Assembly: GCA_049472315.1 (NCBI GenBank)
Contig: JBLIRN010000013.1
Location: 9,562 to 73,561 of the forward strand
Reading direction: 5' to 3'
Length of the DNA stretch: 64,000 nucleotides
From: a bacterium
GTDB taxonomy: Bacteria; SZUA-182; DTGQ01; JAFGSM01
Part shown: positions 1 to 64,000 of the stretch, piece by piece
How the letters are laid out: each line of letters opens with the position of its first letter
How positions within the stretch are numbered: the stretch's first letter is position 1
Notes under the pieces: model-generated
The model's input: the letters and a program-made list of their open reading frames with translations, nothing else
Told to the model about the DNA's origin: nothing
Databases searched by the model: none
Position numbers and translations under genes: made by a program

Positions 1-115
1 CGTTCCCTATGGCGGCTATAGCGGTTGGTATTAATCGGTATCCTGCTCCCCATTGTGCTGCCTAATCGCGTGCGCAGGTGCGAGGAGTCATAAGAAAACG
101 CAAGTAAAATCAAAG

Positions 116-151
116 GGCCGGGACACTCGTGAAGAGTTCCGGCCCTTTTTT
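116..151 (+). terminator. Rho-independent terminator hairpin (gggccgg...ccggccc) followed by a T9 tract. Orientation fits a + strand gene ending upstream of the window.
   Basis: 7-bp GC stem with a 17-nt loop and TTTTTTTTT read directly from the sequence. Confidence 0.5.
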
Positions 152-190
152 TAACGGTTGGTGGTACGCCCTGCTGTTCCTGTCGGGAGA

Positions 191-991
191 TCAGGTCTTG
201 AGGATTGTCAGTGCCTCGTCCACCGAGACGTTCTCATGGACGAGGCTGCAAATGGCCTTGACCATGGCCCTCTTGTTCTCGTGCTGGAATGCATTTCTCC
301 CGATCGAAACCCCGGCCCCCCCTTCGTCGATGGAATCCTTGATGATCTGAAATACCTGCCGGTCATTGCCGGCCTTTTCACCGCCTGCAATCACCACCGG
401 TATGGGGCATCCGCGCACCACCTCGGCAAACCCTTCCCGTGTCCCCGGATAACTCACCTTGACGATATCCGCACCCAACTCAGCCGCAATCCTGGCTGCG
501 TGTTTGATTCCTTCCACTGACCGCTCGTCGCTGAATTTTTCGCCCCTGGTATACATCATGGCCAGGAGGGGCATGCCCCATTCGTGACACTTGATGGAAA
601 CCTCTCCGAGGTCCTTCAGCATGTCGGACTCGCTTTCCGCCCCGATATTGATGTGGACGGAGACCGCATCGGCGCCGATCTTCAAGGCCATTTCCACGGT
701 GTTGACGAGGACCTTGGCATTGGGGTCCGGCGCCCACACCGTGCTCCCCGAGAGGTGGAGTATGAGGCCGATATCGCGGCCATGTCTGCGATGACCATGC
801 AAGGGTAGGCCAATATGCCCCAGCACGGCGTTTGCTCCCCCCTCCGAGATTTCGTTCACCATGTCCCGCATATCCACGATGCCCTTTATGGGGCCCATCG
901 TGACCCCATGGTCCATGGGTACGATCACCGTCTTGTGCGTGTTTCGATCGATGATCCTTTCAAGCCTGATGTTCTTTCCAATGCCGAGCAT
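191..991 (-). CDS. Class I aldolase of the DhnA/LsrF family (archaeal-type fructose-bisphosphate aldolase or 2-amino-3,7-dideoxy-D-threo-hept-6-ulosonate synthase-like)
   Basis: 266-aa ORF. The N-terminus GKNIRLERI...TVIVPMDHGVTMGP and the overall composition are typical of the DhnA-type class I aldolase fold. Confidence 0.7.
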   Translation of the reverse strand: MLGIGKNIRLERIIDRNTHKTVIVPMDHGVTMGPIKGIVDMRDMVNEISEGGANAVLGHIGLPLHGHRRHGRDIGLILHLSGSTVWAPDPNAKVLVNTVEMALKIGADAVSVHINIGAESESDMLKDLGEVSIKCHEWGMPLLAMMYTRGEKFSDERSVEGIKHAARIAAELGADIVKVSYPGTREGFAEVVRGCPIPVVIAGGEKAGNDRQVFQIIKDSIDEGGAGVSIGRNAFQHENKRAMVKAICSLVHENVSVDEALTILKT

Positions 992-1306
992 AGGTTCGCC
1001 CCCTTAAACCAAATTTAGAAGAATACAACTTGAGAATAATAAAAATCATACACTTGAATTGTATGCATTCCAAAAGAGCAAGAATCCTGCCCTTACCGTT
1101 ATTAACCCTCTCGTATCCTCCAGCCATCCAAGCCGCACCCGGAAGGCATGGCGTGGATGTCGTCATGACGAAGCAATTTTATGCCGGTCCACCCCGCACC
1201 CGGAAGACACCCCACGGTGATGTAGCGGACATCCACCGATACGGAGTAGATTAGCACCTTTTTTTTCAAAGTTCCAGTAGAAACGGGTGACTGGCACGCA
1301 TGCCCA

Positions 1307-1334
1307 TTGACATGCCGATTTTTTGAGGTATAAC
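1307..1334 (+). promoter_or_regulatory. Sigma-70-like promoter: TTGACA, a 16-17-nt spacer, then TATAAC
   Basis: Consensus -35 and near-consensus -10 read directly. It faces the downstream micro-ORF and radical SAM operon. Confidence 0.5.
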
Positions 1335-1404
1335 TATATACAAGAGGGTTTTATAGCAGCCTATTCAATCTGCTCGCCTTGCGCGAAGAAAGGAGGATGC
1401 GAGG

Positions 1405-1467
1405 ATGACGATCAAAAAGGTGACAAAAAGGTCCAAGGGGCTGTGTAAGTGCAAGAATTCCTGCTGA
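1405..1467 (+). CDS. Candidate 20-aa Cys-rich micro-ORF (MTIKKVTKRSKGLCKCKNSC). It could be a leader or precursor peptide.
   Basis: An AGGAGG Shine-Dalgarno 8 nt upstream of the ATG. Three Cys in the last 7 codons. A hairpin with a T-tract lies 20 nt after the stop. It is too short for the ORF track. Confidence 0.3.
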   Translation: MTIKKVTKRSKGLCKCKNSC

Positions 1468-1487
1468 CGTTGTTTGTGTCCATCTGA

Positions 1488-1524
1488 GGGTCGGCGGTGT
1501 ACGCTGTCGGCCCTTTTTGTTTTT
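1488..1524 (+). terminator. Intrinsic terminator or attenuator-like hairpin with a T-tract, between the micro-ORF and the next gene
   Basis: gggtcggc / gtcggccc stem (8 bp, including 2 G-U pairs), a 10-nt loop, then TTTTTGTTTTT. Confidence 0.4.
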
Positions 1525-1537
1525 CGGAGAACGATGC

Positions 1538-1900
1538 ATGGGAAAGGAGGGATTCAAGGGATATATCTGCCGTCCCTTTTGCACCTATTTTCGTGAGGGT
1601 GCAAAGGAGGATATGGCGTGCCGCGGGGCCCGGGTGGTCGAATCCCTGCTGCAGGCAGGGGTGTTCCGGATCGATGCCATTCCAATAAACGGGAAGTCTC
1701 CGCACCTATGGGCACACCGCGACGAGGTCCTGGAACGGACGGTGTGTCGATCATGCCCCTTTCGTGCGGAGGATTGCGATTTTCAATCCCCGGTCCCTCC
1801 CCCCGGCGCGGAACCGTGCGGTGGCTATATCCTGCTGAGCCTTCTCAAGGAGAAGGGAATCATCACCACTGCGGATCTCGAGGATTCGGGCGATGGATGA
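1538..1900 (+). CDS. Small cysteine-rich protein of unassigned family (about 120 aa, 10 Cys), translationally coupled to the radical SAM gene
   Basis: In-frame ATG with a GGAGAA Shine-Dalgarno sequence. Cys motifs CRPFC, CRSCPF, EDCDF, EPCGG. The stop overlaps the radical SAM start (ATGGATGA). Confidence 0.5.
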   Translation: MGKEGFKGYICRPFCTYFREGAKEDMACRGARVVESLLQAGVFRIDAIPINGKSPHLWAHRDEVLERTVCRSCPFRAEDCDFQSPVPPPGAEPCGGYILLSLLKEKGIITTADLEDSGDG

Positions 1901-3068
1901 TAACAGGCGTTTTTTACGACTGCATCCCCGGGCTGCGCTGAAACGGCTGGAGCGTCCCTTTGTCTATCACCTCGACCGGGACGAGCTCTATGAGATCGAT
2001 GCTGCTGCGGAGTCATTTCTGGTTTCCTGTGACGGTACACTGGCCAGAGAAAAAGCGGCCGCCGAGGAGGAATTCGTGGCATATTGCCTCGAGGAGGGAC
2101 TCCTGGAGGTCCTGTCGCAACCGGAATACACGCCGGTGTGCATGGATCGGGCCCCGGTTCCCTCCCTGCGCTATCTGGAGCTGCAGCTTACCAGCCGGTG
2201 TAACCTGAAATGCCTCCACTGCTATCTGGGGCCGCCGCAGCAGGATGTCCTCCCCCTGGCCGCAGCGCTCGGCATTGCCAGTGAATTTTCATCGCATGGG
2301 GGCCTGCGCCTTTTGATCACCGGGGGGGAACCGCTTTGCTATCCTCACATCGAGGAGTTTATCGAAAAGACAGCCGATCTGAAGGTGCGGCGCGTGATTT
2401 TGACCAACGGAACGCTCATCGCCACAGAAAACATCCGCAGGCTTGCGGTGGAGAACATCCAGTTCAGTCTGGACGGCTGGCGTGCAGGGCATGAGCAGGT
2501 GCGGGGGAAGGGCTCCTTTGATAAGGCGTTGCAGGGGATATATGCGGCCAGGGAGGCGGGGATACCCGTATCCATCGCCACCATGATCCACCGGGGAAAC
2601 CTGAAGGAATTCGACCGCATGAGACGGTTTGCCGAGGAGATCGAGGCAACCGAGTGGGGAATCGACGTGCCGTGCGTGGCAGGTTCCCTTGCGCACAACA
2701 CCAATCTGATCGTCCCCTATGAGGAGGCGGTTCCCTTCATGAGGTACTCCTACGGAGGGGGGTACCACGGGTCATCGGACGGATTTGCCTGCGGACACCA
2801 TCTGATGACGGTGTTGCCCACGGGCAGGGCGGTCAAGTGCGGATTTTATGCGGATGCGCCCCTGGGGGACGCCCGGGAAGGCCTTATGGCATGCTGGGGG
2901 AGACTGCGGCATGTTCCACTCGAGACGCTCGAATGCAGGAGCTGCCCGGTGGTCGAGGAATGTGCCGGGGGCTGCCGGTTTCGCGCCCCCCATCCGCTGG
3001 CCCCCGACCCGGTGATGTGCATCCTCCATGGCAGGGATCGCCTTGCCTCCCCTGAACGCAAGCCCTGA
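1893..3068 (+). CDS. Radical SAM/SPASM-domain protein (peptide-modifying maturase family)
   Basis: CNLKCLHCY (CxxxCxxC) radical SAM motif, a GGEPL motif, and a C-terminal Cys-rich SPASM-like region (CRSCPVVEECAGGCRF). Confidence 0.85.
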   Translation: MDDNRRFLRLHPRAALKRLERPFVYHLDRDELYEIDAAAESFLVSCDGTLAREKAAAEEEFVAYCLEEGLLEVLSQPEYTPVCMDRAPVPSLRYLELQLTSRCNLKCLHCYLGPPQQDVLPLAAALGIASEFSSHGGLRLLITGGEPLCYPHIEEFIEKTADLKVRRVILTNGTLIATENIRRLAVENIQFSLDGWRAGHEQVRGKGSFDKALQGIYAAREAGIPVSIATMIHRGNLKEFDRMRRFAEEIEATEWGIDVPCVAGSLAHNTNLIVPYEEAVPFMRYSYGGGYHGSSDGFACGHHLMTVLPTGRAVKCGFYADAPLGDAREGLMACWGRLRHVPLETLECRSCPVVEECAGGCRFRAPHPLAPDPVMCILHGRDRLASPERKP

Positions 3069-3090
3069 GCCCCTCCGGTATCCCGGTTGC

Positions 3091-4455
3091 TCACCTGCCT
3101 CGTCGTATGTGGTGTTTTTTCATCTTGTAGCGAAGGACTCGCTCGCTGATGCCGAGTTCCTCGGCCGCCCGCGTCTGCACCCACCGGTGGTTCTCGAGTG
3201 CCTTGAGTATCATCGACCGCTCGGAATTCGCCAGATGGCTCCCCAGGAGCCCCGTTTGTTCTTCCAGGCTCTCCTGCGGGCGCTGCTTCATCTGCATGGG
3301 AAGGTCTTCCACATCGATGACCTCGTGCCGGGTGAGCACCACTGCCCGCTCGATGATGTTTTCCAGCTCCCGGATATTCCCCGGGTAATCGTACTTGATG
3401 AGCATGTCCCGGGCCTCGCGGGTGATCCCCTTGATCTGCTTGTGGCACTTGAGGCTGAACCGTTTCAGGAAGTGTTCGATGAGTCTCGGGATGTCCTCCT
3501 TGCGGTCCCTCAGGGGCGGGATGATGATGGGGACGACATTCAGGCGGTAGTAGAGATCCTCCCGGAACGATCCCTCCTTCATCAATTCCTCCAGGTTTCT
3601 GTTCGTGGCGGCGAGTATCCGGCAATCGGTTTCGATGGTCGCATTGGAGCCGATGCGCTGAAAGGTCTTTTCCTGAAGGACCCTCAGGAGCTTGGCCTGG
3701 GTGCTGAGGGAGATGTCCCCGATCTCGTCGAGGAAGATCGATCCCCCGTCCGCCTCTTCGAACCGTCCCCTCCTCATGGTGATGGCACCGGTGAACGACC
3801 CCTTTTCATGTCCGAACAGCTCCGATTCAAGGAGGGTTTCGGGCAAGGCCGCGCAATTGACCTTGATCAGGGGACGATTCGCCCTCAGGCTGTGGAAATG
3901 AATGGCCTGGGCGATCAGCTCCTTGCCGGTGCCGCTTTCCCCCCGGATGAGCACGGTGGTGTCCGTCCTGGCGACCCGGGTCACCAGATTCAGCACCTCC
4001 TCCATCTGGCCGCTCGCGCTGACGATGTGGTCAAAGGAGAATCGCTCGTGAATGATCCTCTTCAGTTCCCTGTTTTCCTCTCGCAACTGGAGGTAGTCGG
4101 TACCCTTTTTCAGGATGACCGTGAGCTCATCCAGATCCACCGGTTTCGTCAGGTAGTGGTATGCACCGTCCTTCATCGCCTGCACCGCCATCTCGATGGT
4201 ACCGTACGCGGTGAAGACGATCACCAGGATCTCGGGATTGATCTGCCTGATCCTTCTCAGAAGCTCCAGACCGGTCATTTCCGGCATCTGGTGATCGGTG
4301 AGCACCACATCCACGGGGTGCTCCTGCACGATGGCAATGGCCTCGCGGCCGGTCTCGCACCCCAGGGACTGATACCCCTTTTTGGCAAGGAAGCCCACCA
4401 GCATTTCCCGTTGATTTCGTTCATCGTCAACCACAACCACGACCCGGTTTTTCAT
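3091..4455 (-). CDS. Sigma-54-dependent response regulator (NtrC/Fis family): receiver, AAA+ and HTH domains
   Basis: Receiver domain (DDE...), GESGTGKE Walker A, a GAFTGA-like motif, and a C-terminal Fis-type HTH. Confidence 0.9.
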   Translation of the reverse strand: MKNRVVVVVDDERNQREMLVGFLAKKGYQSLGCETGREAIAIVQEHPVDVVLTDHQMPEMTGLELLRRIRQINPEILVIVFTAYGTIEMAVQAMKDGAYHYLTKPVDLDELTVILKKGTDYLQLREENRELKRIIHERFSFDHIVSASGQMEEVLNLVTRVARTDTTVLIRGESGTGKELIAQAIHFHSLRANRPLIKVNCAALPETLLESELFGHEKGSFTGAITMRRGRFEEADGGSIFLDEIGDISLSTQAKLLRVLQEKTFQRIGSNATIETDCRILAATNRNLEELMKEGSFREDLYYRLNVVPIIIPPLRDRKEDIPRLIEHFLKRFSLKCHKQIKGITREARDMLIKYDYPGNIRELENIIERAVVLTRHEVIDVEDLPMQMKQRPQESLEEQTGLLGSHLANSERSMILKALENHRWVQTRAAEELGISERVLRYKMKKHHIRRGR

Positions 4456-6209
4456 CAGGTATCCCGCCCCCTTTCCTTTTTATTCGGCGATTTGCTGGGC
4501 AGATAGAGGATGAATGTGGCGCCGTGCCCCTCCTCGGAGGCGACCTCGATCCTCCCGCAATGATCCTCCATGATCTTTTGTGCAATGGGAAGCCCGAGCC
4601 CGATTCCTCCCTCCTTGTTCGTATAGTAGAATTCAAAGATCTTGTCTATCTGGGAGGGGCTGAGCCCGGGACCGGTATCCGCAACCCGGATGACCGCCCC
4701 CTCGGGGGTATGTTCCAGGGAGATGGTGATCTTCCCCCCGCCGGGCATTGCCTGGATGGCATTCCGGATGATATTCATCAGGCACTGTTTGATCTGACCG
4801 GGATCGCACCATGCCTCGCCCCCGTTCTTGTCATATGATGTCTCCATGACGATGTTGCTTTTTTCGGCCTCCGCACCCAAGAAGAGCACCAGGTCATCGA
4901 TCAGCTTGGTGAGGCGGACGGAGGTCTTTTCCGTATGGTACTGTTTTGCGAAGTTCAAGAAGTCGGTGATGATCTTGTCCACCCGCCCGATCTCCTCCCG
5001 GATCACGGTGCTGAATTCCATGAATTCCTTTCGGTCCTTTTCGCCTTCGGGAAGGAATTCGTGCTGCAGGCGCTGGATTGCCATGCTGATCGCGTTCAGC
5101 GGGTTTCTGATCTCGTGGGCCACCCCTGCGGCGAGTTTTCCGATGGAGATGAGTTTGTCCGCCCGCTGGATCTCCTCTTCCCGGGACTTTTGCACCCGAT
5201 ACTGGCGGTACTGGTGGAAGAAGATGAGAAAGATCCCGCAGATTCCCAGTGCTATCATCACGCCGCCGAACCAGAAAGCCTGGGCGCTCATGGCATGTTC
5301 CGTCTCCTTGAGCTTGGACAGGGAGAGCCCCACCCGCATGAGTCCGACGCGCCGTCCCTGGAAGGAAAATGGATGCCGGATCTCCATGACCTCCTTTCCG
5401 GTCCTGGAAACGGTCATGGAGGACTCCTCGCCGCTGAGGTAGTGGAACAGCGGCTTGGCAAGCGGCGCTGGCCCCGATTCCCCTTTCTGCGCGGTGATTC
5501 TATTGAAGGGGTCATCGTAGATCAGATACTCGATGCCCGGCTTGGCCCCGATTTGATTGATTATTTTGGAAAGGCTGATCTCGGATATGAAGTTCCTGAG
5601 GTATTCCCCCTGGACGGTGACGATGATCGCGCCGGGGGCTGTTCTGCGGGCAACCGCCACCCACAGGAGGTTTTCCTGAACCGGGCTGAGGGGCTCGTTT
5701 CCCACCATCAGATGCTGTTTGCGACCGGAAAGCACGGGATTGACCATGGGCAGGATGTTCGCAGGGTCCATAGCGGGTGGTGAGGGGGCGGGAAGCCCGG
5801 GAAAGACATAGGGGGGGTTGGAATCCAGGACGAATCTCCCCACGGCATCGGTGATGATGACCCGAAATATATTCGTTTCCTGAACGAGCTGTTTGAGGAT
5901 GAAGGGGTTCTCACCGGTGAGGGACATGACGCGATCGATGAAGTACGCATTGTCCAGAAGCCGTTCCGCCACCTGCTGCCTGACCAGGGATTCGGAGAGG
6001 ACCGCATTGTGCCACGCGATCTCGAGGCTCTGTACGAGTGCCTCACCCTGATGCCGCAACAGGTTATACATCTCGATCTTTTCGCGGCGAAACTGAATGA
6101 GCCCGTTCACCGTGATCAGGATGATCAGCAGGAAAAGCGTGATCACCGCATAGGTGGTGAACAGGGGTTTTCCCCGTGTTGTCTTATCCGGATGCGTGTT
6201 TGTATTCAT
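4455..6209 (-). CDS. Sensor histidine kinase (periplasmic sensor, HisKA and HATPase_c domains), partner of the sigma-54 regulator
   Basis: N-terminal transmembrane segment, an H-box (AGVAHEIRNPL), and G1/G2 ATPase motifs. Overlaps the regulator start (TGATG). Confidence 0.85.
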   Translation of the reverse strand: MNTNTHPDKTTRGKPLFTTYAVITLFLLIILITVNGLIQFRREKIEMYNLLRHQGEALVQSLEIAWHNAVLSESLVRQQVAERLLDNAYFIDRVMSLTGENPFILKQLVQETNIFRVIITDAVGRFVLDSNPPYVFPGLPAPSPPAMDPANILPMVNPVLSGRKQHLMVGNEPLSPVQENLLWVAVARRTAPGAIIVTVQGEYLRNFISEISLSKIINQIGAKPGIEYLIYDDPFNRITAQKGESGPAPLAKPLFHYLSGEESSMTVSRTGKEVMEIRHPFSFQGRRVGLMRVGLSLSKLKETEHAMSAQAFWFGGVMIALGICGIFLIFFHQYRQYRVQKSREEEIQRADKLISIGKLAAGVAHEIRNPLNAISMAIQRLQHEFLPEGEKDRKEFMEFSTVIREEIGRVDKIITDFLNFAKQYHTEKTSVRLTKLIDDLVLFLGAEAEKSNIVMETSYDKNGGEAWCDPGQIKQCLMNIIRNAIQAMPGGGKITISLEHTPEGAVIRVADTGPGLSPSQIDKIFEFYYTNKEGGIGLGLPIAQKIMEDHCGRIEVASEEGHGATFILYLPSKSPNKKERGRDT

Positions 6210-6735
6210 AATTGTCTTGGGTCATCACTCCCTTGGGTATGAGCCGCCTTCGTGCTCCACCTGCATATGGTCCGGATCCGAGCATGGATTCGGATGGATT
6301 AAGTATATAGTGCGTACCGTTCCTTGGCAACAAGAAGGGGATGGGAGATACCTGCTTGATCCCATCCCCTTCCTCGGCTGTTGTTGAGCTTGCGATTGTT
6401 TCCGGGTAAATAGCGGCGAGGGGTTTTGTCTCCCCTCGCCCGTACAGTGCATCACCTCCTTTCCGTCAAAGACCCTGACAAGGGTGTTCATTGGTTGCGC
6501 CATTTCTCCCCTGGAAGTGTTTTCTTGTTCCCTCTCTACCTCCTTTCTTTCTCGTTGGTGTGTCATCAACTATCCCTTACCCAGTATAGAAAGCAACCCT
6601 GATGCCAACGTGGGTATATCATTTTATCTTATTGTTATTATTGACAGAATAGATTTATGCAGCGACGGGGGTATACCGTCGCCCCTCCCTGGCTCGACGA
6701 TTTTTGGGGATGACTCGACACTGATGTCGAATGGC

Positions 6736-6920
6736 ATGGGGTCAGGTCTTGAATTATCAGTTTTTGTTCCAAAAACAAAATCACATTTTCATACTTCGTG
6801 GCGCCGCAAAGTGACTTGAGCGTTTGTTCCGAAAATAGAATCATATTTTCATGCTTCGTGGTGTCACAAGGGAGCATGAGAGTGTATTGCAAAAACTGTC
6901 ATTTCAAGACCTGACCCCAT
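6736..6920. repeat. MITE-like dispersed repeat with about 31-bp imperfect terminal inverted repeats (atggggtcaggtcttgaa...ttcaagacctgaccccat) and internal attttcat(a/g)cttcgtgg sub-repeats
   Basis: The inverted repeats were read directly. A related copy lies at 27973-28290. Confidence 0.5.
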
Positions 6921-7048
6921 ATTGCCTGAGCGTTTAACCGGAAATCATGATAGAAGCGGTCATCCTTTTGCTGTATAATGCCGCAAAAGGCGTATGCCAT
7001 TGTATGCAATTGTCAAATGTATTCTATCCAGTTCACAGGAAGGAATGT

Positions 7049-8266
7049 ATGACAGGCAAGGGAATGGAGGATCGCCGCAACGGGACGGTCAGCCTCAGCC
7101 GATGCGGAAGCTATGCAGTCGACGAGGTGGAGGAGGCGGTACGGGGCGCACTCGAACCCCTGGGCGGTATGGGTAGCTTCGTCAAACCCAAACAGCGGGT
7201 TGCCCTGAAGCCGAACCTCCTGCGGGGGGCGGACGCATCGAGTGCGGTCATTACGCACCCGTCGGTGGTGGAGGCAGTTGCCCGATTGGTGACCGAAGCC
7301 GGAGGGAGTCCGTTCGTTATAGACAGCCCCGGCGCCGGCATTCCCTATGTCCCGCAGACCCTGCACCGGATCTATCAGCGATGCGGATACCTTTCCCTGG
7401 AGCTTGCGGTGTCCCTGAACTACGACTGCAGGATCACCGCCGTTCCCTTTGCAGAAGGCAGGGTGATGAAGCGCTTCGATGTGCTCTCCCCGGTCCTCGA
7501 TGCGGATGTGCTCATCAACCTGCCCAAGGTAAAATCACATGGATTCACCTATCTGAGCTGCGCGGTGAAGAACCTCTTCGGGGTGGTGCCCGGTTTGCAC
7601 AAGCCCTCATACCACGGAAGGTTCAAGGATCGCGAGCGGTTCGGCAGCATGTTGATCGATCTGTGCCTGCTCCTCGCCCCCGCGCTCACCATATGCGATG
7701 GAATCGTGGGGATGGAGGGGGATGGGCCGTCATGGGGAGGTCTCAGGGAATTGGGACTCATCGCTGCCTCCGCGGATCCCTTCCATCTGGACCTGGTGAC
7801 ATGCTCCCTCATCGATTTCGATCCCATGCGGGTTCCCTATCTCAGGCAGGCGATCCACCAGGGGATCTGCGCTGCTGATGTGTCCGCCGTGCCGCTGAAG
7901 GCACCGGGGACGCTCGATGCCCTGCGCGTTCCGTTCTCCGCCCCGGCCACGTTCGACGCACCCGGGGTGATCGACCGTCTGCGGCGTGCGTTCCTCCTGA
8001 GTGTCCTGTGCCATGCATGCGGCAGGGTATTGAGCATTACCCCGCGCGTTGACCCGGCGGCCTGTCGCGGATGCGGGGTATGTGCGGAGGCATGTCCGAA
8101 CCGGGCCGTCTCCATGGTTTCCGGCAGGGCGCGGATCAATCGCCGCCGGTGCATCCGCTGCTATTGCTGCCACGAGCTGTGCCCCCACGGGGCCATTGTG
8201 CTGAGACCCTCACGGATCAGGAAGGTTCTCCGGGCATTAAGGCGGGCAGCACTCCGGCGGGTATGA
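7049..8266 (+). CDS. DUF362-domain protein with a C-terminal 2x[4Fe-4S] ferredoxin domain
   Basis: N-terminus typical of DUF362 (VKPKQRVALKPNLL). Two CxxCxxCxxxCP motifs at the C-terminus. An AGGAAGG Shine-Dalgarno sequence before the ATG at 7049. Confidence 0.7.
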   Translation: MTGKGMEDRRNGTVSLSRCGSYAVDEVEEAVRGALEPLGGMGSFVKPKQRVALKPNLLRGADASSAVITHPSVVEAVARLVTEAGGSPFVIDSPGAGIPYVPQTLHRIYQRCGYLSLELAVSLNYDCRITAVPFAEGRVMKRFDVLSPVLDADVLINLPKVKSHGFTYLSCAVKNLFGVVPGLHKPSYHGRFKDRERFGSMLIDLCLLLAPALTICDGIVGMEGDGPSWGGLRELGLIAASADPFHLDLVTCSLIDFDPMRVPYLRQAIHQGICAADVSAVPLKAPGTLDALRVPFSAPATFDAPGVIDRLRRAFLLSVLCHACGRVLSITPRVDPAACRGCGVCAEACPNRAVSMVSGRARINRRRCIRCYCCHELCPHGAIVLRPSRIRKVLRALRRAALRRV

Positions 8267-8430
8267 CCGGGGTTTTCCCGTTTCCTTGATTCGTTCATTT
8301 ACCTTGTCAGACAACAACTTTCTTGTCTATAGTGCCGATATGGTCTATAATTTGCGAAGCTGCCCTGCAGCAGGTAATCGATGGGAGGAGAAGGTGTACG
8401 AAGGACACCGAGGATGAGAGGAGGGAACCA

Positions 8431-8814
8431 ATGATCGATACCCTTTCCAAGGATTTGTTGGAACTTATCATGAATACGCTCCCCTTCGAATTGACCATCA
8501 TCGACGAACATAATAAGGTCCTCTACTTCAACCGCGAAGGGAAAAGGATTTTTCCCAGGCCTCAATCAGTCATAGGCAAGAAGGTGCAGGATTGCCATCC
8601 CCCGAAAACCCTCCATCTGGTCAATCAGGTTATCGATGATCTACGCACTGCGCGTCGCGAGTCCGCCTCCTTTTGGATCGATCTGCATCGAAGGAAGATA
8701 TACATTCGTTACTTCGCCCTGAGGAATCAGGAGGGTCGCTATATGGGATGCATTGAGGTGACCCAGGATATCACCGAGGTCCAGAAACTGGAAGGGGAAC
8801 GCAGACTGCTCTGA
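8431..8814 (+). CDS. Small PAS-like or DUF438 N-terminal-like domain protein
   Basis: 128 aa. A CHPP motif and the YFNREGKRIF context resemble the PAS-like domain of DUF438 proteins. A good Shine-Dalgarno sequence (GAGAGGAGGG). Confidence 0.5.
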   Translation: MIDTLSKDLLELIMNTLPFELTIIDEHNKVLYFNREGKRIFPRPQSVIGKKVQDCHPPKTLHLVNQVIDDLRTARRESASFWIDLHRRKIYIRYFALRNQEGRYMGCIEVTQDITEVQKLEGERRLL

Positions 8815-9181
8815 ATGGACGGCGCTCATCCCTCTGCGCGATCGAAGGCGGTCCTGGAATGTGCGCTCAGGAAGCCCGAGGGTAACCTCGCCGTCGTGGC
8901 GCTCACATCGATCGCTCTCCCAGCGAGGTTTGTTGTCTGTTCCTGGCACGGAAAGGAGGCACTTGCACGTCGTTGACGTACATCACCTGCCTAAAGAGGA
9001 AATCCCGGCCAAAGGTCCACGTAAAGGTCTGCGAGACCTGTACGAGGAGGAATCGCTGCCAGTCCTTTCAGCTCTTCAGGAATCCACCGCTCTTTCTCTC
9101 CGATGATCTGAGAGATCTGGCGGTCCTGGGTGGTTCCGCACAGAACAGACGAAGGAGACAGTAGACCCACCTCGGTATCGA

Positions 9182-10324
9182 TCATGCCCCGCTTGCCTCT
9201 CCGGCAAAGGAGATCCTCAGAAGAACCGGTGTAATCAGGGCAGTGGTAAGGCACAACAGCACGGTGAGGGAAAAGTCCGTCTTGGTGATGATCGAGTGGG
9301 CAAGCCCGACACTGGCGATGGCCAGTGCCACCTCCGCCCGAGGGATCATCCCGATGCCGATCCGCATACATTCCTTCAGCGAGCGCCTCCCTCCGATCCA
9401 TGCCCCTGTCCCGCACCCGATGATTTTTGCCAGGATGGCCAGGGCTATGAAGAGCATCCCGAATGTGAGATACCCCTTGATGCTGCTCAATTGAGCCTCC
9501 AGCCCTATGGTGATGAAGAAGAGGGGGATGAAGATGGCTTGACCGATGGTGTTGATTTCATTGAGCACCTTTTGTTTCAGCGTGGTCAGGCCGATCAGGA
9601 CTCCGGCCATGTATGTCCCGGTAATGGTGGCAAGCTGGCAGACTCGGGCAAGCCAGGCAAACAGGAGCATGATGCCGAAGGAAACGGCGGTTACGGATTT
9701 TTCCGCCCTGAGCCTCTCGCTGTAATGCATGATGGGTCCGATGAAGAGCCCCAGTATAAAGGATGCGGCAAAGAACAGCACCAGCCGTGAGAGGGATACC
9801 CAGGGGGACGGTCCCCCTTTCGCAAAGAGGGCAAGGATAAGGGTGAGGATGAGGACCCCGAACACGTCGTCGATTATGGCGGAGGCCAGGATGATGCGCC
9901 CCTCGGTCCCGTCCAGTCTCTTCATGTCCCAGAGGGTCATCACCGTGACGCTCACACTGGTCGCCGTCAGTATCGTCCCTACCAGGAGGCCCTTGATCAG
10001 GCTGAATCCCCAGAGATGACACAGAAGCAATCCCGCGCAAAAGGGGAGGGCGACACCCAGGGATGCGGTGAGGAGGGTGATCTTCCCATCCCGTTTCATC
10101 TTGTGGATATCGGTCTCCAGTCCGGCCATGAACAGGAGTATGTACACCCCGATCTCTCCAAGTATTTTGATGGTTTCGTTGGGATGGATCCATCCGGTCA
10201 CCGAGGGACCGAGTATGAGCCCCATGATGAGGAGCCCTAATACCGGGGGTTGTTTGAAGCGTGAAGAGAGGTCTGAACAGATCTTGGACAGGATGATGAT
10301 GATCGCAAGTTCACAATAAAACAT
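9182..10324 (-). CDS. Cation:proton antiporter (CPA1/CPA2 Na+/H+ exchanger family)
   Basis: 380-aa polytopic membrane protein with an N-terminus typical of the KefB/NhaP-like family. Confidence 0.85.
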   Translation of the reverse strand: MFYCELAIIIILSKICSDLSSRFKQPPVLGLLIMGLILGPSVTGWIHPNETIKILGEIGVYILLFMAGLETDIHKMKRDGKITLLTASLGVALPFCAGLLLCHLWGFSLIKGLLVGTILTATSVSVTVMTLWDMKRLDGTEGRIILASAIIDDVFGVLILTLILALFAKGGPSPWVSLSRLVLFFAASFILGLFIGPIMHYSERLRAEKSVTAVSFGIMLLFAWLARVCQLATITGTYMAGVLIGLTTLKQKVLNEINTIGQAIFIPLFFITIGLEAQLSSIKGYLTFGMLFIALAILAKIIGCGTGAWIGGRRSLKECMRIGIGMIPRAEVALAIASVGLAHSIITKTDFSLTVLLCLTTALITPVLLRISFAGEASGA

Positions 10325-10371
10325 GAAACCAAAAAAACGCGGTCGGATTAAGGGTCCAACCGCGTGAAAGA

Positions 10372-10448
10372 ATGGCGGGGTTGACGAGACTTGAACTCGC
10401 GACCTCTGGCTTGACAGGCCAGCGTTCTAACCATCTGAACTACAACCC
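10372..10448 (-). tRNA. tRNA-Asp (anticodon GTC)
   Basis: The reverse complement folds as a cloverleaf: acceptor ggggttg/caacccc, anticodon loop cTGTCAa, a TTCAAGT T-loop, and a 3' CCA. Confidence 0.85.
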
Positions 10449-10469
10449 CTTGATATTCATTTCCAGGCG

Positions 10470-10545
10470 ATGGTAGGCGGAACAGGGATTGAACCTGTGA
10501 CCCTCGGCTTGTAAGGCCGATGCTCTCCCGCTGAGCTATCCGCCC
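10470..10545 (-). tRNA. tRNA-Val (anticodon TAC)
   Basis: The reverse complement folds as a cloverleaf: anticodon loop cTTACAa, a GGTTCAATCC T-arm, and a 3' CCA. Confidence 0.85.
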
Positions 10546-10652
10546 CTGAACAAGAGAATGTGATTGTAAAATCTAAAAATTTATACCATAAGGAATGCGG
10601 TATGTCAAACCAGACAAGGATCGATGCGGATAGGGTACCGCGCCAGTGCACG

Positions 10653-10943
10653 CTACCACATGTCCGAATATTTTACGGCAAAGGTCTGGAATTCACCAGT
10701 ACTGTCTTCCCATTCGAGGGACACATCGTCGACCCGAGCCCCCGGCGGGCCTTCGTGGCACCATTGAATAAAGGTGGCAAGGTTTTCATCCTCGCCCTCG
10801 GCAACGATCTCCACCCTTCCGTCCCTCCTGTTTTTCACCCACCCGGTCAGTCCCAGGTGCAATGCCTGATGCCGGCTCGTGGAACGGAAAAAGACCCCCT
10901 GTACGATCCCCGAGACGATCAGGTGGACCCTTCTCACCCCCAT
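10653..10943 (-). CDS. acyP: Acylphosphatase
   Basis: 96 aa with the VQGVFFR signature and a C-terminal GWV.N motif. Confidence 0.85.
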   Translation of the reverse strand: MGVRRVHLIVSGIVQGVFFRSTSRHQALHLGLTGWVKNRRDGRVEIVAEGEDENLATFIQWCHEGPPGARVDDVSLEWEDSTGEFQTFAVKYSDMW

Positions 10944-11079
10944 GGCACGTCCCTCATATAAAGGTTTGAGTTTTTGATCACGTGACGGGTATAATGCTGT
11001 GGCTCATGGTTGGCCAAGGCCTCCATCCTTATAAGCAATATAACCAGTATAGTATAACGCAACCTTTATTATCAAGAAT

Positions 11080-11952
11080 ATGTTGGTGGGTCCCGTGTGG
11101 TTTATTCTGTCCCTGCTATGCGCCGTTTCGCTTTCCTTTGCTGATCTTTTTTCCAAGATCGCCCTGCGGCATGCGGACATCTTTCTCGTATCATGGGTGA
11201 AGATGGCCTTTGCCTTTTTGATACTGCTTGCATCGCTTCCCTTCATTCGCATCCCTTCGATAAGCGGCCACTTCGTAAGGACCTGCCTCATCCTGTTTCC
11301 ACTCGAGGTCCTGGTGCAGCTTCTCTATATGAAGGCGATCCAGGTCTCACCCCTTTCCCTGACCATTCCCTTCCTGGCACTCAGCCCCATCTTCCTGATT
11401 GCGACCTCGTTCCTCATGCTCGGTGAACGGATCGACCGCTCAGGACTGGCGGGCATCCTCCTGATTGCAGTCGGGTCTTACATGCTCAATATCGACAAGG
11501 CAGCCTATGGATTCCTCAGCCCGCTGAAGGCCATCGCGAAGGAAAAGGGCTCATGGCTCATGGTCATCGTTGCGGCGATATTCAGTATCACGTCAAACCT
11601 GGGAAAGATCGCGATACAGGAAACCAACCCATTTTTCTTCGCCATCTTTTTCAGCGGTGTGATGGGCGTTCTCCTGTTCCCGTTTTCCCTGTTTGCATCC
11701 GATCAGCCCGTGCGCAGGATCAAGGAGCACCTGCCCATTTTCGTCGGGATCGGCATTGCCATGTCATTGACGGTCCTCTTTCATATGATGGCTATTGTCC
11801 GGGTGGAGGTGCCCTATATGATTTCAATCAAGCGGACCAGTCCGATCTTCAGCGTGCTTATGGGGTGTATCTTCCTGCATGAGTTGCATTGCAGGGAAAG
11901 GACTTTGGGGAGCATAATCATGTTTGCAGGGGTGGTTCTCATTCTCCTGTGA
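11080..11952 (+). CDS. EamA/DMT-family transporter
   Basis: 290 aa, 10 predicted transmembrane helices, duplicated EamA-like halves. Confidence 0.8.
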   Translation: MLVGPVWFILSLLCAVSLSFADLFSKIALRHADIFLVSWVKMAFAFLILLASLPFIRIPSISGHFVRTCLILFPLEVLVQLLYMKAIQVSPLSLTIPFLALSPIFLIATSFLMLGERIDRSGLAGILLIAVGSYMLNIDKAAYGFLSPLKAIAKEKGSWLMVIVAAIFSITSNLGKIAIQETNPFFFAIFFSGVMGVLLFPFSLFASDQPVRRIKEHLPIFVGIGIAMSLTVLFHMMAIVRVEVPYMISIKRTSPIFSVLMGCIFLHELHCRERTLGSIIMFAGVVLILL

Positions 11953-12109
11953 ATGAAGGATAGACCTCAGGCATGCACCACGTTCCCGCGGAGCAGCTTT
12001 GCTGCTATGTCATCCGGTTGTAATTCCGGCTTTGGCATTGCCCCATAGTGGGCAGGCAAACATGCCTGCCCATACGCCTGGGCTGATGGTTCAACATTGG
12101 AATGGCTCA

Positions 12110-12583
12110 TCAAGCGGGTTTGCTCGATTCCTTTCCCTGCACGAGGGCCTTCAACTCCTCCATGAACTGTCCGATATCCTTGAACTGACGGTAGACGGAC
12201 GCAAACCGGACATAGGCCACCTCGTCCAGCTCATGGAGCCTCTTCATGACAAATTCGCCGAGTCTCTGGCTGCTTATTTCCCTGCCCGGTGCGCTGAAGG
12301 CCTGCTCTTCTATCTGGTCGACCAGGGTTTCCAGAGAAAGGAGCGAAACAGGGCGTTTATTGCACGCCTTCACCAGCCCATTGAGCAGTTTCTTCCGGTC
12401 GAAGGGTTCACGGGAGCCATCCTTTTTGATCACCATGATGGAAAGGTCTTCGATACGCTCATAGGTGGTGAATCGTTTCTGACAGGAGAGGCATTCCCTG
12501 CGGCGGCGGATGGAAAGCCCGCCTTCACTTTCGCGAGAATCGAGAACCTTGTTCTCCGTGTAATGACAGAAAGGACATCTCAT
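12110..12583 (-). CDS. nrdR: Transcriptional repressor NrdR
   Basis: MRCPFCHYTENKVLDSR zinc ribbon and an ATP-cone. Matches NrdR along its full length. Confidence 0.9.
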   Translation of the reverse strand: MRCPFCHYTENKVLDSRESEGGLSIRRRRECLSCQKRFTTYERIEDLSIMVIKKDGSREPFDRKKLLNGLVKACNKRPVSLLSLETLVDQIEEQAFSAPGREISSQRLGEFVMKRLHELDEVAYVRFASVYRQFKDIGQFMEELKALVQGKESSKPA

Positions 12584-12715
12584 GGCTCAAGCCCTCAAAG
12601 CTGACAGATTGACGTCTCGTGGACAGTTACTGCGCATAAGCGATTATAGATGCGCGGATGCTCGCTGTCAAACAGCAATCCCGCCGGCGTGCTTATCGTG
12701 ATGCCGGGATCGGCC

Positions 12716-13024
12716 TCAGTGCATGTGATCATGGGGCACAGGTTTGATCCTGGGTATCTGTATCTCTCCGAAGGTCTGCTCGTAGCGGGCGATGTTCTCG
12801 CCGAGCACCATTGCCATCACCTTTGCGTCGATGGGGTTGGTGATGATCCGTGAAACGATCTTGAGCTTGTTACCCGGCGGAACGATAAGTCCGAAATCGA
12901 TGATGAATTCCTTTTGAGAATGACCGATGATGACCTGATTTGCGTAGGTGCCCTGTTCCATTTCATTGGAGATGTCGATCGAGATGGTTTTTTTCGGCAT
13001 TTGTTTCTTGTCGTCCTTGTCCAT
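12716..13024 (-). CDS. DUF3467-like small protein
   Basis: About 100 aa. The YANQVIIGHSQKEFIIDFG motif is reminiscent of DUF3467. Confidence 0.45.
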   Translation of the reverse strand: MDKDDKKQMPKKTISIDISNEMEQGTYANQVIIGHSQKEFIIDFGLIVPPGNKLKIVSRIITNPIDAKVMAMVLGENIARYEQTFGEIQIPRIKPVPHDHMH

Positions 13025-13060
13025 GCGTTCACCTCCTTTGGTATGCATGTCGTGACTGTA

Positions 13061-14689
13061 TCATGGGGAAAAGGTATCCTCCCTGTTCATGGTGATGATA
13101 TGACGCACCAAAAAGTCCAGTTCCTTTGAACCGGTGAAATAACTCAGGGCAAAGTAGGCGATGATGCCTATTCCTATCCCGGAGAAAAGGTACACTGCCT
13201 TGGCGAAAAGGTTTCCCGCCTCGGCGTAGAGATCGAATGTCCGATGCATGGCGATATACGATATACATCCCATTGCAAGACTGTTGCCGAGTATCTTGAG
13301 GCCGCCTGCCACCATATCCCCCTTTCCGATGATTCCCCACCTGCGCTTCATGATGCGCACAAGAAGGACCAGATTTACGAGGGCGGACAGGGAGGTGGCC
13401 AGTGCCAGCCCCGCATGTTTGAACGGGACCATGAGGATGACGCTGAGACCGATGTTTAAGAGTATGGCGATGATCCCGATGCGTACAGGGGTGGCGGTAT
13501 CCTGCCGGGCATAAAATACGGGGATGGCGATCTTGAGGCCGGAAAAGGCGCACAGACCTATGGCGAAGGCATAAAGGGCCTGTGCGGTGGCAATGGTGGC
13601 GGTGTGGGTGAACTCCCCCCGCTGGAAGAGCAGGCTGATGATGGGTATCCTGAACACAATGAGTCCGATGCTTGCAGGCAGGGTGATGAACAACACCGTA
13701 CGTATCCCGAATGAGAAGGTGGCCATCATCTCATCCGCCTTCCCCTGGGAGGCAAGGGATGAAAGGGTCGGAAGGAGCGCCGTGCCCAGCGATATGCCGA
13801 AGAGCGCAAGGGGCAGTTGAAGAAGCCTGTTGCTGTAATAGAGGTACGATATGCTTCCCTCGGGGAGGAACGACGCAAGGAGCGTATCGACCATGATATT
13901 GATCTGGGTAATCCCCAGCCCGAGGGCAGCGGGGAGCATGAGCACACCTATCCTCCGTGTTCCCGGATTGCTGATGCTGGCATTGAACATGAGCCGGGCA
14001 CCCTTTTTGAGCAAAACCGGCGCCTCCATCAGCACCTGCAGCAGTCCGCCGATGAGCACACCCACGGCAACGCCGGTGATCGGTTGTTTGAAGTGCGGAG
14101 AGAGCCACAGGGCGCCGAAGATGATGCCGATGTTGAGCGCGGCGGGCACGAGGGCGGGGATGGCAAAGTGCCTGAGGGAGTTGAGAATGCCCATGGCTAT
14201 TGCCACCACGCTGATCAGGATGATGTAGGGAAAGAGGACCCTGCTGAGCAGAACGGTTAGATTGAACTTGGCCCTGTCGGCGAAGAATCCCGGAGCCAGG
14301 ATGAGGACAATGCCGGGCGCAAAGAGGATTGCCGCACAGGTCAGAAGTATGGCGGCGATGACTGTGAGGCTCAGGACATTGCCCGCAAGCTCCCAGATCT
14401 CCTCACTGCCCTTTGTCTCCAGGTATTCGGTAAACACGGGGATAAAGGAGGCGCTTATCGAACCTTCGCCGAGGAGCCGCCTGAGGAGATTGGGGATCTT
14501 GAATGCCACGAAGAAGGCATCAGTGGCCATTTCAGCACCGAAGAGATGGGCAAGGATCATGTCCCTGATGTACCCCAGGATGCGGCTCACCATGGTGGCG
14601 GCCCCGATCACCCCTGCCGATTTCAGGAGACCTTTCTGCCGCTCATCAGTAGTGCACTTTTGTGAGATATGAAAAGAAGCACTTGACAT
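13061..14689 (-). CDS. murJ: Lipid II flippase MurJ (MviN)
   Basis: LLKSAGVIGAATMVSRILGYIRD...ATDAFFVAFKIPNLLRR is a strong match to the MurJ N-terminus. 14 transmembrane helices. Confidence 0.85.
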   Translation of the reverse strand: MSSASFHISQKCTTDERQKGLLKSAGVIGAATMVSRILGYIRDMILAHLFGAEMATDAFFVAFKIPNLLRRLLGEGSISASFIPVFTEYLETKGSEEIWELAGNVLSLTVIAAILLTCAAILFAPGIVLILAPGFFADRAKFNLTVLLSRVLFPYIILISVVAIAMGILNSLRHFAIPALVPAALNIGIIFGALWLSPHFKQPITGVAVGVLIGGLLQVLMEAPVLLKKGARLMFNASISNPGTRRIGVLMLPAALGLGITQINIMVDTLLASFLPEGSISYLYYSNRLLQLPLALFGISLGTALLPTLSSLASQGKADEMMATFSFGIRTVLFITLPASIGLIVFRIPIISLLFQRGEFTHTATIATAQALYAFAIGLCAFSGLKIAIPVFYARQDTATPVRIGIIAILLNIGLSVILMVPFKHAGLALATSLSALVNLVLLVRIMKRRWGIIGKGDMVAGGLKILGNSLAMGCISYIAMHRTFDLYAEAGNLFAKAVYLFSGIGIGIIAYFALSYFTGSKELDFLVRHIITMNREDTFSP

Positions 14690-14769
14690 AAGAGGAAATT
14701 TTCTGTTAAATGTATGGACAATGATACCATAGTCGGGATTTTAATTACTATCATGTACAGGAGTTGTTC

Positions 14770-15033
14770 ATGGCACAACAAAAATCAGCGAAAAAGGCTA
14801 TACGGCAGACGAAGCGCAAAACAATAGTCAATCGGAAGAAAAAGGGCATCTTGAAATCACACATCAAGAAGGTGCTTCTTTCCGTTGCGGAAAAGGATGC
14901 CGAGAAGGCAGCGTATGCCCTTAACGAGGCAGTATCGGTCATAGACAAGATGGCTGCAACAGGACTCATCCATAAGAACAATGCAGCACGCAAAAAATCC
15001 CGTTTGGCAAAACGGATTTCCTTGTTAGCATAA
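14770..15033 (+). CDS. rpsT: 30S ribosomal protein S20
   Basis: MAQQKSAKKAIRQTKRK...: a basic protein of about 87 aa. Confidence 0.9.
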   Translation: MAQQKSAKKAIRQTKRKTIVNRKKKGILKSHIKKVLLSVAEKDAEKAAYALNEAVSVIDKMAATGLIHKNNAARKKSRLAKRISLLA

Positions 15034-15896
15034 CATACATGCATTCTTTTCGGCTTTGCTTGCATGGCCGCTTTCCTTATCATCACACCATATGTCTCCA
15101 TGGTAATGCAGAAGGACCATGGAATAGAAATGCGGAAGTATAAAAGTATAACAGGCAGCGGCGAAATGTCAAAGACATCCTTTGTCATCGTGTAAACTGC
15201 CTTATATTCAAATATATCTGTTCAATTGTTGCAATCATCAAAAGATGATATCTCCACCACACAATAATTGAGAGGAATTAAACGTCAGCTTCTCCTCACA
15301 ACACCCGACGAAATGTGTTGACAGAATTTTCCGTGTTATCTCTATCCATGTGAGGGCATCCATGTATCAATAGCAGTCAGGGGTCCGGAAAAATATGCCT
15401 TTTCAAGCCAGATGGTTTTTCCCCTGCATGCGGTTGATAAAATTAGGGGCAATGTTATTTCAGAAATCCCGGTTCAAAAATTCAATGTATGGCCGTTGAC
15501 ATTTTTTTATTAAAAATAGTGATGCATATTAAAAATTACTTGAACCGTAAAGAACAGCGACAATTGACCGTCTTATGAAGTTGAATATATCTATTTGTAT
15601 AAATTACTTTGGCTATCATTATGTCATCGATTATACAGACCCCGACGTTTTTTAATGGATTTTTGGGTAACTCAAAAAAATCGGGTATGATTAAAAAATC
15701 CAGGAGAAAAACGTTGGTTAAAAGGGGGTGATCACGGAATTATATTAAACGGCAGGGGATTGACTCAACCGGTTTGTATGATACGCCTCATTATGATTAT
15801 TCAGTTGCATGGGGAGTATGGTGATTCATTTCCCCTTTTTTTATTATCTTAACATGCTACGTCAAGCGAAAAGATGCAGCGAAGGAGGTACTTTTT

Positions 15897-16475
15897 ATGG
15901 ACACCAGGTTAACGAGATTGTTAGGGGTGTGCGTGGTTATTTGTTTGATCGTTGGTCTGGCCCTCGTATCGGCTCCCAGGGTAGAGGCCTATTACGGCGG
16001 GTACGGCGGCTACAGCAGCCTTTTGGGCGGCTATGGCGGGTACGGCGGCCTTTTGGGCGGCTATGGCGGGTACGGCGGCCTTCTGGGCGGTCTGTATGGC
16101 GGCTACGGCGGCCTTCTGGGCGGCTATGGCGGGTACGGCGGCCTTCTGGGCGGTCTGTATGGCGGCTACGGCGGCCTTCTGGGCGGCTATGGCGGCCTTA
16201 TGGGCGGCTACGGCGGTCTGTATGGCGGCAGCAGCCTTTACAGCCCCTTCGGCTATCAGAACCTTTACTATCCGGTTGAGACCACGGGCGGTCTGACCTA
16301 TCAGGTTCCCTTCTTGCAGATTGCCCCGTTGCTGGGTGTGGCTGGCCTTTACAATCAGCTTTTCCCGGGTCTGTTTAATCCGCAGCCCCAGCTTCCGCCG
16401 ATTGTTAACGTGAGCACCCCGTCGACATTAGGTGTAACATTCCCAACCCCCATTGGGACATTTCCAATCAGCTGA
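15897..16475 (+). CDS. Secreted glycine/tyrosine-rich repeat protein: signal peptide, about 12 GGYGGYGGLL(G) repeats, and a Pro/Thr/Gln-rich tail
   Basis: GAAGGAGG Shine-Dalgarno sequence, a signal peptide (LLGVCVVICLIVGLALVSAPRVEA), a perfect repeat structure, and a strong terminator directly downstream. Confidence 0.75.
   Translation: MDTRLTRLLGVCVVICLIVGLALVSAPRVEAYYGGYGGYSSLLGGYGGYGGLLGGYGGYGGLLGGLYGGYGGLLGGYGGYGGLLGGLYGGYGGLLGGYGGLMGGYGGLYGGSSLYSPFGYQNLYYPVETTGGLTYQVPFLQIAPLLGVAGLYNQLFPGLFNPQPQLPPIVNVSTPSTLGVTFPTPIGTFPIS
15985..16245 (+). repeat. Tandem 33-bp (and 45-bp variant) DNA repeats encoding the GGYGGYGGLLG units
   Basis: Near-identical ggcggctatggcgggtacggcggcctt(t/c)tgggc units read directly. 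Confidence 0.7.
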
Positions 16476-16497
16476 TGATACGGTAGATAGAAAACCA

Positions 16498-16533
16498 GGG
16501 CGCAGGTATTCCAATCCTGCGCCCTTTTTTTAT
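16498..16533 (+). terminator. Rho-independent terminator (gggcgcagg-tattccaat-cctgcgccc plus T7)
   Basis: Perfect 9-bp GC stem with a T-tract, 22 nt after the stop. Confidence 0.7.
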
Positions 16534-16858
16534 GGTGCGCCCGGCAGGGCGCAACTGTTAAACTGATCCTGCGTAATGTCACGGGCATCTATTGTCTTTT
16601 TTTGATGTGCCCGGCAGGGAGAACAATCCCGATCCTGTGCACACATACTGTGCGTCATTCGTAATCAGCGTATACCGTACCTTCGGCACGGTAATGAATC
16701 GCACATGATTCGATTGCCTTCCGCCCGTATTGACATTGCCGAGGCCAGCACGTAATCTACTACTATAATCCCCGGAAATGGTATAATTGCGCGGCGATAT
16801 GGGGAGGCATCAATACGCGCCGTGTCCATTGGTCATGACAGCTCCGGAGAGGCCCGTT

Positions 16859-17338
16859 ATGGAGAAAAGGTTCCTGGCGGATGTCATGCTCGGCCGTTTG
16901 GCACGCTGGCTCAGGATACTCGGATATGACACCCTGTATACGCGGAAGCGTATCGACAGCCTGCTCGAGGTGCGTGCATATGACGAGGGACGTATCATCC
17001 TCACCCGCGACTCCCGTCTTTATAGAAAGCTGGGGCCGGAGCGAAGCTTTTTCATCCACGCCGATGATTTCAGGGACCAGATGGAGGAATTGATTCGTTC
17101 CCTGGACATGCACCACGATCCCGACCGTTTTCTGTCCCGGTGCCTCGACTGCAACCATCCCCTGGTTCCCATTGCGAAGGAGGATGTCCGGATGGTGGTC
17201 CCGCCCTTTGTATTTCAGACAGTGGAGGCGTTTCGAACATGCCCCCAATGCAAGAAGGTATTCTGGCCCGGTACCCACATCGGGGAGATGGAACGGCTCA
17301 TAACAACCCTTTTTGAACGGAAAGGAACAGAGGAATGA
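16859..17338 (+). CDS. Mut7-C RNase-domain (DUF82) protein
   Basis: FLADVMLGRLARWLRILGYD... and a C-terminal CPQC zinc ribbon, typical of the Mut7-C/DUF82 PIN-like family. Confidence 0.6.
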   Translation: MEKRFLADVMLGRLARWLRILGYDTLYTRKRIDSLLEVRAYDEGRIILTRDSRLYRKLGPERSFFIHADDFRDQMEELIRSLDMHHDPDRFLSRCLDCNHPLVPIAKEDVRMVVPPFVFQTVEAFRTCPQCKKVFWPGTHIGEMERLITTLFERKGTEE

Positions 17339-18903
17339 AGGTCGTCACCGGTGAGCAAATGAGGGCACTTGATCAGAAGGCCATCAAGGGGCTTGGCATT
17401 CCTGGGGTTATCCTGATGGAGCATGCGGGAAGGGGCGTGGTGGAGGAGATGGCATGCCGGTGGGAGCCCCTTGATGCGCAGAGGATCGCGATCTGCTGCG
17501 GGGCAGGGAATAACGGCGGGGACGGCCTTGTGGTGGCACGGCATCTCATGAACCGGGGATTGCGGCCCGAGGTGTTTCTCTTCGCCGAAATGGGCAAGGT
17601 GCGCGGCGATGCCCGGATCAATCTGGACGTGCTCCTGAATATGGGCGGGAGGATATATGTGGTGTCCGATCAGGACAGCCTGGAGGTCCACGGGGAGATC
17701 CTCAAGGGGTGCGACATCATCGTGGACGCAATCTTCGGGACCGGCCTCAAACCGCCTGTGCAGGGATTCTTGGCGGAGGTCATTCGGTTCATCAACGAAC
17801 TGCACAAACAGGTGGTGGCGGTGGACATCCCCTCGGGGCTGGGCGCGGATTCGCCGCTGGTTGAAGGGCCGTGCATCGATGCGGATCTCACGGTCACCTT
17901 TGCCCTGCCCAAGGTGTCCCACCTCCTGCCTCCTGCAATGGGTCATGTGGGCACCCTCGCGGTGGCGGATATCGGCATTCCTCCCTTTCTGGTTGATGAG
18001 GCGGCATGCGCAATGACCGCCCTGGACCGGCCGTTTCTGACGCCGCTGGTACGCAGGCGTTCTCCCGATTCGCACAAGGGTACCTATGGCCATTGCCTCA
18101 TCATCGCCGGCTCCGAGGGAAAGACCGGGGCCGCGTATCTTGCCGCCCAGGGCGCATTGAGAATCGGCGCAGGCCTGGTGAGCCTCGCCCTTCCCCGGAG
18201 TCTCAACGACATCATGGAGGTGAAGCTCACCGAGGCGATGACCATACCGCTCCCTGAAACCGCCGGGCGAGCCATAGCCCCGGAGGCATGGGACGCGCTT
18301 TCCCCGCATATCTCAAAATTCAGCGCCATTGTCGTCGGCCCCGGACTCTCCCAGCACCCCGGAACCGGCGAGTTCGTTCGCACATTGGTGAGCGAGGCTG
18401 CGGCTCCCCTGGTCATCGATGCGGACGCGCTCAATCTCATCGCAGGCGGGCTGGACCTGGTTAAGCACTCGGGACATGCCCCCATTTTGACCCCGCATCC
18501 CGGTGAGATGGCCCGGCTGATCGGGAGCACCGTGCCTGCGGTGCTCGAGGGAAGGCCTGAAATTGTTCGAAAAGAGGCGGAGCGAAGCGGATGTCACCTG
18601 CTTCTAAAGGGATATCAGAGCCTCATGGCCACCCCCGAGGGCGAGATGTTTGTGAATACCACCGGGAATCCCGGCATGGCCTCCGGCGGTACCGGGGACG
18701 TGCTCTCCGGCATGATAGGGGGGCTGCTTGCCCAAGGGTATGAAAAGAGGGATGCGATGCTCCTCGGTGTCTATCTCCACGGTCTTGCCGGGGATATCGC
18801 GGCGGCGGTCAAGGGGGAGGAGGCCCTCATTGCCACCGATCTTCTCGATGCCATCCCTGAGGCCTACGAGTCCCTCAAGGAGTCCCCGGATGAGATGGGA
18901 TGA
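17335..18903 (+). CDS. nnr: Bifunctional NAD(P)H-hydrate repair enzyme Nnr (epimerase plus ADP-dependent dehydratase, YjeF family)
   Basis: YjeF_N domain (CGAGNNGGDG) fused to a carbohydrate-kinase-like C-terminal domain. 522 aa. Confidence 0.85.
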   Translation: MKVVTGEQMRALDQKAIKGLGIPGVILMEHAGRGVVEEMACRWEPLDAQRIAICCGAGNNGGDGLVVARHLMNRGLRPEVFLFAEMGKVRGDARINLDVLLNMGGRIYVVSDQDSLEVHGEILKGCDIIVDAIFGTGLKPPVQGFLAEVIRFINELHKQVVAVDIPSGLGADSPLVEGPCIDADLTVTFALPKVSHLLPPAMGHVGTLAVADIGIPPFLVDEAACAMTALDRPFLTPLVRRRSPDSHKGTYGHCLIIAGSEGKTGAAYLAAQGALRIGAGLVSLALPRSLNDIMEVKLTEAMTIPLPETAGRAIAPEAWDALSPHISKFSAIVVGPGLSQHPGTGEFVRTLVSEAAAPLVIDADALNLIAGGLDLVKHSGHAPILTPHPGEMARLIGSTVPAVLEGRPEIVRKEAERSGCHLLLKGYQSLMATPEGEMFVNTTGNPGMASGGTGDVLSGMIGGLLAQGYEKRDAMLLGVYLHGLAGDIAAAVKGEEALIATDLLDAIPEAYESLKESPDEMG

Positions 18904-19750
18904 TCCGCTCGGGATGGGAGTAGACAACAAACCGGTTTTCCTGAGCCCGCCCGACCAGGGTGAGCCCGATCATGCGGGCCAACATGACAGCCCGGTCCGT
19001 TGGGGCGGAGCGGGAGATCAGAAGGGGAACGCCCATCACTCCTGCCTTGACGAGCATCTCCGAGGAGATCCTTCCCGAGGTGACAATGATCCGGTCGGCA
19101 CAGGCCCTTTTTTCAAGGAGGCACTGGCCGTACAGCTTATCGATGGCATTGTGCCGTCCCAGGTCGAAGTGGAAGATCTCTATCTCATCGGGCCTGCACA
19201 GTGCGGCATTGTGGACACCATGGGTCATTTTGTAAAGTGTTGACCGCACGAACAACCCTTCCATCAGGCCGAACACCTGGGCAGGGGAAATCCCTTGTGA
19301 GGATGCAATCTTCACCAAGGCGAGCCGTTCCTCCCCTGTGGAAAACGTCACCCCCCTGCCAAGCCCGGGTGTGCGCGTGACCTCATCTTTACACGGTGCA
19401 TTGCTGCCGCAGGGTGCCTCGATGTCGATCCTTTCCGCGTCGATCCCAGTGATCCGGACACTCTCCATTTCATCCGGTTGAATGAATCCCTCCATCGCCA
19501 GGAAGCCGATTGCGAGATATTCCCTGCCGCTGTCGCTGCAGAGCAGGGTAACCACAGGCTTACCATTAAGCCTGATGCACAGGGAGGATTCCCTGACCAG
19601 CGGGGAGATTTTTTTTGTCGGTTCCCCGTTGTATTCGATGATCTCGACCTCGGATACCATCCCGTTGTGCGACGAAGGGATATCGGAGGAGAGGTGGTTC
19701 AGGTCATGGTGTGCAGGGTGCATATGCGTAAATCCCCTATTTATTGGCAC
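18875..19750 (-). CDS. fdhD: Formate dehydrogenase accessory sulfurtransferase FdhD
   Basis: C-terminal ...ISSEMLVKAGVMGVPLLISRSAPTDRAVMLARMIGLTLVGRA, typical of FdhD. The start is uncertain. Confidence 0.7.
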   Translation of the reverse strand: MPINRGFTHMHPAHHDLNHLSSDIPSSHNGMVSEVEIIEYNGEPTKKISPLVRESSLCIRLNGKPVVTLLCSDSGREYLAIGFLAMEGFIQPDEMESVRITGIDAERIDIEAPCGSNAPCKDEVTRTPGLGRGVTFSTGEERLALVKIASSQGISPAQVFGLMEGLFVRSTLYKMTHGVHNAALCRPDEIEIFHFDLGRHNAIDKLYGQCLLEKRACADRIIVTSGRISSEMLVKAGVMGVPLLISRSAPTDRAVMLARMIGLTLVGRAQENRFVVYSHPERIIPSHPGTP

Positions 19751-19889
19751 CGCAGAGTGATTATAAAGAAAAAATCTTGATTTTAATTATAACCCACTCC
19801 TTAATACCTTGACAATCCCTCATACAATATAGGAAAATAATCTTTAATTATCAGAAAAGTTTTGTCTTTTTTTCAGCCTGCATCGTTTC

Positions 19890-19986
19890 GGGAGTGGATG
19901 GGTCACTGGTGGGCTCCCTGGACTTCAAATCCAGTGGCAGGGCTTAATCCCTCTGCGGTGGGTTCGATTCCCACACGCTCCCGCCA
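19890..19986 (+). tRNA. selC: tRNA-Sec (selenocysteine tRNA, anticodon TCA)
   Basis: 97 nt. An anticodon stem-loop ggaCTTCAAAtcc identical to the E. coli selC anticodon arm. A long variable arm, a GGTTCGATTCC T-arm, a G discriminator, and a 3' CCA. Confidence 0.75.
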
Positions 19987-21013
19987 TTCTTTCCTGATAA
20001 CCGATCTGCCGTGTCATTTCCTTTCGTTGAGGGATTGTGTGCAACGGCATGAAAGAATTTTCATATGCCCTGAAGATTCTTTGCCTATATATCGAGCGGG
20101 GAAGGGGATAAGAGTTATTTTTTTATAATTACTGTTTATTATATTATTTATTATAAATTTTTTTACAGTACCTTGCTGCGCACGTTTTTTGCAGATAATT
20201 ATACCATTATATACTTATATAATGAACTCTCTTTCTCATATCGGGTGTCGGTTTTTTGTGCTGCCTGATTCCGCTCCGCTTTGCATCAAGGATCATGATG
20301 GTTCCGAGGAACCTTTAAGATATTATGTGTGGAAGGGGGTATTTACGTGAGGTTCACGAGGATAAAGAATCTCGAAACACATGAAAAGGTGATAATCGCT
20401 CTTTGCGTCACCTTTACCGTTCTCATTGCATGTCTCATAATCACCCGATAGGGCGGGTTCCATAACCCCCGGGGGGGAGGCATTTACCGCTGCCGGCCAG
20501 AGATGCCCTCGCTCGCTGTCTGCGAGGTGTCCGTATTAAAGGACGAATCACGTCCGTTCAGTAAATCTCTATTCGATTCCGATTCGTGCGCGGCTGTGCT
20601 CAATACCGTAGAAGCATTGCCCTTGCATTTCTGTGCAGGATTCGGCATGCCTGGAATATGACCGCTCATACATCCCGCTTATGACCACGATGGGACTCGG
20701 TGCGCAGTGATTCCTCTGCCCGATTTTGGTCGAATAGATATGGTGAGGGGCATATACCGGGATGTGTTGTACCGGTCGACCGAATGCCCTATACTACCCT
20801 TGCCGAAAATCCGTGTTGCTGCGCAGCAGGGGTATCTTTCCCGGATGGAAAGGTGATGAATCCTTAACAGCCAATACACTGTGGGAGCAAGGGAGGGGGA
20901 TATTGAGCAATTGCATGAATCTTGATTCCACAACGGTCACGTGGGTAAGAGATGCTTTCATGAACCACCTGTCAGGATGGGGAACCAGCTTGATTGCATG
21001 AGGTCCTGACCGT

Positions 21014-22012
21014 ATGATACTGTACATATTTTCGTTTCTGCTCTCCTTTTCTCTCGCCCTGTACCTGACCCCTCGGGTTAGGGATATCGCCCTGCGGCTG
21101 AATATCGTGGATATCCCCGACAATAATCTCAAGCAGCACAACGGTCCGGTACCCTATCTGGGTGGGGCTGCAATCTACATCGCCTTCCTCGTCACCCTCG
21201 CCCTTACCTTCGATTTCAGCAGGGAGGTGCTCAGCCTGCTTCTGGGCGGGAGCATTGTGCTCATCATTGGTCTGGTGGACGATCTCAAGGTGTTGAGCCC
21301 AGGCTTGAAACTGATCGGGGAGTGTCTGGCAGTGCTCGCCCTGATGAAATCCGGGATCAGGATGAAGCTCACCTTCATTCCCATCTGGATCAGCATACCC
21401 GTCACCATTCTCTGGCTGATCGGGATTACCAATGCCTTCAATCTGATCGATATCATGGACGGATTGTCAGGGGGGGTTGCATTCATCGCATGTCTCTGCC
21501 TTTTCTGGGTGGCCAGCCTCAACGGCAGGACGATGATCGCCATCATGACCATTGCCCTTGGGGGGAGCATCCTCGGTTTTCTCCGATGGAACATGCCTCA
21601 TGCGCGTATCTATCTTGGGGATGCAGGAAGCCTTTTTATCGGGCTCATGATCGGGGCCCTTGCCATGATAGGGAGCTACACCGATAAAAACCTGGTGGCG
21701 ACGCTGGCGCCGGTGCTCATTCTGGGGGTGCCCATCTTTGATACGATCTTTGTGAGTTATATCCGGTTCAAACGCGGCCGGTCCATTTTCCTGGGAAGCA
21801 ATGATCATTTCGCCATTCGCCTCCGGCACCTGAAGATGTCTCCGGTGCAGGTGGTGGTCCTGTCGTATCTGGTGGCGGCGGCGCTGGGAATGGCGGGGGT
21901 GCTGATGATCTCGCTCTCGACCCGGGGCGCTGTGTACCTTTTTATGGGCACGTGTGTCATGCTCTTTGTAGGTGCATTGCTGCTCAAGCGAATCAGGATG
22001 GAAGAGGGATGA
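21014..22012 (+). CDS. Polyprenyl-phosphate N-acetylhexosamine-1-phosphate transferase (MraY/WecA family, GT4)
   Basis: NAFNLIDIMDGL motif. 10-11 transmembrane helices. Confidence 0.8.
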   Translation: MILYIFSFLLSFSLALYLTPRVRDIALRLNIVDIPDNNLKQHNGPVPYLGGAAIYIAFLVTLALTFDFSREVLSLLLGGSIVLIIGLVDDLKVLSPGLKLIGECLAVLALMKSGIRMKLTFIPIWISIPVTILWLIGITNAFNLIDIMDGLSGGVAFIACLCLFWVASLNGRTMIAIMTIALGGSILGFLRWNMPHARIYLGDAGSLFIGLMIGALAMIGSYTDKNLVATLAPVLILGVPIFDTIFVSYIRFKRGRSIFLGSNDHFAIRLRHLKMSPVQVVVLSYLVAAALGMAGVLMISLSTRGAVYLFMGTCVMLFVGALLLKRIRMEEG

Positions 22013-22050
22013 ATGAGGATCGGGATGTTTGGTGAGGGGAACATGGCAGT

Positions 22051-23295
22051 ATGGTAAAGCGGGCTGTCATAATCCACATCATTACCACCCTTGAGCTGGG
22101 GGGAGCCCAGCAGACGACCCTTTATACCGTCGCCCATCTCGACAGGAAGCGGTACCAGTCCCTCCTGATATGCGGTCCGGAAGGGCTCCTCCTTCCCGAG
22201 GCACGTTCGATGCCCGATGTCACAGTCCGGGTATGCCCCCATCTGGTGAGGGCCGTGTCGCCCATCAAAGACCTGCGCGCCCTGATATCCCTATGGCGTA
22301 TCCTGCGACAGGAAAAGGCAACCCATCCCGGGCCGGCTGTCGTGCACACCCACAGTTCCAAGGCGGGGATTTTGGGCAGGTGGGCGGCCTTTTGTGCGGG
22401 GATTCGGATCCGGATCCACACGGTCCACGGCTTCGGGTTCCACCCCCATCAGCGGCGGATGGTGCGTACCATCTTTACCCTTGCGGAGATACTGACCGGC
22501 CTCATTACCACCAGGATGGTCTATGTCTCGATGGAGAATCTGCGCCGGGGAATAGGCATGGGCATCTCCCGGCCGTCGAATTCCCTCATCATCCGAAGCG
22601 GCATCGACTGGGAGGGGTTCACACGGATCAATGGGGGAAATGCAGGGGGAGAAGGGAAGGCATTACTGCAGAAGGCCCTTAATATCAAAAAAAATAGGTT
22701 TGTAGTGGGAATGATTGCGTGCCTCAAGCCGCAGAAGGCCCCCCTGGACTTTGTCCGCATGGCGGACCGGGTGAGACGGGAACTGCCCGATACACATTTC
22801 GTTATGGTGGGGGATGGTGTCTTGAGGGATGCGGTGGAGGACATGGTGCGGGCATGCGGGCTGCAGGATCATATGCACCTGACCGGATGGCGGCGGGATA
22901 TACCGCGGCTGCTTGCCGGGTTTGATATCATGGCACTTACCTCGCTGTGGGAGGGCCTTCCCAAGGTGGTGGTGGAGGCCCAGGCGGCGGGGATTCCGGT
23001 GGTGGCGACCAAAACCCCGGGGGTTGATGAGGTGGTGCGGGAGGGTGAAACCGGATTTGTTGTCCCCCCCGGAAGCCCCGGGATTATGGCCTCCAGGGTC
23101 ATTGAATTGCTGAACAATCCTCGCATCATGGAACATATGGGAAGGAATGCCCGGTCCGTCTCCAGGGAATTCGACCTGAGGGAGGGGCTTAAAATGCACG
23201 AGGGCCTCTACGAAGACTTGATAAACGGAAAGGAATTTCGTAATAATAAACAATCAAGGCGGAAATATGATCGACCGGTCTCAATGGCAGTTTGA
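22051..23295 (+). CDS. Glycosyltransferase family 1 (GT-B, CAZy GT4-like)
   Basis: GGAQQ N-terminal motif, and the EGLPKVVVEAQAAGIPVVAT ... GETGFVV C-terminal signature. Confidence 0.8.
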   Translation: MVKRAVIIHIITTLELGGAQQTTLYTVAHLDRKRYQSLLICGPEGLLLPEARSMPDVTVRVCPHLVRAVSPIKDLRALISLWRILRQEKATHPGPAVVHTHSSKAGILGRWAAFCAGIRIRIHTVHGFGFHPHQRRMVRTIFTLAEILTGLITTRMVYVSMENLRRGIGMGISRPSNSLIIRSGIDWEGFTRINGGNAGGEGKALLQKALNIKKNRFVVGMIACLKPQKAPLDFVRMADRVRRELPDTHFVMVGDGVLRDAVEDMVRACGLQDHMHLTGWRRDIPRLLAGFDIMALTSLWEGLPKVVVEAQAAGIPVVATKTPGVDEVVREGETGFVVPPGSPGIMASRVIELLNNPRIMEHMGRNARSVSREFDLREGLKMHEGLYEDLINGKEFRNNKQSRRKYDRPVSMAV

Positions 23296-23298
23296 CTC

Positions 23299-24255
23299 AT
23301 GGATCAGGGGGAAGCCGTGGGAATAATCAGCATCGTAGGGCTTACCAAATCATATCGGTCCGGGTTTTGGGGAAAGAGGAAGCGCGCACTGGAGGGACTC
23401 AACCTCGAGGTGGAGAAGGGGGAGACGTTCGGGTACCTGGGGCCCAATGGCGCAGGAAAGACCACCACACTCAAGATACTGCTCGGCCTCATTCAACCTG
23501 ACTCGGGGCATGCAACCATCCTGGATCAGTCAATCTCCACCATCAAGGTCAGGTCACGGATCGGCTTCCTGCCTGAGCAGCCTTACTTCTATGACTACCT
23601 CACCGGCAGGGAGCTTCTGGAATTCTACGGTCATTTCTTCGGACTTTCCAGATTGCAGCGGATGAGGCGCATCGCGGACCTCCTGGAGATGGTGTCCCTC
23701 ACCGGTGCGGAGAATCTTGCCCTGAGAAAATATTCGAAGGGCATGCTTCAGAGGATCGGCATTGCCCAGGCACTGATCAATGACCCGGATATCATCTTCC
23801 TGGACGAGCCGCTTTCAGGCCTTGATCCCATAGGGCGCAAGGAGGTCAAGGATATCGTCCATACCTTGAAGAAAGAGGGAAAGACCATCTTTTTTTGCTC
23901 CCATATCCTTCCGGATGTTGAGATGATCTGTGACCGTATAGGGATTCTGGATAAGGGGCGGCTGATAGCGGTGGGCAGTCTGGATGACCTCCTCCATGTG
24001 GAGGCGAAGGGAATCGATATCGAATTCACCGGCGTTTCCGGACAGGGATTGGTGAATATACGAAGGGCTGCTAAGAAGAGCCTGGAGCAGAACCACCGCG
24101 TGCAAGTCACCCTCGACGGGGATGACCGAGTGATGGACGTCATACGGATGATCGACGAATCAGGCGGCAGGGTGTTGAGCGTTATCCCTCACCGGATGAG
24201 CCTTGAGGAGATCTTTGTGAACAAGCTGGACCTTCGCAGGGAGAAATTTCAATGA
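23299..24255 (+). CDS. ABC transporter ATP-binding protein (ABC-2 exporter type)
   Basis: Walker A (GPNGAGKTT), LSGL signature, Walker B (IIFLDEP). Confidence 0.85.
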   Translation: MDQGEAVGIISIVGLTKSYRSGFWGKRKRALEGLNLEVEKGETFGYLGPNGAGKTTTLKILLGLIQPDSGHATILDQSISTIKVRSRIGFLPEQPYFYDYLTGRELLEFYGHFFGLSRLQRMRRIADLLEMVSLTGAENLALRKYSKGMLQRIGIAQALINDPDIIFLDEPLSGLDPIGRKEVKDIVHTLKKEGKTIFFCSHILPDVEMICDRIGILDKGRLIAVGSLDDLLHVEAKGIDIEFTGVSGQGLVNIRRAAKKSLEQNHRVQVTLDGDDRVMDVIRMIDESGGRVLSVIPHRMSLEEIFVNKLDLRREKFQ

Positions 24256-25016
24256 AATGGATCAGCGTGGCATTCAACACCTTTAAGGAGGCGATCCGGA
24301 ATCACATCCTGTACAACCTCCTCATCTTCGCACTGCTTATCATCGGCGGCTCAACCATCATCGGAAACCTGACCATCGGACAGGGCGACAAGGTCATAAC
24401 GGATATAGGCCTTGCCTCCATCTCCATTTTCGGGGTGCTCATTGCGATATTTGTGGGAATAGGCCTGGTATACAAGGAAATCGATCGAAAAACCATATAC
24501 AATATCCTGTCAAAACCGATCAGAAAGTCCGAATTCCTGTTGGGTAAGTACATGGGGCTGCTCATGACCCTCGCCATAAACGTCGTGCTCATGATTATGG
24601 GATTGATGATCACCCTCTATTTCATGTCCGGCACAATCGCCTGGCACATTCTTCCCGCGGTAGGATTGATCTTCCTGGAATTGATGCTCGTGACCTCCGT
24701 GGCCATCCTCTTTTCCACCTTTTCCACGCCCACCTTGAGTACGATATTCACCCTGTCCATCTATGTGATCGGCCACCTGACAGGGGACCTGGTGAGGCTT
24801 GGGGAGAACACGGAATCGAACCTTATCAAGGGCGTAACAAAGCTTTTCTACTATCTCCTTCCGAACCTTGAAAATTTCAACATACGCACGCAGGTCGTCC
24901 ATAACCTGGCCGTTTCATCGGGATACTACTGGCGTGCCCTTGCGTACGCCTTTCTCTACCTCGGCATCATCGTCCTTATAGCACTCTATGTGTTTGCGAG
25001 GAGGGATTTCAACTAA
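24252..25016 (+). CDS. ABC-2 family transporter permease
   Basis: 254 aa, 6 transmembrane helices. Its start overlaps the ATPase stop. Confidence 0.7.
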   Translation: MKWISVAFNTFKEAIRNHILYNLLIFALLIIGGSTIIGNLTIGQGDKVITDIGLASISIFGVLIAIFVGIGLVYKEIDRKTIYNILSKPIRKSEFLLGKYMGLLMTLAINVVLMIMGLMITLYFMSGTIAWHILPAVGLIFLELMLVTSVAILFSTFSTPTLSTIFTLSIYVIGHLTGDLVRLGENTESNLIKGVTKLFYYLLPNLENFNIRTQVVHNLAVSSGYYWRALAYAFLYLGIIVLIALYVFARRDFN

Positions 25017-25195
25017 CTTCGATCATGGCCACATGTCGGGCTTGTCCAGGGGGCATTTTGCCCCGCATACTCCATGAGAAAGGGGGCAGTCATTATTGAC
25101 AGAAGAAGGGTTTTTCATTACAATAGATAACTCATTTAAAAGAAACTGAAGTCATTTTTGTATCAACTTAATAAATAGTGTCGGGTTAAAGGACA

Positions 25196-25714
25196 ATGGA
25201 GATTTTGATTGATGACATCCCTGAAGAGGGAAAAGAAATCAAATTGACTGCAAGCAGTGAAGATCTCAATTCCAGCGGTGAAGAGATCCGTCTCAAGGAG
25301 CCGCTCACCCTCAAGGCATTTGTCAAACGCTCTGGAGATAAGGTGCTGATAAAGGGGGTCATTCAGGCCCTCCTCCGGCTCGAGTGCAGCCGGTGCCTGG
25401 AGGAGTTCACCTGCCATATTGATGAGCCGTTCATCGCAACGTTTCTCCCCTCTCGAGAACGGCCCAAAGAATCGGATCTTGAATTGGAATCCGATGACCT
25501 GGATGTCAGCTTTTATACTGAAAGGACCATTGATCTGAGTGCATTGGTGAGGGAGCAGTTACTGCTTGCCATCCCGATGAATCCGGTATGCACGGTGAGC
25601 TGCAGGGGGCTTTGTCCGGAATGCGGCAAGAATTTGAATGAAGGAAGGTGTTACTGTTCCGGCTCAAAAGCGGATTCTCGCTGGTCGAAATCACGAAAAT
25701 TCGTAGATGATTAG
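25196..25714 (+). CDS. yceD: YceD/DUF177-family protein (23S rRNA accumulation protein)
   Basis: CxxC...CxxC motifs and the conserved position immediately upstream of rpmF-plsX. Confidence 0.8.
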   Translation: MEILIDDIPEEGKEIKLTASSEDLNSSGEEIRLKEPLTLKAFVKRSGDKVLIKGVIQALLRLECSRCLEEFTCHIDEPFIATFLPSRERPKESDLELESDDLDVSFYTERTIDLSALVREQLLLAIPMNPVCTVSCRGLCPECGKNLNEGRCYCSGSKADSRWSKSRKFVDD

Positions 25715-25726
25715 AAGGAGGTACAC

Positions 25727-25915
25727 ATGGCAAATCCGAAGAGAAGGGGATCAAAATCGCGGCGGGATAAGAGGAGAAGCCATTGGGCAATGAAACCGTT
25801 GACACTCGCGGTGTGTCCCGAGTGTCAGGAACCCAAGCTTCCCCACCGGTTGTGTCTTAATTGCGGGCATTACAAGAATCAAATGATTCTGGAGATCGAA
25901 GAGAAAGAGGCATAA
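25727..25915 (+). CDS. rpmF: 50S ribosomal protein L32
   Basis: MANPKRRGSKSRRDKRRSHWA... with CPEC...CLNCG. Confidence 0.9.
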   Translation: MANPKRRGSKSRRDKRRSHWAMKPLTLAVCPECQEPKLPHRLCLNCGHYKNQMILEIEEKEA

Positions 25916-25935
25916 TATTTGACATGGAGTAATCG

Positions 25936-26970
25936 ATGAAGATCGCTGTAGATGCAATGGGAGGGGACATCGGACCGGGGGCCTCCGTTACCGCTGCGGT
26001 AAAAGCCGCGCGCGAATTCGGGCTTTCCATCATCCTGGTCGGACAGGAGGATATTCTCACTGCAGAACTCGAGCGGCACCGAACCGAAGGATTGGACCTC
26101 GTCATCAAGGATGCCACGCAGATCGTCAGCATGCACGATCAACCGTCCATGGCCTTGAGGCAGAAGAAGGATTCGTCAATACGGGTGGCTGCGGAGCTTG
26201 TCAAGTCCGGAGATGCGGATGGTATGGTGAGCGCCGGCAATACCGGCGTAGTGATGGCGACCGCCAAGATCTTTTTCAAGGCCCTGGAAGGCGTTGATCG
26301 GCCTGCAATCGCCACCGTCTTACCCACCTTGAAGGGGGCGTGTCTCCTGCTCGATGCGGGCGCGAACGTCGACTGCAAGCCGCGGCACCTCCTTCAATTT
26401 GCAGTCATGGGGCACGCATACGCCCAGCAGCTATTGCGTATACCGAAACCCAGGGTGGGCGTTCTGAGTAACGGCTCCGAGGATTCCAAGGGGAACGATT
26501 TAACCAGGACTTCCTTGGGCCTGATACGGCAGGTGCCCTTCGAGTGCGTCGGTAATGTGGAGGGAAGGGACATATTCAGGGGTGAGGTGGACGTGGTGGT
26601 GACCGATGGTTTTGTCGGGAATGTGGCCCTCAAGGTTGCCGAGGGGGTTGAGGAGATGATCACCACAACGTTGCGTAAGGAGGTGAAGCGGAGTATTCTG
26701 GCACGCCTGGGTTTTTCCCTTATGGTCCCTGTTTTCAGGCGATTCAAAAAGAAGTTCGACTATGCCGAATACGGGGGTGCACCCCTTTTGGGGCTCAACA
26801 AGGTCTGTATCATCTGCCACGGTATCTCGAGCGCCCGGGCGATCAAAAATGCCATACGCGTGGCATCGGAATATATTGGTAAGGATGTGAATTCCTTGAT
26901 CATCCATGATATCACGGCCGTGAAGCAACTGATCGAAACCAAGACACTCACCCTGAAAGAGGCCCGTTGA
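25936..26970 (+). CDS. plsX: Phosphate acyltransferase PlsX
   Basis: MKIAVDAMGGDIGP N-terminus. 344 aa. Confidence 0.9.
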   Translation: MKIAVDAMGGDIGPGASVTAAVKAAREFGLSIILVGQEDILTAELERHRTEGLDLVIKDATQIVSMHDQPSMALRQKKDSSIRVAAELVKSGDADGMVSAGNTGVVMATAKIFFKALEGVDRPAIATVLPTLKGACLLLDAGANVDCKPRHLLQFAVMGHAYAQQLLRIPKPRVGVLSNGSEDSKGNDLTRTSLGLIRQVPFECVGNVEGRDIFRGEVDVVVTDGFVGNVALKVAEGVEEMITTTLRKEVKRSILARLGFSLMVPVFRRFKKKFDYAEYGGAPLLGLNKVCIICHGISSARAIKNAIRVASEYIGKDVNSLIIHDITAVKQLIETKTLTLKEAR

Positions 26971-27968
26971 GCATGCCGGGAAAAGGGACAGGGGGGGCCT
27001 TTATCTCCGGTCTCGGGGGGTTCGTACCCGAAAATATCCTCACCAACCAGGACCTGGAACGGATGGTGGATACCTCCGACGAGTGGATACAGACCCGGAC
27101 CGGAATCAGGGAACGCAGGATAGCCTCTCCCCAGCAGGCAACATCCGACCTGGCCACCGAGGCGGCACTCAATGCGATTGCGGATGCGGGCCTGACCCCT
27201 CAGGAGATCGATCTGATCATTTGCGCCACGGTTACCCCTGACAACATCTTTCCCTCCACCGCCTGCCTCATCCAGAGGAATCTGAGGAACCAGACGGCAG
27301 CCGCGTTCGACATAAGCGCTGCATGCTCCGGGTTCATCTACGGACTGTCCCTTGCCGAAATGTTCGTGAGCACAGGCCGCCACAGGCACGTCTTGGTGAT
27401 CGGGGCCGAGACCCTCTCACGATTCACCGATTGGAAGGAGCGATCGACCTGTGTGCTTTTCGGCGATGCCGCAGGTGCCGTCGTGGTCAGCCCTGCGCAG
27501 GGGGAAAGCAGGATCCTGTCGGTACATCTCTTTGCAGACGGTCGTTTTTCCGACCTTCTGGTCATACCAAGCGGCGGATCACGGCAGCCCTGTACGCACG
27601 AGACACTGGATAAGAGGCAGCACTATATCCATATGAAGGGTAACGAGACCTTCAAGATTGCGGTGAAGTCATTGGTAAACGCCTCGGTCACCGCCTTGGA
27701 ACATAATCACGTCACTGCGGATCACGTCGATCTTTTCATCTCGCACCAGGCGAATACCCGCATCATTCAGGCAGCAGCGGAGAGGCTGGGGGTCTCGGAC
27801 GAACGGGTGGTGATCACCGTCGACCGGTTCGGCAATACCTCCGCCGCCAGTATACCCACCGCCCTGTGGGACCTCTCGGTGCAGGGGAGAATAGCTCGGG
27901 GCAACATGATCCTGCTGGCTGCGTTCGGCGGTGGATTGACCTGGGGTTCCGCCTTGATCAGATGGTAA
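26967..27968 (+). CDS. fabH: 3-oxoacyl-ACP synthase III
   Basis: AAACSGF active-site Cys region and a C-terminal GNTSAASIP...FGGGLTWGS. Confidence 0.9.
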   Translation: MSMPGKGTGGAFISGLGGFVPENILTNQDLERMVDTSDEWIQTRTGIRERRIASPQQATSDLATEAALNAIADAGLTPQEIDLIICATVTPDNIFPSTACLIQRNLRNQTAAAFDISAACSGFIYGLSLAEMFVSTGRHRHVLVIGAETLSRFTDWKERSTCVLFGDAAGAVVVSPAQGESRILSVHLFADGRFSDLLVIPSGGSRQPCTHETLDKRQHYIHMKGNETFKIAVKSLVNASVTALEHNHVTADHVDLFISHQANTRIIQAAAERLGVSDERVVITVDRFGNTSAASIPTALWDLSVQGRIARGNMILLAAFGGGLTWGSALIRW

Positions 27969-27972
27969 CAAA

Positions 27973-38153: not shown

Positions 38154-39263
38154 ATGGCCTCCCCGGTTTATTACATAGATCCACGCACCAGGTCCAACCA
38201 CGATATCATGGTAAATCTGGAGCGCTTGCTCGAGATGGACGTCTTTTCCAGTTACTTCCTGTTATGGAATCTGGTTGCCATAAAGCTTCATCTGGGTGAG
38301 CGCGGCGGGTGGGGATACATTCACCCCAAATTTGTGCGCAAGGTGGTCAATCAGGCCAAGCGGTATGGATGCAAGCCGTTCCTCACCGACACGAACAGTG
38401 TTTACGTTGGTGGACGTTCGGATGCGGTGAGCCATATTCAAACCGCCTTGATCAACGGGTTCGATTATACCGTGTCCAATGCCCCGATTATCATAGCGGA
38501 CGGGCTTAAAGGGGCGTCATTCATCTCTGTGGAGGTGGGATTGAAGCACTTCCGGACGGCGAAGATTGCCCTTGAGATAGCCCATGTGGATGGTATTATA
38601 AGCCTCAGTCATTTTAAATGCCATGAACTGTGCGGATTCGGAGGATCCATAAAGAATATCGGCATGGGACTTGCCGCACGGGCCGGAAAACTCGCCATCC
38701 ACTCCACCGTCACCCCGTACATCAAAAAGGAATGTACGGGATGCGGTACGTGCAAGAAATTCTGTATCGGCGATGCCATATTCCTGGCCGAAGGCAGGGC
38801 ATACATCGATAGTGAGAAATGTATCGGGTGCGGCCAGTGTATCATCAGTTGTCCAAACGGATTCATCAAGATCAAGTGGGACGAATCGGCCCAGAATGCG
38901 CAGGAGAAGATATGCGAGTATGCCTACGGCGTGCTCAAGACCTTGGCGATTCCCACGTTTTTTATCAATTTCCTGATCCATATCACCCCGCAGTGTGATT
39001 GCTTCGATCACACGGATACCCCCATCTGCCCTGACCTGGGGATACTCGCCTCCACCGACGTCGTGGCCATTGACCAGGCCTCGGCGGATCTGGTCAATCA
39101 GAGCCAGGGGATACCGAATACGGCCTTGAATGGGAAATTCAAATCGGGAGTCGACAAATTCAGGGCCGTGTACCCTGATATCGATTGGGAGGTGCAGTTG
39201 GAATACGCGGAAAGGATCGGTCTGGGCAGCAGGAAGTACGAGTTGATCCCGTTTCCCGGCTAG
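38154..39263 (+). CDS. DUF362-domain protein with an internal 2x[4Fe-4S] ferredoxin domain (paralog of 7049-8266)
   Basis: CTGCGTCKKFC ... CIGCGQCIISCP. Confidence 0.7.
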   Translation: MASPVYYIDPRTRSNHDIMVNLERLLEMDVFSSYFLLWNLVAIKLHLGERGGWGYIHPKFVRKVVNQAKRYGCKPFLTDTNSVYVGGRSDAVSHIQTALINGFDYTVSNAPIIIADGLKGASFISVEVGLKHFRTAKIALEIAHVDGIISLSHFKCHELCGFGGSIKNIGMGLAARAGKLAIHSTVTPYIKKECTGCGTCKKFCIGDAIFLAEGRAYIDSEKCIGCGQCIISCPNGFIKIKWDESAQNAQEKICEYAYGVLKTLAIPTFFINFLIHITPQCDCFDHTDTPICPDLGILASTDVVAIDQASADLVNQSQGIPNTALNGKFKSGVDKFRAVYPDIDWEVQLEYAERIGLGSRKYELIPFPG

Positions 39264-39718
39264 ATGCGGAACTCGACCTTGATCTTAAATGTCCTCAGCG
39301 ACGGGAGATTGAGGATGTCGTCAACCCCCTTCCATCCCTTGATTTCCTGTATCGTTTGATCTATGACCGCCAGATCTCGGGCGGTAAGGGTGAACCAGAG
39401 ATTGAATGCCCCTTCCCGCTGGTAGTGGTGGGTGATCCCTGGAATTTTGTTGATTTTATGTGCAATTTCTTCGATCAAGGAGGGGGCCGCCTTCACCCCC
39501 ACCAGGCTGCTGTGAAAACCGAGGCGCGAGGAATCGAATACAGCGCCGATGCGACGGATGATCCGCCGTGATCTGAGCCGCTGTATCCGCTCCCACACGT
39601 CCTCTTCGGACATGGAGAGCAGCCCTGCCAGGACGGCGTAGGGATGGGGTTCGACAGGAAAGTGAGACTGTATCAGATTGAGTATCCTTGTGTCGGTTTC
39701 ATCGATGGGCTGTCCCAT
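39260..39718 (-). CDS. Lrp/AsnC-family regulator (an AhbA/NirD-like siroheme-decarboxylase-type protein is possible)
   Basis: N-terminal HTH (DTRILNLIQ) plus an AsnC-type C-terminal domain. Confidence 0.65.
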   Translation of the reverse strand: MGQPIDETDTRILNLIQSHFPVEPHPYAVLAGLLSMSEEDVWERIQRLRSRRIIRRIGAVFDSSRLGFHSSLVGVKAAPSLIEEIAHKINKIPGITHHYQREGAFNLWFTLTARDLAVIDQTIQEIKGWKGVDDILNLPSLRTFKIKVEFRI

Positions 39719-39959
39719 GGTCCGGCCTCCGTAATCCATTCGGGAATCCGTGCATCCGCTTGTTCTTCACTATATCACTATATCCTACTTCTGCGGTTAT
39801 TCGCAAATCTGCCGGCAGCGATTTCGATTCTGAACCTTCAGCCCGGGAGTGTCGACAGATAAGCATAGGAGTGTTGCCGTGTTACGCCTGGCAAGCTTGG
39901 TTGGCAAAAAGTCCTTGATGGCAATACGGTTTCGGCATTGAGGCCGGGTACGGCGAGAG

Positions 39960-39988
39960 TTGACAAGTATTGAATAGAATTCTATATT
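39960..39988 (+). promoter_or_regulatory. Sigma-70-like promoter: TTGACA-N17-TATATT
   Basis: Read directly. It lies about 40 nt upstream of the histidine kinase start. Confidence 0.45.
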
Positions 39989-40031
39989 TGATTCAGGTGC
40001 TCCCGGCTGAATGTACACTATTGGGGGAAAA

Positions 40032-42359
40032 ATGACCCTGAGCATTGGAAAGAAATTGATCTCCGGCACCATCGCCATGCTTGTTCTCGTGGTGGTCATG
40101 AGCCTCGTGTCCATATGGAGTGTGCGCCGGGTGGGAAAGGGCGGAGATATCATCCTGAAGGCCTCCTCCTACATCTGTGAGATCCAGAATCTCCGCCTCT
40201 CCTTTGAAAAGGTCCTCATGCCTCCCCATGACTATCTGATTTACGGTGATCCGAAAGAGATCCGCAACCTTGAACAAAATCTCCGGGAATTGAAGCAGGC
40301 CCTGGTCAAGGTGCAGGAAATGGTCAAGGAATACGAGGGTGACCATATCGATGCGGTGGAAAGACCCCTCGATGTGACCAGTGACGGCATCGTGACGATC
40401 GATGCGCTGGCACGGGAGCTCTTTGCCATTCCGGATCCGCTGAGGATCAAGGCCGGAGGGTTGATGAAGGAGATGGATGCCCTGACCGAACAGGTCAGGG
40501 AGCGGCTTGAAGGGTTGATCCATTCTGTCGCCCATCAGGGCAACTCACGGATATTGCAGCCGGCATACGAAATCATGATCACCTTCCAGCATATCCTCAT
40601 GCCTCCGCATGATTATCTCATCACGGGCAACGTGATTGAGCGGGAAAACTACCAGGGGCTCCGCAAAAGGCTCGAGGAGGAAAAGAATCGGCTTTTGGAT
40701 CTTTCAGGGCAGGGCAGGGAGCGGGAACAGATCCGCGCGGTATTTGCAGAATTCAAAGGGGTGACCTCCCTGGCGGAACAGATCCTGGCCATCGACGATC
40801 CCATCAAGTTCGAGGCGAGCAAGACCATGAAACGGATGGATTCCATTTCCGATCACATCATCCTTGAGTTGGACGGCCTCCTGGAGCATTTCAGGTCGGA
40901 AGGGGAAAACGCCAAGGGAAGGGCGGACCGGATCACGGCGGCCTCCATCCACTTTGCGATCCTGGCGAGCCTCATCCTGATCATCGGCGGGCTTATCGCC
41001 GGGCTTGCCTTCTCTTCGAGCATCACCGATCCGGTCCGGCAGCTTTTGCAGGCAACGCAAAGGATCTCCGCCGGTGACTTTAGTCACAAGGCCCAGGTGG
41101 AATCCACTGATGAGATCGGCGCACTTGCCCAATCCTTCAACACCATGACCGATCACCTGAAGACCTATCAGGAAAGACTGATCCATGCCAAGGAATATAT
41201 CGACAATATAATTAAGAGCATGATCGACACCCTCATCGTTGTGGATCCCGACGGCACGATCCGCACGGTCAATCAGGCTACGCTGAACCTGTTGAATTAT
41301 GAAAGGGAGGAGGATCTCATCGGAAAGCCGGTGGAGACGATTTTGGCAAATGCGGTTTCCCTGTTCAGGGGGGAGGAGATGGATCGACTGATCACCGAAG
41401 GGTCCATCCGGAACTATAATGCGGTCTATAAAACCAGGGATGGGATAGAAATCCCCATAAATCTCTCCGCCTCGGTGATGAGCGACAAGGATGGGATTCT
41501 CCTGGGAACGGTGGGCGTGGCAAGGGATATGCGGGAAATACAGAATCTTATCAATAATCTTACCCGGGCATACAAGGACCTTCAGAACACCCAGGCCCAG
41601 TTGATCCAGTCATCCCGCCTGGCATCGATGGGCGTGCTCGCCGCAGGCATTGCCCATGAGATCAACAACCCCATGAATACCATCATCAATTATGCAGGTC
41701 TCCTGGAGGACGAACTGGATCCCAATTCGGAGCACGCCAGCTACATTCAGGGGATTTTGAATGAGGCACAGCGGATCATCAATATCGTGCAGAATCTGCT
41801 CGCATTTGCCCGGACCGATAAAAAGGACCATACCCCCTGCCATATCACCGACATCATCACCACCTCGGTCACCTTCATGGAGGCCTATCTCGCCAAGGAC
41901 GGGATAGCGGTCACCACATACTTCGAACCGGATCTGCCGTTGATCAAGGGCAAGGCAAGCCAATTGGAGCAGGTATTCATCAATCTCATCCTCAACGCAC
42001 GGGATGCCCTGAACGAAAGATACCCTGCGCGGGATTCGAACAAACGCATCGAGATCCAGGTACGCAAGGGAGAGGAAGACGGCGGAGACCATCTGCATAT
42101 TGAATTTAGGGATTTCGGCACAGGGATCGACGAAGAGGACCTGGACAAGATCTTCGATCCCTTTTTCACCACCAAGCGTGCCGATAAGGGTACAGGCCTC
42201 GGATTGAGTATCAGTTACGGTATCATCAGAGACCACAAGGGACGTGTGAAGGTGAGGAGCGAGAAGGGAAGGCACACCACCTTTATCATTGATCTGCCGA
42301 CTGAGGACGGATTATCAAAACTGGAGGAATACGATGCCCAGCATTCTGATCATCGATGA
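40032..42359 (+). CDS. Sensor histidine kinase: transmembrane, HAMP, PAS, HisKA and HATPase_c domains
   Basis: H-box AAGIAHEINNPMN; G-boxes. Confidence 0.8.
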   Translation: MTLSIGKKLISGTIAMLVLVVVMSLVSIWSVRRVGKGGDIILKASSYICEIQNLRLSFEKVLMPPHDYLIYGDPKEIRNLEQNLRELKQALVKVQEMVKEYEGDHIDAVERPLDVTSDGIVTIDALARELFAIPDPLRIKAGGLMKEMDALTEQVRERLEGLIHSVAHQGNSRILQPAYEIMITFQHILMPPHDYLITGNVIERENYQGLRKRLEEEKNRLLDLSGQGREREQIRAVFAEFKGVTSLAEQILAIDDPIKFEASKTMKRMDSISDHIILELDGLLEHFRSEGENAKGRADRITAASIHFAILASLILIIGGLIAGLAFSSSITDPVRQLLQATQRISAGDFSHKAQVESTDEIGALAQSFNTMTDHLKTYQERLIHAKEYIDNIIKSMIDTLIVVDPDGTIRTVNQATLNLLNYEREEDLIGKPVETILANAVSLFRGEEMDRLITEGSIRNYNAVYKTRDGIEIPINLSASVMSDKDGILLGTVGVARDMREIQNLINNLTRAYKDLQNTQAQLIQSSRLASMGVLAAGIAHEINNPMNTIINYAGLLEDELDPNSEHASYIQGILNEAQRIINIVQNLLAFARTDKKDHTPCHITDIITTSVTFMEAYLAKDGIAVTTYFEPDLPLIKGKASQLEQVFINLILNARDALNERYPARDSNKRIEIQVRKGEEDGGDHLHIEFRDFGTGIDEEDLDKIFDPFFTTKRADKGTGLGLSISYGIIRDHKGRVKVRSEKGRHTTFIIDLPTEDGLSKLEEYDAQHSDHR

Positions 42360-43530
42360 CGAGGAAGGTGTCAGGATCACCCTTAAAAAGATAATGGAGC
42401 GAGAGGGATACCACGTTGATACGGCGGGCGACTTCACCAATGCACTACACATGCTCAATGAGAGTTCCTATGATACCGTGGTGACCGACATCATCCTGCC
42501 CGGTATGAGCGGGATCGATTTGTTGAAGGCAATAAAGGAGAAAAACCAGGAGTTGCCGGTGATCGTCATCACCGGCGAACCGAATCTCGAGACCGCAAAG
42601 GAATCGATCCGCTACGGCGCATATGATTACATCGAGAAACCGGTCACCAAATCCAATCTTCCCCCGGTGGTTGCCCGGTCCGTAGAGAAGAAGATGTTGA
42701 CCGATGAGAAGATGCGCCTGGAAAAGGAAAACCTCGAGTATCAGCGAAATCTTGAAAAGAAGGTCAGGGAGCGCACCAAAAAAATCGAATCATTGAACCT
42801 TTTGCTCAAGGAATTCCATACCAAGCTGATACGCTCGGAGCGCCTGGCGACCCTGGGCACCTTCGTCTCCTTTGTAAGTCACGAGCTGCGCAATCCCCTG
42901 AGCGTCATCCAGAATTCGGTCTATTACCTGAAAACCCATATCCAGACCGATAATCCCAAGATCGAAAAGTACTTCAGGATCATGGACGAAGAGGTGGAGA
43001 TCGCCCACAAGATCATCGATGATTTTCTCAACTTCACCAAGGGGAGGCCCCTCGAGCTGCGTTCCGCCAACATAAACAATGTGATCAAGAAGGTCATCGA
43101 TCTTATCCGGATACCGGAGAACATCGAAACCGCCCTGGATGTCCAAAAGGACCTCCCCGACATCAAGGTGGACAGGGATCATATCCAACAGGTGCTCGTC
43201 AACATGATCAATAATGCCATTCAATCAATGCTCCCTAACGGAGGGACGCTGACCCTCTCTTCCCGAAGGGACGGGGAATATATCATCATCGATATCACTG
43301 ATACCGGGGGGGGGATTTCAGAGGAGGATCAGGAGCGCCTGTTCGAACCCTTTTTCAGCAAAAAGAAGAAGGGTACCGGCCTTGGTCTGGTCATCTGCAA
43401 GTTTCTGGTGGATCGTCACAAGGGAAAGATCACGGTTGAAAGCACATTGGGGAAGGGTACCAGTTTCTCAGTCCACCTGCCGATAGATCCCGCTGCCGTT
43501 AAAAGGAGGATTCCATTCCCCACCCCTTAA
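42334..43530 (+). CDS. Hybrid response-regulator receiver plus histidine kinase
   Basis: N-terminal receiver (ILIIDDEEGVR...D), then an H-box (SFVSHELRNPL) and HATPase_c. Confidence 0.8.
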   Translation: MPSILIIDDEEGVRITLKKIMEREGYHVDTAGDFTNALHMLNESSYDTVVTDIILPGMSGIDLLKAIKEKNQELPVIVITGEPNLETAKESIRYGAYDYIEKPVTKSNLPPVVARSVEKKMLTDEKMRLEKENLEYQRNLEKKVRERTKKIESLNLLLKEFHTKLIRSERLATLGTFVSFVSHELRNPLSVIQNSVYYLKTHIQTDNPKIEKYFRIMDEEVEIAHKIIDDFLNFTKGRPLELRSANINNVIKKVIDLIRIPENIETALDVQKDLPDIKVDRDHIQQVLVNMINNAIQSMLPNGGTLTLSSRRDGEYIIIDITDTGGGISEEDQERLFEPFFSKKKKGTGLGLVICKFLVDRHKGKITVESTLGKGTSFSVHLPIDPAAVKRRIPFPTP

Positions 43531-43545
43531 TATCCCATTCCGCGG

Positions 43546-45492
43546 ATGAGGTCGTTGAATACCCCCTCGTGCAATGACATTCTCGGTCCCGGCGGGCTCA
43601 TATCAAAAACGCTCCCCGCCTATGAGAACCGGCCTGCCCAGATAGAGATGGCGAGCGTGGTGGCTCAGGCCATGCAAGGGCAAAAAACCGCCCTCATCGA
43701 GGCGGGTACCGGTATCGGAAAGACCCTTGCCTATCTCGTGCCAATGGTTACCCTCGGGTTACGGGTGGTGGTTTCAACGGGGACCAGGAACCTTCAGGAA
43801 CAAATCTTCCGAAAGGACATCCCCGTGCTGGAGAAATGCTTCGGGAGGGCCATCAGGGCATACTGCCTGAAGGGGAGGGGGAATTACCTCTGCTGGCGCA
43901 GGTGGAAGCTCTTTGCATCACATCCGGGGCTCGCCATCGGCGGAGCGGGGAAAAGGCGGGCGGACATACAATCGTGGCTCGACTGCACCGAGCAGGGTGA
44001 CCGCACCGAACTGGTGTGGCTTCCGGAGGATGATCCCCTCTGGGTCGAGATCTGCTCAACCACCGAAACATGCCTGGGGCAAAAGTGCGCCGACTATGAA
44101 CGCTGCTTTGTCACCATTGCACGAAAGGAGGCTGCGGCTGCGGACATCGTCGTGGTCAATCACCACCTCCTCATTGCGGACTGCTGCCTGCGGGCCAGGT
44201 CCGGTGTCTATGCGATTCCACCCTATGCCCGGCTTATTGTGGATGAGGCACACATGCTCGAGCCGGTGGCAACGGAGTATTTCGGGTGTGCGGTGAGCAA
44301 CCACCGTATACAGGAGTTGATACGGGATATTCGCCACGAGACCGCGGCGCTCCGATGTGAAGATGCCGAAATTGCCGGCACCTCCGAGCGGACCCTGAAG
44401 GCCGGATCCGCCCTTTTCGATTCCCTGTCCTGGTGCGAGGACCGCTTTCCCATCAATGACCGCATTATTACCGGAGACACCAGGGACACCCTGCATCTTT
44501 TGATCAGAATGCTCACCCACATGCGTGAGCGTCTGGGAAGGCTTGAAACGACAAGCGATGCCCTGACCCGCTGTTCCCAGCGGGCCCAGGAGATTCAATC
44601 CTCCCTGGAGTTCATCTACGATCATGGTGACCCGGATTTCGTTTTCTGGGGAGAGCGGAGGGGGAGGTCCGTAACGTTGCGGGTGTCGCCCATTGACGTG
44701 TCCCGGGATCTTGCCGCCCACCTCTTCAATCCCTTGAGAGGGCTCGTCCTGACCTCCGCAACCCTCTCCACCGATCAAGGATTTGAGTATATCAAGACCA
44801 GGCTGGGGGTGAAATCCGACCATGAGCTGATCGTGGAATCGCATTTTGATTACGCCCATCAGGCGGTCATCTTCATACCCAGGGATATGCCCAATCCGGC
44901 TACGGAGCAGTTTGCGGAACGGATCGGTCGTCTAAGCGAGCAGATTCTTCGTGTGACACAGGGGAGGGCCCTCCTCCTTTTCACCAGCTATCGAAACCTG
45001 GAGAAGGTGTACCGCTATTTGAAGGATATCGGGATTGAATATCGCCTCTTGAAACAGGGGGAGGGGGCCAAGGAACATCTGCTCGCGGAATTCTGGCGGG
45101 ATATTCCCTCGGTGCTCCTGGCTACGGGGAGCTTCTGGCAGGGGATCGACATACCGGGTGAGAGCTTGAGCTGCGTGGTGATCGATCGGCTCCCCTTTTC
45201 GGTCCCCACCGATCCCATCACCGAGGCCCGTATACAATGGATCAGGCATAGAGGCGGAAACCCCTTCCGCGATTATCAGCTTCCTTCGGCGATTATTACC
45301 CTCAAGCAGGGGCTGGGCCGTTTGATTCGCCATCGGGAGGATCGTGGTGTCCTGGTCATCCTGGATCCCAGGATATTCACCAAATCATACGGGAAAACCA
45401 TCCTGAGGAACCTTCCGGCATGCCCGGTGGTGAGTTCCCTGGAGGAGGTGCGGAGCGCCGCCCAACGGCTGAAGATCATCGATAGCGTATAA
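43546..45492 (+). CDS. dinG: DinG/Rad3-family ATP-dependent DNA helicase
   Basis: Walker A GTGIGKT, DEAH box (DEAHMLEP), and the Fe-S cysteines typical of the DinG family. Confidence 0.8.
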   Translation: MRSLNTPSCNDILGPGGLISKTLPAYENRPAQIEMASVVAQAMQGQKTALIEAGTGIGKTLAYLVPMVTLGLRVVVSTGTRNLQEQIFRKDIPVLEKCFGRAIRAYCLKGRGNYLCWRRWKLFASHPGLAIGGAGKRRADIQSWLDCTEQGDRTELVWLPEDDPLWVEICSTTETCLGQKCADYERCFVTIARKEAAAADIVVVNHHLLIADCCLRARSGVYAIPPYARLIVDEAHMLEPVATEYFGCAVSNHRIQELIRDIRHETAALRCEDAEIAGTSERTLKAGSALFDSLSWCEDRFPINDRIITGDTRDTLHLLIRMLTHMRERLGRLETTSDALTRCSQRAQEIQSSLEFIYDHGDPDFVFWGERRGRSVTLRVSPIDVSRDLAAHLFNPLRGLVLTSATLSTDQGFEYIKTRLGVKSDHELIVESHFDYAHQAVIFIPRDMPNPATEQFAERIGRLSEQILRVTQGRALLLFTSYRNLEKVYRYLKDIGIEYRLLKQGEGAKEHLLAEFWRDIPSVLLATGSFWQGIDIPGESLSCVVIDRLPFSVPTDPITEARIQWIRHRGGNPFRDYQLPSAIITLKQGLGRLIRHREDRGVLVILDPRIFTKSYGKTILRNLPACPVVSSLEEVRSAAQRLKIIDSV

Positions 45493-45732
45493 AACAAGCC
45501 GATGGGAGTCCCATGTATGACCGATAAACGTTATATATGATGACAAATACAATAAATACCGATAAAGAATATAGAAAAATTGGGTGACCGACATCGCGAT
45601 TGTGTCAGAAACCACCCACAAGAGAGGATGGCACGGGGGGGCCGCAGTTCATGGCGATCAGACTTGTACGAAGGACACTGAGGAAGCAGTACGGGGGATT
45701 TTCTCCTTCCCTTGACAAAAGGGGGGGGAGAC

Positions 45733-46689
45733 ATGCTATATTTCAACTGCTCTTGTGTGGCTCAACTTATAGCTCCTAAGGAGGCGTCATTGGGCAAAAA
45801 ATATACCATTATCATCGTTCCTGATCCCTCGTCAAAGCCCATGCGCTTTTATCTGTCGAAGGGATTACTCAAAGGGTTGTTGATATTTGGTATAGCCGCC
45901 CTTATCTTTTCAGGGGTCATGGTGTGTCATTATTTCGGTTTAAAACGGCAGGTCACCGATGTGGCCAGGCTCAGGGAAGACAATCGCCAGCAAAAACTCC
46001 AACTGACCTCGCTCACCAAACGCATCGAATCCCTGGGCAGGAGGTTGAACCAACTCCACAGCTCCAATTCAAAGCTTCAGATCCTTGCCGGGATCAAGAA
46101 GCCCGAAAACAGCAAGCAGGTGTTCGGCATGGGTGGCGGCATAGCGGACGGCATGTACGAATTCTCCCGTGTCAACCTCGCCCGGCTCGTTGAACAGATG
46201 GAGGAGGAGCTCGAAAACATCGAATTCGAGGTCTCTTCTCAGGAGGATACGCTCCAGGAGTTGACCACCATCATCGAAAGCAGAAAGTCGATCCTCGATT
46301 CCACCCCTGCCATATGGCCTACCAGGGGATGGATCACCTCGGGGTTCGGCTATCGAAAGTCACCCTTTACCGGGAAGAGAAGGATGCACCATGGCGTGGA
46401 TATCGCCTCCAGAAGAGGCACCCCGATCATGGCCACCGCCCGGGGTATCGTTACCTTTTCCGCGGTTAAGGGAAACTACGGCAAGGTAGTGGTGCTCAGC
46501 CACGGCTATGGATTTTCAACCATTTATGCCCACAACTCAGTCAATCTCGTGAAGGTCGGGGATAAGGTGGAACGGGGTGACATTGTCGCCTACCTCGGCA
46601 ATACCGGCCGCAGCACGGCCCCGCACCTGCATTACGAGGTTCGGCAAAACAGAACCCCGGTGAATCCGATCTACTACATGCTCGATTGA
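45733..46689 (+). CDS. M23-family metallopeptidase with an N-terminal coiled coil (EnvC-like)
   Basis: HHGVDI...GNTG.STAPHLHYEV. Confidence 0.8.
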   Translation: MLYFNCSCVAQLIAPKEASLGKKYTIIIVPDPSSKPMRFYLSKGLLKGLLIFGIAALIFSGVMVCHYFGLKRQVTDVARLREDNRQQKLQLTSLTKRIESLGRRLNQLHSSNSKLQILAGIKKPENSKQVFGMGGGIADGMYEFSRVNLARLVEQMEEELENIEFEVSSQEDTLQELTTIIESRKSILDSTPAIWPTRGWITSGFGYRKSPFTGKRRMHHGVDIASRRGTPIMATARGIVTFSAVKGNYGKVVVLSHGYGFSTIYAHNSVNLVKVGDKVERGDIVAYLGNTGRSTAPHLHYEVRQNRTPVNPIYYMLD

Positions 46690-47041
46690 TGCGCTGTCTT
46701 CCCTGAGACCGCGCATCCCCCTATTCGTTCATAAACTATCATTCCCCACAGTATCCCAGAAGGTTTTTAGTAGCTGCGCTTTTTTTCGCCAATGTATTGC
46801 CCAGTTCCAGCATAATTCAAATTAACCATAGGTAACAATTGATTATTTCTCCCAAGAGGCATACAATAATTCCCGAAGGGTTTTGTTTGGCATCGACGCT
46901 GTCCCGGCGGGTGAGGGCCGCGATGCCGTTGATACCGCTCAAATGAAGCGGGAACCAGCCGATTTACGGGATATGTGAGAGGAATCCTCTATTCGTGGGG
47001 TCGGGGTGGTCCCACGTAGCATACATACAGAAAAGGGAAAC

Positions 47042-49762
47042 ATGATACAGACATTACTTACAAAGATTATCGGGAGCAAGAACGAGCGCGAATTGAAACG
47101 TCTCCAGGAATACGTGGACCGCATCAATGTACTGGAGCCGGAGATCCAAAAGCTCAGTGATGAAGACCTGCGGGCGAAGACGGAGCGGTTCAAGGAATAC
47201 TACCGCAAGCACATGGACCTCTTCAAGGCGGGCGAGGGGATCACCGAGGAGTATTTCAGGGACCTGAACAAGCTCGATCTCGATGAAAAGCTCGAGTTTG
47301 AGCGTATCGAGAAGAAGATCCTGGATGAAGAGAAGGCCGTGCTGGAGGATCTGCTTCCCGAGGCCTTTGCCGTGGTCAGGGAGGCGGCCAAACGCACCCT
47401 CAGGATGCGCCATTTCGATGTCCAGCTCATGGGAGGGGTGGTGCTTCATGAGGGGAAGATCGCCGAGATGGCAACCGGTGAAGGAAAGACACTGGTGGCG
47501 ACCCTCCCGGTGTATCTTAATGCCATAGCCGGCAAAGGGGTGCACGTGGTCACGGTGAACGACTATCTGGCCAAGAGGGACAGCGAATGGATGGGTCAGG
47601 TATACAGATTTCTCGGGCTTTCCGTGGGGATCATCCAGCACGATATGGACGATGAGGAGCGCACAAAGGCGTATCAATCGGACGTGACGTACGGGACCAA
47701 CAACGAGTTCGGATTCGATTACCTGCGCGACAACATGAAATTCGACCTGAAGGATTACGTGCAGCGGGAGCACTACTACGCCATCGTTGACGAAGTGGAC
47801 AGTATCCTCATCGATGAGGCGCGGACCCCTCTCATCATCTCCGGTCCTGCGGAGCAGGCGGAGACGGACGATTACTACCGGGTCGACCGGATCATCCCCA
47901 GGCTCAGCAAGGGTCGGCCCCTGCGAGGCGAGGAGGACAAGGAGGAGGACGGGGACTATCAGGTGGATGAGGAGAAGAAGGCGGTCTTCCTTACGGAGCA
48001 GGGCAGGAGGAAGGTGGAGCGCCAGTTGGGGATAAAGGACCTGTACGAGTCCGAGGAGGGGGTGGACGGCATGGAGTCGGCCAAGCACCTCTCCCTCATC
48101 CACAAGGTGGAGCAGTCGCTCAAGGCGCATGAAATCTTCAAGCGGGATGTGGATTACGTGGTAAAGGAGGGAGAGGTGATCATCGTGGATGAATTCACCG
48201 GCCGCCTCATGCCGGGAAGGCGTTACAGCGATGGTCTCCACCAGGCCCTGGAGGCGAAGGAGAAGGTGAAGATCGCCCGGGAGAACCAGACCCTCGCATC
48301 CATCACCTTCCAGAACTACTTCCGGCTGTACAAGAAGCTCGCCGGAATGACCGGCACCGCAGACACCGAGGCCATGGAGTTCCGCAAGATCTACAACCTC
48401 GACGTGGTGGTGATACCCACCAACCGACCCCTTATACGCGCCAATTACGCGGATGTGATCTACCGCACCGAGGATGAGAAGTTCAAATCGGTGGCGGATG
48501 AGATAGAGGAATGCAACCAGGTGGGACGTCCGGTCCTGGTGGGCACCATTGCCATCGAGAAATCGGAGCGGCTCCACGAGTTGCTCTCCAAGAGGGGAGT
48601 CCCCCACCACGTGTTGAACGCGAAGTACCATGAGAAGGAGGCGGAGATCATCGCCCAGGCGGGCCAGAGGGGAGCGGTCACCATATCCACCAACATGGCG
48701 GGGCGAGGCACGGACATCGTCCTGGGTGAGGGGATCGCCGAGCAGGGGGGACTCCATGTCATCGGCACGGAACGGCACGAGAGCAGGCGCATCGACAACC
48801 AGCTTCGCGGACGTTCCGGCCGCCAGGGAGATCCGGGATCATCCCGCTTCTATCTTTCCCTCCAGGACGACCTGCTGCGCATATTCGGCTCCGAGATGAT
48901 ATCCAGGATCATGTCCGGCCTGGGCATGGACGACGGCCAACCCATCGAGCACCGGATGGTCACCAAGGCCATCGAGCGGGCCCAGGCGCGGGTGGAAGGG
49001 ATCCACTTCGACGCTCGAAAGCACCTCCTGGAATACGATGACGTGATGAACAAGCAGCGGGAGGTGATCTACGAGCAACGACGCATGGTACTGGAGAGCG
49101 CATCGGTCAAGAACGTGCTGTACGATATGATCGAGGAGATGATCGAGGATTGTGTCGACCAGCATACCAGCCCCCGGTCCTATGCGGAGGATTGGGACCT
49201 CAAGGGCCTCAAGGGTGAGCTTCTCAGGAGGTTCGGGTTTCTCTGGGAGCCTGATCCGGAGAGGCTCAGGGATGTTACCCAGGCGCAGTTCAAGGAGGAC
49301 GTGCATAACGCCATCATCCAGCAATACGAGGGCAGGGAGAAGAATATCGGCAGCGCCACCATGCGCCACCTCGAAAAGATGATCATGCTCTCCACCATCG
49401 ATACCCTGTGGAAGGACCATCTGTATGCCATGGATCACCTCAAGGAGGGGATCGGCATGCGCGGGTACGGTCAGAAGGATCCCTTGATAGAGTACAAGAG
49501 GGAAGGGTTCGACATGTTCCAGGAGATGATCTGGATGATCAAGCAGCAGACCGTGACCCACCTGTTCATGATCCAGTCGGTACGGGAGGAGGAGGAGAAG
49601 GAGCGGCAGCGGAGGATGAAAGTGGCCCAGCAACTGGAGGCGGCAAAGAAGGCGGGGAGTTTTTCCCAGCCCCAGCAGAAACGAAAGGAAAAAAAGGTCG
49701 GACGCAACGAGCCCTGCCCGTGCGGGAGCGGGATGAAATACAAAAAGTGCTGTGGACGATAG
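47042..49762 (+). CDS. secA: Preprotein translocase ATPase SecA
   Basis: Full-length SecA including the C-terminal zinc finger ([14 protein letters not shown]). Confidence 0.95.
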
Positions 49763-49774
49763 GGAGCAGAGGAA

Positions 49775-50686
49775 ATGGATGAAGAGCACAAGGAAGGGAA
49801 TACCACCGAGGATCACTCCGTCAAGATAGCCGGCATTCAGATGGTGTGTCACCAGGAGACCGCCAGGAACCTGGAAAAGGCCCTCGGGCTCATCGACATG
49901 GCCGTGGAACAGGGTGCGCGGATCATATGCCTGCAGGAGTTCTTTCACACCCCCTGGTTTCCAGCCAGTGCGGACGAGGAAAATTTCAGGTTCGCCGAGG
50001 AGATATCGGGGCCCGTGGTGAGCGGCTTACGGAAGAAGGCGCGGGAAAAGGGGGTGGTGCTTGTTTCCCCCATCTTCGAGAAGGCCATGGACGGGCTCAA
50101 CTTCAGCACCACGGTGGTCATCGATGCGAATGGAAAGATTGCAGGGAAATATCGCAAGAACCACGTCCCCAACGTGCCCTGCTGGGAAGAGGGCTACTAC
50201 TGCGGCAGGGGGGATCTGGGATTTCCCGTTTTTCCCACCAGGTGGGGGGTCATAGGGGTGCAGATGTGCTGGGATAATTTTTATCCCGAGGGCTCCCGGA
50301 TCCTCGCCCTGAAAGGGGCCCAGGTCATCTTCTGCCCCACCGCGTGCGCCTTTGCCTCCCAGGGCAAATGGGAGAAGGTGATCGCGGCGAATGCCGTGAA
50401 CAACGCGGTTTTCTGTTTCCGGGTGAATCGGGTGGGAAAGGAAAACGGCCTTGATTTCTATGGACAGAGTTTTTGCGTTGATCCCGAAGGGGAGTTCATC
50501 GCAGGCCCGAGCGGCCTCACCGACGCCGTGGTCCTCGCCTCGGTGGATCTGACCAGGATAGAGGACACCCGCCGGACCTGGAATTTTTTCAAGGAACGAA
50601 GGCCTGAGATCTACGGCGAGGTTGTGGGCAGGGACTGGCTCAAGGCCTTGAACAACATGGTGACCAAGAAAAGGGGGGGGGCGTGA
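49775..50686 (+). CDS. Carbon-nitrogen hydrolase family protein (N-carbamoylputrescine amidase or nitrilase-like)
   Basis: Catalytic triad context E...K...C (the C in GVQMCWD). 303 aa. Confidence 0.8.
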   Translation: MDEEHKEGNTTEDHSVKIAGIQMVCHQETARNLEKALGLIDMAVEQGARIICLQEFFHTPWFPASADEENFRFAEEISGPVVSGLRKKAREKGVVLVSPIFEKAMDGLNFSTTVVIDANGKIAGKYRKNHVPNVPCWEEGYYCGRGDLGFPVFPTRWGVIGVQMCWDNFYPEGSRILALKGAQVIFCPTACAFASQGKWEKVIAANAVNNAVFCFRVNRVGKENGLDFYGQSFCVDPEGEFIAGPSGLTDAVVLASVDLTRIEDTRRTWNFFKERRPEIYGEVVGRDWLKALNNMVTKKRGGA

Positions 50687-51543
50687 TGGCACGTATTGGT
50701 TGGCATGTGCAAGGGTGTGCGGTCATGATACTCGCATTTCTATGTCTTTGGGCGGGAGGCAGGTGCGCTGCCCAGTATTACGGGCTCTTCGGTACAAGTC
50801 TGGGGTATTTGAATCAGCCCTCTCTCACCACGGTTCCCTTTCAATGGGGACAATCCTGGCCGTCGTCCCAGTTGGGTCAACCGTGGTCAACGCCCCAGTG
50901 GGGACAATCCTGGTCGGGGTTCGGTATGACCCCCTATTCGGATATCAGGGTACTCCCCTCACTCTCTTATGGGGGCTCCACGCAGACCAAGACGATGAAG
51001 GAGGGCGAACTGATCGTGGGGTTCAGCGGTCAGGTCAGCATCGAGCACCACACAGGCGGCCCACAGACCAACATAGCGGAGATCAACGAGCTTATCGAGC
51101 AGTTCGGGATCTATGAGATCCGCGCCTCACCCTCGGGGACATTCCATGTCCTCAAGTTCCCCGATGGTCAGGATGTGGAGGAGGTGCACCAGGCATTTTC
51201 CGGTATCACCGGGTATGTGGAGTACACCGAACCCAACTACATCACCAGAAGGGCACACTCCGGCTCCTCATCCATCACCTATCCCACTGCAGGGACCGGT
51301 TTATCCCTCTGGTCACAGGGTTCCCCGCTCCAGTCGTTCTCCCCTTCCATCACTTTTCCCTCTTACAATACGGGCACGGGCCTCGGCACCGGATGGGGGA
51401 TCCAGCCGTTTACCTACTCCCAATCCTCGTTCGGCGGATGGAACCAGTCGTTTCTGCAGCCCTCATACGGCACGTTCCGGTCGCCCTCATACAGCTCCTT
51501 CTGGCAGCCGTCGTCCGGCTCCTTCACTCGGTCCTGGTTGTAA
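50686..51543 (+). CDS. Secreted low-complexity (W/Q/S/G/Y-rich) protein with a central subtilase-propeptide (inhibitor I9-like) domain
   Basis: Signal peptide, QWGQSW repeats, a core ending ...GITGYVEYTEPNY that is typical of S8 pro-domains, and a Ser/Gly/Tyr-rich tail. Confidence 0.6.
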   Translation: MARIGWHVQGCAVMILAFLCLWAGGRCAAQYYGLFGTSLGYLNQPSLTTVPFQWGQSWPSSQLGQPWSTPQWGQSWSGFGMTPYSDIRVLPSLSYGGSTQTKTMKEGELIVGFSGQVSIEHHTGGPQTNIAEINELIEQFGIYEIRASPSGTFHVLKFPDGQDVEEVHQAFSGITGYVEYTEPNYITRRAHSGSSSITYPTAGTGLSLWSQGSPLQSFSPSITFPSYNTGTGLGTGWGIQPFTYSQSSFGGWNQSFLQPSYGTFRSPSYSSFWQPSSGSFTRSWL

Positions 51544-51579
51544 GGCAAGGGGAGACCGGCGTGCAACCCGAAACGACCT

Positions 51580-52413
51580 ATGGAGCGATTTAAGGAAGGG
51601 ACATTGGATCACACGCAACCCATCATCACGCTGACAACGGATTTCGGCATCAGCGGACCCTTCGTGGGGAGCATGAAGGGGGTCATACTGGAGATAAACC
51701 CCCGGGCACAGATCATTGACATCTCCCACGGGATTGACCCCTTCGACCTCCTGGATGCAGCCTTTCTGGTAGGCTGCGCCTATTCCTATTTCCCCTCCGG
51801 CACCATCCACTGTATCGTTGTCGATCCGGGGGTGGGGGGCGAGAGGCGGCCCATTGTCGCACTCAGCACTCGATACTCGTTCGTGGCCCCGGACAACGGT
51901 GTGCTCTCCTATATCTACGAGCAGGAATCGATCGAGCGGGTCATTCATTTGAAGGAACCCGCCTACTTTCTTCCGCGGATCAGCCGGACCTTTCACGGGA
52001 GGGATATCTTTGCCCCGGCTGCAGCCTGGCTCTCGCGCGGGATCGATCCGCAGCGCATGGGGCCTACGATAGATGACTATGTGCGCTGCGATATTCCGCG
52101 ACCGAGGGTCTCTATGAACGGCACCCGCATCCATGGTCGCGTGATTCACATCGATATATTCGGAAACCTGGTGACGAACATCCCGTTTTCCATGGTTGAA
52201 CATCGTCTGGGACCCGGGGAATCGGGATTTACTGTGACCATCAAGGATATTGTCATCGATCGCCTCTGCACGGCCTATGAGGATGCGGGGAAGGGCAAAA
52301 CCGGGGTCATCATCGGAAGCCACGGCTATATCGAGCTTTTTTCCAATCAGGATTCCCTGGCCAAGAGGGGCGGCATTGCAAAGGGTGAACCGCTCGAGGT
52401 GATCCTCGAGTGA
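51580..52413 (+). CDS. SAM hydroxide adenosyltransferase family (DUF62; fluorinase/chlorinase-like SAM hydrolase)
   Basis: IITLTTDFG ... IVVDPGVGGERRPI motifs. Confidence 0.75.
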   Translation: MERFKEGTLDHTQPIITLTTDFGISGPFVGSMKGVILEINPRAQIIDISHGIDPFDLLDAAFLVGCAYSYFPSGTIHCIVVDPGVGGERRPIVALSTRYSFVAPDNGVLSYIYEQESIERVIHLKEPAYFLPRISRTFHGRDIFAPAAAWLSRGIDPQRMGPTIDDYVRCDIPRPRVSMNGTRIHGRVIHIDIFGNLVTNIPFSMVEHRLGPGESGFTVTIKDIVIDRLCTAYEDAGKGKTGVIIGSHGYIELFSNQDSLAKRGGIAKGEPLEVILE

Positions 52414-52425
52414 GCAGGAGGAAGC

Positions 52426-53784
52426 ATGGATCGTTCATTGACGAATAAGGCCAGGGAGGTCCTGGACCGCTGCCTGAAGGGAAAGGCTACGGCAGGGGAG
52501 ATATGCCTCATGGAATCAAGAAACATTCATCTCGAGGTGGAGCGCGGTGACATAGATGTCATCAAGAATTCCCAGGACCGGCTGTTGGCGGTGCGCGTAC
52601 TCAGGGGCCATTCCCTCGGGTTTGCGTATTGCACCGATTTTTCACCCTCCTCCCTGGATATGCTGGTGGATCAGGTCATGAACTCGGCGGCAAGCACCGA
52701 TGAGGACCCCCACTATCACTTTCCTGCCTCCCGGAAGGGAACAACCCCCGTGACCATGGACGAGCGGTTGTCCTCTGTTCCCCTCACGGAGAAGTTCAAG
52801 CGATGCCAGGAGATGGAGCGGGCTGCCTACCAGACCGATTCCCGGATCAAGGTTGCGCGGCAGTTTTCCTATTCGGAGACCATCACCGACGTCTACCTGG
52901 TCAACTCCCACGGCCTCGAAGTGTCCTACGGCAAGAGTGCCTGCTCCACCTTTGCCATGGTGGTGGCCCAGGAGGGCTCGGATGCACAGATGGCATGGGA
53001 GATGGATATACAGACCTCCTATGACCGCCTGAGATGGGACGAGGTGGGCCAGGGGGCTGCGCACAAGGCCCTTGCCCTGCTCGGCGCCCGGTCAATCGGC
53101 ACCCGCAGGGCGCCGGTTATATTTTCTCCACCTGTGGGAATCAGCATCATGGGCGCCTTTTCACCTGCCTTTTTTGCCGATGCGGTTCAGAAGGGCCGTT
53201 CCCTCATGGCGGGCCGCCTGGGACAGATCGTGGCCTCCCCTGCAGTGAGCCTGGTGGATAACGGGCTCCTTGAGGGGGGCCTTGCCACCGCCCCCTATGA
53301 CGGGGAGGGGGTGCCCACGCAGAAGACGGTCATTGTGGACAAGGGGAGGCTTGCCACCTACCTCTACGACAGCTATACCGCGCATAAGGACGGGGTAGCG
53401 TCGACCGGAAACGGGGTCAGGCCCGGATCGAAGTCCCAGCCCCAGGTGGGGGCCACGAATTTCTACGTCGAAAAGGGGACATGCACCGAGGACGAGCTTC
53501 TCGCCGACATCCGGGAGGGGTTCTATGTGACGGATGTCATGGGCGCGCATACCATCAACCCGATCTCAGGTGATTACTCCCTGGGTGCCACCGGTCACTG
53601 GATCAAGGGGGGGCGGCGGGAATACCCGGTGCGGGGAGTGACCATCTCCGGAAACGTGCTGGATATGCTCACAAACATCTCCCGGTGCGCGGATAACCTC
53701 CGCTTCTACGGCCCCTTCGGCGCCCCCACCATACTGGTCTCGGGGATGATCATTGCGGGTGAGGAGACCGGTGCAGAGGGGTAA
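52426..53784 (+). CDS. TldD/PmbA-family metalloprotease
   Basis: 452 aa with PmbA_TldD N- and C-terminal domains (…GDYSLGATGHWIKGG…). Confidence 0.8.
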   Translation: MDRSLTNKAREVLDRCLKGKATAGEICLMESRNIHLEVERGDIDVIKNSQDRLLAVRVLRGHSLGFAYCTDFSPSSLDMLVDQVMNSAASTDEDPHYHFPASRKGTTPVTMDERLSSVPLTEKFKRCQEMERAAYQTDSRIKVARQFSYSETITDVYLVNSHGLEVSYGKSACSTFAMVVAQEGSDAQMAWEMDIQTSYDRLRWDEVGQGAAHKALALLGARSIGTRRAPVIFSPPVGISIMGAFSPAFFADAVQKGRSLMAGRLGQIVASPAVSLVDNGLLEGGLATAPYDGEGVPTQKTVIVDKGRLATYLYDSYTAHKDGVASTGNGVRPGSKSQPQVGATNFYVEKGTCTEDELLADIREGFYVTDVMGAHTINPISGDYSLGATGHWIKGGRREYPVRGVTISGNVLDMLTNISRCADNLRFYGPFGAPTILVSGMIIAGEETGAEG

Positions 53785-53967
53785 ACAAGATACTCGTAAT
53801 GGGTAACGCATGTTATCCTGATCATGGGATTCCCCTTCAAAGAGCCTTTTTATTGCATCACAAACAATGGTAAAAGGGTTGAGAATATACTGGCCCAGTT
53901 CTCCTCAAAAAATGCCCTTGAATCAATGAATTAAAAAAAATGATAGAAAATTTTCTAAAAAATTTTC

Positions 53968-53996
53968 TTGACAAACCTTACCTTCCTAGTTATGAT
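53968..53996 (+). promoter_or_regulatory. Consensus sigma-70 promoter (TTGACA-N17-TATGAT) with an A/T-rich UP-like element, inside the AT-rich island
   Basis: Read directly. It lies about 1.1 kb upstream of the giant protease ORF. Confidence 0.4.
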
Positions 53997-55109
53997 TAAA
54001 AAAGTTGATTTTCAGATATTACAGCGTAGCTTTTTATGATTCTCCCAGGTATAGCTGGGCGGGAACTCTGAAACTGATCCATCAGGTAAAATTTATTGCC
54101 ATTCAAAATGGCTATTCTTAAAAAATGACTCAGCTATTAGAATGGCAAAAGTCTGAATAAAAAAAGTGGGAATATTTAGAGTCATTTGAGAATCCATCCT
54201 CAACAAGGTTTTTTGTGCCTTAACCCTTTCTTTTTGCTTCTCTGAACGGTGTATTAGATATTAAATTCGAAATTGTTGTTCCAAGATAATAATTTCGGAT
54301 ATAAGATACTGATAAACTTGTTCTTTTTTCATTTCTGCAAAAGAATCTCTGGATATATTTAAACCATATTTTTAATTCAAGGCGATGATCAATACTATCG
54401 AAGTGTTCGGATTATAATGTCTAAAAAGGGCATTTATCAAAGAATTTGACAGCTTTTATATTCGATCGTTTAAAACTGCAACAAAGAATCGGTTTAATAA
54501 GATTGACCTGTTGAAAGCAAAAAGCCAAATTTTTTGAGACACTTGAACGCTAATGGGCGATGATTAAGAGCCGAAGTTGAAGATCTGGACTTTTCTACTT
54601 ATATTTTCGGGTTTGTCTGAAAAGTAAATGCCTGACGCATCAAAATCAATATGAGTCAGAAACTTAGAATATAAGATTTCCAAAAACCAAAAAGGGGGAA
54701 AATTCATTTTTCTTACGTCTATTAAATCAAGATTCAAAAAACCTTTTTTGGAAGTGGCTAGAGTTCGATCCACAGTAAAAAGTGTGCCGGTTGTTCCTCG
54801 CGTTCTATAGTGCTTAAGGGGTGAAGAAAATAAAACGGCATGAATAGATCAAAGAGCAATAATCATCGCTTTATATAGAATTGTCATAACCGGATATGTC
54901 GCCCATATCGCATCGGCCATAGACGTTATCCCACCTTATGTTTTTCCTTCCTATGGCTTTTGGCTTTAGCCAAGATTGTTCTTAACAAACAAAAAAATCA
55001 AAATTTCTTATGAAAACAATGACGCTGGTTCACTGGATACCTATATTATTTTTCTAAAAGTCCCAATTAAGTTCACATATAACTGCCAGGAGCAGAGGGA
55101 GGTTAGGTC

Positions 55110-58100
55110 ATGAAAGGTTCAGGCATAAGTAACGTAAGCGATAAAGGAAGGCTTCATGTGATTATTGTTGTTCTCTTTATGCTGATGTTATTTGTGGCTT
55201 CCGGTTTCATAGAGTGTATCCCCATGATGTTTTTTGAACGGATGTCTCTGAAGAAAACCGCCATGGCAGAAATAATGGGTTTTATGGATAATAATCCCTT
55301 GTATTCTCCTCAAGAGACCGGGCTTAAGGATGGCAAGGATGACAAGGATGGCAAGGGTGGCAGGCATGATGATGAGGATCTTTCAGTTTCACCTACCAGT
55401 CATGATTTCGGAGACGTCCAGATAGGGACAAGAGGGTCAGTAACCATAACCTTGACGAATACGGGCGATGATAGAATCAGAGTAAAAAAAATACGAATAA
55501 AAAATAAAGAATTCAGCCATAATGCGGAGATCCCATTAAGTATCCCTCCCTTTGGCAGTGTCAGTTTTGAGGCAATGTTCACCCCCGCTGATGAAGGTAT
55601 AACAACAGGTATCTTGAAGATCACCAGTGATAAGCATCATGGTCATGACCTGGAAGTAATCCTGACCGGCACGGGAATCCCATCACCGGGTGCTCGATTA
55701 GATCCTTCTCTCTTACATTTTACCTTAGAGCCGTCTGATCCTCCTGCTGATCTTCAATCCATCCTTTCTAATATAGGCAAGGGTATTTTGTCCTACCAGA
55801 TAATCTCGGTCGAGGAGACAGGCAATCCTCTCGGTATTCTTTCCGAACAAAAAATAAGTCTCAAAAGCGGGGCAAAGACCGCTCCTGTAAACACCTCACT
55901 CATCTACAGTCAAGGCAGTTACAACAACAGCTTTGCCCCCGGGCGGATAATTGTGGGGCTAAAGGACGGCGCTGAATCATTTGCCGATGCCGACCTATTA
56001 AACAATATTGGAGCCGGTTCCATGCGGGAGCTGGCCACAGCCAGAAGGCCTTGGACCGGCTCGCGGTCATACTTCGGCAGGAAGTTGTTCCTGTTATCCA
56101 TGGATAATCAAACCGAACAGGGCGTCATCGATGCCATCGCTATACTCAAGGAAGATGCCAATGTGGCCTATGTGCAGCCGGACTTCAGGGTCAGCGCCAT
56201 AGGCGTCATACCGAATGACCCCGACTTCGGCTTACTCTATGCCATGCACAATGAAGGGCAGACCGGGGGGAGCCCGGATGCGGATATCGATGCACCCGAG
56301 GCATGGGATACGCACACAGGAACAGGAAATATTCTGGTCGGTGTTATTGACACGGGGATCGACTATACCCATCCGGACCTTGTGGACAATATCTGGACGA
56401 ATCCCGGCGAGATACCGGGTAACGGGATCGATGACGACGGCAACGGGTATGTTGACGATGTGTATGGCTGGGATTTCTGCAACGATGACAACGATCCGTG
56501 GGATGACCATGGTCACGGCACCCATTGTGCCGGAACAATAGCCGCGACAGGGAATAACGGCATAGGCGTGGTCGGCGTATCATGGAAGGCCGGGCTGGTC
56601 GCCCTGAAGTGTTTGGATTGGAGCGGATCGGGATGGACTTCGGATGCGGTTGATGCAGTGGCCTATGCCAACGCCATGGGGATTCCGGTCACCAGCAACA
56701 GCTGGGGTGGTGGCCCTTATGATCAGGCACTGAAGGACGTGATCGACGCTGCCGGCAGCCTTGGCTACCTGTTTGTTGCCGCGGCGGGAAACAGTGGGAT
56801 GAACAATGATGTGCTTCCCGATTATCCATCCGGTTATGATTGTGAAAACATCATAGCCGTTGCTGCCACGGACCATAATGACCAACTCGCCTCTTTTTCC
56901 AATTACGGTCCGATCACGGTGGATCTGGGCGCACCCGGGGTTGATATCTATAGCTGTCTGCCTTTAGAAGGCTATGCGTACAAATCGGGCACCTCCATGG
57001 CAGCGCCGCATGTCGCCGGTGCAGCGGCCCTGGTATGGAGCCACAATCCCGGTTTATCGGGTGCGCAGGTAAAGGCTGCAATACTGGAGGGTGTGGATGT
57101 CGTGCCCTCCCTTACGGGGATGGTCCTGAGTGAAGGAAGGCTCAATGTGAACCAGGCGCTCGAGAAGACAGGATTGCCCTGGCTTTGGGCCGCGCCCGTG
57201 GAGCCGGGCACATTGAATCCCGGTGCAGGACAACCGATCACGGTAACCGTCGATCCCGAGGGACTGGTTGCCGGGCAGTGGACCGGGCTGATTACCCTTT
57301 CGACCAATGATCCTGTAAATCCCACGCCGACCATCGAGGTCATAGCGGATATAAGCGGATGCCGGACCCTTTCGGTCTCACCCGATTTCCATGATTTCGG
57401 CGAGGTCTGGGTCGGTGGGGACTCATCGGTGACCATAACCTTGAAAAACGGCTGTAACGACAGGACCACGGTGAGTGCGATTACGACGGACAAAGGGGTG
57501 TTCGGCCACGATGCGGTTCTGCCTCTGGAGGTCCCGCCCTTCGGCAGTGTCAGCTTTGAGGCGACGTTCGCTCCCGTGGATGAAGGTCCGGCAAAAGGCA
57601 TCATGACGATCACCAGCGATGCGCAGGATAATCCTTTGCTTGAGGTGATCCTCTCCGGCACAGGTTTATTTCCTCCGGAGATCGAAATTGACCCGGAGAG
57701 TTTCTCGGAGGTCCTGGACCTTGGAGATCGCGTGACCAGGACACTGACGATTACGAACAGCGGCGGAGACGATCTGATATTTGATATTTCGATTGAAGGT
57801 GTGGAAGGTCTGAGTGTGAAGGTGGAGGATGTTGTTTCTTCTCAACCATCCAAGGCATTCATATCTTCTGATGTGAGGCCGGGATTTCGATACGAGAATA
57901 ACTCTACACCCGGATATCAGTATAACGTTAATGATCTGCACAACAGCAACCTTGGGATAAGGCTGGATCGCGTCATAAACGTCCTGGTCATGTCACCGGT
58001 GAGCGATTATGATTGGGTGGCTGAAAATTTTGGTGCCAATATGACGGATGTGACCTTTGAAACATACGACATAGGCTATGACGTACCGGATTTGGAATAT

Positions 58101-61100
58101 CTTCAAGCCTTTGATGTGGTCTTGATGTTTAGAAATTTTCCCGCTGAAAATTCTCCCGGAGTTGGTGATCGGCTGTACGAGTACGTGATGTCAGGCGGCA
58201 ATCTGGTGATGGGGAATTTCTATTGGATGGAGCGGGATTGGGGCATGGGGTGGGGTGCCTTGGAAACGATCGATCCGGTTTATGAAGGAGCCTGTGACGG
58301 CTCGTATGCCAAGTTGGATACGAAGAGCATCATCCCCCATCCTTTAACCACTGGACTCACCGAATTGGGCTGTATAGGGCGTGGCGGGCCTGTGACCGTG
58401 CGCGATGGTGCGACGGCTGTGGCCTGGTGGACGGACGGTGATCCCCTGCTCGTGTTTAACGAGCCGGCTGGTCGAATTACGGCTGTCACCGTATTTCCGG
58501 CAGCCCCTTTTTATGAACCGGTTGTGGGGGATTTCTACCTGCTGTGGGAAAATGCACTCAAGTGGACCGCCGAAGGAGGAAAGAGGTGGCTATCGGTGGA
58601 TCTATCATCGGGCAGAATACCGGCAGGCATGTCCCTGGCCATAGAGGTGAGCTTTGATGCCATGGATATGGTTGCAGATACGTATCTTGGCAACCTGAAC
58701 ATCAGCCACAATGCACTCAATGCGACCGATCCCCTATCCGTTCCCTGCACGATGGTTGTCAATGCAGTAAAACACCTCGATGTCTCACCTGCAGTACACG
58801 ACTTTGGAAAAGTCTGGACAGGGACAAACGGCTCCGTAACCCTGACCCTGACGAATTCGGGCAATGGTGCAACCACGGTACGAGGCATTGCAATAGACAA
58901 CCTGGCGTTCGGACACGATGCAGTTCTGCCCCTGGAGGTTCCGCCGTTTGGCAGTGCCGGCGTTGAGGCGACCTTTGCTCCTCTGGATGATGGTCCGGCA
59001 ACAGGTATCATGACGATCACCAGTGATGCAGCGGACAATCCTTCGCTTACGGTGACCCTTTCCGGCACAGGTGTTCTTCCTCCGGAGATCCGGGTTACTC
59101 CGGAGGGTTTCTCGGAGGTCCTTGATCCCGGGGATAGTGCCGTAAGGACGCTGACGATTACGAACATCGGCGGGGAGGATCTGGAATTTGGTATGAATAT
59201 TGAGATGCTGGGTGCGCCTGAAGCGTTGTCGGCGGATGCAGGGATAGTGAACATCCTTGTCTGGAACAAGTATTCGGATAACTCTCCAACCGGGGAATAT
59301 GTAAATACCCTGAATGCCATTGCAGCCTATTGTACGGATTTCACGGCTGAGCCCACTGATGTGACCGATCCTATTGCATTACAGGCATTATTGACGGGTA
59401 AGGAGGTCTTTTTGATTCCCGAGCAAGAGCGGGCCTTGCCTGACATTACGACGATCGGCGCGTCGTGGGCGCCGGTGCTTTCCGATTTTGTGTCCTCGGG
59501 CGGAACGGTGATTTTTTGCGGGGAGTTCTGGGCCAGTAATGGGTTCATCACGAGTACAGGACTAATGGAAGTGGCGTTAGTACGTACATCGATAAATGTC
59601 CCATTAACCGTAGTTGCCCCGGATCATCCATTGGCGGAGGATGTGCCGGGAAGCCTCAGGGGAGAGAATGCCACAGGATGGTATGATGTCAGGACACCGG
59701 ACGCGGACGTGGTTGTTGTGGAAAGTGCCTCATATTACCCTGTTGTTGCATCAAGGGGCCTTGGCTCGGGAAATGTGGTGTTATTGGGCTTCGATTATTA
59801 TTTATACAATAACGATATGGCACGCATCATTGCCAATGCCGTCCAGTTCGGCCCGACATGGCTCTCGGTCAAACCCGTATCAGGCATCGTTCCACCGGGA
59901 TTGTCGATAGAAATAGCCGTGAGCTTTGATGCCAGGGATATGGTGGCAGATACGTATCTCGCCAACCTGAACATCAGCCACAATGCACTCAATGCGCCCG
60001 ATCCCATATCCGTTCCCTGCATGATGGGTGTCAATGCAATGAAACTTCTCGATGTCACACCTGATAGCCATGATTTTGGAAACGTTTTTGTGGAAGAAAC
60101 CGAATCCGTAATCCTCACCCTGACGAATTCGGGCAATGATACGTGCACGGTAAGCGCCATTGAAATAGACAATCCGGTCTTCACCCACGATGCCATGATA
60201 CCCCTGGAGGTCCCGGCCTTTGGCAGTGTCAGCTTTGAGGCAACGTTCGCTCCTGAGGATAAAGGCCCGGCAACAGGCATCATGACGATCACCAGCGATG
60301 CGGATGATAATCCGTCAATTGAGGTGACCCTTTCCGGGACAGGTGTTTTCCCTGCGTTAATCGAAATTACCCCGGAGATACTCTCAGAGGTTTTGGATCT
60401 TGGAGATATTGTCACCAGGACACTCACTATTACAAATAGTGGTGGCATTGATCTGGAGTTTGCTATCAGTGGGCCCACCATAGAAAGTATGGCGGGCGTC
60501 GAGCCATACACGTATGATTCAAGCCATTATGAAAGGATTCCCAAAGGTTCGGAAGACCCGCGTATAGGGCAGATAGTTCCGTATGATATGGGTGGCCCGG
60601 ATGTCTTTGGATATAGATGGGTCGATTCCGACGAGCCGGGTGGCCCTGTGTTTGAATGGATTGATATCGTTGATCCGGCCAACTGGCTCTACATTTCGGA
60701 TGCTGATGATGATTATCAGGAACTGCCGCTCAGCTTCCCGTTCAGCTTTTACGGGGTTGAATATACCAGCATCTTTGTGGGGAGCAACGGGTATATAACC
60801 TTTGACCAGGGAAGCTACGAATGCTCTCATTCCCCGATTCCTTCACCTTACATGCCCGCCATGGTTGCAGGATTCTGGAGCGATCTTTATCCAGGGGTAT
60901 TGGGGGACATCTACTTTAAGGATCTTGGCGACAGGGCGATCGTTCAATTTGAAAATGTGATGCATATCAGCGGCATGGGCATATATACCTTTCAAATGGT
61001 GCTTCATGCTCATGGCACCATCAATCTCTATTATAAGGAGATGATGGGCGACGCATCCTTCTCAACCGTAGGTATCCAGGATGAATGGGGAGCTGACGGG

Positions 61101-64000
61101 CTCGGGATCGCCTATAACACACCCTATTTAAAGGATCTCCTGGCAATCCGCATTTCTTCCGGTCCTTCATGGCTCAGGGTTTCACCCGGATCAGGCATCG
61201 TCCCTCCCGACCGGAGCGCCAATGTGGATGTGACCTTTGATGCCACCGGTCTTGTGGCAGGGGTATATGAAATTACGATGGAGATAGGCCACAATGCCAT
61301 AAATGCCCCTGATCCCATGCCTGTCCCCTGCACGCTGGCGGTGAATAGCTTTAGAAGCCTCGATGTTTCCCCTGCCGGTCATGATTTCGGAGATGTATTT
61401 ATAGGGGCCAGCGATTCCGTGGCCATCACGTTGACGAACAAGGGTAATCACATAACCACAGTGAGTGCTATTATTCTGAATAATTCGGAGTTCAGCCATG
61501 ATGCAATGACTCCCCTGGAGATACCGCCCTTTGGCAGCGTCAGTTTTGATGCCTCGTTTACTCCTGAAGACGTAGGCCCGGAAACAGGCGTCGTGACGAT
61601 CACCAGTGATGCAAAGGATAATCCCATTCTTACGGTTACCCTTTCCGGTATGGGTTTGTTTCCTCCGGAGATCATGATCAGCCCGGATAGCTTCTCCGAG
61701 ATGTTGGATCTCGGGGGTCGTGTCACCAGGACACTGACCATCACCAACACGGGTGTCAGTGATCTTGAATTCGATATTGTCGGTGAAAGGGTGGATGCAC
61801 TCGATGATACGACAACTGACGGCCGGGAGATTGATCTGAATGATGCGATCAATGTATTGGTCCTTTCCACCTGCGATTATGACTGGGTAGCTGCAAATTT
61901 CGGCGCCAACATGACGGATATGGCATTTGAAACCATGGACATAAATCTTGATATTCCGGATTTGGAATATCTCCGATTATTTGATGTCGTTTTGCTCTTT
62001 CAATGCTGGACATCCGATGTCTCCCCCCAGGTGGGTGATGCATTGTATGATTATGTGACGTCCGGCGGCAATCTGGTCCTCGGGCTGGAATATTGGGCCA
62101 CCAGTGAGATAGGACTGGGGTGGGGTGCCCTTGCAACCATCGATCCACTCTATGGTGGAATGTCTGATTACACCTACGAAGAGCTGGATACGGAGAGCAT
62201 CGTACCGCATCCCTTGACCGCGGGGCTCACCGAATTGGGCTGTATTGCGCGCGGCGGGCCTGAGACCGTGCGTGAAGATGCAACAACAGTGGCATGGTGG
62301 ACGGACGGCGATCCCCTGATCACGTTTAACGAGCCGGGGGGAAGAATCACCGCCGTTACGGCGTTGCCTTCAGAGCCCCAGTATAACCCGGTTATGGGGG
62401 ATTTCTATCTGCTGTGGGAAAATGCGCTGAAATGGACGGCTGAGGGGGGAACACCTCAATGGCTCTCGGTAATACCGGAATCCGCGACCGTCATGCCCGG
62501 CGCATCCATAGCAATAGATGTCACCTTTGACGCCACGGATATGGTTGCAGGTACGTATCGTGCCAACCTGAACATCAACCACAATGCACTCAATGAGCCC
62601 AATCCCTTGCCTGTTCCCTGCTCAATGCTTGTCAACGGCGTAAAACGACTTGCGGTGTCACCTTCCAGCATTGATTTTGGCAATATGTTTGCGGGAGGAA
62701 TGAAGGTGGTAACCATGACCTTGACCAATGCCGGCAATGATACGACTATGGTGAGTGAGATCAGCACGGATAATCCGGTGTTCGGTGTTAAGGCAATTCT
62801 GCCCATGAAGGTCCCGCCCTTCGGCAGTACAACCTTTGATGCCCTATTCATACCCTTCGATCTGGGTACTGAAACAGGCACCATGGTGATCAGCAGCGAT
62901 GCAGAGGATAATCCGACACTCGTCGTTGATCTTGCCGGTACGGGCGTACCTCCTCCGGAGATCAGTGTTCACCCGGACGGCTTCTCCGAGAAATTGGATC
63001 CGGGATATGCGGTCACAAGGACGATGACCATAACGAACAGCGGCGGATATGATCTGGAGTTTGCCATCAGCGGACCCACCATAGCGGGTATGGCGGGCAT
63101 CGAGCCGTACCGGTATGATTCGACCCATTATGAAAGGATTCCCAAGGGTTCGGAAGACCCGCGTATAGGGCAGCCAGTCGTGTATGATAGCGGCGGCCCG
63201 GATGGCTTCGGATACACGTGGGTCGATTCCGACGAGCCGGGTGGCCCTGTGTTTGAATGGATAGATATCGCTGATCCGGCCAACCGGCTCTACATATCGG
63301 ACGCCGATGATGATTTTCAGGAGGTGCCGCTCAGCTTCCCGTTCAGCTTCTACGGGGTTGAATATACCAGCATTTTTGCAGGAAGCAACGGCTACATCAC
63401 CTTCGGCCTGGGCAGCTACGAATGCTCTCATTTCCCGATTCCGTATCCCTATATGCCCGCCATGGTAGCAGGATTCTGGAGCGATCTCTGCCCTGCGATG
63501 TCAGGAGACATCTACTTTAAGGATCTTGGCGACAGGGCGATCGTTCAATTTGAAAATGTGACGCATATCAGTGACATAGGGGTGTACACCTTTCAAATGG
63601 TGCTTTGTGCGGATGGGGCCATTCATCTCTATTATAAAGAGCTGATGGGCAACGCGGCCATGTCGGCCGTAGGAATCCAGGATGCATGGGGAGTTGACGG
63701 GCTCGGGATCGCCTATAATACCCCCTATCTAAAGGATTTCCTGGCAATCCGCATTGCCGCCGGTCCATCCTGGCTCAAGGTTTCACCCGGATCGGGCATC
63801 GTTCCTCCCGGCAAGAGCGTCGATGTGGATGTGACCTTTGATGCCACCGGCCTTATGGCGGAGGTATATGAACTCACCATGGAGATAGGCCACAATGCCA
63901 CAAATGCACCGAGTCCCCTACTTGTCCCCTGCGCATTGGGGGTGAATACGATGAGACGACTCGATGTCTCCCCTGCCGGTCATGATTTCGGCAATGTATG
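55110..64000 (+). CDS. Giant secreted S8 subtilase-family multidomain protein (more than 2960 aa, partial, running off the window). It carries an N-terminal signal anchor, an S8 pro-domain with D/H/S catalytic core, at least 8 ASH/choice-of-anchor-D-like Ig domains, and two pairs of duplicated about 200-aa modules.
   Basis: GAGGGAGG Shine-Dalgarno sequence and ATG at 55110. No stop codon for 8.9 kb. DTGID / HGHGTHCAG / GTSMAAPHVAG triad motifs. Repeated HDFG.V..G.S...T.TN.G......FEATFAP.D.GP..G.MTITSDA.DNP modules. Confidence 0.85.
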   Translation, partial: MKGSGISNVSDKGRLHVIIVVLFMLMLFVASGFIECIPMMFFERMSLKKTAMAEIMGFMDNNPLYSPQETGLKDGKDDKDGKGGRHDDEDLSVSPTSHDFGDVQIGTRGSVTITLTNTGDDRIRVKKIRIKNKEFSHNAEIPLSIPPFGSVSFEAMFTPADEGITTGILKITSDKHHGHDLEVILTGTGIPSPGARLDPSLLHFTLEPSDPPADLQSILSNIGKGILSYQIISVEETGNPLGILSEQKISLKSGAKTAPVNTSLIYSQGSYNNSFAPGRIIVGLKDGAESFADADLLNNIGAGSMRELATARRPWTGSRSYFGRKLFLLSMDNQTEQGVIDAIAILKEDANVAYVQPDFRVSAIGVIPNDPDFGLLYAMHNEGQTGGSPDADIDAPEAWDTHTGTGNILVGVIDTGIDYTHPDLVDNIWTNPGEIPGNGIDDDGNGYVDDVYGWDFCNDDNDPWDDHGHGTHCAGTIAATGNNGIGVVGVSWKAGLVALKCLDWSGSGWTSDAVDAVAYANAMGIPVTSNSWGGGPYDQALKDVIDAAGSLGYLFVAAAGNSGMNNDVLPDYPSGYDCENIIAVAATDHNDQLASFSNYGPITVDLGAPGVDIYSCLPLEGYAYKSGTSMAAPHVAGAAALVWSHNPGLSGAQVKAAILEGVDVVPSLTGMVLSEGRLNVNQALEKTGLPWLWAAPVEPGTLNPGAGQPITVTVDPEGLVAGQWTGLITLSTNDPVNPTPTIEVIADISGCRTLSVSPDFHDFGEVWVGGDSSVTITLKNGCNDRTTVSAITTDKGVFGHDAVLPLEVPPFGSVSFEATFAPVDEGPAKGIMTITSDAQDNPLLEVILSGTGLFPPEIEIDPESFSEVLDLGDRVTRTLTITNSGGDDLIFDISIEGVEGLSVKVEDVVSSQPSKAFISSDVRPGFRYENNSTPGYQYNVNDLHNSNLGIRLDRVINVLVMSPVSDYDWVAENFGANMTDVTFETYDIGYDVPDLEYLQAFDVVLMFRNFPAENSPGVGDRLYEYVMSGGNLVMGNFYWMERDWGMGWGALETIDPVYEGACDGSYAKLDTKSIIPHPLTTGLTELGCIGRGGPVTVRDGATAVAWWTDGDPLLVFNEPAGRITAVTVFPAAPFYEPVVGDFYLLWENALKWTAEGGKRWLSVDLSSGRIPAGMSLAIEVSFDAMDMVADTYLGNLNISHNALNATDPLSVPCTMVVNAVKHLDVSPAVHDFGKVWTGTNGSVTLTLTNSGNGATTVRGIAIDNLAFGHDAVLPLEVPPFGSAGVEATFAPLDDGPATGIMTITSDAADNPSLTVTLSGTGVLPPEIRVTPEGFSEVLDPGDSAVRTLTITNIGGEDLEFGMNIEMLGAPEALSADAGIVNILVWNKYSDNSPTGEYVNTLNAIAAYCTDFTAEPTDVTDPIALQALLTGKEVFLIPEQERALPDITTIGASWAPVLSDFVSSGGTVIFCGEFWASNGFITSTGLMEVALVRTSINVPLTVVAPDHPLAEDVPGSLRGENATGWYDVRTPDADVVVVESASYYPVVASRGLGSGNVVLLGFDYYLYNNDMARIIANAVQFGPTWLSVKPVSGIVPPGLSIEIAVSFDARDMVADTYLANLNISHNALNAPDPISVPCMMGVNAMKLLDVTPDSHDFGNVFVEETESVILTLTNSGNDTCTVSAIEIDNPVFTHDAMIPLEVPAFGSVSFEATFAPEDKGPATGIMTITSDADDNPSIEVTLSGTGVFPALIEITPEILSEVLDLGDIVTRTLTITNSGGIDLEFAISGPTIESMAGVEPYTYDSSHYERIPKGSEDPRIGQIVPYDMGGPDVFGYRWVDSDEPGGPVFEWIDIVDPANWLYISDADDDYQELPLSFPFSFYGVEYTSIFVGSNGYITFDQGSYECSHSPIPSPYMPAMVAGFWSDLYPGVLGDIYFKDLGDRAIVQFENVMHISGMGIYTFQMVLHAHGTINLYYKEMMGDASFSTVGIQDEWGADGLGIAYNTPYLKDLLAIRISSGPSWLRVSPGSGIVPPDRSANVDVTFDATGLVAGVYEITMEIGHNAINAPDPMPVPCTLAVNSFRSLDVSPAGHDFGDVFIGASDSVAITLTNKGNHITTVSAIILNNSEFSHDAMTPLEIPPFGSVSFDASFTPEDVGPETGVVTITSDAKDNPILTVTLSGMGLFPPEIMISPDSFSEMLDLGGRVTRTLTITNTGVSDLEFDIVGERVDALDDTTTDGREIDLNDAINVLVLSTCDYDWVAANFGANMTDMAFETMDINLDIPDLEYLRLFDVVLLFQCWTSDVSPQVGDALYDYVTSGGNLVLGLEYWATSEIGLGWGALATIDPLYGGMSDYTYEELDTESIVPHPLTAGLTELGCIARGGPETVREDATTVAWWTDGDPLITFNEPGGRITAVTALPSEPQYNPVMGDFYLLWENALKWTAEGGTPQWLSVIPESATVMPGASIAIDVTFDATDMVAGTYRANLNINHNALNEPNPLPVPCSMLVNGVKRLAVSPSSIDFGNMFAGGMKVVTMTLTNAGNDTTMVSEISTDNPVFGVKAILPMKVPPFGSTTFDALFIPFDLGTETGTMVISSDAEDNPTLVVDLAGTGVPPPEISVHPDGFSEKLDPGYAVTRTMTITNSGGYDLEFAISGPTIAGMAGIEPYRYDSTHYERIPKGSEDPRIGQPVVYDSGGPDGFGYTWVDSDEPGGPVFEWIDIADPANRLYISDADDDFQEVPLSFPFSFYGVEYTSIFAGSNGYITFGLGSYECSHFPIPYPYMPAMVAGFWSDLCPAMSGDIYFKDLGDRAIVQFENVTHISDIGVYTFQMVLCADGAIHLYYKELMGNAAMSAVGIQDAWGVDGLGIAYNTPYLKDFLAIRIAAGPSWLKVSPGSGIVPPGKSVDVDVTFDATGLMAEVYELTMEIGHNATNAPSPLLVPCALGVNTMRRLDVSPAGHDFGNV

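What the first reader, a model, noticed from the sequence alone, without database searches (positions are those of the whole stretch)
1300..3068. Compact Cys-rich micro-ORF, Cys-rich protein and radical SAM/SPASM operon: a candidate novel RiPP-like maturation cluster
A consensus promoter (1307-1334) drives a short operon with three parts. First, a 20-codon ORF with an ideal Shine-Dalgarno sequence encodes MTIKKVTKRSKGLCKCKNSC (CxCxxxC at the C-terminus). Second, a 120-aa protein has 10 cysteines and no obvious family. Third, a radical SAM enzyme carries a SPASM-type C-terminal Cys cluster, and its start overlaps the preceding stop. SPASM radical SAM enzymes typically install thioether or C-C crosslinks on small Cys-rich precursor peptides (sactipeptides, ranthipeptides, SCIFF, PqqA-sized substrates). 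The micro-ORF is below the ORF-track cutoff and would be missed by standard annotation. The cluster is convergent with a sigma-54 two-component system.
Basis: partly seen in the sequence, partly recalled or inferred. Interest (0 to 1): 0.8.

Follow-up and report, generated by a model that had tools for sequence, protein, structure and literature searches.

The report
Unannotated 20-residue peptide with radical-SAM maturase
A 20-codon gene that no annotation pipeline has ever called encodes a strongly conserved, very basic, three-cysteine peptide that travels across several bacterial phyla with a peptide-modifying radical SAM enzyme and a new cysteine-rich helper protein, so it is very likely an undescribed family of enzymatically modified peptides.

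Summary
The micro-ORF (1405-1467, MTIKKVTKRSKGLCKCKNSC) is a real gene. In 39 related loci it is always ATG plus 20 codons behind a Shine-Dalgarno sequence. Its consensus is MKI(K/R)K(V/I)x(K/R)xxxGLCKCxx(S/T)C, substitutions are mostly synonymous (pN/pS 0.26) and all three stop codons occur.

A conserved TTGACA-type promoter precedes it. The hairpin sits just before the 120-aa gene, which has 7 cysteines, not 10.

The radical SAM protein has CxxxCxxC, a SPASM domain that passes its cut-off, and an acidic N-terminal domain. Its model aligns over full length with SkfB, SuiB and CteB.

A peptide-seeded metagenome scan found the enzyme next to the peptide in three gene orders, including enzyme-then-peptide without the 120-aa gene. 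That excludes a leader-peptide attenuator.

The 120-aa protein occurs naturally fused to the enzyme and to a frequently co-located cupin, so it is an accessory subunit. No curated family reaches its cut-off, and the peptide is absent from 15 billion predicted proteins.

Verdict: a new RiPP-type system. Its chemistry is unknown; thioether cross-linking is the most likely reaction.

The parts
1307..1334 (+). Sigma-70-type promoter-like site: TTGACA, 16 nt, TATAAC
   Evidence: Read directly from the sequence. It was not called by the consensus scan because the last -10 base is C. An equivalent TTGACA-16/17-TAnAAT lies upstream of the micro-ORF in about 24 of 39 related loci.
1389..1396 (+). Shine-Dalgarno sequence AAAGGAGG of the micro-ORF
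   Evidence: A GGAG-type SD 5-9 nt before the ATG is present in essentially all 39 loci.
1405..1467 (+). Gene A: 20-codon precursor-type peptide MTIKKVTKRSKGLCKCKNSC. It has a basic N-terminal segment and a CKCxxSC C-terminal core. pI is about 10.
   Evidence: Conserved as 20 codons in 39 loci under protein-level selection. Found next to the radical SAM gene in three gene orders. Absent from a collection of 15 billion predicted proteins.
1486..1525 (+). Intrinsic-terminator-like hairpin (13 pairs) plus T-run, probably leaky, between gene A and gene B
   Evidence: A hairpin plus T-run is found in 36 of 39 loci, with different stem sequences. In 79% of the 39 it has dG <= -15, against 0.3% of shuffles. 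The SD and ATG of gene B follow directly, leaving no room for a separate promoter.
1538..1900 (+). Gene B: 120-aa acidic, helical protein with 7 conserved cysteines (CRPFC...C...CxxCx6C...EPCGG). Accessory subunit of the maturase.
   Evidence: No Pfam, NCBIfam or PDB match. The family has 244 representatives. Natural fusions B+RRE+rSAM+SPASM (P0242, P0281, P0328, P0333) and B+cupin (P0322) exist. The AF2 model has pLDDT 83.
1893..3068 (+). Gene C: 391-aa radical SAM/SPASM enzyme whose start overlaps the end of gene B by 8 nt
   Evidence: Pfam Radical_SAM E 1e-21. AF2 model pLDDT 87. Foldseek best hits are SkfB, SuiB and CteB, aligned over full length.
1893..2132 (+). N-terminal domain of C (residues 1-80): acidic, PqqD/RRE-like peptide-binding domain
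   Evidence: The predicted beta-strand/helix pattern and the full-length alignment to RRE-containing maturases support this. The Pfam PqqD hit is weak and found in only 3 of 19 members. Net charge is about -7 against about +7.6 for the peptide.
2199..2222 (+). CxxxCxxC radical SAM cluster motif (C103, C107, C110)
   Evidence: Invariant in the 30-sequence alignment.
2790..3020 (+). SPASM domain: C300-x15-C316 ... C348-x2-C351-x5-C357-x3-C361 ... C376
   Evidence: All seven cysteines are invariant. TIGR04085 scores 30.3 bits against a cut-off of 27.

Best explanation
This is a self-contained RiPP-type maturation system. Gene A encodes a 20-residue precursor. Its own strong promoter and ribosome-binding site express it, and a leaky terminator right after it keeps peptide mRNA in excess. 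Read-through transcripts carry the translationally coupled genes B and C.

The acidic N-terminal RRE-like domain of the radical SAM/SPASM enzyme C binds the basic N-terminal segment of the peptide, M-K-I-(K/R)-K-(V/I). The radical SAM core, with its two auxiliary SPASM clusters, then modifies the invariant C-terminal core C-K-C-x-x-(S/T)-C. The most likely reaction is one or more intramolecular thioether (sactionine or ranthionine type) cross-links from the cysteine sulfurs.

B is a cysteine-rich, probably metal- or Fe-S-binding, accessory subunit of the maturase. Clade-specific extra enzymes tailor the product further: a His-tailed cupin, a second rSAM/SPASM, a methyltransferase or an ATP-grasp.

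The peptide core is almost invariant across phyla. The A-B-C type has no conserved protease or exporter. The product is therefore more likely an intracellular physiological molecule (metal- or redox-related) than an antibiotic.

Shown here: that the gene is real and conserved, its linkage to the enzyme, the domain architecture, and the fusions. Inferred: binding mode, chemistry and biological role.
For: Coding status of A:
- 39 loci, always 20 codons, with SD and ATG.
- M1, I3, K5, C14, K15, C16 and C20 are invariant.
- pN/pS is 0.26, third-position entropy is 2-2.5 times that of positions 1 and 2, and all three stop codons are used.

Linkage of A and C, independent of gene order (116 peptide-seeded metagenomic loci):
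- 50 are A-(B)-C and 8 are A-B-contig end.
- 37 are C-A, with the peptide gene starting 2 nt after the rSAM stop.
- Only 8 are orphans with room on both sides.
- The Nitrospira locus L042 has C then A on one strand, and B then the cupin on the other.
- Enzyme-seeded loci L171 and L172 also carry A and B.
- Tandem duplicated peptide genes occur in L087/L159 and L113; L068 carries two copies about 1.9 kb apart.

Enzyme C:
- CxxxCxxC and seven invariant SPASM cysteines; TIGR04085 is above its cut-off.
- The model aligns over 386-437 columns with SkfB, SuiB and CteB.
- Charges are complementary: +7.6 for the peptide, -7.4 for the N-terminal domain.

Protein B:
- Its end overlaps the start of C by 8 nt.
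- Natural B-C and B-cupin fusions exist.

Expression logic:
- Conserved promoter.
- Conserved terminator after A.
- This matches what I recall of precursor/enzyme stoichiometry control in RiPP operons such as sboA-alb (established knowledge, not tested here).
Against: There is no expression or mass-spectrometry evidence. Every locus comes from a MAG or a metagenome.

The N-terminal domain is called RRE-like only from the fold alignment and a weak PqqD signal (3 of 19 members, best E 0.008). A profile search of PDB sequences found no RRE.

Twenty residues is short for a leader plus a core. No leader-cleavage motif, protease or exporter is conserved in the A-B-C type.

No thioether maturase model (AlbA, SkfB, StsB, PapB, SCIFF, CcpM) comes near its cut-off, so the chemistry is a guess by analogy.

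Eight orphan peptide genes and four orphan B genes exist.
Confidence: 0.75

Rival explanations
1. The micro-ORF is a regulatory leader peptide. Ribosome stalling at its three Cys codons would control the downstream terminator, tying expression of the Cys- and Fe-S-rich B and C proteins to cysteine supply. This is classical transcription attenuation, and the peptide itself would have no function.
For: The micro-ORF lies upstream of B-C in the window. It is followed 19 nt later by a strong terminator whose T-run abuts the ribosome-binding site of B. It carries three Cys codons within its last seven codons.
Against: - In 37 metagenomic loci and in Nitrospira L042 the peptide gene lies downstream of the rSAM gene, where it cannot attenuate it.
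- Orphan copies and tandem copies exist.
- Non-Cys residues (I3, K5, G12, L13, K15, S/T19) and the exact length are conserved across phyla under protein-level selection. Leader peptides do not show this.
- No alternative antiterminator pairing was looked for or seen.
Confidence: 0.04
2. The 120-aa cysteine-rich protein B is the real substrate of the radical SAM enzyme, as QhpC is for QhpD. The 20-aa peptide would be an unrelated small basic or metal-binding protein that happens to be co-transcribed.
For: B has seven invariant cysteines and is translationally coupled to C. SPASM enzymes can cross-link small proteins; QhpD acting on QhpC is established knowledge.
Against: - B is absent from the whole C-A clade, which keeps both peptide and enzyme.
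- B occurs fused in-frame to the N-terminus of the enzyme and to the cupin. That is the pattern of a subunit, not of a released product.
- B is conserved along its whole length and models as a folded helical protein.
- The QhpD model (TIGR03906) gives only a 9.4-bit match, E 0.37, to the C-terminal segment, against a cut-off of 453.
Confidence: 0.06
3. The enzyme is a non-peptide SPASM enzyme, for example one for heme, cofactor or sugar chemistry or an anaerobic sulfatase maturase. The association with the peptide would then be incidental.
For: The top NCBIfam partial hits include AhbC/AhbD/NirJ, MoaA and a tungsten-cofactor maturase. One distant B paralogue sits next to a tungstate/molybdate uptake operon.
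Against: - All those hits cover only the generic rSAM core and score 5-10 times below their cut-offs.
- No sulfatase, heme or molybdopterin genes are conserved neighbours.
- The enzyme has an extra N-terminal domain, and its best full-length structural matches are peptide maturases.
- Linkage to the peptide survives gene-order changes.
Confidence: 0.05

Closest known systems
SkfA/SkfB (sporulation killing factor) and other sactipeptide systems (AlbA, ThnB, StsB)
   Same: The enzyme has three domains: an N-terminal RRE, the radical SAM core, and a C-terminal auxiliary-cluster domain. SkfB is the best structural hit, aligned over its full length. The substrate is a small Cys-containing precursor encoded beside the enzyme. 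Cys-to-carbon thioether formation is the expected chemistry.
   Different: Sequence similarity is confined to the rSAM core: SkfB model 59.8 bits against 300 for the C-A clade enzyme, and 78 bits to the SkfB chain in PDB. The precursor is only 20 residues, very basic and nearly invariant across phyla. No protease or exporter is conserved. There is an extra obligate Cys-rich subunit B. The cross-link has not been demonstrated.
SCIFF/ranthipeptides (ScfA/ScfB, CteA/CteB, PapA/PapB)
   Same: The precursor is a highly conserved Cys-rich peptide next to an RRE-rSAM-SPASM maturase. The biological role appears physiological rather than antibiotic. CteB is among the top full-length structural hits.
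   Different: The SCIFF precursor is about 45 residues with six Cys and has its own curated model. Here the peptide has 20 residues and three Cys, and no model matches it. The PapB and SCIFF maturase models were seen only for related enzymes, the B-C fusion P0242 and the second rSAM of L034, and far below their cut-offs. There are no CxxxD/E-type acceptor motifs. The taxa differ: Desulfobacterota, Nitrospirota and Spirochaetota rather than Clostridia.
PQQ and mycofactocin systems (PqqA/PqqD/PqqE; MftA/MftB/MftC)
   Same: The precursor is very short and strongly conserved (PqqA is 22-24 aa), with the reactive residues at the C-terminal end. It is bound by a PqqD-type domain and modified by a SPASM radical SAM enzyme. 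The product is an intracellular cofactor rather than a secreted antibiotic. The conservation pattern here resembles this class most.
   Different: PqqE scores 61 bits against 381 and MftC 68 against 265. The PqqD-like domain is fused to the enzyme rather than separate. The core has no Glu/Tyr or Val-Tyr. No downstream peptidase or oxidase genes are present. The accessory proteins differ (B and the cupin).
QhpC/QhpD (quinohemoprotein amine dehydrogenase gamma-subunit maturation)
   Same: A SPASM radical SAM enzyme acts together with a small cysteine-rich protein encoded beside it.
   Different: The QhpD model gives only a 9.4-bit match to the C-terminal segment, against a cut-off of 453. No dehydrogenase subunits are nearby. 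B behaves as a subunit (fusions) and is dispensable in one clade.

Membership tests
Radical SAM superfamily | CxxxCxxC motif binding the SAM-cleaving [4Fe-4S] cluster; Pfam PF04055 | tested here: met
   PF04055 E 1.2e-21, 78 bits against a cut-off of 29.5. C103, C107 and C110 are invariant in 30 sequences.
SPASM subfamily of radical SAM enzymes | C-terminal seven-Cys motif CX9-15GX4C ... CX2CX5CX3C ... C (TIGR04085) | tested here: met
   TIGR04085 scores 30.3 bits against a cut-off of 27 on residues 290-391. C300, C316, C348, C351, C357, C361 and C376 are invariant. Pfam SPASM did not hit the whole protein at E <= 0.1.
RRE-dependent RiPP maturases (SkfB/CteB/SuiB architecture) | N-terminal PqqD-like RiPP recognition element | tested here: inconclusive
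   The model aligns over full length (386-437 columns) with SkfB, SuiB and CteB. The predicted beta-strand/helix pattern fits. The sequence signal is weak: PqqD in 3 of 19 members, best E 0.008, and no RRE hit in PDB sequences.
RRE-dependent RiPP maturases (SkfB/CteB/SuiB architecture) | Small precursor peptide gene adjacent to and co-inherited with the enzyme | tested here: met
   In 95 of 116 peptide-seeded loci the enzyme or B lies next to the peptide gene, in three gene orders. Of the remaining 21, 13 are cut by contig ends and 8 are orphans. Among B-seeded loci, 36 of 45 carry the peptide.
RRE-dependent RiPP maturases (SkfB/CteB/SuiB architecture) | Enzyme-dependent covalent modification of the peptide | not testable with these tools
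   Needs co-expression and mass spectrometry.
Sactipeptide/ranthipeptide maturases (AlbA, SkfB, StsB, PapB, ScfB/CteB, CcpM, CefB) | Score above the curated cut-off of one of the family models | tested here: not met
   Window enzyme: StsB 68 bits against 625. Related enzymes: AlbA 62/850, SkfB 60/300, CcpM 59/500 and CefB 62/600 for the C-A clade enzyme; PapB 43/340 for the B-C fusion P0242.
SCIFF precursor family | Precursor of about 45 residues with six cysteines matching the curated SCIFF model | tested here: not met
   The peptide has 20 residues and 3 Cys. NCBIfam gave no hit.
PQQ / mycofactocin biosynthesis | PqqE or MftC equivalog score; PqqA or MftA-type precursor; accompanying pqqB/C or mftD/E/F genes | tested here: not met
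   PqqE scores 61 bits against 381 and MftC 68 against 265. No such neighbours appear in the loci examined.
Anaerobic sulfatase-maturating enzymes | Adjacent sulfatase with a C/S-x-P/A-x-R motif; no RRE domain | tested here: not met
   No sulfatase is among the conserved neighbours. An N-terminal extra domain is present. anSME is a lower-ranked structural hit than the RiPP maturases.
Leader-peptide transcription attenuators | The short ORF always lies upstream of the regulated genes; only the regulatory codons are conserved | tested here: not met
   The peptide gene lies downstream of the enzyme gene in 37 loci plus L042. Non-Cys residues and the length are conserved.
Prokaryotic viperins (anti-phage defence) | A pVip model match over the whole protein, without SPASM or RRE domains | tested here: not met
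   The only match is to the generic rSAM core of the PADLOC pVip model, 60 bits over residues 97-255. SPASM and an N-terminal domain are present.

The most novel reading that the evidence does not exclude
The 20-residue peptide is not an antibiotic precursor. It is the scaffold of a conserved intracellular thiol- or metal-based cofactor or metallophore of anaerobes, comparable in status to PQQ or mycofactocin.

A three- or four-protein machine would build it: the RRE-rSAM-SPASM enzyme, a previously unknown Cys-rich, probably metal- or Fe-S-binding, subunit with no known fold, and a His-tailed cupin.

Hints in this direction:
- The CKCxx(S/T)C core is almost invariant from Desulfobacterota to Nitrospirota and Spirochaetota.
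- The A-B-C type has no conserved exporter or protease.
- B and the cupin carry metal-ligand-rich sequences.
- Anecdotal neighbours of the system or its orphan parts are nifU/nifS, hypA/hypB with a NiFe hydrogenase, and a tungstate/molybdate uptake operon.
Probability: 0.25. Interest if true: 0.85.

Novelty: new variant of a known kind. Interest (0 to 1): 0.66.

Why it matters
Radical SAM/SPASM peptide systems have produced new chemistry and new cofactors, such as PQQ, mycofactocin, sactipeptides and ranthipeptides. This one has been invisible because its substrate gene is below every gene-caller's length limit. None of eight forms of the peptide exists among 15 billion predicted proteins.

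The system is widespread in sediment and wetland anaerobes: sulfate reducers, Geobacterales, Syntrophales, Nitrospirota and Spirochaetota. The enzyme search returned 1533 matches at E <= 1e-20, which includes other radical SAM families; its best 120 are all at least 59% identical.

The system gives a compact, directly testable three-gene cassette. It defines a new cysteine-rich accessory protein family of 244 representatives with no known fold. It is also a clean example of how micro-ORFs next to 'hypothetical protein + radical SAM' pairs can be recovered by comparative genomics. If the product proves to be a physiological metal or redox factor, it would matter for anaerobe metabolism.

Tried and rejected
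- Known RNA elements: Rfam found nothing in window 900-3300 at E <= 1. There was no riboswitch in the micro-ORF leaders of 12 related loci. A riboswitch or sRNA reading is therefore dropped.
- Sigma-54 promoter: no convincing TGGCAC-N5-TTGC upstream in the window or its relatives. The convergent sigma-54 two-component system is not a conserved neighbour.
It was replaced by an exact look-up and a degenerate DNA scan.
- Anti-phage defence: PADLOC gave only a generic pVip core hit.
- A cupin in the window: the only tblastn hit, at 46072-46179, is a weak antisense artefact.
- Literature: two keyword searches and a motif-string search found no description of this peptide or system. The library is incomplete, so this is absence of evidence only.
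Full report
WHAT IS IN THE WINDOW

Between a divergent DeoC/LacD-type aldolase gene (191-991, minus strand) and a convergent sigma-54 response regulator (3091-4455, minus strand), the plus strand carries these features in order:
- a promoter-like site, TTGACA-16 nt-TATAAC, at 1307-1334;
- a Shine-Dalgarno sequence, AAAGGAGG, at 1389-1396;
- a 20-codon ORF at 1405-1467 encoding MTIKKVTKRSKGLCKCKNSC (gene A);
- a 13-pair G+C-rich hairpin followed by a T-run, at 1486-1525;
- directly after that, a GGAG and the ATG of a 120-aa ORF at 1538-1900 (gene B);
- a 391-aa radical SAM ORF at 1893-3068 (gene C), whose ATG overlaps the end of B by 8 nt.

Three details need correcting:
- B has 7 cysteines, not 10.
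- The promoter lacks the last T of the -10 hexamer, so the consensus scanner did not call it.

IS THE MICRO-ORF REAL?

I first seeded on gene B, which says nothing about A. B has 77 homologue clusters of about 120 aa, all unnamed. A profile of 26 of them (A1) retrieved 45 loci from species-representative genomes. All are MAGs or single-cell assemblies: Desulfobacterales, Geobacteraceae, Syntrophales, other Thermodesulfobacteriota, Desulfobacca, two Spirochaetota and Nitrospira.

In 36 of the 45 loci an ORF of exactly 20 codons lies 65-250 nt upstream of B. Its consensus is M-K-I-(K/R)-K-(V/I)-x-(K/R)-x-x-x-G-L-C-K-C-x-x-(S/T)-C-stop. In most of the rest, the contig ends too close to B or the B copy is an orphan.

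Findings over 39 distinct loci:
- The start is always ATG, 5-9 nt behind a GGAG-type SD.
- M1, I3, K5, C14, K15, C16 and C20 are invariant.
- Summed entropy is 9.5, 11.4 and 24.4 bits for codon positions 1, 2 and 3.
- pN/pS is 0.26.
- Gly12 uses all four GGN codons and Leu13 uses CTG, CTT, CTC and TTG.
- TGA, TAA and TAG all serve as stop codons.

This is the signature of selection on a protein, not on an RNA or a DNA site.

EXPRESSION SIGNALS

A perfect TTGACA with a 16-17 nt spacer and a TAnAAT-like -10 lies 57-147 nt upstream of the ATG in about 24 of 39 loci.

A hairpin followed by at least four T is found about 20 nt after the stop codon in 36 of 39 loci, with quite different stem sequences. 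In 79% of the 39 it has dG <= -15 kcal/mol, against 0.3% of shuffled controls.

No Rfam family matches the leader in the window or in 12 other loci.

In the window the ribosome-binding site of B abuts the T-run, so B and C can only be transcribed by read-through. A strongly expressed short gene followed by a leaky terminator and then the enzyme genes is the arrangement I know from RiPP operons such as sboA-alb. That comparison is established knowledge, not tested here.

THE ENZYME

C matches Pfam Radical_SAM. In a 30-sequence alignment the CxxxCxxC motif (C103, C107, C110) is invariant, and so are seven C-terminal cysteines in the SPASM pattern. The SPASM domain model TIGR04085 passes its cut-off on the C-terminal segment, 30.3 bits against 27.

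No NCBIfam equivalog comes close. The best is ScmE, at 84 bits against a cut-off of 400. AhbC/D, NirJ, MftC, PqqE and StsB are all 4-10 fold below their cut-offs and match only the core. The same is true of the more distant enzyme variants, which were also tested against AlbA and SkfB.

The AlphaFold model (pLDDT 87) shows an extra N-terminal strand/helix domain, residues 1-75. By Foldseek the best matches in the PDB are SkfB, SuiB (in complex with its peptide) and CteB. They align over 386-437 columns, that is over the whole length including their N-terminal RiPP recognition elements.

The sequence evidence for a PqqD-type domain is weak: Pfam PqqD in 3 of 19 members, best E 0.008, and nothing in PDB sequences. 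I therefore call this feature probable, not proven.

The N-terminal domain is strongly acidic, with mean net charge -7.4. The peptide carries +7.6 on average.

LINKAGE TESTED FROM THE PEPTIDE SIDE

A degenerate 63-nt pattern for the peptide gene was scanned over metagenome contigs. The 116 loci carrying the peptide gene classify as follows:

| Class | Loci |
|---|---|
| A-(B)-C | 50 |
| A-B, then contig end | 8 |
| C-A | 37 |
| Undecidable (contig ends) | 13 |
| Orphan peptide gene, room on both sides | 8 |

In the C-A class the enzyme is 41-44% identical to the window's and keeps the same N-terminal domain. The peptide gene starts 2 nt after the enzyme's stop codon, and no B gene is found anywhere on contigs of up to 14 kb.

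In 30 of the C-A loci, which form one clade with peptide MTIKKVAKKFSGLCKCKASC, the peptide gene is followed by an ATP-grasp-like protein, small membrane proteins and a MacB/FtsX ABC transporter.

The Nitrospira genome locus L042 has a third order: C then A on one strand, and B then a cupin on the other.

Two loci seeded from the enzyme also carry A and B. One is a Trichloromonas MAG. Its peptide has one extra C-terminal Leu, so the C-terminal Cys need not be the last residue.

Tandem duplicated peptide genes occur in L087/L159 and L113, and L068 carries two copies about 1.9 kb apart.

The A-C pair is thus the invariant core. The C-A order rules out a leader-peptide attenuator as the general explanation.

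WHAT IS B?

An exhaustive profile search found 244 representatives, mostly stand-alone proteins of 105-135 aa. It also found in-frame, well-diverged fusions:
- B + N-terminal domain + rSAM + SPASM: P0242, P0281, P0328, P0333;
- B + cupin: P0322.

Together with the 8-nt overlap with C, this marks B as an accessory subunit of the maturase rather than a substrate. Its seven invariant cysteines suggest a metal or Fe-S site, which is inference only.

The cupin is about 110 aa, with a PGKGHEE motif and a C-terminal GGHSEDGHHH-type tail. Its match to Cupin_2 is below threshold. It is the only other recurrent neighbour, present in 25 of the first 50 loci. It is not next to the window's cluster.

Other accessory genes are clade-specific:
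- a second rSAM/SPASM without the N-terminal domain, in Desulfobacterales;
- a SAM methyltransferase, in Geobacterales-type loci;
- the ATP-grasp, in the C-A clade.

No protease or exporter is conserved in the A-B-C type.

MECHANISM: SHOWN AND INFERRED

Shown:
- a translated-looking, conserved 20-codon gene;
- its co-inheritance with an rSAM/SPASM enzyme that has the architecture of RRE-dependent peptide maturases;
- an accessory protein that is sometimes fused to the enzyme;
- signals for high peptide and lower enzyme expression.

Inferred:
- The acidic N-terminal domain binds the basic MKI(K/R)K(V/I) segment.
- The enzyme modifies the CKCxx(S/T)C core.
- By analogy with most Cys-directed SPASM maturases, the likeliest chemistry is thioether formation from Cys sulfur to a carbon of a neighbouring conserved residue (G12, L13, K15 or S/T19). 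I put about 0.35 on that specific chemistry. An MftC-like reaction at the C-terminus, or another Cys-directed reaction, is not excluded.
- The core is nearly invariant across phyla, and no export or cleavage functions are conserved in the main type. In that respect the system resembles cofactor-type or SCIFF-type peptides more than antibiotics.

COMPARISON WITH KNOWN SYSTEMS AND NOVELTY

The system works like the RRE-rSAM-SPASM RiPP systems (SkfB, CteB/SCIFF, PqqE/PqqD, MftC/MftB). It fails the membership test for every curated family tried.

None of eight forms of the peptide is present in a collection of 15 billion predicted proteins. No paper in the searchable library prints its motif. The enzyme and B are annotated only as 'radical SAM protein' and 'hypothetical protein'.

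I rate it a new variant of a known kind. The class is familiar. The unusually short, ultra-conserved precursor, the new Cys-rich subunit and the cupin partner are not.

CAVEATS
- All evidence is comparative.
- All loci are from uncultured organisms.
- There are no expression or chemical data.
- The RRE assignment rests mainly on a predicted structure.
- The literature library is incomplete.

Noticed in passing
L043 5680-8914 (Nitrospiraceae MAG): A distant orphan paralogue of the Cys-rich protein B (6001-6315, 29% identity) has no rSAM or peptide gene beside it. It sits between cutA and, on the other strand, a Mop/TOBE molbindin, an ABC ATPase, a permease and a TupA-like tungstate/molybdate-binding protein. 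This is a single anecdote hinting at a metal (Mo/W) connection for the B family.
   Followed up: partly
L064 and L106 (metagenome contigs), around the orphan micro-ORF: Orphan copies of the peptide gene (MKIKKIAKVSKGLCKCKGSC) lie, by my reading of the ORF translations, near hypA, hypB, a HyaD-type protease and a NiFe hydrogenase large subunit. No rSAM is within several kb. Other orphan copies (L071/L094, L098, L139, L160) have unrelated neighbours.
   Followed up: partly
L034 8808-10070 (also L029, L031, L035, L036): In five related Desulfobacterales loci a truncated cysteinyl-tRNA synthetase paralogue directly follows the cupin gene of the cluster. It is 420 aa with HIGN and KMSKS motifs. It scores 301 bits on cysS, below the cut-off of 340, and it also resembles MshC. 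The synteny could simply reflect relatedness, or it could be a Cys-ligating tailoring enzyme.
   Followed up: partly
L153 and about 20 related loci, 2-3.5 kb upstream of the rSAM on the opposite strand: In the C-A clade the cluster lies divergent to genes that, by their N-terminal sequences, look like nifU (Fe-S scaffold) and nifS (cysteine desulfurase). All of these loci belong to one clade, so the linkage may be only syntenic.
   Followed up: no
L004 2004-2384, L006 2142-2513, L041 958-1353: These are stand-alone copies of the B family with no adjacent rSAM or peptide gene. One MAG (LacPavin_0920_SED5_MAG_48_26) carries two copies, L006 and L040. B may therefore also have a role outside the maturase.
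   Followed up: partly
window 3091-6209 (minus strand): A sigma-54-dependent response regulator (REC + Sigma54_activat + HTH_8, 3091-4455) lies convergent with the rSAM gene. The ORF just upstream of it (4455-6209) looks like its sensor histidine kinase by its sequence; it was not scanned against Pfam. The pair is not conserved next to the cluster in other loci.
   Followed up: partly
window 6947-8266: A DUF362 protein with a C-terminal 2x[4Fe-4S] ferredoxin domain, of unknown function, about 4 kb from the cluster.
   Followed up: no
L016 5377-5455 (minus strand): A c-di-GMP-I-GGC riboswitch aptamer (64 bits, above its gathering score) lies about 400 nt upstream of the peptide gene on the opposite strand in a Geobacteraceae MAG. 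It presumably regulates the divergent gene.
   Followed up: no
L171 3522-3587 (Trichloromonas sp. MAG): A variant peptide gene of 21 codons, MKIRKVKREAAGLCKCSKSCL, has an extra Leu after the otherwise terminal Cys. It is the only length variant seen.
   Followed up: partly
window 118-160: A terminator-like hairpin, ggccgggacactcgtgaagagttccggccc followed by a T-run, lies in the stretch before the stop of the minus-strand aldolase gene (191-991) and may act in either direction.
   Followed up: no

What the first reader, a model, noticed from the sequence alone, without database searches (positions are those of the whole stretch)
15040..16533. Secreted glycine/tyrosine-repeat protein, (GGYGGYGGLL)n, behind an 850-bp AT-rich leader region: a silk/GRP-like structural protein in a bacterium
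After rpsT there are about 850 bp of about 35% GC non-coding DNA. A strong Shine-Dalgarno sequence and a signal-peptide ORF follow. The mature protein is about 12 near-perfect GGYGGYGGLLG(GLY) repeats, and its tail is rich in Pro, Gln, Thr, Phe and Tyr. A perfect intrinsic terminator comes next. GGY repeats are hallmarks of eukaryotic glycine-rich structural proteins such as plant GRPs, arthropod cuticle and silk-like proteins. In bacteria such a protein would be a candidate extracellular fibre, sheath or adhesive matrix component. Tyr could allow dityrosine crosslinking, or phase separation or amyloid formation. The large AT-rich upstream region suggests complex regulation or high expression.
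Basis: partly seen in the sequence, partly recalled or inferred. Interest (0 to 1): 0.75.

Follow-up and report, generated by a model that had tools for sequence, protein, structure and literature searches.

The report
Charge-free glycine-tyrosine secreted structural protein
This is a real gene for an exported protein with almost no charged residues, made of glycine, tyrosine and leucine repeats plus a strongly conserved 48-residue core; it belongs to a previously undescribed family found only in a few uncultured anaerobic bacteria and most likely builds an insoluble material outside the cell membrane.

Summary
An 863-bp, 37.8% GC gap follows rpsT. A GAAGGAGGT Shine-Dalgarno sequence precedes a 192-aa ORF (15897-16475), and a strong terminator lies at 16498-16531. 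The reading frame is proven by comparison with homologues.

The protein has four parts: a Sec-type signal peptide (VEA|YYG), about 84 aa of (L)YGGYGGLLGG repeats (about 7 units, not 12), a strongly conserved 48-aa core (SPFGxQNxYY..YQVPFLQIAPLLGxAGLYNxLFPxLFNP), and a conserved Pro/Thr tail. The mature 16-kDa chain has no Lys, Arg, His, Cys or Trp and only one Glu.

The family is new. It has no Pfam, NCBIfam or PDB match. It forms 21 clusters among 1.84 billion representative proteins and occurs in 10 of 185,579 species genomes, all labelled "MAG: bacterium", with up to 5 copies per genome.

Some paralogues add an 8-stranded beta-barrel or a CxxCH domain after the core. Family genes often sit beside other secreted, charge-free proteins rich in Ser/Tyr/Gly or in Pro.

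Nearly all members are monocistronic and have long AT-rich leaders. These leaders carry a Shine-Dalgarno-like element, usually with no start codon after it.

Best reading: an abundant self-associating structural subunit of the cell envelope or matrix. What the material is, and where it sits, remains untested.

The parts
14771..15033 (+). rpsT (ribosomal protein S20), the upstream neighbour. The order murJ(-)/rpsT(+)/family gene is conserved in orthologous loci.
   Evidence: ORF list. tblastn finds rpsT in the same position in L001, L002, L004 and L025. The murJ cluster is shared by 7 loci.
15034..15896 (+). 863-bp AT-rich leader and promoter region (37.8% GC). No known RNA family matches it, and no conserved small ORF lies in it.
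   Evidence: for composition. Rfam gives nothing at gathering score, and only a chance-level hit (E=1) at the permissive threshold. The 40-42-aa ORF ending at 15731 is not kept in the orthologues. Gaps of 500-1000 bp, AT-rich, precede most family genes.
15541..15664 (+). Leader blocks conserved across orthologues with very different genome GC (about 15541-15581 and 15632-15664). They may be promoter or regulator sites; their class was not identified.
   Evidence: Five-way alignment A4. No sigma-54 match was found, and no convincing sigma-70 match.
15722..15733 (+). Shine-Dalgarno-like element AAGGGGGTGATC with no start codon after it, 175 nt before the start codon. It is 12 nt complementary (allowing G-U pairs) to the canonical 3' tail of 16S rRNA. 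Proposed to bind ribosomes and stabilise the mRNA (STAB-SD-like).
   Evidence: Eleven invariant columns in the 5 orthologues. Runs of at least 9 nt occur in 21 of 23 family leaders, against 19 of 314 control upstream regions. In 16 of 21 leaders no start codon follows at a usable distance. The STAB-SD concept is described in PMC3997798.
15811..15842 (+). Hairpin in the leader followed by U7, about 55 nt before the start codon. It looks like a terminator and could act as an attenuator or a structural element.
   Evidence: It is shared only with the close orthologue L001, and its z-score is only -1.3, so its significance is uncertain.
15881..15889 (+). The working Shine-Dalgarno sequence, GAAGGAGGT.
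   Evidence: Most of the family genes examined have a GGAGG-type site 6-10 nt before the ATG.
15897..15989 (+). Sec-type signal peptide, residues 1-31 (MDTRLTRLLGVCVVICLIVGLALVSAPRVEA). Predicted cleavage is after VEA, which leaves YYG as the mature N-terminus.
   Evidence: Two Arg residues in the first 7, then a hydrophobic stretch, then an A/V-x-A site. A|YYG is nearly invariant across the family. AlphaFold2 models a confident helix at residues 3-23. No dedicated signal-peptide predictor was available.
15990..16241 (+). Low-complexity repeat region, residues 32-115: (L)YGGYGGLLGG units built only from Gly, Tyr, Leu, Ser and Met.
   Evidence: TRF and unit count. Across paralogues the sequence and length vary while the composition is kept: GLYGG, GLMGG and GMYG units.
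16242..16385 (+). The 48-aa core that defines the family, residues 116-163: SPFGYQNLYYPVETTGGLTYQVPFLQIAPLLGVAGLYNQLFPGLFNPQ.
   Evidence: Invariant or nearly invariant columns. A relaxed start-of-core motif occurs in 68 of the 75 hits, and a stricter mid-core motif in 65. Purifying selection is evident. The core finds only 21 clusters among 1.84 billion representatives.
16386..16475 (+). Conserved Pro/Thr tail, residues 164-192 (PQLPPIVNVSTPSTLGVTFPTPIGTFPIS), plus the stop codon. This is the 'type A' tail.
   Evidence: The tail consensus (L/A)PPIVNV(S/T)TPxxxxxTFPTP(I/V)GxxS(I/V)T is seen in about 40 homologues.
16498..16531 (+). Rho-independent terminator: GGGCGCAGG, a 9-nt loop, CCTGCGCCC, then U7.
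   Evidence: Comparable terminators lie within about 110 nt after the stop codon, most within 13-50 nt, in 13-16 of the 22 family genes that could be checked.

Best explanation
The gene encodes one subunit of a protein-based structural material that the cell deposits outside its cytoplasmic membrane.

Shown by sequence and comparison:
- The gene is a single-gene transcription unit with a strong ribosome-binding site and a strong terminator.
- It has a long conserved leader. The leader carries a Shine-Dalgarno-like element with no start codon after it.
- The protein has a Sec-type signal peptide with a conserved cleavage context (A|YYG).
- The mature 16-kDa chain lacks Lys, Arg, His, Cys and Trp and has a single Glu.
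- Its repeat region keeps its composition but not its sequence across the family, whereas the 48-aa core is under strong purifying selection.
- In paralogues the core is followed by a beta-barrel or by a domain with a CxxCH motif.
- Family genes sit next to other secreted, charge-free, low-complexity genes.

Inferred:
- After export, the uncharged Gly/Tyr/Leu region cannot stay soluble. It self-associates through contacts between aromatic and aliphatic side chains, as in Gly/Tyr-rich structural proteins and [G/S]Y[G/S] low-complexity domains.
- The core is the specific assembly or docking module shared by all paralogues.
- Type A proteins, including this one, are the bulk subunits. Types B and C attach a ligand-binding barrel or a haem to the same material.
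- The Shine-Dalgarno-like leader element binds ribosomes and stabilises the mRNA, which supports high expression.

Not determined: whether the material is a periplasmic layer, a coat on inclusions, a sheath or an extracellular matrix.
For: - Gene anatomy and reading frame.
- Signal peptide and invariant A|YYG.
- Composition: 32% Gly, 17% Leu, 14% Tyr. No Lys, Arg, His, Cys or Trp and one Glu in the window protein. Across about 40 type A homologues there is no Lys or Arg and only 0-2 Asp+Glu.
- The core is conserved and confined to the lineage.
- Copy number: 26 loci in 10 genomes, 1-5 per genome, plus 38 metagenome loci.
- Neighbouring secreted charge-free proteins rich in Ser/Tyr/Gly/Pro, in Pro/Val/Ala/Thr, or in Gly/Leu/Tyr/Met.
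- Expression signals: AT-rich gaps upstream; the Shine-Dalgarno-like element in 21 of 23 leaders against 6% of controls; terminators.
- Regulation in paralogues: sigma-54 -24/-12 sites in 9 of 23 paralogue leaders, where 0.04 per 600 nt is expected. A histidine kinase and a sigma-54 activator lie next to one paralogue group.
- Several paralogue groups sit beside cell-envelope genes: murJ; pyrG-kdsA-kdsD; LptD; heptosyltransferase; Wzy.
Against: - There is no direct evidence of expression, export, assembly or location.
- AlphaFold2 gives no confident fold for the mature protein (pLDDT 48). Assembly through the core is therefore an inference.
- No dedicated secretion, nucleation or cross-linking gene is consistently linked.
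- The window itself holds only this one low-complexity gene.
- The promoter of the window copy was not identified.
- The mRNA-stabilising role of the leader element rests on analogy with Bacillus. Neither the 16S 3' end nor an RNase J gene of this organism was examined.
Confidence: 0.55

Rival explanations
1. It coats a hydrophobic inclusion stored in the periplasm, such as elemental sulfur, in the way that sulfur globule proteins (SgpA-D) coat sulfur globules in purple sulfur bacteria. The charge-free protein would form a thin envelope around the globule. The haem and barrel paralogues would serve sulfur redox chemistry or binding.
For: Sgp proteins are Sec-exported, 11-13 kDa, 'extremely hydrophobic' and repetitive. 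They are likened to keratins and plant cell-wall proteins and occur in 1-6 copies per genome (PMC10386293). This family matches them in signal peptide, size (16 kDa), lack of charge and multiple copies. From my own recollection, not a tool result, the isolate name Zod_Metabat.896 suggests the sulfidic Zodletone spring and CSMAG_150 a cold-seep catalogue (names listed).
Against: The core finds nothing outside 21 unannotated clusters in a library built from public genomes. Sgp proteins therefore do not share it. No sulfur-oxidation genes were seen in the roughly 64 kb window or in the loci examined. The gene content points to an anaerobe. Neighbouring Pro-rich and Ser/Tyr-rich proteins of 250-390 aa are not a feature described for Sgp systems.
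Confidence: 0.15
2. It is a secreted antimicrobial or signalling peptide of the glycine-rich type (bacteriocin or microcin-like).
For: It is small, glycine-rich, exported and present in several copies.
Against: It has no cationic residues at all. It has a classical Sec signal and not a double-glycine leader. No immunity, ABC-exporter or modification genes are consistently adjacent. The orthologues sit in stable housekeeping synteny. Fusion to a beta-barrel or a haem domain does not fit a toxin.
Confidence: 0.04
3. It is a membrane-anchored protein. The hydrophobic part of the core (PFLQIAPLLGVAGLYNQLFPGLF) would be a transmembrane or in-plane anchor that holds a flexible Gly/Tyr stalk at the inner or outer membrane.
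For: AlphaFold2 weakly models a helix at residues 143-155. The segment has a GxxxG-like GVAG motif, and the protein lacks charge.
Against: My own Kyte-Doolittle estimate over this stretch averages only about 1.1, and the stretch contains Gln, Asn and Pro. If it crossed the inner membrane, the type C CxxCH domain and the type B barrel would end up in the cytoplasm. Covalent haem attachment does not occur there. The C-terminus shows no outer-membrane beta-barrel signature.
Confidence: 0.1
4. It is not a real protein: a chance ORF or the wrong reading frame across a GC-rich DNA repeat.
For: All three forward frames are partly open across the repeat in the window.
Against: Differences fall mainly at third codon positions and the alternative frames contain stops. 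Sixty-five to 68 of the 75 homologues keep the core. The signal peptide, Shine-Dalgarno sequence and terminator are conserved.
Confidence: 0.01

Closest known systems
Sulfur globule proteins SgpA/B/C/D of Allochromatium vinosum and other sulfur bacteria
   Same: They have a Sec signal peptide, are small (11-13 kDa), extremely hydrophobic and repetitive, play a structural role outside the cytoplasm, and occur in several copies per genome (PMC10386293).
   Different: No shared sequence: the family core is absent outside this lineage. The host lineage is different, and no sulfur-oxidation context was seen. This family has a conserved core and cargo domains that are not described for Sgp proteins.
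Plant glycine-rich and proline-rich cell-wall proteins, and keratin 'glycine loop' domains
   Same: A signal peptide followed by (GGY)/(GGX)-type repeats with regularly spaced aromatic residues. Gly-rich and Pro-rich secreted proteins occur together.
   Different: These are eukaryotic, with no homology (no Pfam hit). Many plant GRPs have charged or Cys-rich ends, whereas this family is essentially charge-free and has its own conserved core.
[G/S]Y[G/S] low-complexity domains (FUS type) and Gly-rich elastomers such as flagelliform silk (GPGGX) and abductin (GGFGGMGGG); named from my own knowledge
   Same: Tyr, Phe or Met residues spaced by Gly in short periodic units. Such sequences self-associate into gels, condensates or elastic networks.
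   Different: Those proteins are intracellular or of animal origin. The behaviour of this protein is untested. It is exported by Sec and contains Leu or Met where the others have Ser, Pro or Gln.
Bacterial surface-active or amyloid coat proteins (chaplins, curli CsgA, TasA, hydrophobin-like BslA)
   Same: Secreted, self-assembling, often present as several paralogues, and they build an insoluble extracellular layer.
   Different: No Pfam match to any of them. No nucleator or secretion partner genes are linked. The composition differs: Gly/Tyr repeats in place of imperfect beta-strand repeats.
STAB-SD mRNA stabiliser of Bacillus thuringiensis cryIIIA (Agaisse and Lereclus 1996, cited in PMC3997798)
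   Same: A strong Shine-Dalgarno-like sequence in a long 5' leader, without an associated start codon, upstream of a very highly expressed structural gene.
   Different: It is found here in a diderm lineage whose nearest named relatives, by SecA similarity, include Thermodesulfobacteriota and Nitrospinota. It lies 99-256 nt before the start codon. Its effect on mRNA stability, and the presence of a 5' exonuclease, were not tested.

Membership tests
Sulfur globule proteins (Sgp) | Sec-dependent signal peptide; small, extremely hydrophobic, repetitive mature protein | tested here: met
   Signal peptide with a conserved A|YYG site. Mature protein is 16.1 kDa with one charged side chain. Criteria taken from PMC10386293.
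Sulfur globule proteins (Sgp) | Sequence homology to SgpA/B/C/D | tested here: not met
   The core profile finds only 21 unannotated clusters among 1.84 billion representatives drawn from public genomes. No Pfam or NCBIfam hit. A direct pairwise comparison with Sgp sequences was not possible because none was at hand.
Sulfur globule proteins (Sgp) | Host stores sulfur globules and carries sulfur-oxidation genes | not testable with these tools
   Only 64 kb of this genome and loci of about 1-20 kb (up to 10 kb on each side of the gene) from relatives were available. None of the proteins scanned was a sulfur-oxidation enzyme.
Plant-type glycine-rich proteins / silk fibroins | Homology to GRP or spidroin terminal domains | tested here: not met
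   Pfam scan at E up to 10 returned no family.
Plant-type glycine-rich proteins / silk fibroins | Signal peptide plus (GGX)n or GGY repeats | tested here: met
   This is a resemblance in composition only.
Bacterial functional amyloids (curli, chaplins, TasA, Fap) | Family domain plus linked nucleator or secretion genes | tested here: not met
   No Pfam hit. Clustering of neighbours over 57 loci that hold a complete family gene shows no such partner.
Glycine-rich bacteriocins / microcins | Double-glycine or other dedicated leader, linked exporter and immunity genes, usually a cationic peptide | tested here: not met
   Classical Sec signal, no Lys or Arg, no linked exporter.
STAB-SD-type leader element | Shine-Dalgarno-like sequence complementary to the 16S 3' end inside the 5' leader, without a start codon | tested here: met
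   AAGGGGGTGATC at 15722-15733. At least 9 nt of complementarity in 21 of 23 family leaders against 19 of 314 controls. No start codon follows in 16 of 21.
STAB-SD-type leader element | The element increases mRNA half-life by blocking 5' decay | not testable with these tools
   Needs measurements of RNA half-life. RNase J and the organism's own 16S 3' end were not examined.
Sigma-54-dependent gene | -24 GG / -12 GC promoter (TGGCAC-N5-TTGCW) | tested here: not met
   No match with 3 or fewer mismatches in the window leader or in its 4 orthologues. It is met in 9 of 23 paralogue leaders at 2 or fewer mismatches.
c-type cytochrome (type C paralogues only) | CxxCH haem-attachment motif and an axial ligand | tested here: inconclusive
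   CxxCH and a second His are invariant in 10 type C tails, but no cytochrome family or structure matches. The window protein has no such motif.

The most novel reading that the evidence does not exclude
These bacteria build a multi-component, charge-free protein material outside the cytoplasmic membrane. Its parts would be the Gly/Tyr/Leu family, Ser/Tyr/Gly proteins and Pro-rich proteins. This would be a prokaryotic counterpart of plant cell-wall or cuticle protein networks, or of Tyr-driven hydrogels. Its conserved 48-aa core would be a new assembly module that also docks haem-carrying and ligand-binding subunits. The result would be a matrix that is redox-active or binds hydrophobic substances (for electron exchange, or for handling sulfur or hydrocarbons) in anoxic seep and spring communities.
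Probability: 0.15. Interest if true: 0.85.

Novelty: new variant of a known kind. Interest (0 to 1): 0.58.

Why it matters
Secreted Gly/Tyr-rich structural proteins are well known in plants and animals. In bacteria they are barely known beyond the sulfur globule proteins.

This is a cleanly delimited new bacterial family with four notable properties:
- an almost complete absence of charged residues;
- a conserved assembly-type core;
- add-on beta-barrel and CxxCH domains;
- companion genes for other low-complexity secreted proteins.

If the proteins do assemble, they define a new kind of envelope or matrix material in an uncultured deep-branching lineage. They would also offer a simple system for studying Tyr/Gly-driven self-assembly outside the cytoplasm.

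The Shine-Dalgarno-like leader element, found across the family, is a separate lead. It suggests that ribosome-binding mRNA stabilisers may operate well outside the Firmicutes.

Tried and rejected
- **Family and structure searches.** Pfam, NCBIfam and PDB sequence searches of the protein, the core and both accessory tails gave nothing.
- **Structure prediction.** AlphaFold2 of the full protein gave pLDDT 48, so no fold search was attempted on it. The afdb50 fold library was unavailable.
- **RNA families.** Rfam on the window and on the leader gave no riboswitch or sRNA.
- **Promoter.** The window leader shows no sigma-54 promoter. The sigma-70 scan was no better than shuffled sequence. By eye, the conserved leader blocks did not fit ECF or sigma-28 spacing. 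The promoter remains unidentified.
- **Small ORFs in the leader.** They are not conserved. Mini-ORFs after the Shine-Dalgarno-like element (for example Met-Glu-Phe-stop in L002, L025 and L029) occur in only a minority of leaders.
- **Leader hairpin plus U7 as a family-wide attenuator.** It is present only in the window and L001.
- **158-bp insertion in the leader (15372-15529, compared with L001).** It is unique and not a repeat element.
- **Conserved operon partner.** None exists. Each paralogue group has its own synteny.
- **Exact-protein look-ups.** The look-ups for the window protein and its two same-genome paralogues found no record.
- **Literature.** Searches for the MAG accession prefixes and for bacterial Gly/Tyr-rich secreted proteins found nothing relevant.
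- **Lineage.** Named SecA relatives share only about 60-62% identity and include Deltaproteobacteria, Thermodesulfobacteriota, Nitrospinota and NC10. The phylum therefore stays unresolved.
Full report
**1. The observation**

- rpsT ends at 15033. The next 863 bp (15034-15896) have 37.8% GC, against 54.5% for the whole window.
- GAAGGAGGT at 15881-15889 precedes the ATG at 15897. The ORF 15897-16475 encodes 192 aa.
- Tandem Repeats Finder reports 6.5 copies of a 30-nt unit (88% match), or 3.2 copies of a 63-nt unit (92% match), at 15996-16196.
- At protein level there are five full (L)YGGYGGLLGG units plus two or three partial ones, with 15 YGG triplets.
- The terminator is GGGCGCAGG, a 9-nt loop, CCTGCGCCC, then U7, at 16498-16531. 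It folds at -26.5 kcal/mol, and none of 200 shuffles folds as well. The simple scan missed it only because its loop limit is 8 nt.

**2. The reading frame**

- All three forward frames are partly open across the repeat in the window, so the frame had to be tested.
- In the 48 codons after the repeat, differences from ten homologues fall mainly at third positions. For L004 the counts are 5, 2 and 19 at positions 1, 2 and 3, with 5 amino-acid changes. For L006 they are 8, 2 and 22.
- The other two frames carry 1-14 stops within the coding sequences of the window gene and those homologues.

**3. Anatomy of the protein**

The protein has four parts.

- *Signal peptide, residues 1-31.* It has two Arg residues in the first seven, a hydrophobic stretch, and the site V-E-A. 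An A/S followed by YYG is nearly invariant in the family alignment. AlphaFold2 models only this helix with confidence.
- *Low-complexity repeat, residues 32-115.*
- *Core, residues 116-163.* SPFGYQNLYYPVETTGGLTYQVPFLQIAPLLGVAGLYNQLFPGLFNPQ is the best-conserved part of the family.
- *Pro/Thr tail, residues 164-192.* It is conserved in about 40 homologues.

The mature chain has these properties.

- It is 161 aa and 16.1 kDa, with 32% Gly, 17% Leu, 14% Tyr and 8% Pro. It has no Lys, Arg, His, Cys, Trp or Asp, and a single Glu.
- The same holds across about 40 type A homologues: no Lys or Arg, and 0-2 acidic residues.
- AlphaFold2 gives no confident fold for the mature part (mean pLDDT 48). It only hints at a beta-hairpin followed by a helix in the core.

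**4. The family**

- The word-indexed search found 75 proteins. One is the identical NCBI protein ACMUIS_04240 from a MAG labelled only "bacterium". Two paralogues, ACMUIS_10690 and ACMUIS_00955, come from the same MAG.
- Depending on the motif used, 65-68 of the 75 proteins keep the core.
- A profile of the core alone was scored against all 1.84 billion representative proteins. It found 21 clusters, one of them spurious, and none is annotated.
- Pfam, NCBIfam and PDB give nothing.
- Among 185,579 species-representative genomes the family occurs at 26 loci in 10 genomes, one to five per genome. Nine are titled "MAG: bacterium" and one "Pseudomonadota bacterium".
- The JGI metagenome scan added 38 loci.
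- The window's SecA is 77-93% identical to proteins of the same unnamed clade. It is only about 60-62% identical to named Deltaproteobacteria/Thermodesulfobacteriota, Nitrospinota and NC10. The host is therefore a deep, unclassified lineage.
- LptD and KDO-pathway genes lie next to family genes on related contigs, which indicates a diderm envelope.

**5. Architectures**

- *Repeat region.* It varies freely in length and sequence (GYGGLLG, GLYGG, GLMGG, GMYG, and even Ser/Tyr-rich) but keeps its uncharged Gly/Tyr/aliphatic make-up.
- *Type A tail.* The short Pro/Thr tail, as in the window gene.
- *Type C tail.* About 95 aa, with an invariant CxxCH and a conserved His. It matches no known cytochrome family.
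- *What this implies.* c-type haem is attached only outside the cytoplasm. A haem domain after the core therefore argues that the whole chain, core included, is extracytoplasmic and that the core does not span the membrane.
- *Reading.* The repeat plus core looks like a common module onto which different cargo domains are added.

**6. Genomic context**

- No operon partner is conserved. Each paralogue group instead keeps its own chromosomal neighbourhood across genomes:
  - murJ/rpsT (the window type, seven loci);
  - pyrG-kdsA-kdsD, then the family gene, then a methyltransferase and a TPR protein (seven loci);
  - isochorismatase-LptD-folC (type B, five loci);
  - several others.
- Family genes are often flanked by other genes for secreted proteins that are also essentially free of charged residues but lack the core. 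Three kinds were seen:
  - Ser/Tyr/Gly/Pro-rich proteins of 290-390 aa (for example L012 7762-8742);
  - Pro/Val/Ala/Thr-rich proteins of about 250 aa (L012 11217-12023);
  - Gly/Leu/Tyr/Met proteins with Thr/Pro/Ala tails (L057, L064, L003 10714-11091).
- This pairing of glycine-rich and proline-rich secreted proteins is the strongest argument for a composite structural material. The window itself holds only the one family gene.

**7. Expression signals**

- Most family genes follow a 500-1000-bp AT-rich gap. Of the 22 checked, 13-16 are followed by a strong terminator within about 110 nt of the stop codon, most within 13-50 nt.
- In the five rpsT-linked orthologues, whose genomes range from 38% to 55% GC, several leader blocks are conserved. 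The sharpest is AAAGGGGGTGA(T).
  - In the window it is AAGGGGGTGATC at 15722-15733. That gives 12 contiguous nucleotides complementary to the canonical 16S 3' tail if G-U pairs are allowed.
  - A run of at least 9 nt of this kind lies 99-256 nt before the start codon in 21 of 23 family genes. It occurs in 19 of 314 other upstream regions in the same loci.
  - In 16 of 21 cases no start codon follows at a usable distance. The rest have ORFs of 3-33 codons.
[quoted passage not shown] The function here is inferred, not shown.
- Nine of 23 paralogue leaders carry a sigma-54 -24/-12 motif with 2 or fewer mismatches, where 0.04 per 600 nt is expected. One paralogue group is followed by a histidine kinase and a sigma-54 activator.
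- The window copy and its orthologues lack this motif, and their promoter remains unidentified.
- Rfam finds no known RNA in the leader.
- The hairpin plus U7 at 15811-15842 is shared only with L001 and is not statistically notable.

**8. Interpretation**

- *Best reading (confidence about 0.55).* This is an abundant, Sec-exported subunit that cannot remain soluble and self-associates through its Tyr/Leu/Gly region. The core is the specific assembly or docking module. Together with the companion low-complexity proteins it builds an insoluble layer or matrix in the periplasm or on the cell surface. The barrel and haem paralogues would add functions to that material.
- *Sgp-like coat on periplasmic inclusions (about 0.15).* This is the closest bacterial precedent in mode of action (PMC10386293). 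However, there is no sequence relationship, and no sulfur-oxidation context was seen.
- *Membrane anchor (about 0.1).* See section 5 for the argument against.
- *Bacteriocin (about 0.04).* Disfavoured by the total lack of cationic residues and of exporter or immunity genes.
- *Artefact (about 0.01).* Excluded.

**9. Novelty and limits**

- The kind of protein is known: a secreted Gly/Tyr-rich structural protein. The family is not. New features are its core, its near-zero charge, its cargo variants, its companion genes and its leader element.
- Everything about assembly, location and abundance is inference from sequence.
- The environments are known only from isolate names. Zodletone spring and cold seeps are my own reading of "Zod_" and "CSMAG".

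Noticed in passing
window 55110-64000 (+), runs off the window end: A giant ORF of more than 2963 aa. It has a subtilase S8 domain (aa 407-660) and many ASH/HYDIN/CFA65-type Ig-like domains, a TMEM131-like domain and a BACON_2 domain. It is probably a very large secreted or surface protease-adhesin.
   Followed up: partly
L012 7762-8742(-), L026 8035-8898(-), L044 3783-4958(-), L045 184-1194(-), L051 3823-4749(-): A second family of secreted, nearly charge-free proteins of 290-390 aa. They have SYGYSPYG-type repeats, then GLYGAG repeats, and a GLSSLSLLG(L)GII C-terminus. They lie next to type C family genes and have no Pfam hit.
   Followed up: partly
L012 11217-12023(-), L051 7192-7932(-), L050 2886-3626(-), L014 2611-3204(-), L053 1141-1734(-): A third kind of secreted charge-free protein, rich in Pro/Val/Ala/Thr/Ile, of about 200-270 aa. 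It ends in FPTPFLSP-type motifs, lies in the same clusters, and has no Pfam hit.
   Followed up: no
window 16525-16650 (+): The motif TGYGCCCGGCAGGG occurs twice, 70 nt apart (16536-16549 and 16606-16619). Each copy follows a T-run and is followed by GATCCTG. It occurs nowhere else in the window, where 0.04 matches are expected by chance. This is an imperfect direct repeat between the terminator and the Mut7-C RNase-like gene (16859-17338).
   Followed up: partly
window 15372-15529: A 158-bp insertion in the leader relative to the close orthologue L001. It is unique in all the sequence held and is not a repeat element.
   Followed up: yes
L002, L025 and L029 leaders (for example L029 166-190): In three leaders, the Shine-Dalgarno-like element is followed 5 nt later by a three-codon ORF, ATG-GAR-TTT-TGA (Met-Glu-Phe-stop). 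In the window the ATG is ACG. This may be an ancestral mini-ORF or a ribosome-loading site.
   Followed up: partly
L006 3460-6357(-), L015 8682-11621(-), L024 2683-5310(+), L028 11032-13935(-), L010 11688-14195(+): Large proteins of 875-980 aa with a sulfatase domain and many TPR repeats recur within a few kb of family genes in several genomes. It is unclear whether they are linked to the family or are simply abundant paralogues.
   Followed up: no
window 19890-19982 (+) and 18875-19750 (-): A tRNA-Sec gene next to an FdhD-like ORF. Together with an EtfAB-ferredoxin fusion (29835-31472), an acyl-CoA dehydrogenase and Fe-S proteins, this fits an anaerobic lifestyle.
   Followed up: no
L007 10649-13659 and L003 11436-13598: One paralogue group of the family is followed directly by a PAS/GAF histidine kinase. 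In L007 a sigma-54 activator response regulator comes next. A sigma-54-like -24/-12 site lies in the paralogue's leader: 2 mismatches in L003, 3 in L007. This is a likely dedicated regulatory pair.
   Followed up: partly

What the first reader, a model, noticed from the sequence alone, without database searches (positions are those of the whole stretch)
50686..51543. Stand-alone secreted protein: a subtilase pro-peptide (I9 inhibitor-like) core flanked by Trp/Gln/Ser-rich and Ser/Gly/Tyr-rich low-complexity arms
After a signal peptide come QWGQSW-type repeats. Next is an about 80-aa segment (ELIVGFSGQVSIEHH...IAEINELIEQFGIYEIRASPSGTFHVLKF...GITGYVEYTEPNYI) with the hallmark ...V.Y.EPNY ending of S8 pro-domains. 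Last is a long S/G/Y/F/T-rich tail. Free-standing I9-like domains act as protease inhibitors or chaperones. This one lies 3.5 kb upstream of a giant S8 protease and shares low-complexity aromatic character with the Gly/Tyr protein at 15.9 kb. It may be a dedicated inhibitor or chaperone, or a matrix-anchoring partner of the protease.
Basis: partly seen in the sequence, partly recalled or inferred. Interest (0 to 1): 0.6.

Follow-up and report, generated by a model that had tools for sequence, protein, structure and literature searches.

The report
Stand-alone protease pro-domain with sticky arms
This gene encodes an exported protein made only of the 'pro-piece' that subtilisin-type proteases normally carry, flanked by two uncharged, aromatic-rich floppy arms. 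It belongs to a tiny uncharacterised family in an uncultured bacterial lineage, is not a protease despite its database name, and shows no conserved link to the giant protease nearby.

Summary
ORF 50686-51543 (+, 285 aa) has four parts: a Sec-type signal peptide, a charge-free aromatic/polar N-arm with two QWGQSW repeats, an ~85-aa core, and a charge-free S/G/T/Q/aromatic C-arm. The core matches Pfam PF22148 (fervidolysin N-terminal prodomain; 34 bits against a cut-off of 21), and so do all 7 scanned relatives. [quoted passage not shown] The gene is under purifying selection (dN/dS 0.33).

An exhaustive search of 1.84 billion representatives found only about 10 relatives. All are short and stand-alone, and all come from uncultured 'bacterium' MAGs.

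The best-conserved segment is a tail after the E-P-N motif, [YL][IV]R[RK]AH. It lies in the register where subtilase propeptide C-termini occupy the S4-S1 pockets. Here, however, the chain continues for 94 more residues.

The gene sits in a conserved SecA / CN-hydrolase / X / SAM_HAT / PmbA block in five genomes. The giant S8 protease follows only in this window, behind a 1.3-kb AT-rich spacer. It has its own pro-region and shows no similarity to X.

Most likely X is a propeptide-mimic regulator or docking module for an unidentified subtilase. The dedicated-partner idea is not supported. This is a new variant of a known kind, of moderate interest.

The parts
50686..50772 (+). Signal peptide (aa 1-29), with a predicted signal peptidase I site C-A-A|Q
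   Evidence: Hydrophobic core at residues ~8-22. A29 and Q30 are invariant across relatives. AF2 models residues 5-28 as a helix. No lipobox. No dedicated predictor was run.
50773..50982 (+). N-arm (aa 30-99): charge-free, aromatic/Q/S/G/P-rich and predicted disordered. It contains two QWGQSW repeats and the conserved Y-S-D-I-R-V-x-P-S motif.
   Evidence: Composition: 1 K/R, 1 D/E and 13 aromatic residues in 70 aa. 21-nt repeat at 50842 and 50896. pLDDT 33-40. P91 is nearly invariant. dN/dS 0.36.
50983..51237 (+). Folded core (aa 100-184): fervidolysin-type subtilase pro-domain, acidic, ending in E182-P-N184
   Evidence: PF22148 at E=3.8e-8, 34 bits against a cut-off of 21; 7/7 members hit it. 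AF2 pLDDT 78-92, topology beta-(hairpin)-alpha-beta-beta-alpha-beta. 1r6v matched with probability 1.0 but ranked 11th. dN/dS 0.26.
51238..51261 (+). Conserved substrate-like tail (aa 185-192, Y-I-T-R-R-A-H-S). R188, A190 and H191 are invariant or nearly so.
   Evidence: This is the best-conserved segment in the family: 71-86% identity, against 44-55% for the core and 19-40% for the arms. Of the 11 members that include the tail, nine have exactly six residues from the E-P-N cap to His and two (the window protein and P0002) have seven. That is the register of propeptide C-termini in BPN' and PfSUB1 (PMC6993865). The assignment to P4-P1 is an inference.
51262..51543 (+). C-arm (aa 193-285) plus stop codon: charge-free, S/G/T/Q/P-rich and aromatic-rich, predicted disordered. 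It has three tandem 8-aa units near the end and finishes ...S-W-L.
   Evidence: Composition. 24-nt x3 repeat at 51449-51520. pLDDT <40. W237 invariant and G230 nearly invariant. The C-terminal residue is W, F, Y or L in every complete member. dN/dS 0.33.
47006..50686 (+). Context: SecA (47006-49762) and CN-hydrolase (49775-50686), upstream in the same apparent operon
   Evidence: Pfam. Gene gaps of 12 bp and -1 bp. The order is conserved in L001, L006, L012 and L014.
51580..53784 (+). Context: SAM hydroxide adenosyltransferase-family gene (51580-52413) and PmbA/TldD-family peptidase (52426-53784), downstream in the same apparent operon
   Evidence: Pfam. Gene gaps of 36 and 12 bp. No convincing terminator between X and SAM_HAT.
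55110..64000 (+). Giant S8 protease (>=2,963 aa, runs off the window). It is listed because the finding invokes it; no link to the target was shown.
   Evidence: PF00082 at 1e-59 plus many ASH/HYDIN-type Ig-like domains. Start context. Own sub-threshold PF22148 pro-region at aa 272-306. No similarity to X. No homolog in any related locus.

Best explanation
X is a Sec-exported, catalytically inert, stand-alone subtilase-propeptide mimic.

[quoted passage not shown] By analogy with propeptides and known stand-alone mimics, that fold packs against the catalytic domain of an S8 protease. The E-P-N motif would correspond to the helix-capping E-x-D/N. The invariant tail, R-(R/K)-A-H, would lie substrate-like in the S4-S1 pockets.

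X would therefore bind and restrain a cognate subtilase in the periplasm or outside the cell, or act as a docking partner for it. That subtilase has not been identified. The two uncharged aromatic/polar disordered arms would act as sticky tethers or presentation arms.

Unlike known mimics, the chain does not end at the tail. The junction resembles an uncleaved zymogen junction and may itself be cut after His191.

Shown: the domain identity, the architecture, selection on the gene, the family and its synteny.

Inferred: protease binding, the tail register, the role of the arms, and export.
For: - PF22148 scores above the curated cut-off in the target, and it is the only family hit in 7/7 members.
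- The AF2 core is confident with the expected topology, and the arms are disordered. Fervidolysin 1r6v is among the fold matches at probability 1.0.
- There is no S8 catalytic domain and no other Pfam or NCBIfam hit.
- Purifying selection acts on all regions.
- The family keeps the full architecture at 32-42% identity.
- The tail is the most conserved segment. In 9 of the 11 members that include it, it ends exactly six residues after the cap, the same spacing as BPN' E69/D71 to Y77 and PfSUB1 E209/D211 to D217 (PMC6993865).
- A natural precedent exists in L019. A stand-alone PF22148 lipoprotein lies 6 bp upstream of a pre-pro-S8, and its tail (YRVRKAR) mimics that protease's junction (YIVRKS|AIPND).
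- Characterised stand-alone mimics are potent subtilase inhibitors (PMC6993865).
Against: - No cognate protease was identified. The only S8 in the window is unrelated in its pro-region and its proximity is not conserved.
- The fold search is not specific, because RRM and ACT domains rank above fervidolysin.
- The MSA for AF2 held only 7 sequences, and four of the five models were of low confidence.
- The cap Glu is Lys in two members and the cap Pro is Leu in one.
- The chain continues past the tail, unlike every characterised mimic.
- The gene sits in a housekeeping-type operon rather than beside a protease.
- There are no expression or biochemical data.
Confidence: 0.5

Rival explanations
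1. Envelope or matrix structural protein. The charge-free aromatic/polar arms are the business end, through self-association, amyloid- or hydrogel-like assembly, or binding to polysaccharide or cell wall. The pro-domain-like core has been co-opted as a stable hub or interaction module with no role in protease control.
For: - The arms make up about 57% of the mature protein and are under purifying selection (dN/dS 0.33-0.36).
- Their unusual composition is kept in all members, with position-specific invariant or nearly invariant residues W237, G230 and P91.
- Every complete member ends in an aromatic or Leu residue.
- The gene is co-transcribed with housekeeping and envelope-related genes (SecA operon), not with a protease.
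- The ferredoxin-like fold is generic.
- The genome encodes another secreted low-complexity aromatic protein.
Against: - The strongest conservation is in the core and above all in the substrate-like tail, not in the arms.
- The core keeps pro-domain hallmark motifs (GELxV, EPN) well enough to pass Pfam's cut-off in all members.
- AF2 sees no structure in the arms.
Confidence: 0.22
2. Propeptide-guided precursor. A subtilase recognises the core in trans and cleaves at the conserved R-(R/K)-A-H junction, releasing the C-arm as the functional product. The product might be, for example, a self-assembling peptide. The pro-domain would act like a leader or docking element.
For: - The junction lies in the register of autoprocessing sites, and the chain continues beyond it as in a zymogen (PMC6993865).
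- The dibasic-containing motif is invariant.
- The C-arm is modular, with tandem 8-aa repeats that vary in copy number between orthologs.
Against: - It is purely inferential, and no such system is known to me.
- The conserved N-arm is left unexplained.
- No cognate protease was found.
Confidence: 0.13
3. Dedicated inhibitor, chaperone or anchoring partner of the giant S8 protease 3.6 kb downstream.
For: - The two genes lie on the same strand 3.57 kb apart.
- The giant protein is the only S8 protease in the 64-kb window.
- SUB1-ProM-type mimics lie near subtilase genes (PMC6993865).
- The close relative's contig ends in a low-GC stretch after PmbA, so adjacency there cannot be excluded.
Against: - The genes are separated by two unrelated genes and a 1.3-kb AT-rich spacer with strong promoter-like sites, so they are separate transcription units.
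- In L006, L012 and L013 the conserved block is followed by other genes, and no S8 or giant-protein homolog occurs in any related locus.
- The protease has its own pro-region.
- X shows no similarity to it, in contrast to the control pair at 39% identity.
- The presumed protease junction F-R-V-S-A-I|G shares only the P2 Ala with X's tail (reading; inference).
Confidence: 0.1
4. Decayed remnant of an S8 protease gene, in which the pro-domain is left and the catalytic domain has been lost or scrambled. This would be consistent with NCBI's name 'S8 family serine peptidase'.
For: NCBI labels P0001 and P0002 as S8 family serine peptidases. The pro-domain is normally N-terminal to a catalytic domain.
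Against: - dN/dS is 0.33, with an intact reading frame in all relatives.
- Length and architecture are conserved down to 32% identity.
- There is no residual similarity to PF00082.
- The next gene starts 36 bp after the stop codon.
Confidence: 0.02

Closest known systems
Stand-alone subtilisin propeptide-like inhibitors of MEROPS family I9 and mimics: Pleurotus POIA1, yeast PBI2, Arabidopsis SPI-1, Toxoplasma MIC5 and Plasmodium SUB1-ProM (PMC6993865)
   Same: - A separate small gene product with the propeptide fold and no catalytic domain.
- A secretory signal, as in SUB1-ProM and MIC5.
- An E-x-N/D cap motif in the last strand, followed by a short substrate-like tail.
   Different: - All characterised examples listed in that paper are eukaryotic.
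- They end at or near the tail, whereas X continues for 94 residues and also has a 70-residue N-arm.
- X matches PF22148, not PF05922.
- X is not next to a subtilase gene in most genomes.
- Inhibition by X is untested.
Cis pro-domain of fervidolysin-type S8 proteases (Pfam PF22148; PDB 1r6v)
   Same: The sequence-profile match is above the cut-off. The same fold element is matched by Foldseek. The GELxV start and EPNY end motifs are present.
   Different: X is not followed by a catalytic domain. It is too diverged for any protease-attached pro-domain to reach E<=1e-3 in the exhaustive search.
Simple bacterial stand-alone PF22148 proteins found here (P0010, P0011, P0012; 104-199 aa)
   Same: Each has a signal peptide or lipobox plus the pro-domain only. 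P0011 is paired with an adjacent pre-pro-S8 whose junction its tail mimics.
   Different: They lack the aromatic low-complexity arms and the R-R-A-H motif. Similarity to X is marginal (E about 5e-4 to 9e-4). They are also uncharacterised.
Secreted low-complexity self-assembling bacterial proteins such as curli CsgA (comparison from general knowledge only)
   Same: They are Sec-exported, polar/Gly/Gln-rich and aromatic-containing, with few charges and short degenerate repeats.
   Different: There is no sequence or Pfam similarity, no dedicated secretion or nucleator genes are nearby, and X has a folded pro-domain in the middle.

Membership tests
Pfam PF22148 Fervidolysin_NPro-like domain | HMM score above Pfam's gathering threshold | tested here: met
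   34 bits against a cut-off of 21, E=3.8e-8, aa 105-184. 7/7 family members match, and it is the only family matched.
Pfam PF22148 Fervidolysin_NPro-like domain | [quoted passage not shown] | tested here: met
   AF2 core at pLDDT 78-92 with that topology plus an extra hairpin. Foldseek matches 1r6v over 84 columns at probability 1.0, but at E=0.035 and rank 11 behind RRM and ACT folds, so the result is compatible but not discriminating.
Pfam PF22148 Fervidolysin_NPro-like domain | Lies N-terminal to an S8 catalytic domain in the same polypeptide (the usual context) | tested here: not met
   No PF00082 hit even at E<=10. The C-arm is low-complexity, and the next gene starts 36 bp after the stop codon.
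Stand-alone propeptide-like subtilase inhibitors (MEROPS I9 type) | Separate gene product consisting of the propeptide fold without a protease domain | tested here: met
Stand-alone propeptide-like subtilase inhibitors (MEROPS I9 type) | Match to Pfam Inhibitor_I9 (PF05922) | tested here: not met
   Not reported at E<=10 or at E<=0.1 for any member.
Stand-alone propeptide-like subtilase inhibitors (MEROPS I9 type) | Helix-capping E-x-D/N in the last strand, followed by a ~6-residue tail that reaches the active site | tested here: inconclusive
   E182-P-N184 is followed by 6 residues (7 in the window protein) ending in invariant A-H. The spacing equals that of BPN' and PfSUB1. The cap Glu is Lys in P0006 and P0013. 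No complex model could be made.
Stand-alone propeptide-like subtilase inhibitors (MEROPS I9 type) | Polypeptide ends at or near the tail, giving a free C-terminus in the active-site groove | tested here: not met
   94 further residues follow His191.
Stand-alone propeptide-like subtilase inhibitors (MEROPS I9 type) | Demonstrated tight inhibition of a subtilase | not testable with these tools
   This needs biochemistry.
S8 family serine peptidase (the name given by NCBI) | Subtilase catalytic domain with an Asp-His-Ser triad | tested here: not met
   No PF00082 hit. A local phmmer search with the giant protease's S8 domain finds only the giant protein in the window.
Dedicated partner of the adjacent giant S8 protease | Conserved gene neighbourhood with the protease in relatives | tested here: not met
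   L006, L012, L013 and L014 have no S8 domain in the stretch held, up to 10 kb each side where the contig allows. L001's contig ends too early to tell.
Dedicated partner of the adjacent giant S8 protease | Sequence relatedness of the stand-alone pro-domain to the protease's own pro-region, as in the L019 control pair | tested here: not met
   BLASTP best E=1.2. hhalign probability 0.3%. Control pair: 39% identity, E=3e-14.

The most novel reading that the evidence does not exclude
A subtilase pro-domain has been repurposed as a trans-acting docking 'leader'. In place of the catalytic domain it is fused to a charge-free aromatic low-complexity arm. A cognate exported subtilase binds the core and cleaves at the invariant R-(R/K)-A-H junction. 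That cleavage would release a self-assembling matrix or envelope peptide and leave behind a product-type inhibitor. If so, this would be a propeptide-guided maturation system for a structural peptide, built into the SecA operon of an uncultured lineage.
Probability: 0.1. Interest if true: 0.7.

Novelty: new variant of a known kind. Interest (0 to 1): 0.4.

Why it matters
According to the review in PMC6993865, stand-alone propeptide mimics are established protease regulators in fungi, plants and apicomplexan parasites. My searches of the held literature found no characterised bacterial example.

This family would be a bacterial version with two unusual additions. One is an uncleaved, zymogen-like junction that is more conserved than the fold itself. 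The other is a pair of uncharged aromatic disordered arms.

If the family is shown to bind a subtilase, it would give a compact natural scaffold for specific subtilase inhibition. It would also show how disordered 'sticky' arms localise a protease regulator in a bacterial envelope.

There is a practical point as well: the public annotation 'S8 family serine peptidase' for these proteins is wrong, because they have no catalytic domain.

Tried and rejected
1. The indexed homology search with the 95-aa core alone found nothing because no candidate shared enough indexed words. That search was wasted.
2. The PDB sequence searches with the protein and with the family profile gave only chance hits or none.
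3. NCBIfam gave no hit.
4. Foldseek against PDB returned generic ferredoxin-like folds, with fervidolysin only 11th. It therefore cannot discriminate a pro-domain from RRM or ACT folds.
6. The full family alignment was too divergent to seed collection scans. I used the SAM_HAT neighbour as an anchor instead and a sub-alignment for metagenomes. The latter gave one redundant locus.
7. The single-sequence AF2 model of the giant protease's pro-region plus S8 domain was unusable at mean pLDDT 32.6. Its own pro-domain therefore rests on a sub-threshold Pfam hit and on motifs read by eye.
8. Identifying the lineage from the literature failed. NCBI calls all these MAGs just 'bacterium', and the nearest named SAM_HAT hit was a Hydrogenedentota MAG at 39% identity.
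9. Lipoprotein: rejected, because no Cys is preceded by a lipobox.
10. SecM-like secretion monitor: rejected, because X lies downstream of secA and an arrest peptide there would regulate SAM_HAT. This is reasoning only.
11. RiPP-type precursor for the CN-hydrolase/SAM_HAT/PmbA genes: rejected. The same block exists without X in L014, and X has a Sec signal peptide.
12. Kinship with the Gly/Tyr protein: rejected.
Full report
**1. The observation**

The ORF is real: 50683 (GTG) or 50686 (ATG) to 51543 on the + strand, 285 aa from the ATG. The ATG overlaps the TGA of the upstream CN-hydrolase gene (TGATG) and follows a purine-rich stretch.

The protein has five parts.
- Signal peptide (aa 1-29): MARIGWHVQGCAVMILAFLCLWAGGRCAA|Q, with a hydrophobic core at ~8-22 and no lipobox.
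- N-arm (aa 30-99): 13 aromatic residues, 1 K/R and 1 D/E. It holds QWGQSW at 53-58 and 71-76.
- Acidic core (aa 100-184).
- Short tail (aa 185-192): YITRRAHS.
- C-arm (aa 193-285): rich in S, G, T, P, F and Q, with 2 K/R and no D/E over residues 190-285.

At DNA level the QWGQSW unit is a 21-nt repeat. The end of the C-arm holds three tandem 24-nt units.

The arms are far from typical. Among 14,807 sliding 70-aa windows in 40 likely proteins of the window, only this protein and the Gly/Tyr protein at 15897-16475 contain stretches with <=3% charged and >=15% aromatic residues.

**2. Domain identity**

Pfam gives one hit, PF22148 Fervidolysin_NPro-like: E=3.8e-8, 34 bits against a curated cut-off of 21, aa 105-184 aligned to profile positions 16-81 of 81. 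PF05922 (Inhibitor_I9) and PF00082 (S8) are not hit even at E<=10. NCBIfam gives nothing. All seven scanned family members match PF22148 and no other family.

The AlphaFold2 model used a 7-sequence alignment. The core (residues 101-188) has pLDDT 78-92 with strands at 101-113, 119-122/125-128, 144-147, 154-157 and 178-188, and helices at 131-140 and 164-172. [quoted passage not shown] Both arms have pLDDT below 40. Two caveats apply: the alignment is shallow, and the other four models were of low confidence.

**3. It is a real gene in a small family**

The indexed search found the protein itself and one 78%-identical protein. NCBI names both 'S8 family serine peptidase'.

dN/dS against that ortholog (L001) is shown below.

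| Region or gene | dN/dS |
|---|---|
| X, overall | 0.33 |
| X, core | 0.26 |
| X, N-arm | 0.36 |
| X, C-arm | 0.33 |
| SecA | 0.075 |
| PmbA | 0.15 |
| CN-hydrolase | 0.16 |

The exhaustive HMMER search of 1.84 billion representatives gave only 11 proteins at E<=1e-3. All are 104-305 aa and none is a protease. Six of them (four complete or nearly complete proteins and two fragments) share the architecture, as do three more from the profile search and one found by synteny.

The shared architecture is: signal peptide with A-x-A|Q, an aromatic/polar N-arm, the core, the tail, and an aromatic/polar C-arm ending in W, F, Y or L. In every member the arms have 0-2 K/R and 0-4 D/E, 16-25% aromatic residues and 53-68% S/T/G/Q/N/P. 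The core is net acidic in every member.

Identity to the window protein in the distant members, by region:

| Region | Identity |
|---|---|
| Tail (185-192) | 71-86% |
| Core | 44-55% |
| Arms | 19-40% |

A190, H191 and W237 are invariant. R188, G107, E108, G141, S148, S150, G151, F153, F158, V167, P91 and G230 are nearly so.

**4. Genomic context**

In the window the order is M23 peptidase, SecA, CN-hydrolase, X, SAM_HAT (DUF62 family), then PmbA/TldD. The gene gaps are 12, -1, 36 and 12 bp, and there is no convincing terminator after X.

The CN-hydrolase / X / SAM_HAT arrangement recurs in:
- L001, whose X is 78% identical;
- L012;
- L006, whose X is 36% identical;
- L007;
- L017, whose contig starts inside X, so only X / SAM_HAT / PmbA is seen.

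In L014, CN-hydrolase and SAM_HAT directly abut, with no gene between them. A concatenated SecA + CN-hydrolase + SAM_HAT + PmbA comparison places L014 outside the X-bearing loci. It is 72-75% identical to them, whereas they are 76-93% identical to each other. The simplest reading is a single insertion of X into an older conserved block, although a loss in L014 cannot be excluded.

X evolves much faster than its neighbours: 36-42% identity where they keep ~77%.

A shorter subgroup (P0008, P0014, P0015) lies in other contexts that are poorly sampled.

**5. The giant protease**

A stop-free frame runs from 55107 to the end of the window. The likely start is the ATG at 55110, after GGGAGG. The protein has an S8 domain (1e-59) with intact DTG/HGTH/GTSMA motifs and many ASH/HYDIN-type Ig-like domains.

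The protease lies 3.57 kb downstream of X, but several results argue against a partnership.
- SAM_HAT, PmbA and a 1.3-kb spacer of 39% GC lie between them. The spacer carries the best promoter-like sites of the region.
- The protease has its own pro-region: a sub-threshold PF22148 hit at aa 272-306, plus GRIIVGL...VAYVQPDF motifs.
- X has no detectable similarity to that region. The best BLASTP E-value is 1.2, and the hhalign probability is 0.3%.
- No related locus contains an S8 domain or any homolog of the giant protein in the stretch held, up to 10 kb each side where the contig allows.
- After PmbA, L006 has VanZ and glycosyltransferase genes, L012 has PIN-like and transposase-like ORFs, and L014 has an OMP-like ORF.
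- L001's contig stops 1.1 kb after PmbA in low-GC sequence that cannot be aligned with the window's spacer. That one case stays open.

A positive control shows what a true pair looks like. In L019 the 104-aa stand-alone PF22148 lipoprotein P0011 lies 6 bp upstream of a pre-pro-S8. P0011 is 39% identical to that protease's pro-domain (E=3e-14), and its tail mimics the protease's junction.

**6. Mechanism**

According to PMC6993865, subtilase propeptides and stand-alone mimics bind the catalytic domain in three ways. The beta-sheet packs on the catalytic domain. An E-x-D/N pair caps two of its surface helices. The C-terminal tail lies in the S4-S1 pockets in a substrate-like manner. In BPN' the cap is E69/D71 and the C-terminus is Y77. 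In PfSUB1 the cap is E209/D211 and the C-terminus is D217. In both cases the tail is six residues long.

In this family the cap-equivalent is E-P-N, followed by L/Y-I/V-R-R/K-A-H. Of the 11 members that include the tail, nine have six residues and two (the window protein and P0002) have seven. On this register the invariant R, A and H fall at P4, P2 and P1, and the variable R/K falls at P3. From general knowledge of subtilases, S4 and S1 are the dominant specificity pockets and the P3 side chain points to solvent, so this is the conservation pattern expected for a segment read by a subtilase cleft. This step is an inference.

I therefore favour a propeptide-mimic that binds an exported subtilase, as an inhibitor, regulator or docking module. 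The arms would act as tethers.

Because the chain continues past His191, the junction looks like an uncleaved zymogen junction. Cleavage there, releasing the C-arm, is a live alternative. So is a purely structural role for the arms. The cognate protease is unknown. The giant protease's presumed junction, F-R-V-S-A-I|G-V-I-P-N-D-P, shares only the P2 Ala with X's tail.

**7. Comparison with known systems, and novelty**

The closest characterised systems are the eukaryotic stand-alone propeptide-like inhibitors POIA1, PBI2, SPI-1, TgMIC5 and SUB1-ProM. X works like them in outline but fails several membership features. It has no PF05922 match, it does not end at the tail, it has no conserved protease neighbour, and inhibition is untested.

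My literature searches found no characterised bacterial stand-alone propeptide mimic and no paper that mentions PF22148.

The window itself is an ordinary chromosomal stretch of an anaerobe. The lineage is unnamed.

Verdict: a new variant of a known kind and of moderate interest.

Noticed in passing
window 15897-16475 (+): A 192-aa protein with a signal-peptide-like N-terminus and long GGYGG/LLGG repeats, with no Pfam hit. It is the only other protein in the window with charge-free aromatic-rich stretches, but it has no sequence similarity to the target.
   Followed up: partly
window 53785-55109: A 1.3-kb AT-rich (about 39% GC) non-coding spacer in a ~55% GC genome, directly upstream of the giant protease gene. 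It carries the best sigma-70-like matches of the region, for example TTGACA-17-TATGAT at 53968-53996. After PmbA the close relative L001 also turns low-GC, but its sequence cannot be aligned with this spacer.
   Followed up: partly
window 55110-64000 (+): A giant secreted S8 protease of at least 2,963 aa that runs off the window. It has an N-terminal ASH/HYDIN-type Ig-like domain before its own pro-region, an intact catalytic triad context, and then dozens of ASH/HYDIN/TMEM131-like Ig domains and BACON-like segments. Many long antisense ORFs in 56-63 kb are shadows of this repetitive gene.
   Followed up: partly
L019 239-1422: In an unrelated metagenome contig, a 104-aa lipobox protein consisting only of a PF22148 pro-domain (P0011) lies 6 bp upstream of a complete pre-pro-S8 protease with its own pro-domain. 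The two pro-domains are 39% identical, and the stand-alone protein ends (YRVRKAR) where the protease's junction lies (YIVRKS|AIPND). It looks like a natural bacterial inhibitor-protease gene pair.
   Followed up: partly
window 50686-51543; P0001, P0002: The public NCBI name for this protein and its ortholog is 'S8 family serine peptidase', although neither has a catalytic domain. The more distant ortholog P0006 is named 'hypothetical protein'.
   Followed up: yes
family alignment A5, C-termini: Every complete family member ends in an aromatic or Leu residue, usually x-W-[FYL] (SWL, LRF, YWY, YWF, LWY, NWF, STW, PIW). This recalls the C-terminal motifs read by PDZ-domain proteases or by the outer-membrane assembly machinery, but the residues upstream do not show an alternating beta-signal pattern. 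It remains unexplained.
   Followed up: no
L014 9076-10801 and L012 12534-13879: The SecA / CN-hydrolase / SAM_HAT / PmbA block is conserved across these uncultured MAGs even where X is absent, as in L014, where the genes abut. The region after PmbA differs in every genome: PIN-like plus transposase-like ORFs in L012, VanZ and glycosyltransferases in L006, and an OMP-like ORF in L014.
   Followed up: partly
window 19890-19986 (+); 10373-10545 (-): A tRNA-Sec gene, which implies selenoprotein use and fits an anaerobe, and a tRNA-Asp/tRNA-Val pair. Two paralogous DUF362 + 4Fe-4S proteins lie at 6947-8266 and 38154-39263.
   Followed up: no

What the first reader, a model, noticed from the sequence alone, without database searches (positions are those of the whole stretch)
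55110..64000. Giant secreted S8 subtilase with many ASH/choice-of-anchor-D Ig-like domains and duplicated accessory modules. It is absent from the ORF track because it has no stop within the window.
An uninterrupted + strand ORF runs from a strong Shine-Dalgarno/ATG at 55110 to the window end, more than 2960 codons. The architecture has several parts. First, a signal anchor. Second, an ASH-like domain, a pro-domain (…YVQPDF) and a complete S8 catalytic core (D in VGVIDTGID, H in HGHGTHCAG, N in AAGNSG, S in GTSMAAPHVAG). Third, at least 7 more copies of an about 100-aa Ig-like module with the signature HDFG.V..G....T.TLTN.GN.....I......F.HDA..PLE.PPFGS..FEATFAP.DEGP..G.MTITSDA.DNP. These resemble ASH/choice-of-anchor-D domains. 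Fourth, two copies of an about 200-aa module resembling a class-I glutamine-amidotransferase/ThuA-like fold (DYDWVA.NFGANMTD..FET.DI..D.PDLEYL..FDVVL). Fifth, two copies of an unassigned about 220-aa module (GY.WVDSDEPGGPVFEWIDI...FPFSFYGVEYTSIF.GSNGYITF). This is a highly unusual surface or matrix protease and likely part of the same extracellular system as the I9-like protein and the Gly/Tyr protein.
Basis: partly seen in the sequence, partly recalled or inferred. Interest (0 to 1): 0.75.

Follow-up and report, generated by a model that had tools for sequence, protein, structure and literature searches.

The report
Giant modular secreted subtilisin-type protease
This is the intact 5' part (2963 codons, cut by the contig end) of a giant secreted subtilisin-type protease from an unclassified bacterium. 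Its long chain of immunoglobulin-like domains carries the protease and five accessory modules as "heads", and it belongs to a large, already catalogued but uncharacterised protein family.

Summary
An ORF opens at a GGAGG/ATG at 55110 and runs without a stop to base 64000 (2963 codons). That base is also the end of the source contig: NCBI holds the same protein, marked "partial".

The protein begins with one N-terminal hydrophobic signal segment. A complete S8 core follows (D414, H469, N561, S629), closest to the collagenolytic subtilase deseasin MCP-01 (E=3e-98).

Downstream the grammar is strict: (choice-of-anchor-D Ig, half-Ig "b", globular module, half-Ig "a"), repeated. The modules in the window are:
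- pro-S8;

Spliced b+a sequences match a single Ig profile. The modules therefore look nested inside split Ig domains, which is an inference.

An 86%-identical ortholog is collinear over 8.6 kb with dN/dS 0.34. It ends 454 aa further on, with no sorting-signal domain.

Thousands of relatives share this architecture, so the protein is not "highly unusual". The proposed link to the I9-like and Gly/Tyr proteins has no support. Verdict: a new variant of a known kind, of modest interest.

The parts
53811..55109 (.). AT-rich (GC 0.34), ORF-free 1.3 kb gap between pmbA/tldD and the giant gene. It is the presumed promoter/leader region.
   Evidence: It has 9 sigma-70-like sites against 4.3 expected. 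No Rfam match reaches threshold.
55098..55102 (+). Shine-Dalgarno GGAGG, 7 nt upstream of the ATG. An in-frame TAG lies at 55104-55106.
   Evidence: sequence read directly.
55110..64000 (+). Whole ORF: 2963 codons with no stop, truncated by the window and contig end.
   Evidence: P0002 is 100% identical, 'partial', 2925 aa counted from M39.
55110..55223 (+). N-terminal signal peptide or signal anchor (aa 1-38). The hydrophobic core is aa 16-34, with a possible VAS|G cleavage site.
   Evidence: it is the only strongly hydrophobic 19-mer in the protein (Kyte-Doolittle 2.7).
55224..55379 (+). K/D/G-rich linker (aa 39-90). It has no homolog in the ortholog.
55380..55679 (+). Choice-of-anchor-D Ig domain D0 (aa 91-190).
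55680..55817 (+). Half-Ig 'b0' (aa 191-236), the N-terminal half of the split Ig that hosts pro-S8.
   Evidence: the b0+a1 chimera matches Ig profile positions 25-97 of 100.
55917..56195 (+). Pro-domain (aa 270-362), fervidolysin/I9-like, ending ...YVQPDF.
   Evidence: Fervidolysin_NPro-like, E=1e-3, below the cutoff. The position is as in the family.
56292..57164 (+). S8 catalytic domain (aa 395-685): D414, H469, N561, S629, with the Ca-loop NPGEIPGNGIDDDGNGYVDD.
   Evidence: 3vv3 deseasin MCP-01, E=2.7e-98.
57165..57368 (+). Half-Ig 'a1' (aa 686-753).
57369..57824 (+). CoA-D Ig D1 (aa 754-853) plus half-Ig b1 (853-905).
57942..58583 (+). ThuA/GATase1-like module T1 (aa 945-1158).
58575..59231 (+). 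Half-Ig a2, CoA-D Ig D2, half-Ig b2 (aa 1156-1374).
59241..59834 (+). Third insert 'Ins3' (aa 1378-1575), a divergent ThuA/GATase1-like module.
   Evidence: Pfam ThuA, full length, E=0.28. (hhalign against the T profile, E=3e-5, 165 columns).
59844..60503 (+). Half-Ig a3, CoA-D Ig D3, half-Ig b3 (aa 1579-1798).
60507..61148 (+). NIDO-like module N1 (aa 1800-2013).
   Evidence: (pLDDT 89.5).
61158..61814 (+). Half-Ig a4, CoA-D Ig D4, half-Ig b4 (aa 2017-2235).
61815..62456 (+). ThuA/GATase1-like module T2 (aa 2236-2449).
62448..63104 (+). Half-Ig a5, CoA-D Ig D5 (SIDFG variant), half-Ig b5 (aa 2447-2665).
63108..63749 (+). NIDO-like module N2 (aa 2667-2880).
63759..64000 (+). Half-Ig a6 (aa 2884-2950) and the first 13 residues of CoA-D Ig D6, cut by the contig end.

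Best explanation
The gene encodes a Sec-exported, self-activating extracellular endopeptidase of the subtilisin family, in the deseasin MCP-01 branch.

Its catalytic unit and five non-catalytic globular modules are displayed along a long stalk of Ig-fold domains. The stalk alternates an ordinary choice-of-anchor-D Ig domain with a 'split' HYDIN/VesB-type Ig domain. The two halves of the split domain (b and a) flank a nested module. In the window the nested modules are, in order: pro-S8, ThuA/GATase1-like, divergent ThuA-like, NIDO-like, ThuA-like, NIDO-like.

Shown here:
- the intact ORF and the catalytic residues;
- the identity of the folds;
- the repeat grammar;
- purifying selection on every part.

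Inferred:
- The ThuA-like modules are binding or assembly heads, not enzymes, because they lack a conserved nucleophile cysteine.
- Together with the NIDO-like β-sandwiches they hold the protease on insoluble or polymeric substrates, or on the cell's own matrix. This parallels the accessory domains of deseasin and other polymer-degrading enzymes.
- The physiological role is extracellular protein degradation for nutrient acquisition.
- By analogy with the ortholog, the full protein is about 3400 aa and ends after a last split Ig domain with no sorting signal. Localisation would then depend on the N-terminal segment and on the binding modules.
For: Gene integrity:
- ORF, Shine-Dalgarno and upstream stop.
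- A single hydrophobic N-terminal segment.
- The ortholog L001 is collinear from nt 55386 to 64000 at 89.5% nt identity, with only in-frame indels. dN/dS is 0.34 overall, 0.19 for S8 and 0.21-0.35 for the inserts.

Catalytic core:
- Pfam S8 at 1e-59.
- D, H, N and S lie in columns that are invariant or nearly so across 47 family members.
- Deseasin MCP-01 (3vv3) matches at E=2.7e-98 over the whole catalytic domain, including the Ca-binding insertion.
- MCP-01 is an abundant extracellular collagenolytic serine protease of a deep-sea bacterium (PMC5691207, PMC6606773).

Ig domains: choice_anch_D at 289.8 bits.

T module:
- AF2 pLDDT 88.5, pTM 0.89.
- No invariant cysteine in the module alignment.

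Ins3: homologous to T.

N module: NIDO in 21 of 25 copies, and RemA at 1e-14.

Split-Ig nesting:
- b+a chimeras match one Ig profile across the junction (31.7, 24.8 and 24.8 bits). The a half alone scores 12 bits and the b half gives no hit.
- Natural contiguous 'ba' domains exist in P0009 and P0022.
- In 48 proteins, all 174 b halves are followed by an a half. Between them lies NIDO (91), an unassigned module (39), ThuA-like (26), Ins3 (10), S8 (6) or nothing (2).

3' end: the ortholog ends ...LVVNSL* one residue after an a half.
Against: - No activity, localisation or expression data exist for this protein or, as far as I could find, for any family member.
- The 3' end of this particular gene is missing, so a sorting signal in this genome cannot be excluded.
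- The ortholog carries at least 1240 aa of extra repeats upstream of its S8 unit and lacks the window's first 92 residues. The N-terminus therefore differs between close relatives, and one of the two assemblies could be wrong there.
- NCBI's own annotation starts the protein at M39, which would remove the signal segment.
- The nesting of modules in split Ig domains rests on profile matches and grammar, not on a structure of a whole b-module-a unit.
- The binding role of the ThuA-like and NIDO-like modules is an argument by analogy. No ligand is known for either domain family.
Confidence: 0.6

Rival explanations
1. It is primarily a surface adhesin or matrix scaffold, a RemA/SprB-like fibre. 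The S8 domain serves only for self-processing or shedding, and the Ig stalk with its NIDO-like and GIFT/ThuA-like heads mediates attachment or cell-cell cohesion.
For: - The NIDO-like module matches the N-terminal region of the gliding adhesin RemA (E=1.1e-14).
- More than 75% of the residues are non-catalytic.
- Many relatives carry T9SS-type or FlgD-Ig-like C-terminal tails, which are typical of surface-attached proteins.
Against: - The S8 core is the most conserved part of the protein (dN/dS 0.19).
- It is very close to a bona fide digestive protease.
- Relatives add further digestive proteases (M4, C25) to the same scaffold, which points to degradation rather than adhesion.
- The ortholog has no surface-anchoring tail.
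Confidence: 0.2
2. It is a polyprotein precursor. Autoprocessing at the pro-domain, and possibly at inter-unit linkers, releases separate fragments that act independently: an N-terminal anchor fragment, the protease, and the binding modules.
For: - Subtilases cleave their pro-domain (established knowledge of family S8).
- Here the pro-domain is internal, preceded by 260 aa. In relatives the S8 unit lies deep inside the chain, after M4 proteases and several units. Cleavage would necessarily nick the chain there.
Against: - If b0 and a1 really form one Ig domain, a nick after the pro-domain would not separate the pieces.
- No conserved cleavage motifs between units were looked for or seen.
- Nothing here tests processing.
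Confidence: 0.12
3. It is an assembly artefact or a decaying pseudogene: a repeat-collapsed or chimeric contig end that does not correspond to an expressed protein.
For: - Both available assemblies break inside this repeat-rich gene.
- The two differ at the 5' end.
- dS is elevated (0.66) in the first 170 aligned codons.
Against: - 8.6 kb is collinear between two independent MAG assemblies with no frameshift.
- dN/dS is 0.19-0.45 in every segment.
- The paralogous units differ by 13-35% at the protein level, enough to be assembled.
- The catalytic residues are intact.
Confidence: 0.04

Closest known systems
Deseasin MCP-01 (Pseudoalteromonas sp. SM9913; PDB 3vv3), a collagenolytic subtilase of MEROPS family S8
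   Same: The catalytic domain aligns end to end (E=2.7e-98). This includes the Asp-rich Ca-binding insertion after the catalytic Asp, and the D/H/N/S residues. Both are exported pre-pro-enzymes with non-catalytic C-terminal domains thought to engage insoluble substrate.
   Different: To my knowledge MCP-01 is a protein of under about 900 aa whose C-terminal extension is made of PPC and PKD domains. Here Pfam finds no PPC or PKD domain. The extension is at least 2300 aa of CoA-D/split-Ig units carrying ThuA-like and NIDO-like modules, and an Ig domain plus a half-Ig precede the pro-domain.
The database family of about 2470-aa 'S8 family serine peptidase / choice-of-anchor D domain-containing protein' of Krumholzibacteriota, Eisenbacteria, Polarisedimenticolia, Fibrobacterota and Chitinispirillales (for example P0033, P0077, P0007, P0031)
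   Same: It has the same S8 branch and the same (D, b, module, a) grammar with NIDO-like modules. It is uncharacterised experimentally.
   Different: Typical members have 4-5 NIDO modules and a C-terminal tail. The tail is either about 310 aa ending in a FlgD-Ig/T9SS-like domain or a conserved tail of about 50 aa. Fibrobacterota-type members add an N-terminal M4 protease. The window protein and its ortholog replace most NIDO slots with ThuA-like modules, and the ortholog has no tail. Similar T-rich, tail-less relatives are P0004, P0005 and P0053, at 36-38% identity.
ThuA-like / GATase1-like proteins (PDB 2gk3 STM3548, 3rht, 4jqs, 1t0b) and GIFT domains (IFT52, OST48)
   Different: Sequence similarity is marginal. 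No Pfam model reaches its cutoff; the best hits are GLMA_2nd at 8e-5 and ThuA at 0.012 among the copies. There is no catalytic Cys. The module is extracellular and nested in an Ig array rather than a stand-alone cytoplasmic or periplasmic protein. The module family itself is large (3200 representatives at E<=1e-10) but has no model of its own.
NIDO domain (Pfam PF06119; nidogen, alpha-tectorin, MUC4) and the N-terminal region of Flavobacterium johnsoniae RemA (chain 8gl6_D)
   Same: There are sequence-profile matches. NIDO is hit by 21 of 25 homologous modules. RemA residues 51-191 are hit at E=1.1e-14, sharing the FPFYG...SSNG...F and FWDD motifs.
Human site-1 protease (MBTPS1; PDB 8uw8_A)
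   Different: It is a eukaryotic membrane-bound processing protease with a single such domain, no Ig array and no detectable sequence relationship in the accessory part. I did not examine that structure further.

Membership tests
Peptidase family S8 (subtilases) | Pfam PF00082 match above the gathering score. | tested here: met
   202.7 bits against a cutoff of 21.8, aa 407-660.
Peptidase family S8 (subtilases) | Catalytic triad in the order Asp-His-Ser, plus the oxyanion Asn, in the canonical motifs (DTG, HGTH, GTSMA, N of AAGN). | tested here: met
   D414, H469, N561 and S629. The corresponding columns are invariant or at least 90% conserved in 47 family members and align to deseasin.
Peptidase family S8 (subtilases) | N-terminal pro-domain acting as an intramolecular chaperone and inhibitor. 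| tested here: inconclusive
   Fervidolysin_NPro-like scores 19.9 bits against a cutoff of 21 (E=1e-3), covering only profile positions 11-44 of 81. The position and the ...YVQPDF end fit the family consensus ...V.YAEPNY.
Peptidase family S8 (subtilases) | Proteolytic activity. | not testable with these tools
   Needs expression and an assay.
Deseasin (MCP-01-type) subtilases | Catalytic domain closely similar to MCP-01, including the Ca-binding insertion. | tested here: met
   3vv3_A, E=2.7e-98, query 99-415 against chain 4-325.
Deseasin (MCP-01-type) subtilases | C-terminal PPC and PKD domains (architecture as I know it for MCP-01). | tested here: not met
   There is no PPC or PKD hit among the 25 Pfam families found. 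The extension is made of CoA-D/split-Ig units.
Choice-of-anchor D domain proteins (NCBIfam NF012200) | HMM match above the cutoff. | tested here: met
   289.8 bits against 45, in 10 stretches.
Choice-of-anchor D domain proteins (NCBIfam NF012200) | One of several alternative C-terminal anchoring signals (PEP-CTERM, LPXTG, T9SS CTD and others), which gave the domain its name. | tested here: inconclusive
   The 3' end is outside the window and the contig. The 86%-identical ortholog ends one residue after a half-Ig with no extra domain. No hit to such signals was found in Pfam or NCBIfam within the window part.
ThuA / class-I glutamine-amidotransferase-like fold | The fold: a flavodoxin-like α/β core plus a β-meander. 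| tested here: met
ThuA / class-I glutamine-amidotransferase-like fold | Pfam ThuA (PF06283) match above the gathering score. | tested here: not met
   T1 gives no hit. Ins3 gives E=0.28, 11.8 bits against 33.4. Among the 21 aligned copies the best ThuA E-value is 0.012.
ThuA / class-I glutamine-amidotransferase-like fold | Cys-His-Glu catalytic triad of true class-I amidotransferases. | tested here: not met
   There is no invariant or nearly invariant Cys in alignment A2. The invariant positions are L54, G75, L78, G86 and H133.
NIDO domain (PF06119) | Pfam match above the gathering score over most of the profile. | tested here: inconclusive
   The whole protein scores 30.9 bits against 25, but from two partial stretches. 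A single copy scores 21.1 bits over profile positions 2-53 of 186. 21 of 25 homologous modules match, best 1.9e-10.
Type IX secretion cargo | C-terminal Por_Secre_tail/T9SS CTD. | tested here: not met
   It is absent from the window part and from the ortholog's true C-terminus. It is present in some distant relatives (PF18962).

The most novel reading that the evidence does not exclude
The (CoA-D Ig, split Ig with a nested head) unit is a general plug-in display scaffold. Evolution swaps catalytic heads (S8) and at least four kinds of binding heads (NIDO-like, two ThuA-like types, and several unassigned modules of 160-280 aa) into the same loop of a host Ig domain. The result is single-chain 'proteolysomes' of 2400 to more than 4500 aa. 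Nesting would also keep the chain together after pro-domain cleavage, because the two Ig halves clasp the nick. In this lineage the whole cassette, with its AT-rich leader, may have been inserted at the 3' end of pmbA, leaving a 68-nt direct repeat.
Probability: 0.25. Interest if true: 0.55.

Novelty: new variant of a known kind. Interest (0 to 1): 0.35.

Why it matters
Giant extracellular proteases of uncultured bacteria are likely major agents of protein turnover in sediments and soils, yet none of this family has been studied.

The useful outcomes here are practical:
- The gene is real and under selection.
- The protease head is of a characterised (deseasin) type that can be expressed on its own.
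- The two mystery modules now have fold or family assignments.
- The ThuA-like module represents a large extracellular domain family (about 3200 cluster representatives at E<=1e-10) that no Pfam model detects above its cutoff.
- The strict b-module-a grammar gives a testable structural hypothesis, domain nesting in Ig hosts. That hypothesis would explain how such long multi-head proteins are built and diversified.

None of this overturns current understanding, so the finding is of moderate rather than high interest.

Tried and rejected
- Self-BLAST of the whole protein returned only the trivial hit. Chunked BLAST was used instead.
- Looking up the source contig through P0002 failed: the protein is not on record.
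- A word-indexed homolog search with the T module found only 4 small proteins. The exhaustive profile search was needed.
- A metagenome scan with the N-terminal 400 aa found no close relative, only one locus at 22% identity. Conservation of the signal segment could therefore not be tested.
- The SecA scan of genomes placed the organism only among unnamed 'bacterium' MAGs. The next relatives are at about 52-57% identity in mixed phyla. No phylum could be assigned.
- Sequence searches of single modules against the PDB gave nothing useful.
- Literature searches for 'choice-of-anchor D' with subtilases, and for bacterial NIDO domains, returned nothing relevant.
- The idea that the I9-like 286-aa protein is a paralog of the giant's pro-domain was rejected: BLASTP E=0.37.
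- The idea that the AT-rich gap hides an RNA gene or an IS element was rejected: only sub-threshold Rfam hits and no ORF longer than 69 aa.
- I considered that the ortholog's extra N-terminal repeats are simply a misassembled copy of downstream units. I rejected this because those units are distinct sequences (84% or less nt identity to any window unit, and one contains a module type absent from the window). A chimeric join within a conserved CoA-D domain remains possible.
Full report
**1. The observation**

Translating window 55110-64000 on the + strand gives 2963 codons without a stop. The ATG is preceded by GGAGG (55098-55102) at a 7-nt spacing. An in-frame TAG at 55104-55106 means the reading frame cannot begin further upstream. 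The ORF lister omits it only because it runs off the window end.

- YVQPDF at aa 354
- VGVIDTGID at aa 410
- HGHGTHCAG at aa 467
- AAGNSG at aa 558
- GTSMAAPHVAG at aa 627

The catalytic residues are D414, H469 (the first His of HGTH), N561 and S629. The only strongly hydrophobic 19-mer in the whole protein is aa 16-34 (Kyte-Doolittle 2.7). It follows K/R residues and is followed by V-A-S|G. An export signal, cleaved or anchoring, is therefore credible.

A homolog search found the identical protein in NCBI (P0002). It is 100% identical, 2925 aa, marked 'partial', and named 'MAG: choice-of-anchor D domain-containing protein', on a 74,124-bp contig. Since 2925 = 2963 - 38, NCBI started it at M39 and the contig ends exactly where the window ends. 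The truncation therefore belongs to the assembly, not to the window.

**2. Anatomy**

Pfam gives Peptidase_S8 at 1e-59, seven HYDIN/VesB/CFA65-like Ig stretches, ASH, Cep192 and TMEM131-like Ig families, and a weak NIDO hit. NCBIfam gives choice_anch_D at 289.8 bits against a cutoff of 45, in 10 stretches.

Chunked self-comparison and home-made module HMMs resolve a super-repeat. Here 'a' is a segment of about 67 aa, D is the 100-aa HDFG-type choice-of-anchor-D domain, and 'b' is a segment of about 50 aa. T is the ThuA-like module, Ins3 the third insert, and N the NIDO-like module.

In this notation the window protein reads: signal, linker, D0, b0, [pro-S8], a1, D1, b1, [T1], a2, D2, b2, [Ins3], a3, D3, b3, [N1], a4, D4, b4, [T2], a5, D5, b5, [N2], a6, D6 (cut).

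The HDFG/IDFG signature therefore occurs seven times in all, the last copy truncated.

**3. The modules**

*T1/T2 (aa 945-1158 and 2236-2449).*
- Single-sequence Pfam and PDB searches were empty.
- With an alignment of 21 copies from the family, AlphaFold gave a confident model: pLDDT 88.5, pTM 0.89.
- No Pfam model reaches its cutoff.
- No cysteine is conserved; the invariant positions are L54, G75, L78, G86 and H133. The module is therefore not a classical amidotransferase.
- An exhaustive profile search shows the module is common but has no model of its own. There are 4320 cluster representatives at E<=1e-3, 3200 at <=1e-10 and 787 at <=1e-30. They occur in proteins of 255 to 6259 aa with up to ten copies each.

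*Ins3 (aa 1378-1575).* This is a divergent member of the same superfamily. Pfam ThuA aligns over its full length at E=0.28. Profile-profile comparison with the T alignment gives E=3e-5 over 165 columns, with the FDVV/EVFL, GG and HPL motifs in register.

*N1/N2 (aa 1800-2013 and 2667-2880).*
It is NIDO-like.
- The window copies score just below the cutoff singly: 21.1 bits against 25, covering profile positions 2-53 of 186.
- However, 21 of 25 homologous modules hit NIDO, the best at 1.9e-10.
- The module profile hits residues 51-191 of the Flavobacterium gliding adhesin RemA at E=1.1e-14.
- The AlphaFold model is a confident β-sandwich, pLDDT 89.5.
- The AlphaFold-database library was unavailable.

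*S8 core.* The closest solved relative is deseasin MCP-01 (3vv3) at E=2.7e-98, aligned over the entire catalytic domain including the Asp-rich Ca-binding insertion. Thermitase and other subtilisins follow at about 1e-49. [quoted passage not shown] It is discussed as an agent of marine protein degradation (PMC6606773).

**4. Nested modules in split Ig domains (inference)**

Several observations suggest that 'b' and 'a' are the two halves of one Ig domain:
- Alone, 'a' matches only the C-terminal half of the HYDIN/VesB Ig profile (positions 53-97 of 100; 12 bits). 'b' matches nothing.
- When b and a are spliced in silico, the chimeras match a single Ig profile continuously across the junction:
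  - b3+a4 scores 31.7 bits (cutoff 25.5), profile positions 12-85 of 100.
  - b1+a2 scores 24.8 bits.
  - b0+a1, the pair that flanks pro-S8, scores 24.8 bits, profile positions 25-97 of 100.
- Two relatives (P0009, P0022) have natural b-a domains with only 5-6 residues between the halves.
- Across 48 family proteins, all 174 detected b halves are followed by an a half. Between them lies a NIDO-like module (91 cases), an unassigned module of 162-278 aa (39), a T module (26), Ins3 (10), the S8 unit (6) or nothing (2). The a half is followed by D in 178 of 185 cases.

The simplest reading is that every second Ig domain hosts a globular head inserted in a loop, and that the protease itself is one such head. 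This remains an inference.

**5. Relatives, the missing end, and integrity**

The best homolog, P0001, is 4570 aa and 86% identical. It lies on contig JBLIRP010000023.1 of a sister MAG.
- Its ORF is open to its own contig end, so it is truncated at the N-terminus.
- It is collinear with the window from nt 55386 (aa 93) to 64000 at 89.5% nt identity.
- It continues for 454 aa as D, b, T, a, then stops at ...LVVNSL*, one residue after a half-Ig.
- No frame continues the protein and no sorting-signal domain is present.
- By analogy the window's protein would be about 3400 aa and tail-less. P0005 and P0057 also end at an 'a' half.

Codon-level comparison over 2866 aligned codons shows only in-frame indels. 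dN/dS is 0.34 overall, with 0.19 for S8, 0.21-0.35 for the inserts and 0.45 for the Ig arrays. Two independent assemblies thus agree on the order and frame of units 1-6, and every part is under purifying selection. The gene is not a pseudogene.

One discrepancy remains. The ortholog carries at least 1240 aa of additional, distinct units upstream of its D-pro-S8 segment and has no counterpart of the window's first 92 residues. dS is also elevated (0.66) in the first 170 shared codons. Either the 5' ends really differ between these close relatives, or one assembly is chimeric within a conserved CoA-D domain.

The window's start is supported by three things:
- the Shine-Dalgarno sequence and the upstream stop;
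- the unique hydrophobic segment;
- the more distant relatives P0004, P0005 and P0053, which likewise begin signal, b, [pro-S8], a.

**6. How common it is**

The whole-protein search returned 3656 proteins at E<=1e-10 among the scored candidates. Dozens of proteins of 2400-4500 aa share S8, CoA-D and NIDO. They come from Krumholzibacteria, Eisenbacteria, Polarisedimenticolia, Fibrobacterales and Chitinispirillales, and many are annotated 'S8 family serine peptidase'. Subtypes differ in three ways:
- head composition;
- added proteases (M4, C25);
- C-terminal tails (about 310 aa ending in a FlgD-Ig/T9SS-like domain, a conserved tail of about 50 aa, or none).

The window protein is a T-rich, apparently tail-less variant. 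I found no paper on any member.

**7. Context and the 'same system' claim**

The upstream genes on the same strand are listed below.

| Window coordinates | Product or domain |
|---|---|
| 40011-43530 | two sensor kinases |
| 43546-45492 | helicase |
| 45712-46689 | M23 peptidase |
| 47006-49762 | SecA |
| 49775-50686 | CN-hydrolase |
| 51580-52413 | SAM hydroxide adenosyltransferase |
| 52426-53784 | PmbA/TldD |

A 1.3-kb AT-rich, ORF-free gap follows PmbA/TldD.

The Gly/Tyr protein is a secreted GGY-repeat protein at 15897-16472, 39 kb away. The genes in between are housekeeping genes. The I9-like protein shows no similarity to the giant's pro-domain. Neither protein has a homolog beside the related giant genes in L001, L026 or L027. 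Nothing supports a shared system.

SecA places the organism only among unnamed 'bacterium' MAGs, at 96%, 85% and 84% identity. All other hits are at about 46-57% and scattered over several phyla.

**8. Verdict**

The gene encodes a deseasin-type subtilase displayed with ThuA-like and NIDO-like heads on a long Ig stalk. Most probably it is an extracellular protein-degrading enzyme whose heads bind polymeric substrate or matrix.

It is a variant within a large, catalogued but unstudied family, so its novelty and interest are moderate. The most interesting by-product is the nested-head grammar, which is testable by structure prediction of whole units.

Noticed in passing
L001 13878-13945 versus window 53716-53783: About 100 nt after the ortholog's stop codon lies a 68-nt copy (86.8% identity, including the stop codon) of the last 68 nt of pmbA/tldD. 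In the window, pmbA/tldD lies upstream of the giant gene. This would fit the AT-rich leader plus the giant gene being an insertion at the pmbA 3' end, flanked by a direct repeat. The right-hand junction of the window's own genome is not available.
   Followed up: partly
window 53811-55109: This is a 1.3-kb ORF-free intergenic region with GC 0.34 in a genome of about 55% GC. It has 9 sigma-70-like sites against 4.3 expected and 4 terminator-like hairpins against 1.0 expected. Only sub-threshold Rfam hits were found. The first 276 nt of the giant ORF are also AT-rich (GC 0.42).
   Followed up: partly
window 28061-28198 (intergenic) versus L001 16177-16314: A 138-nt element is 96.4% identical between the two MAGs, more conserved than the coding sequence, and sits at non-syntenic places. 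It contains GAATGTC/GAATGTA heptamer repeats, repeated GATGAAACGCA motifs and two hairpins. The fold z-score is only -1.7 and there is no Rfam match. It is possibly a small dispersed repeat element.
   Followed up: partly
window 15897-16472 (+): A secreted 192-aa protein with a signal peptide followed by about 100 aa of (L)GGYGGYGG repeats, with no Pfam family. It lies in a locally AT-rich stretch (GC 0.46). Its function is unknown.
   Followed up: partly
window 50683-51543 (+): A 286-aa protein with a signal peptide, Q/W/S/G/Y-rich low-complexity flanks and a central Fervidolysin_NPro-like (I9-like) domain (3.9e-8). It is a stand-alone pro-domain-like protein. Its start is conserved next to the CN-hydrolase gene in the sister MAG.
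   Followed up: partly
window 19890-19986 (+): A tRNA-Sec gene (ARAGORN and Rfam, 71 bits), indicating selenoprotein synthesis in this organism.
   Followed up: no
window 55110-55223 versus the NCBI record (P0002): The public annotation starts the protein at M39 and so drops the only hydrophobic export segment. The ATG at 55110 has the better Shine-Dalgarno sequence and is the first start after an in-frame stop.
   Followed up: yes
P0001 aa 456-705 (L001), and 39 b-a slots in other family members: Further nested modules of 160-280 aa match none of T, Ins3 or NIDO and have no Pfam hit. The P0001 example looks GATase1-like by eye. The family thus holds several more unassigned head types.
   Followed up: no
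P0121-P0123 (small proteins of 242-372 aa): The T module also exists as a stand-alone secreted or lipoprotein-like protein at 46-48% identity. One copy sits behind a Cys-rich N-terminal region.
   Followed up: no
window 3028-4506 (+) and 3091-4455 (-): Two long ORFs (492 and 454 aa) overlap almost completely on opposite strands. The + strand one has no Pfam hit. I did not determine which one is the real gene.
   Followed up: no
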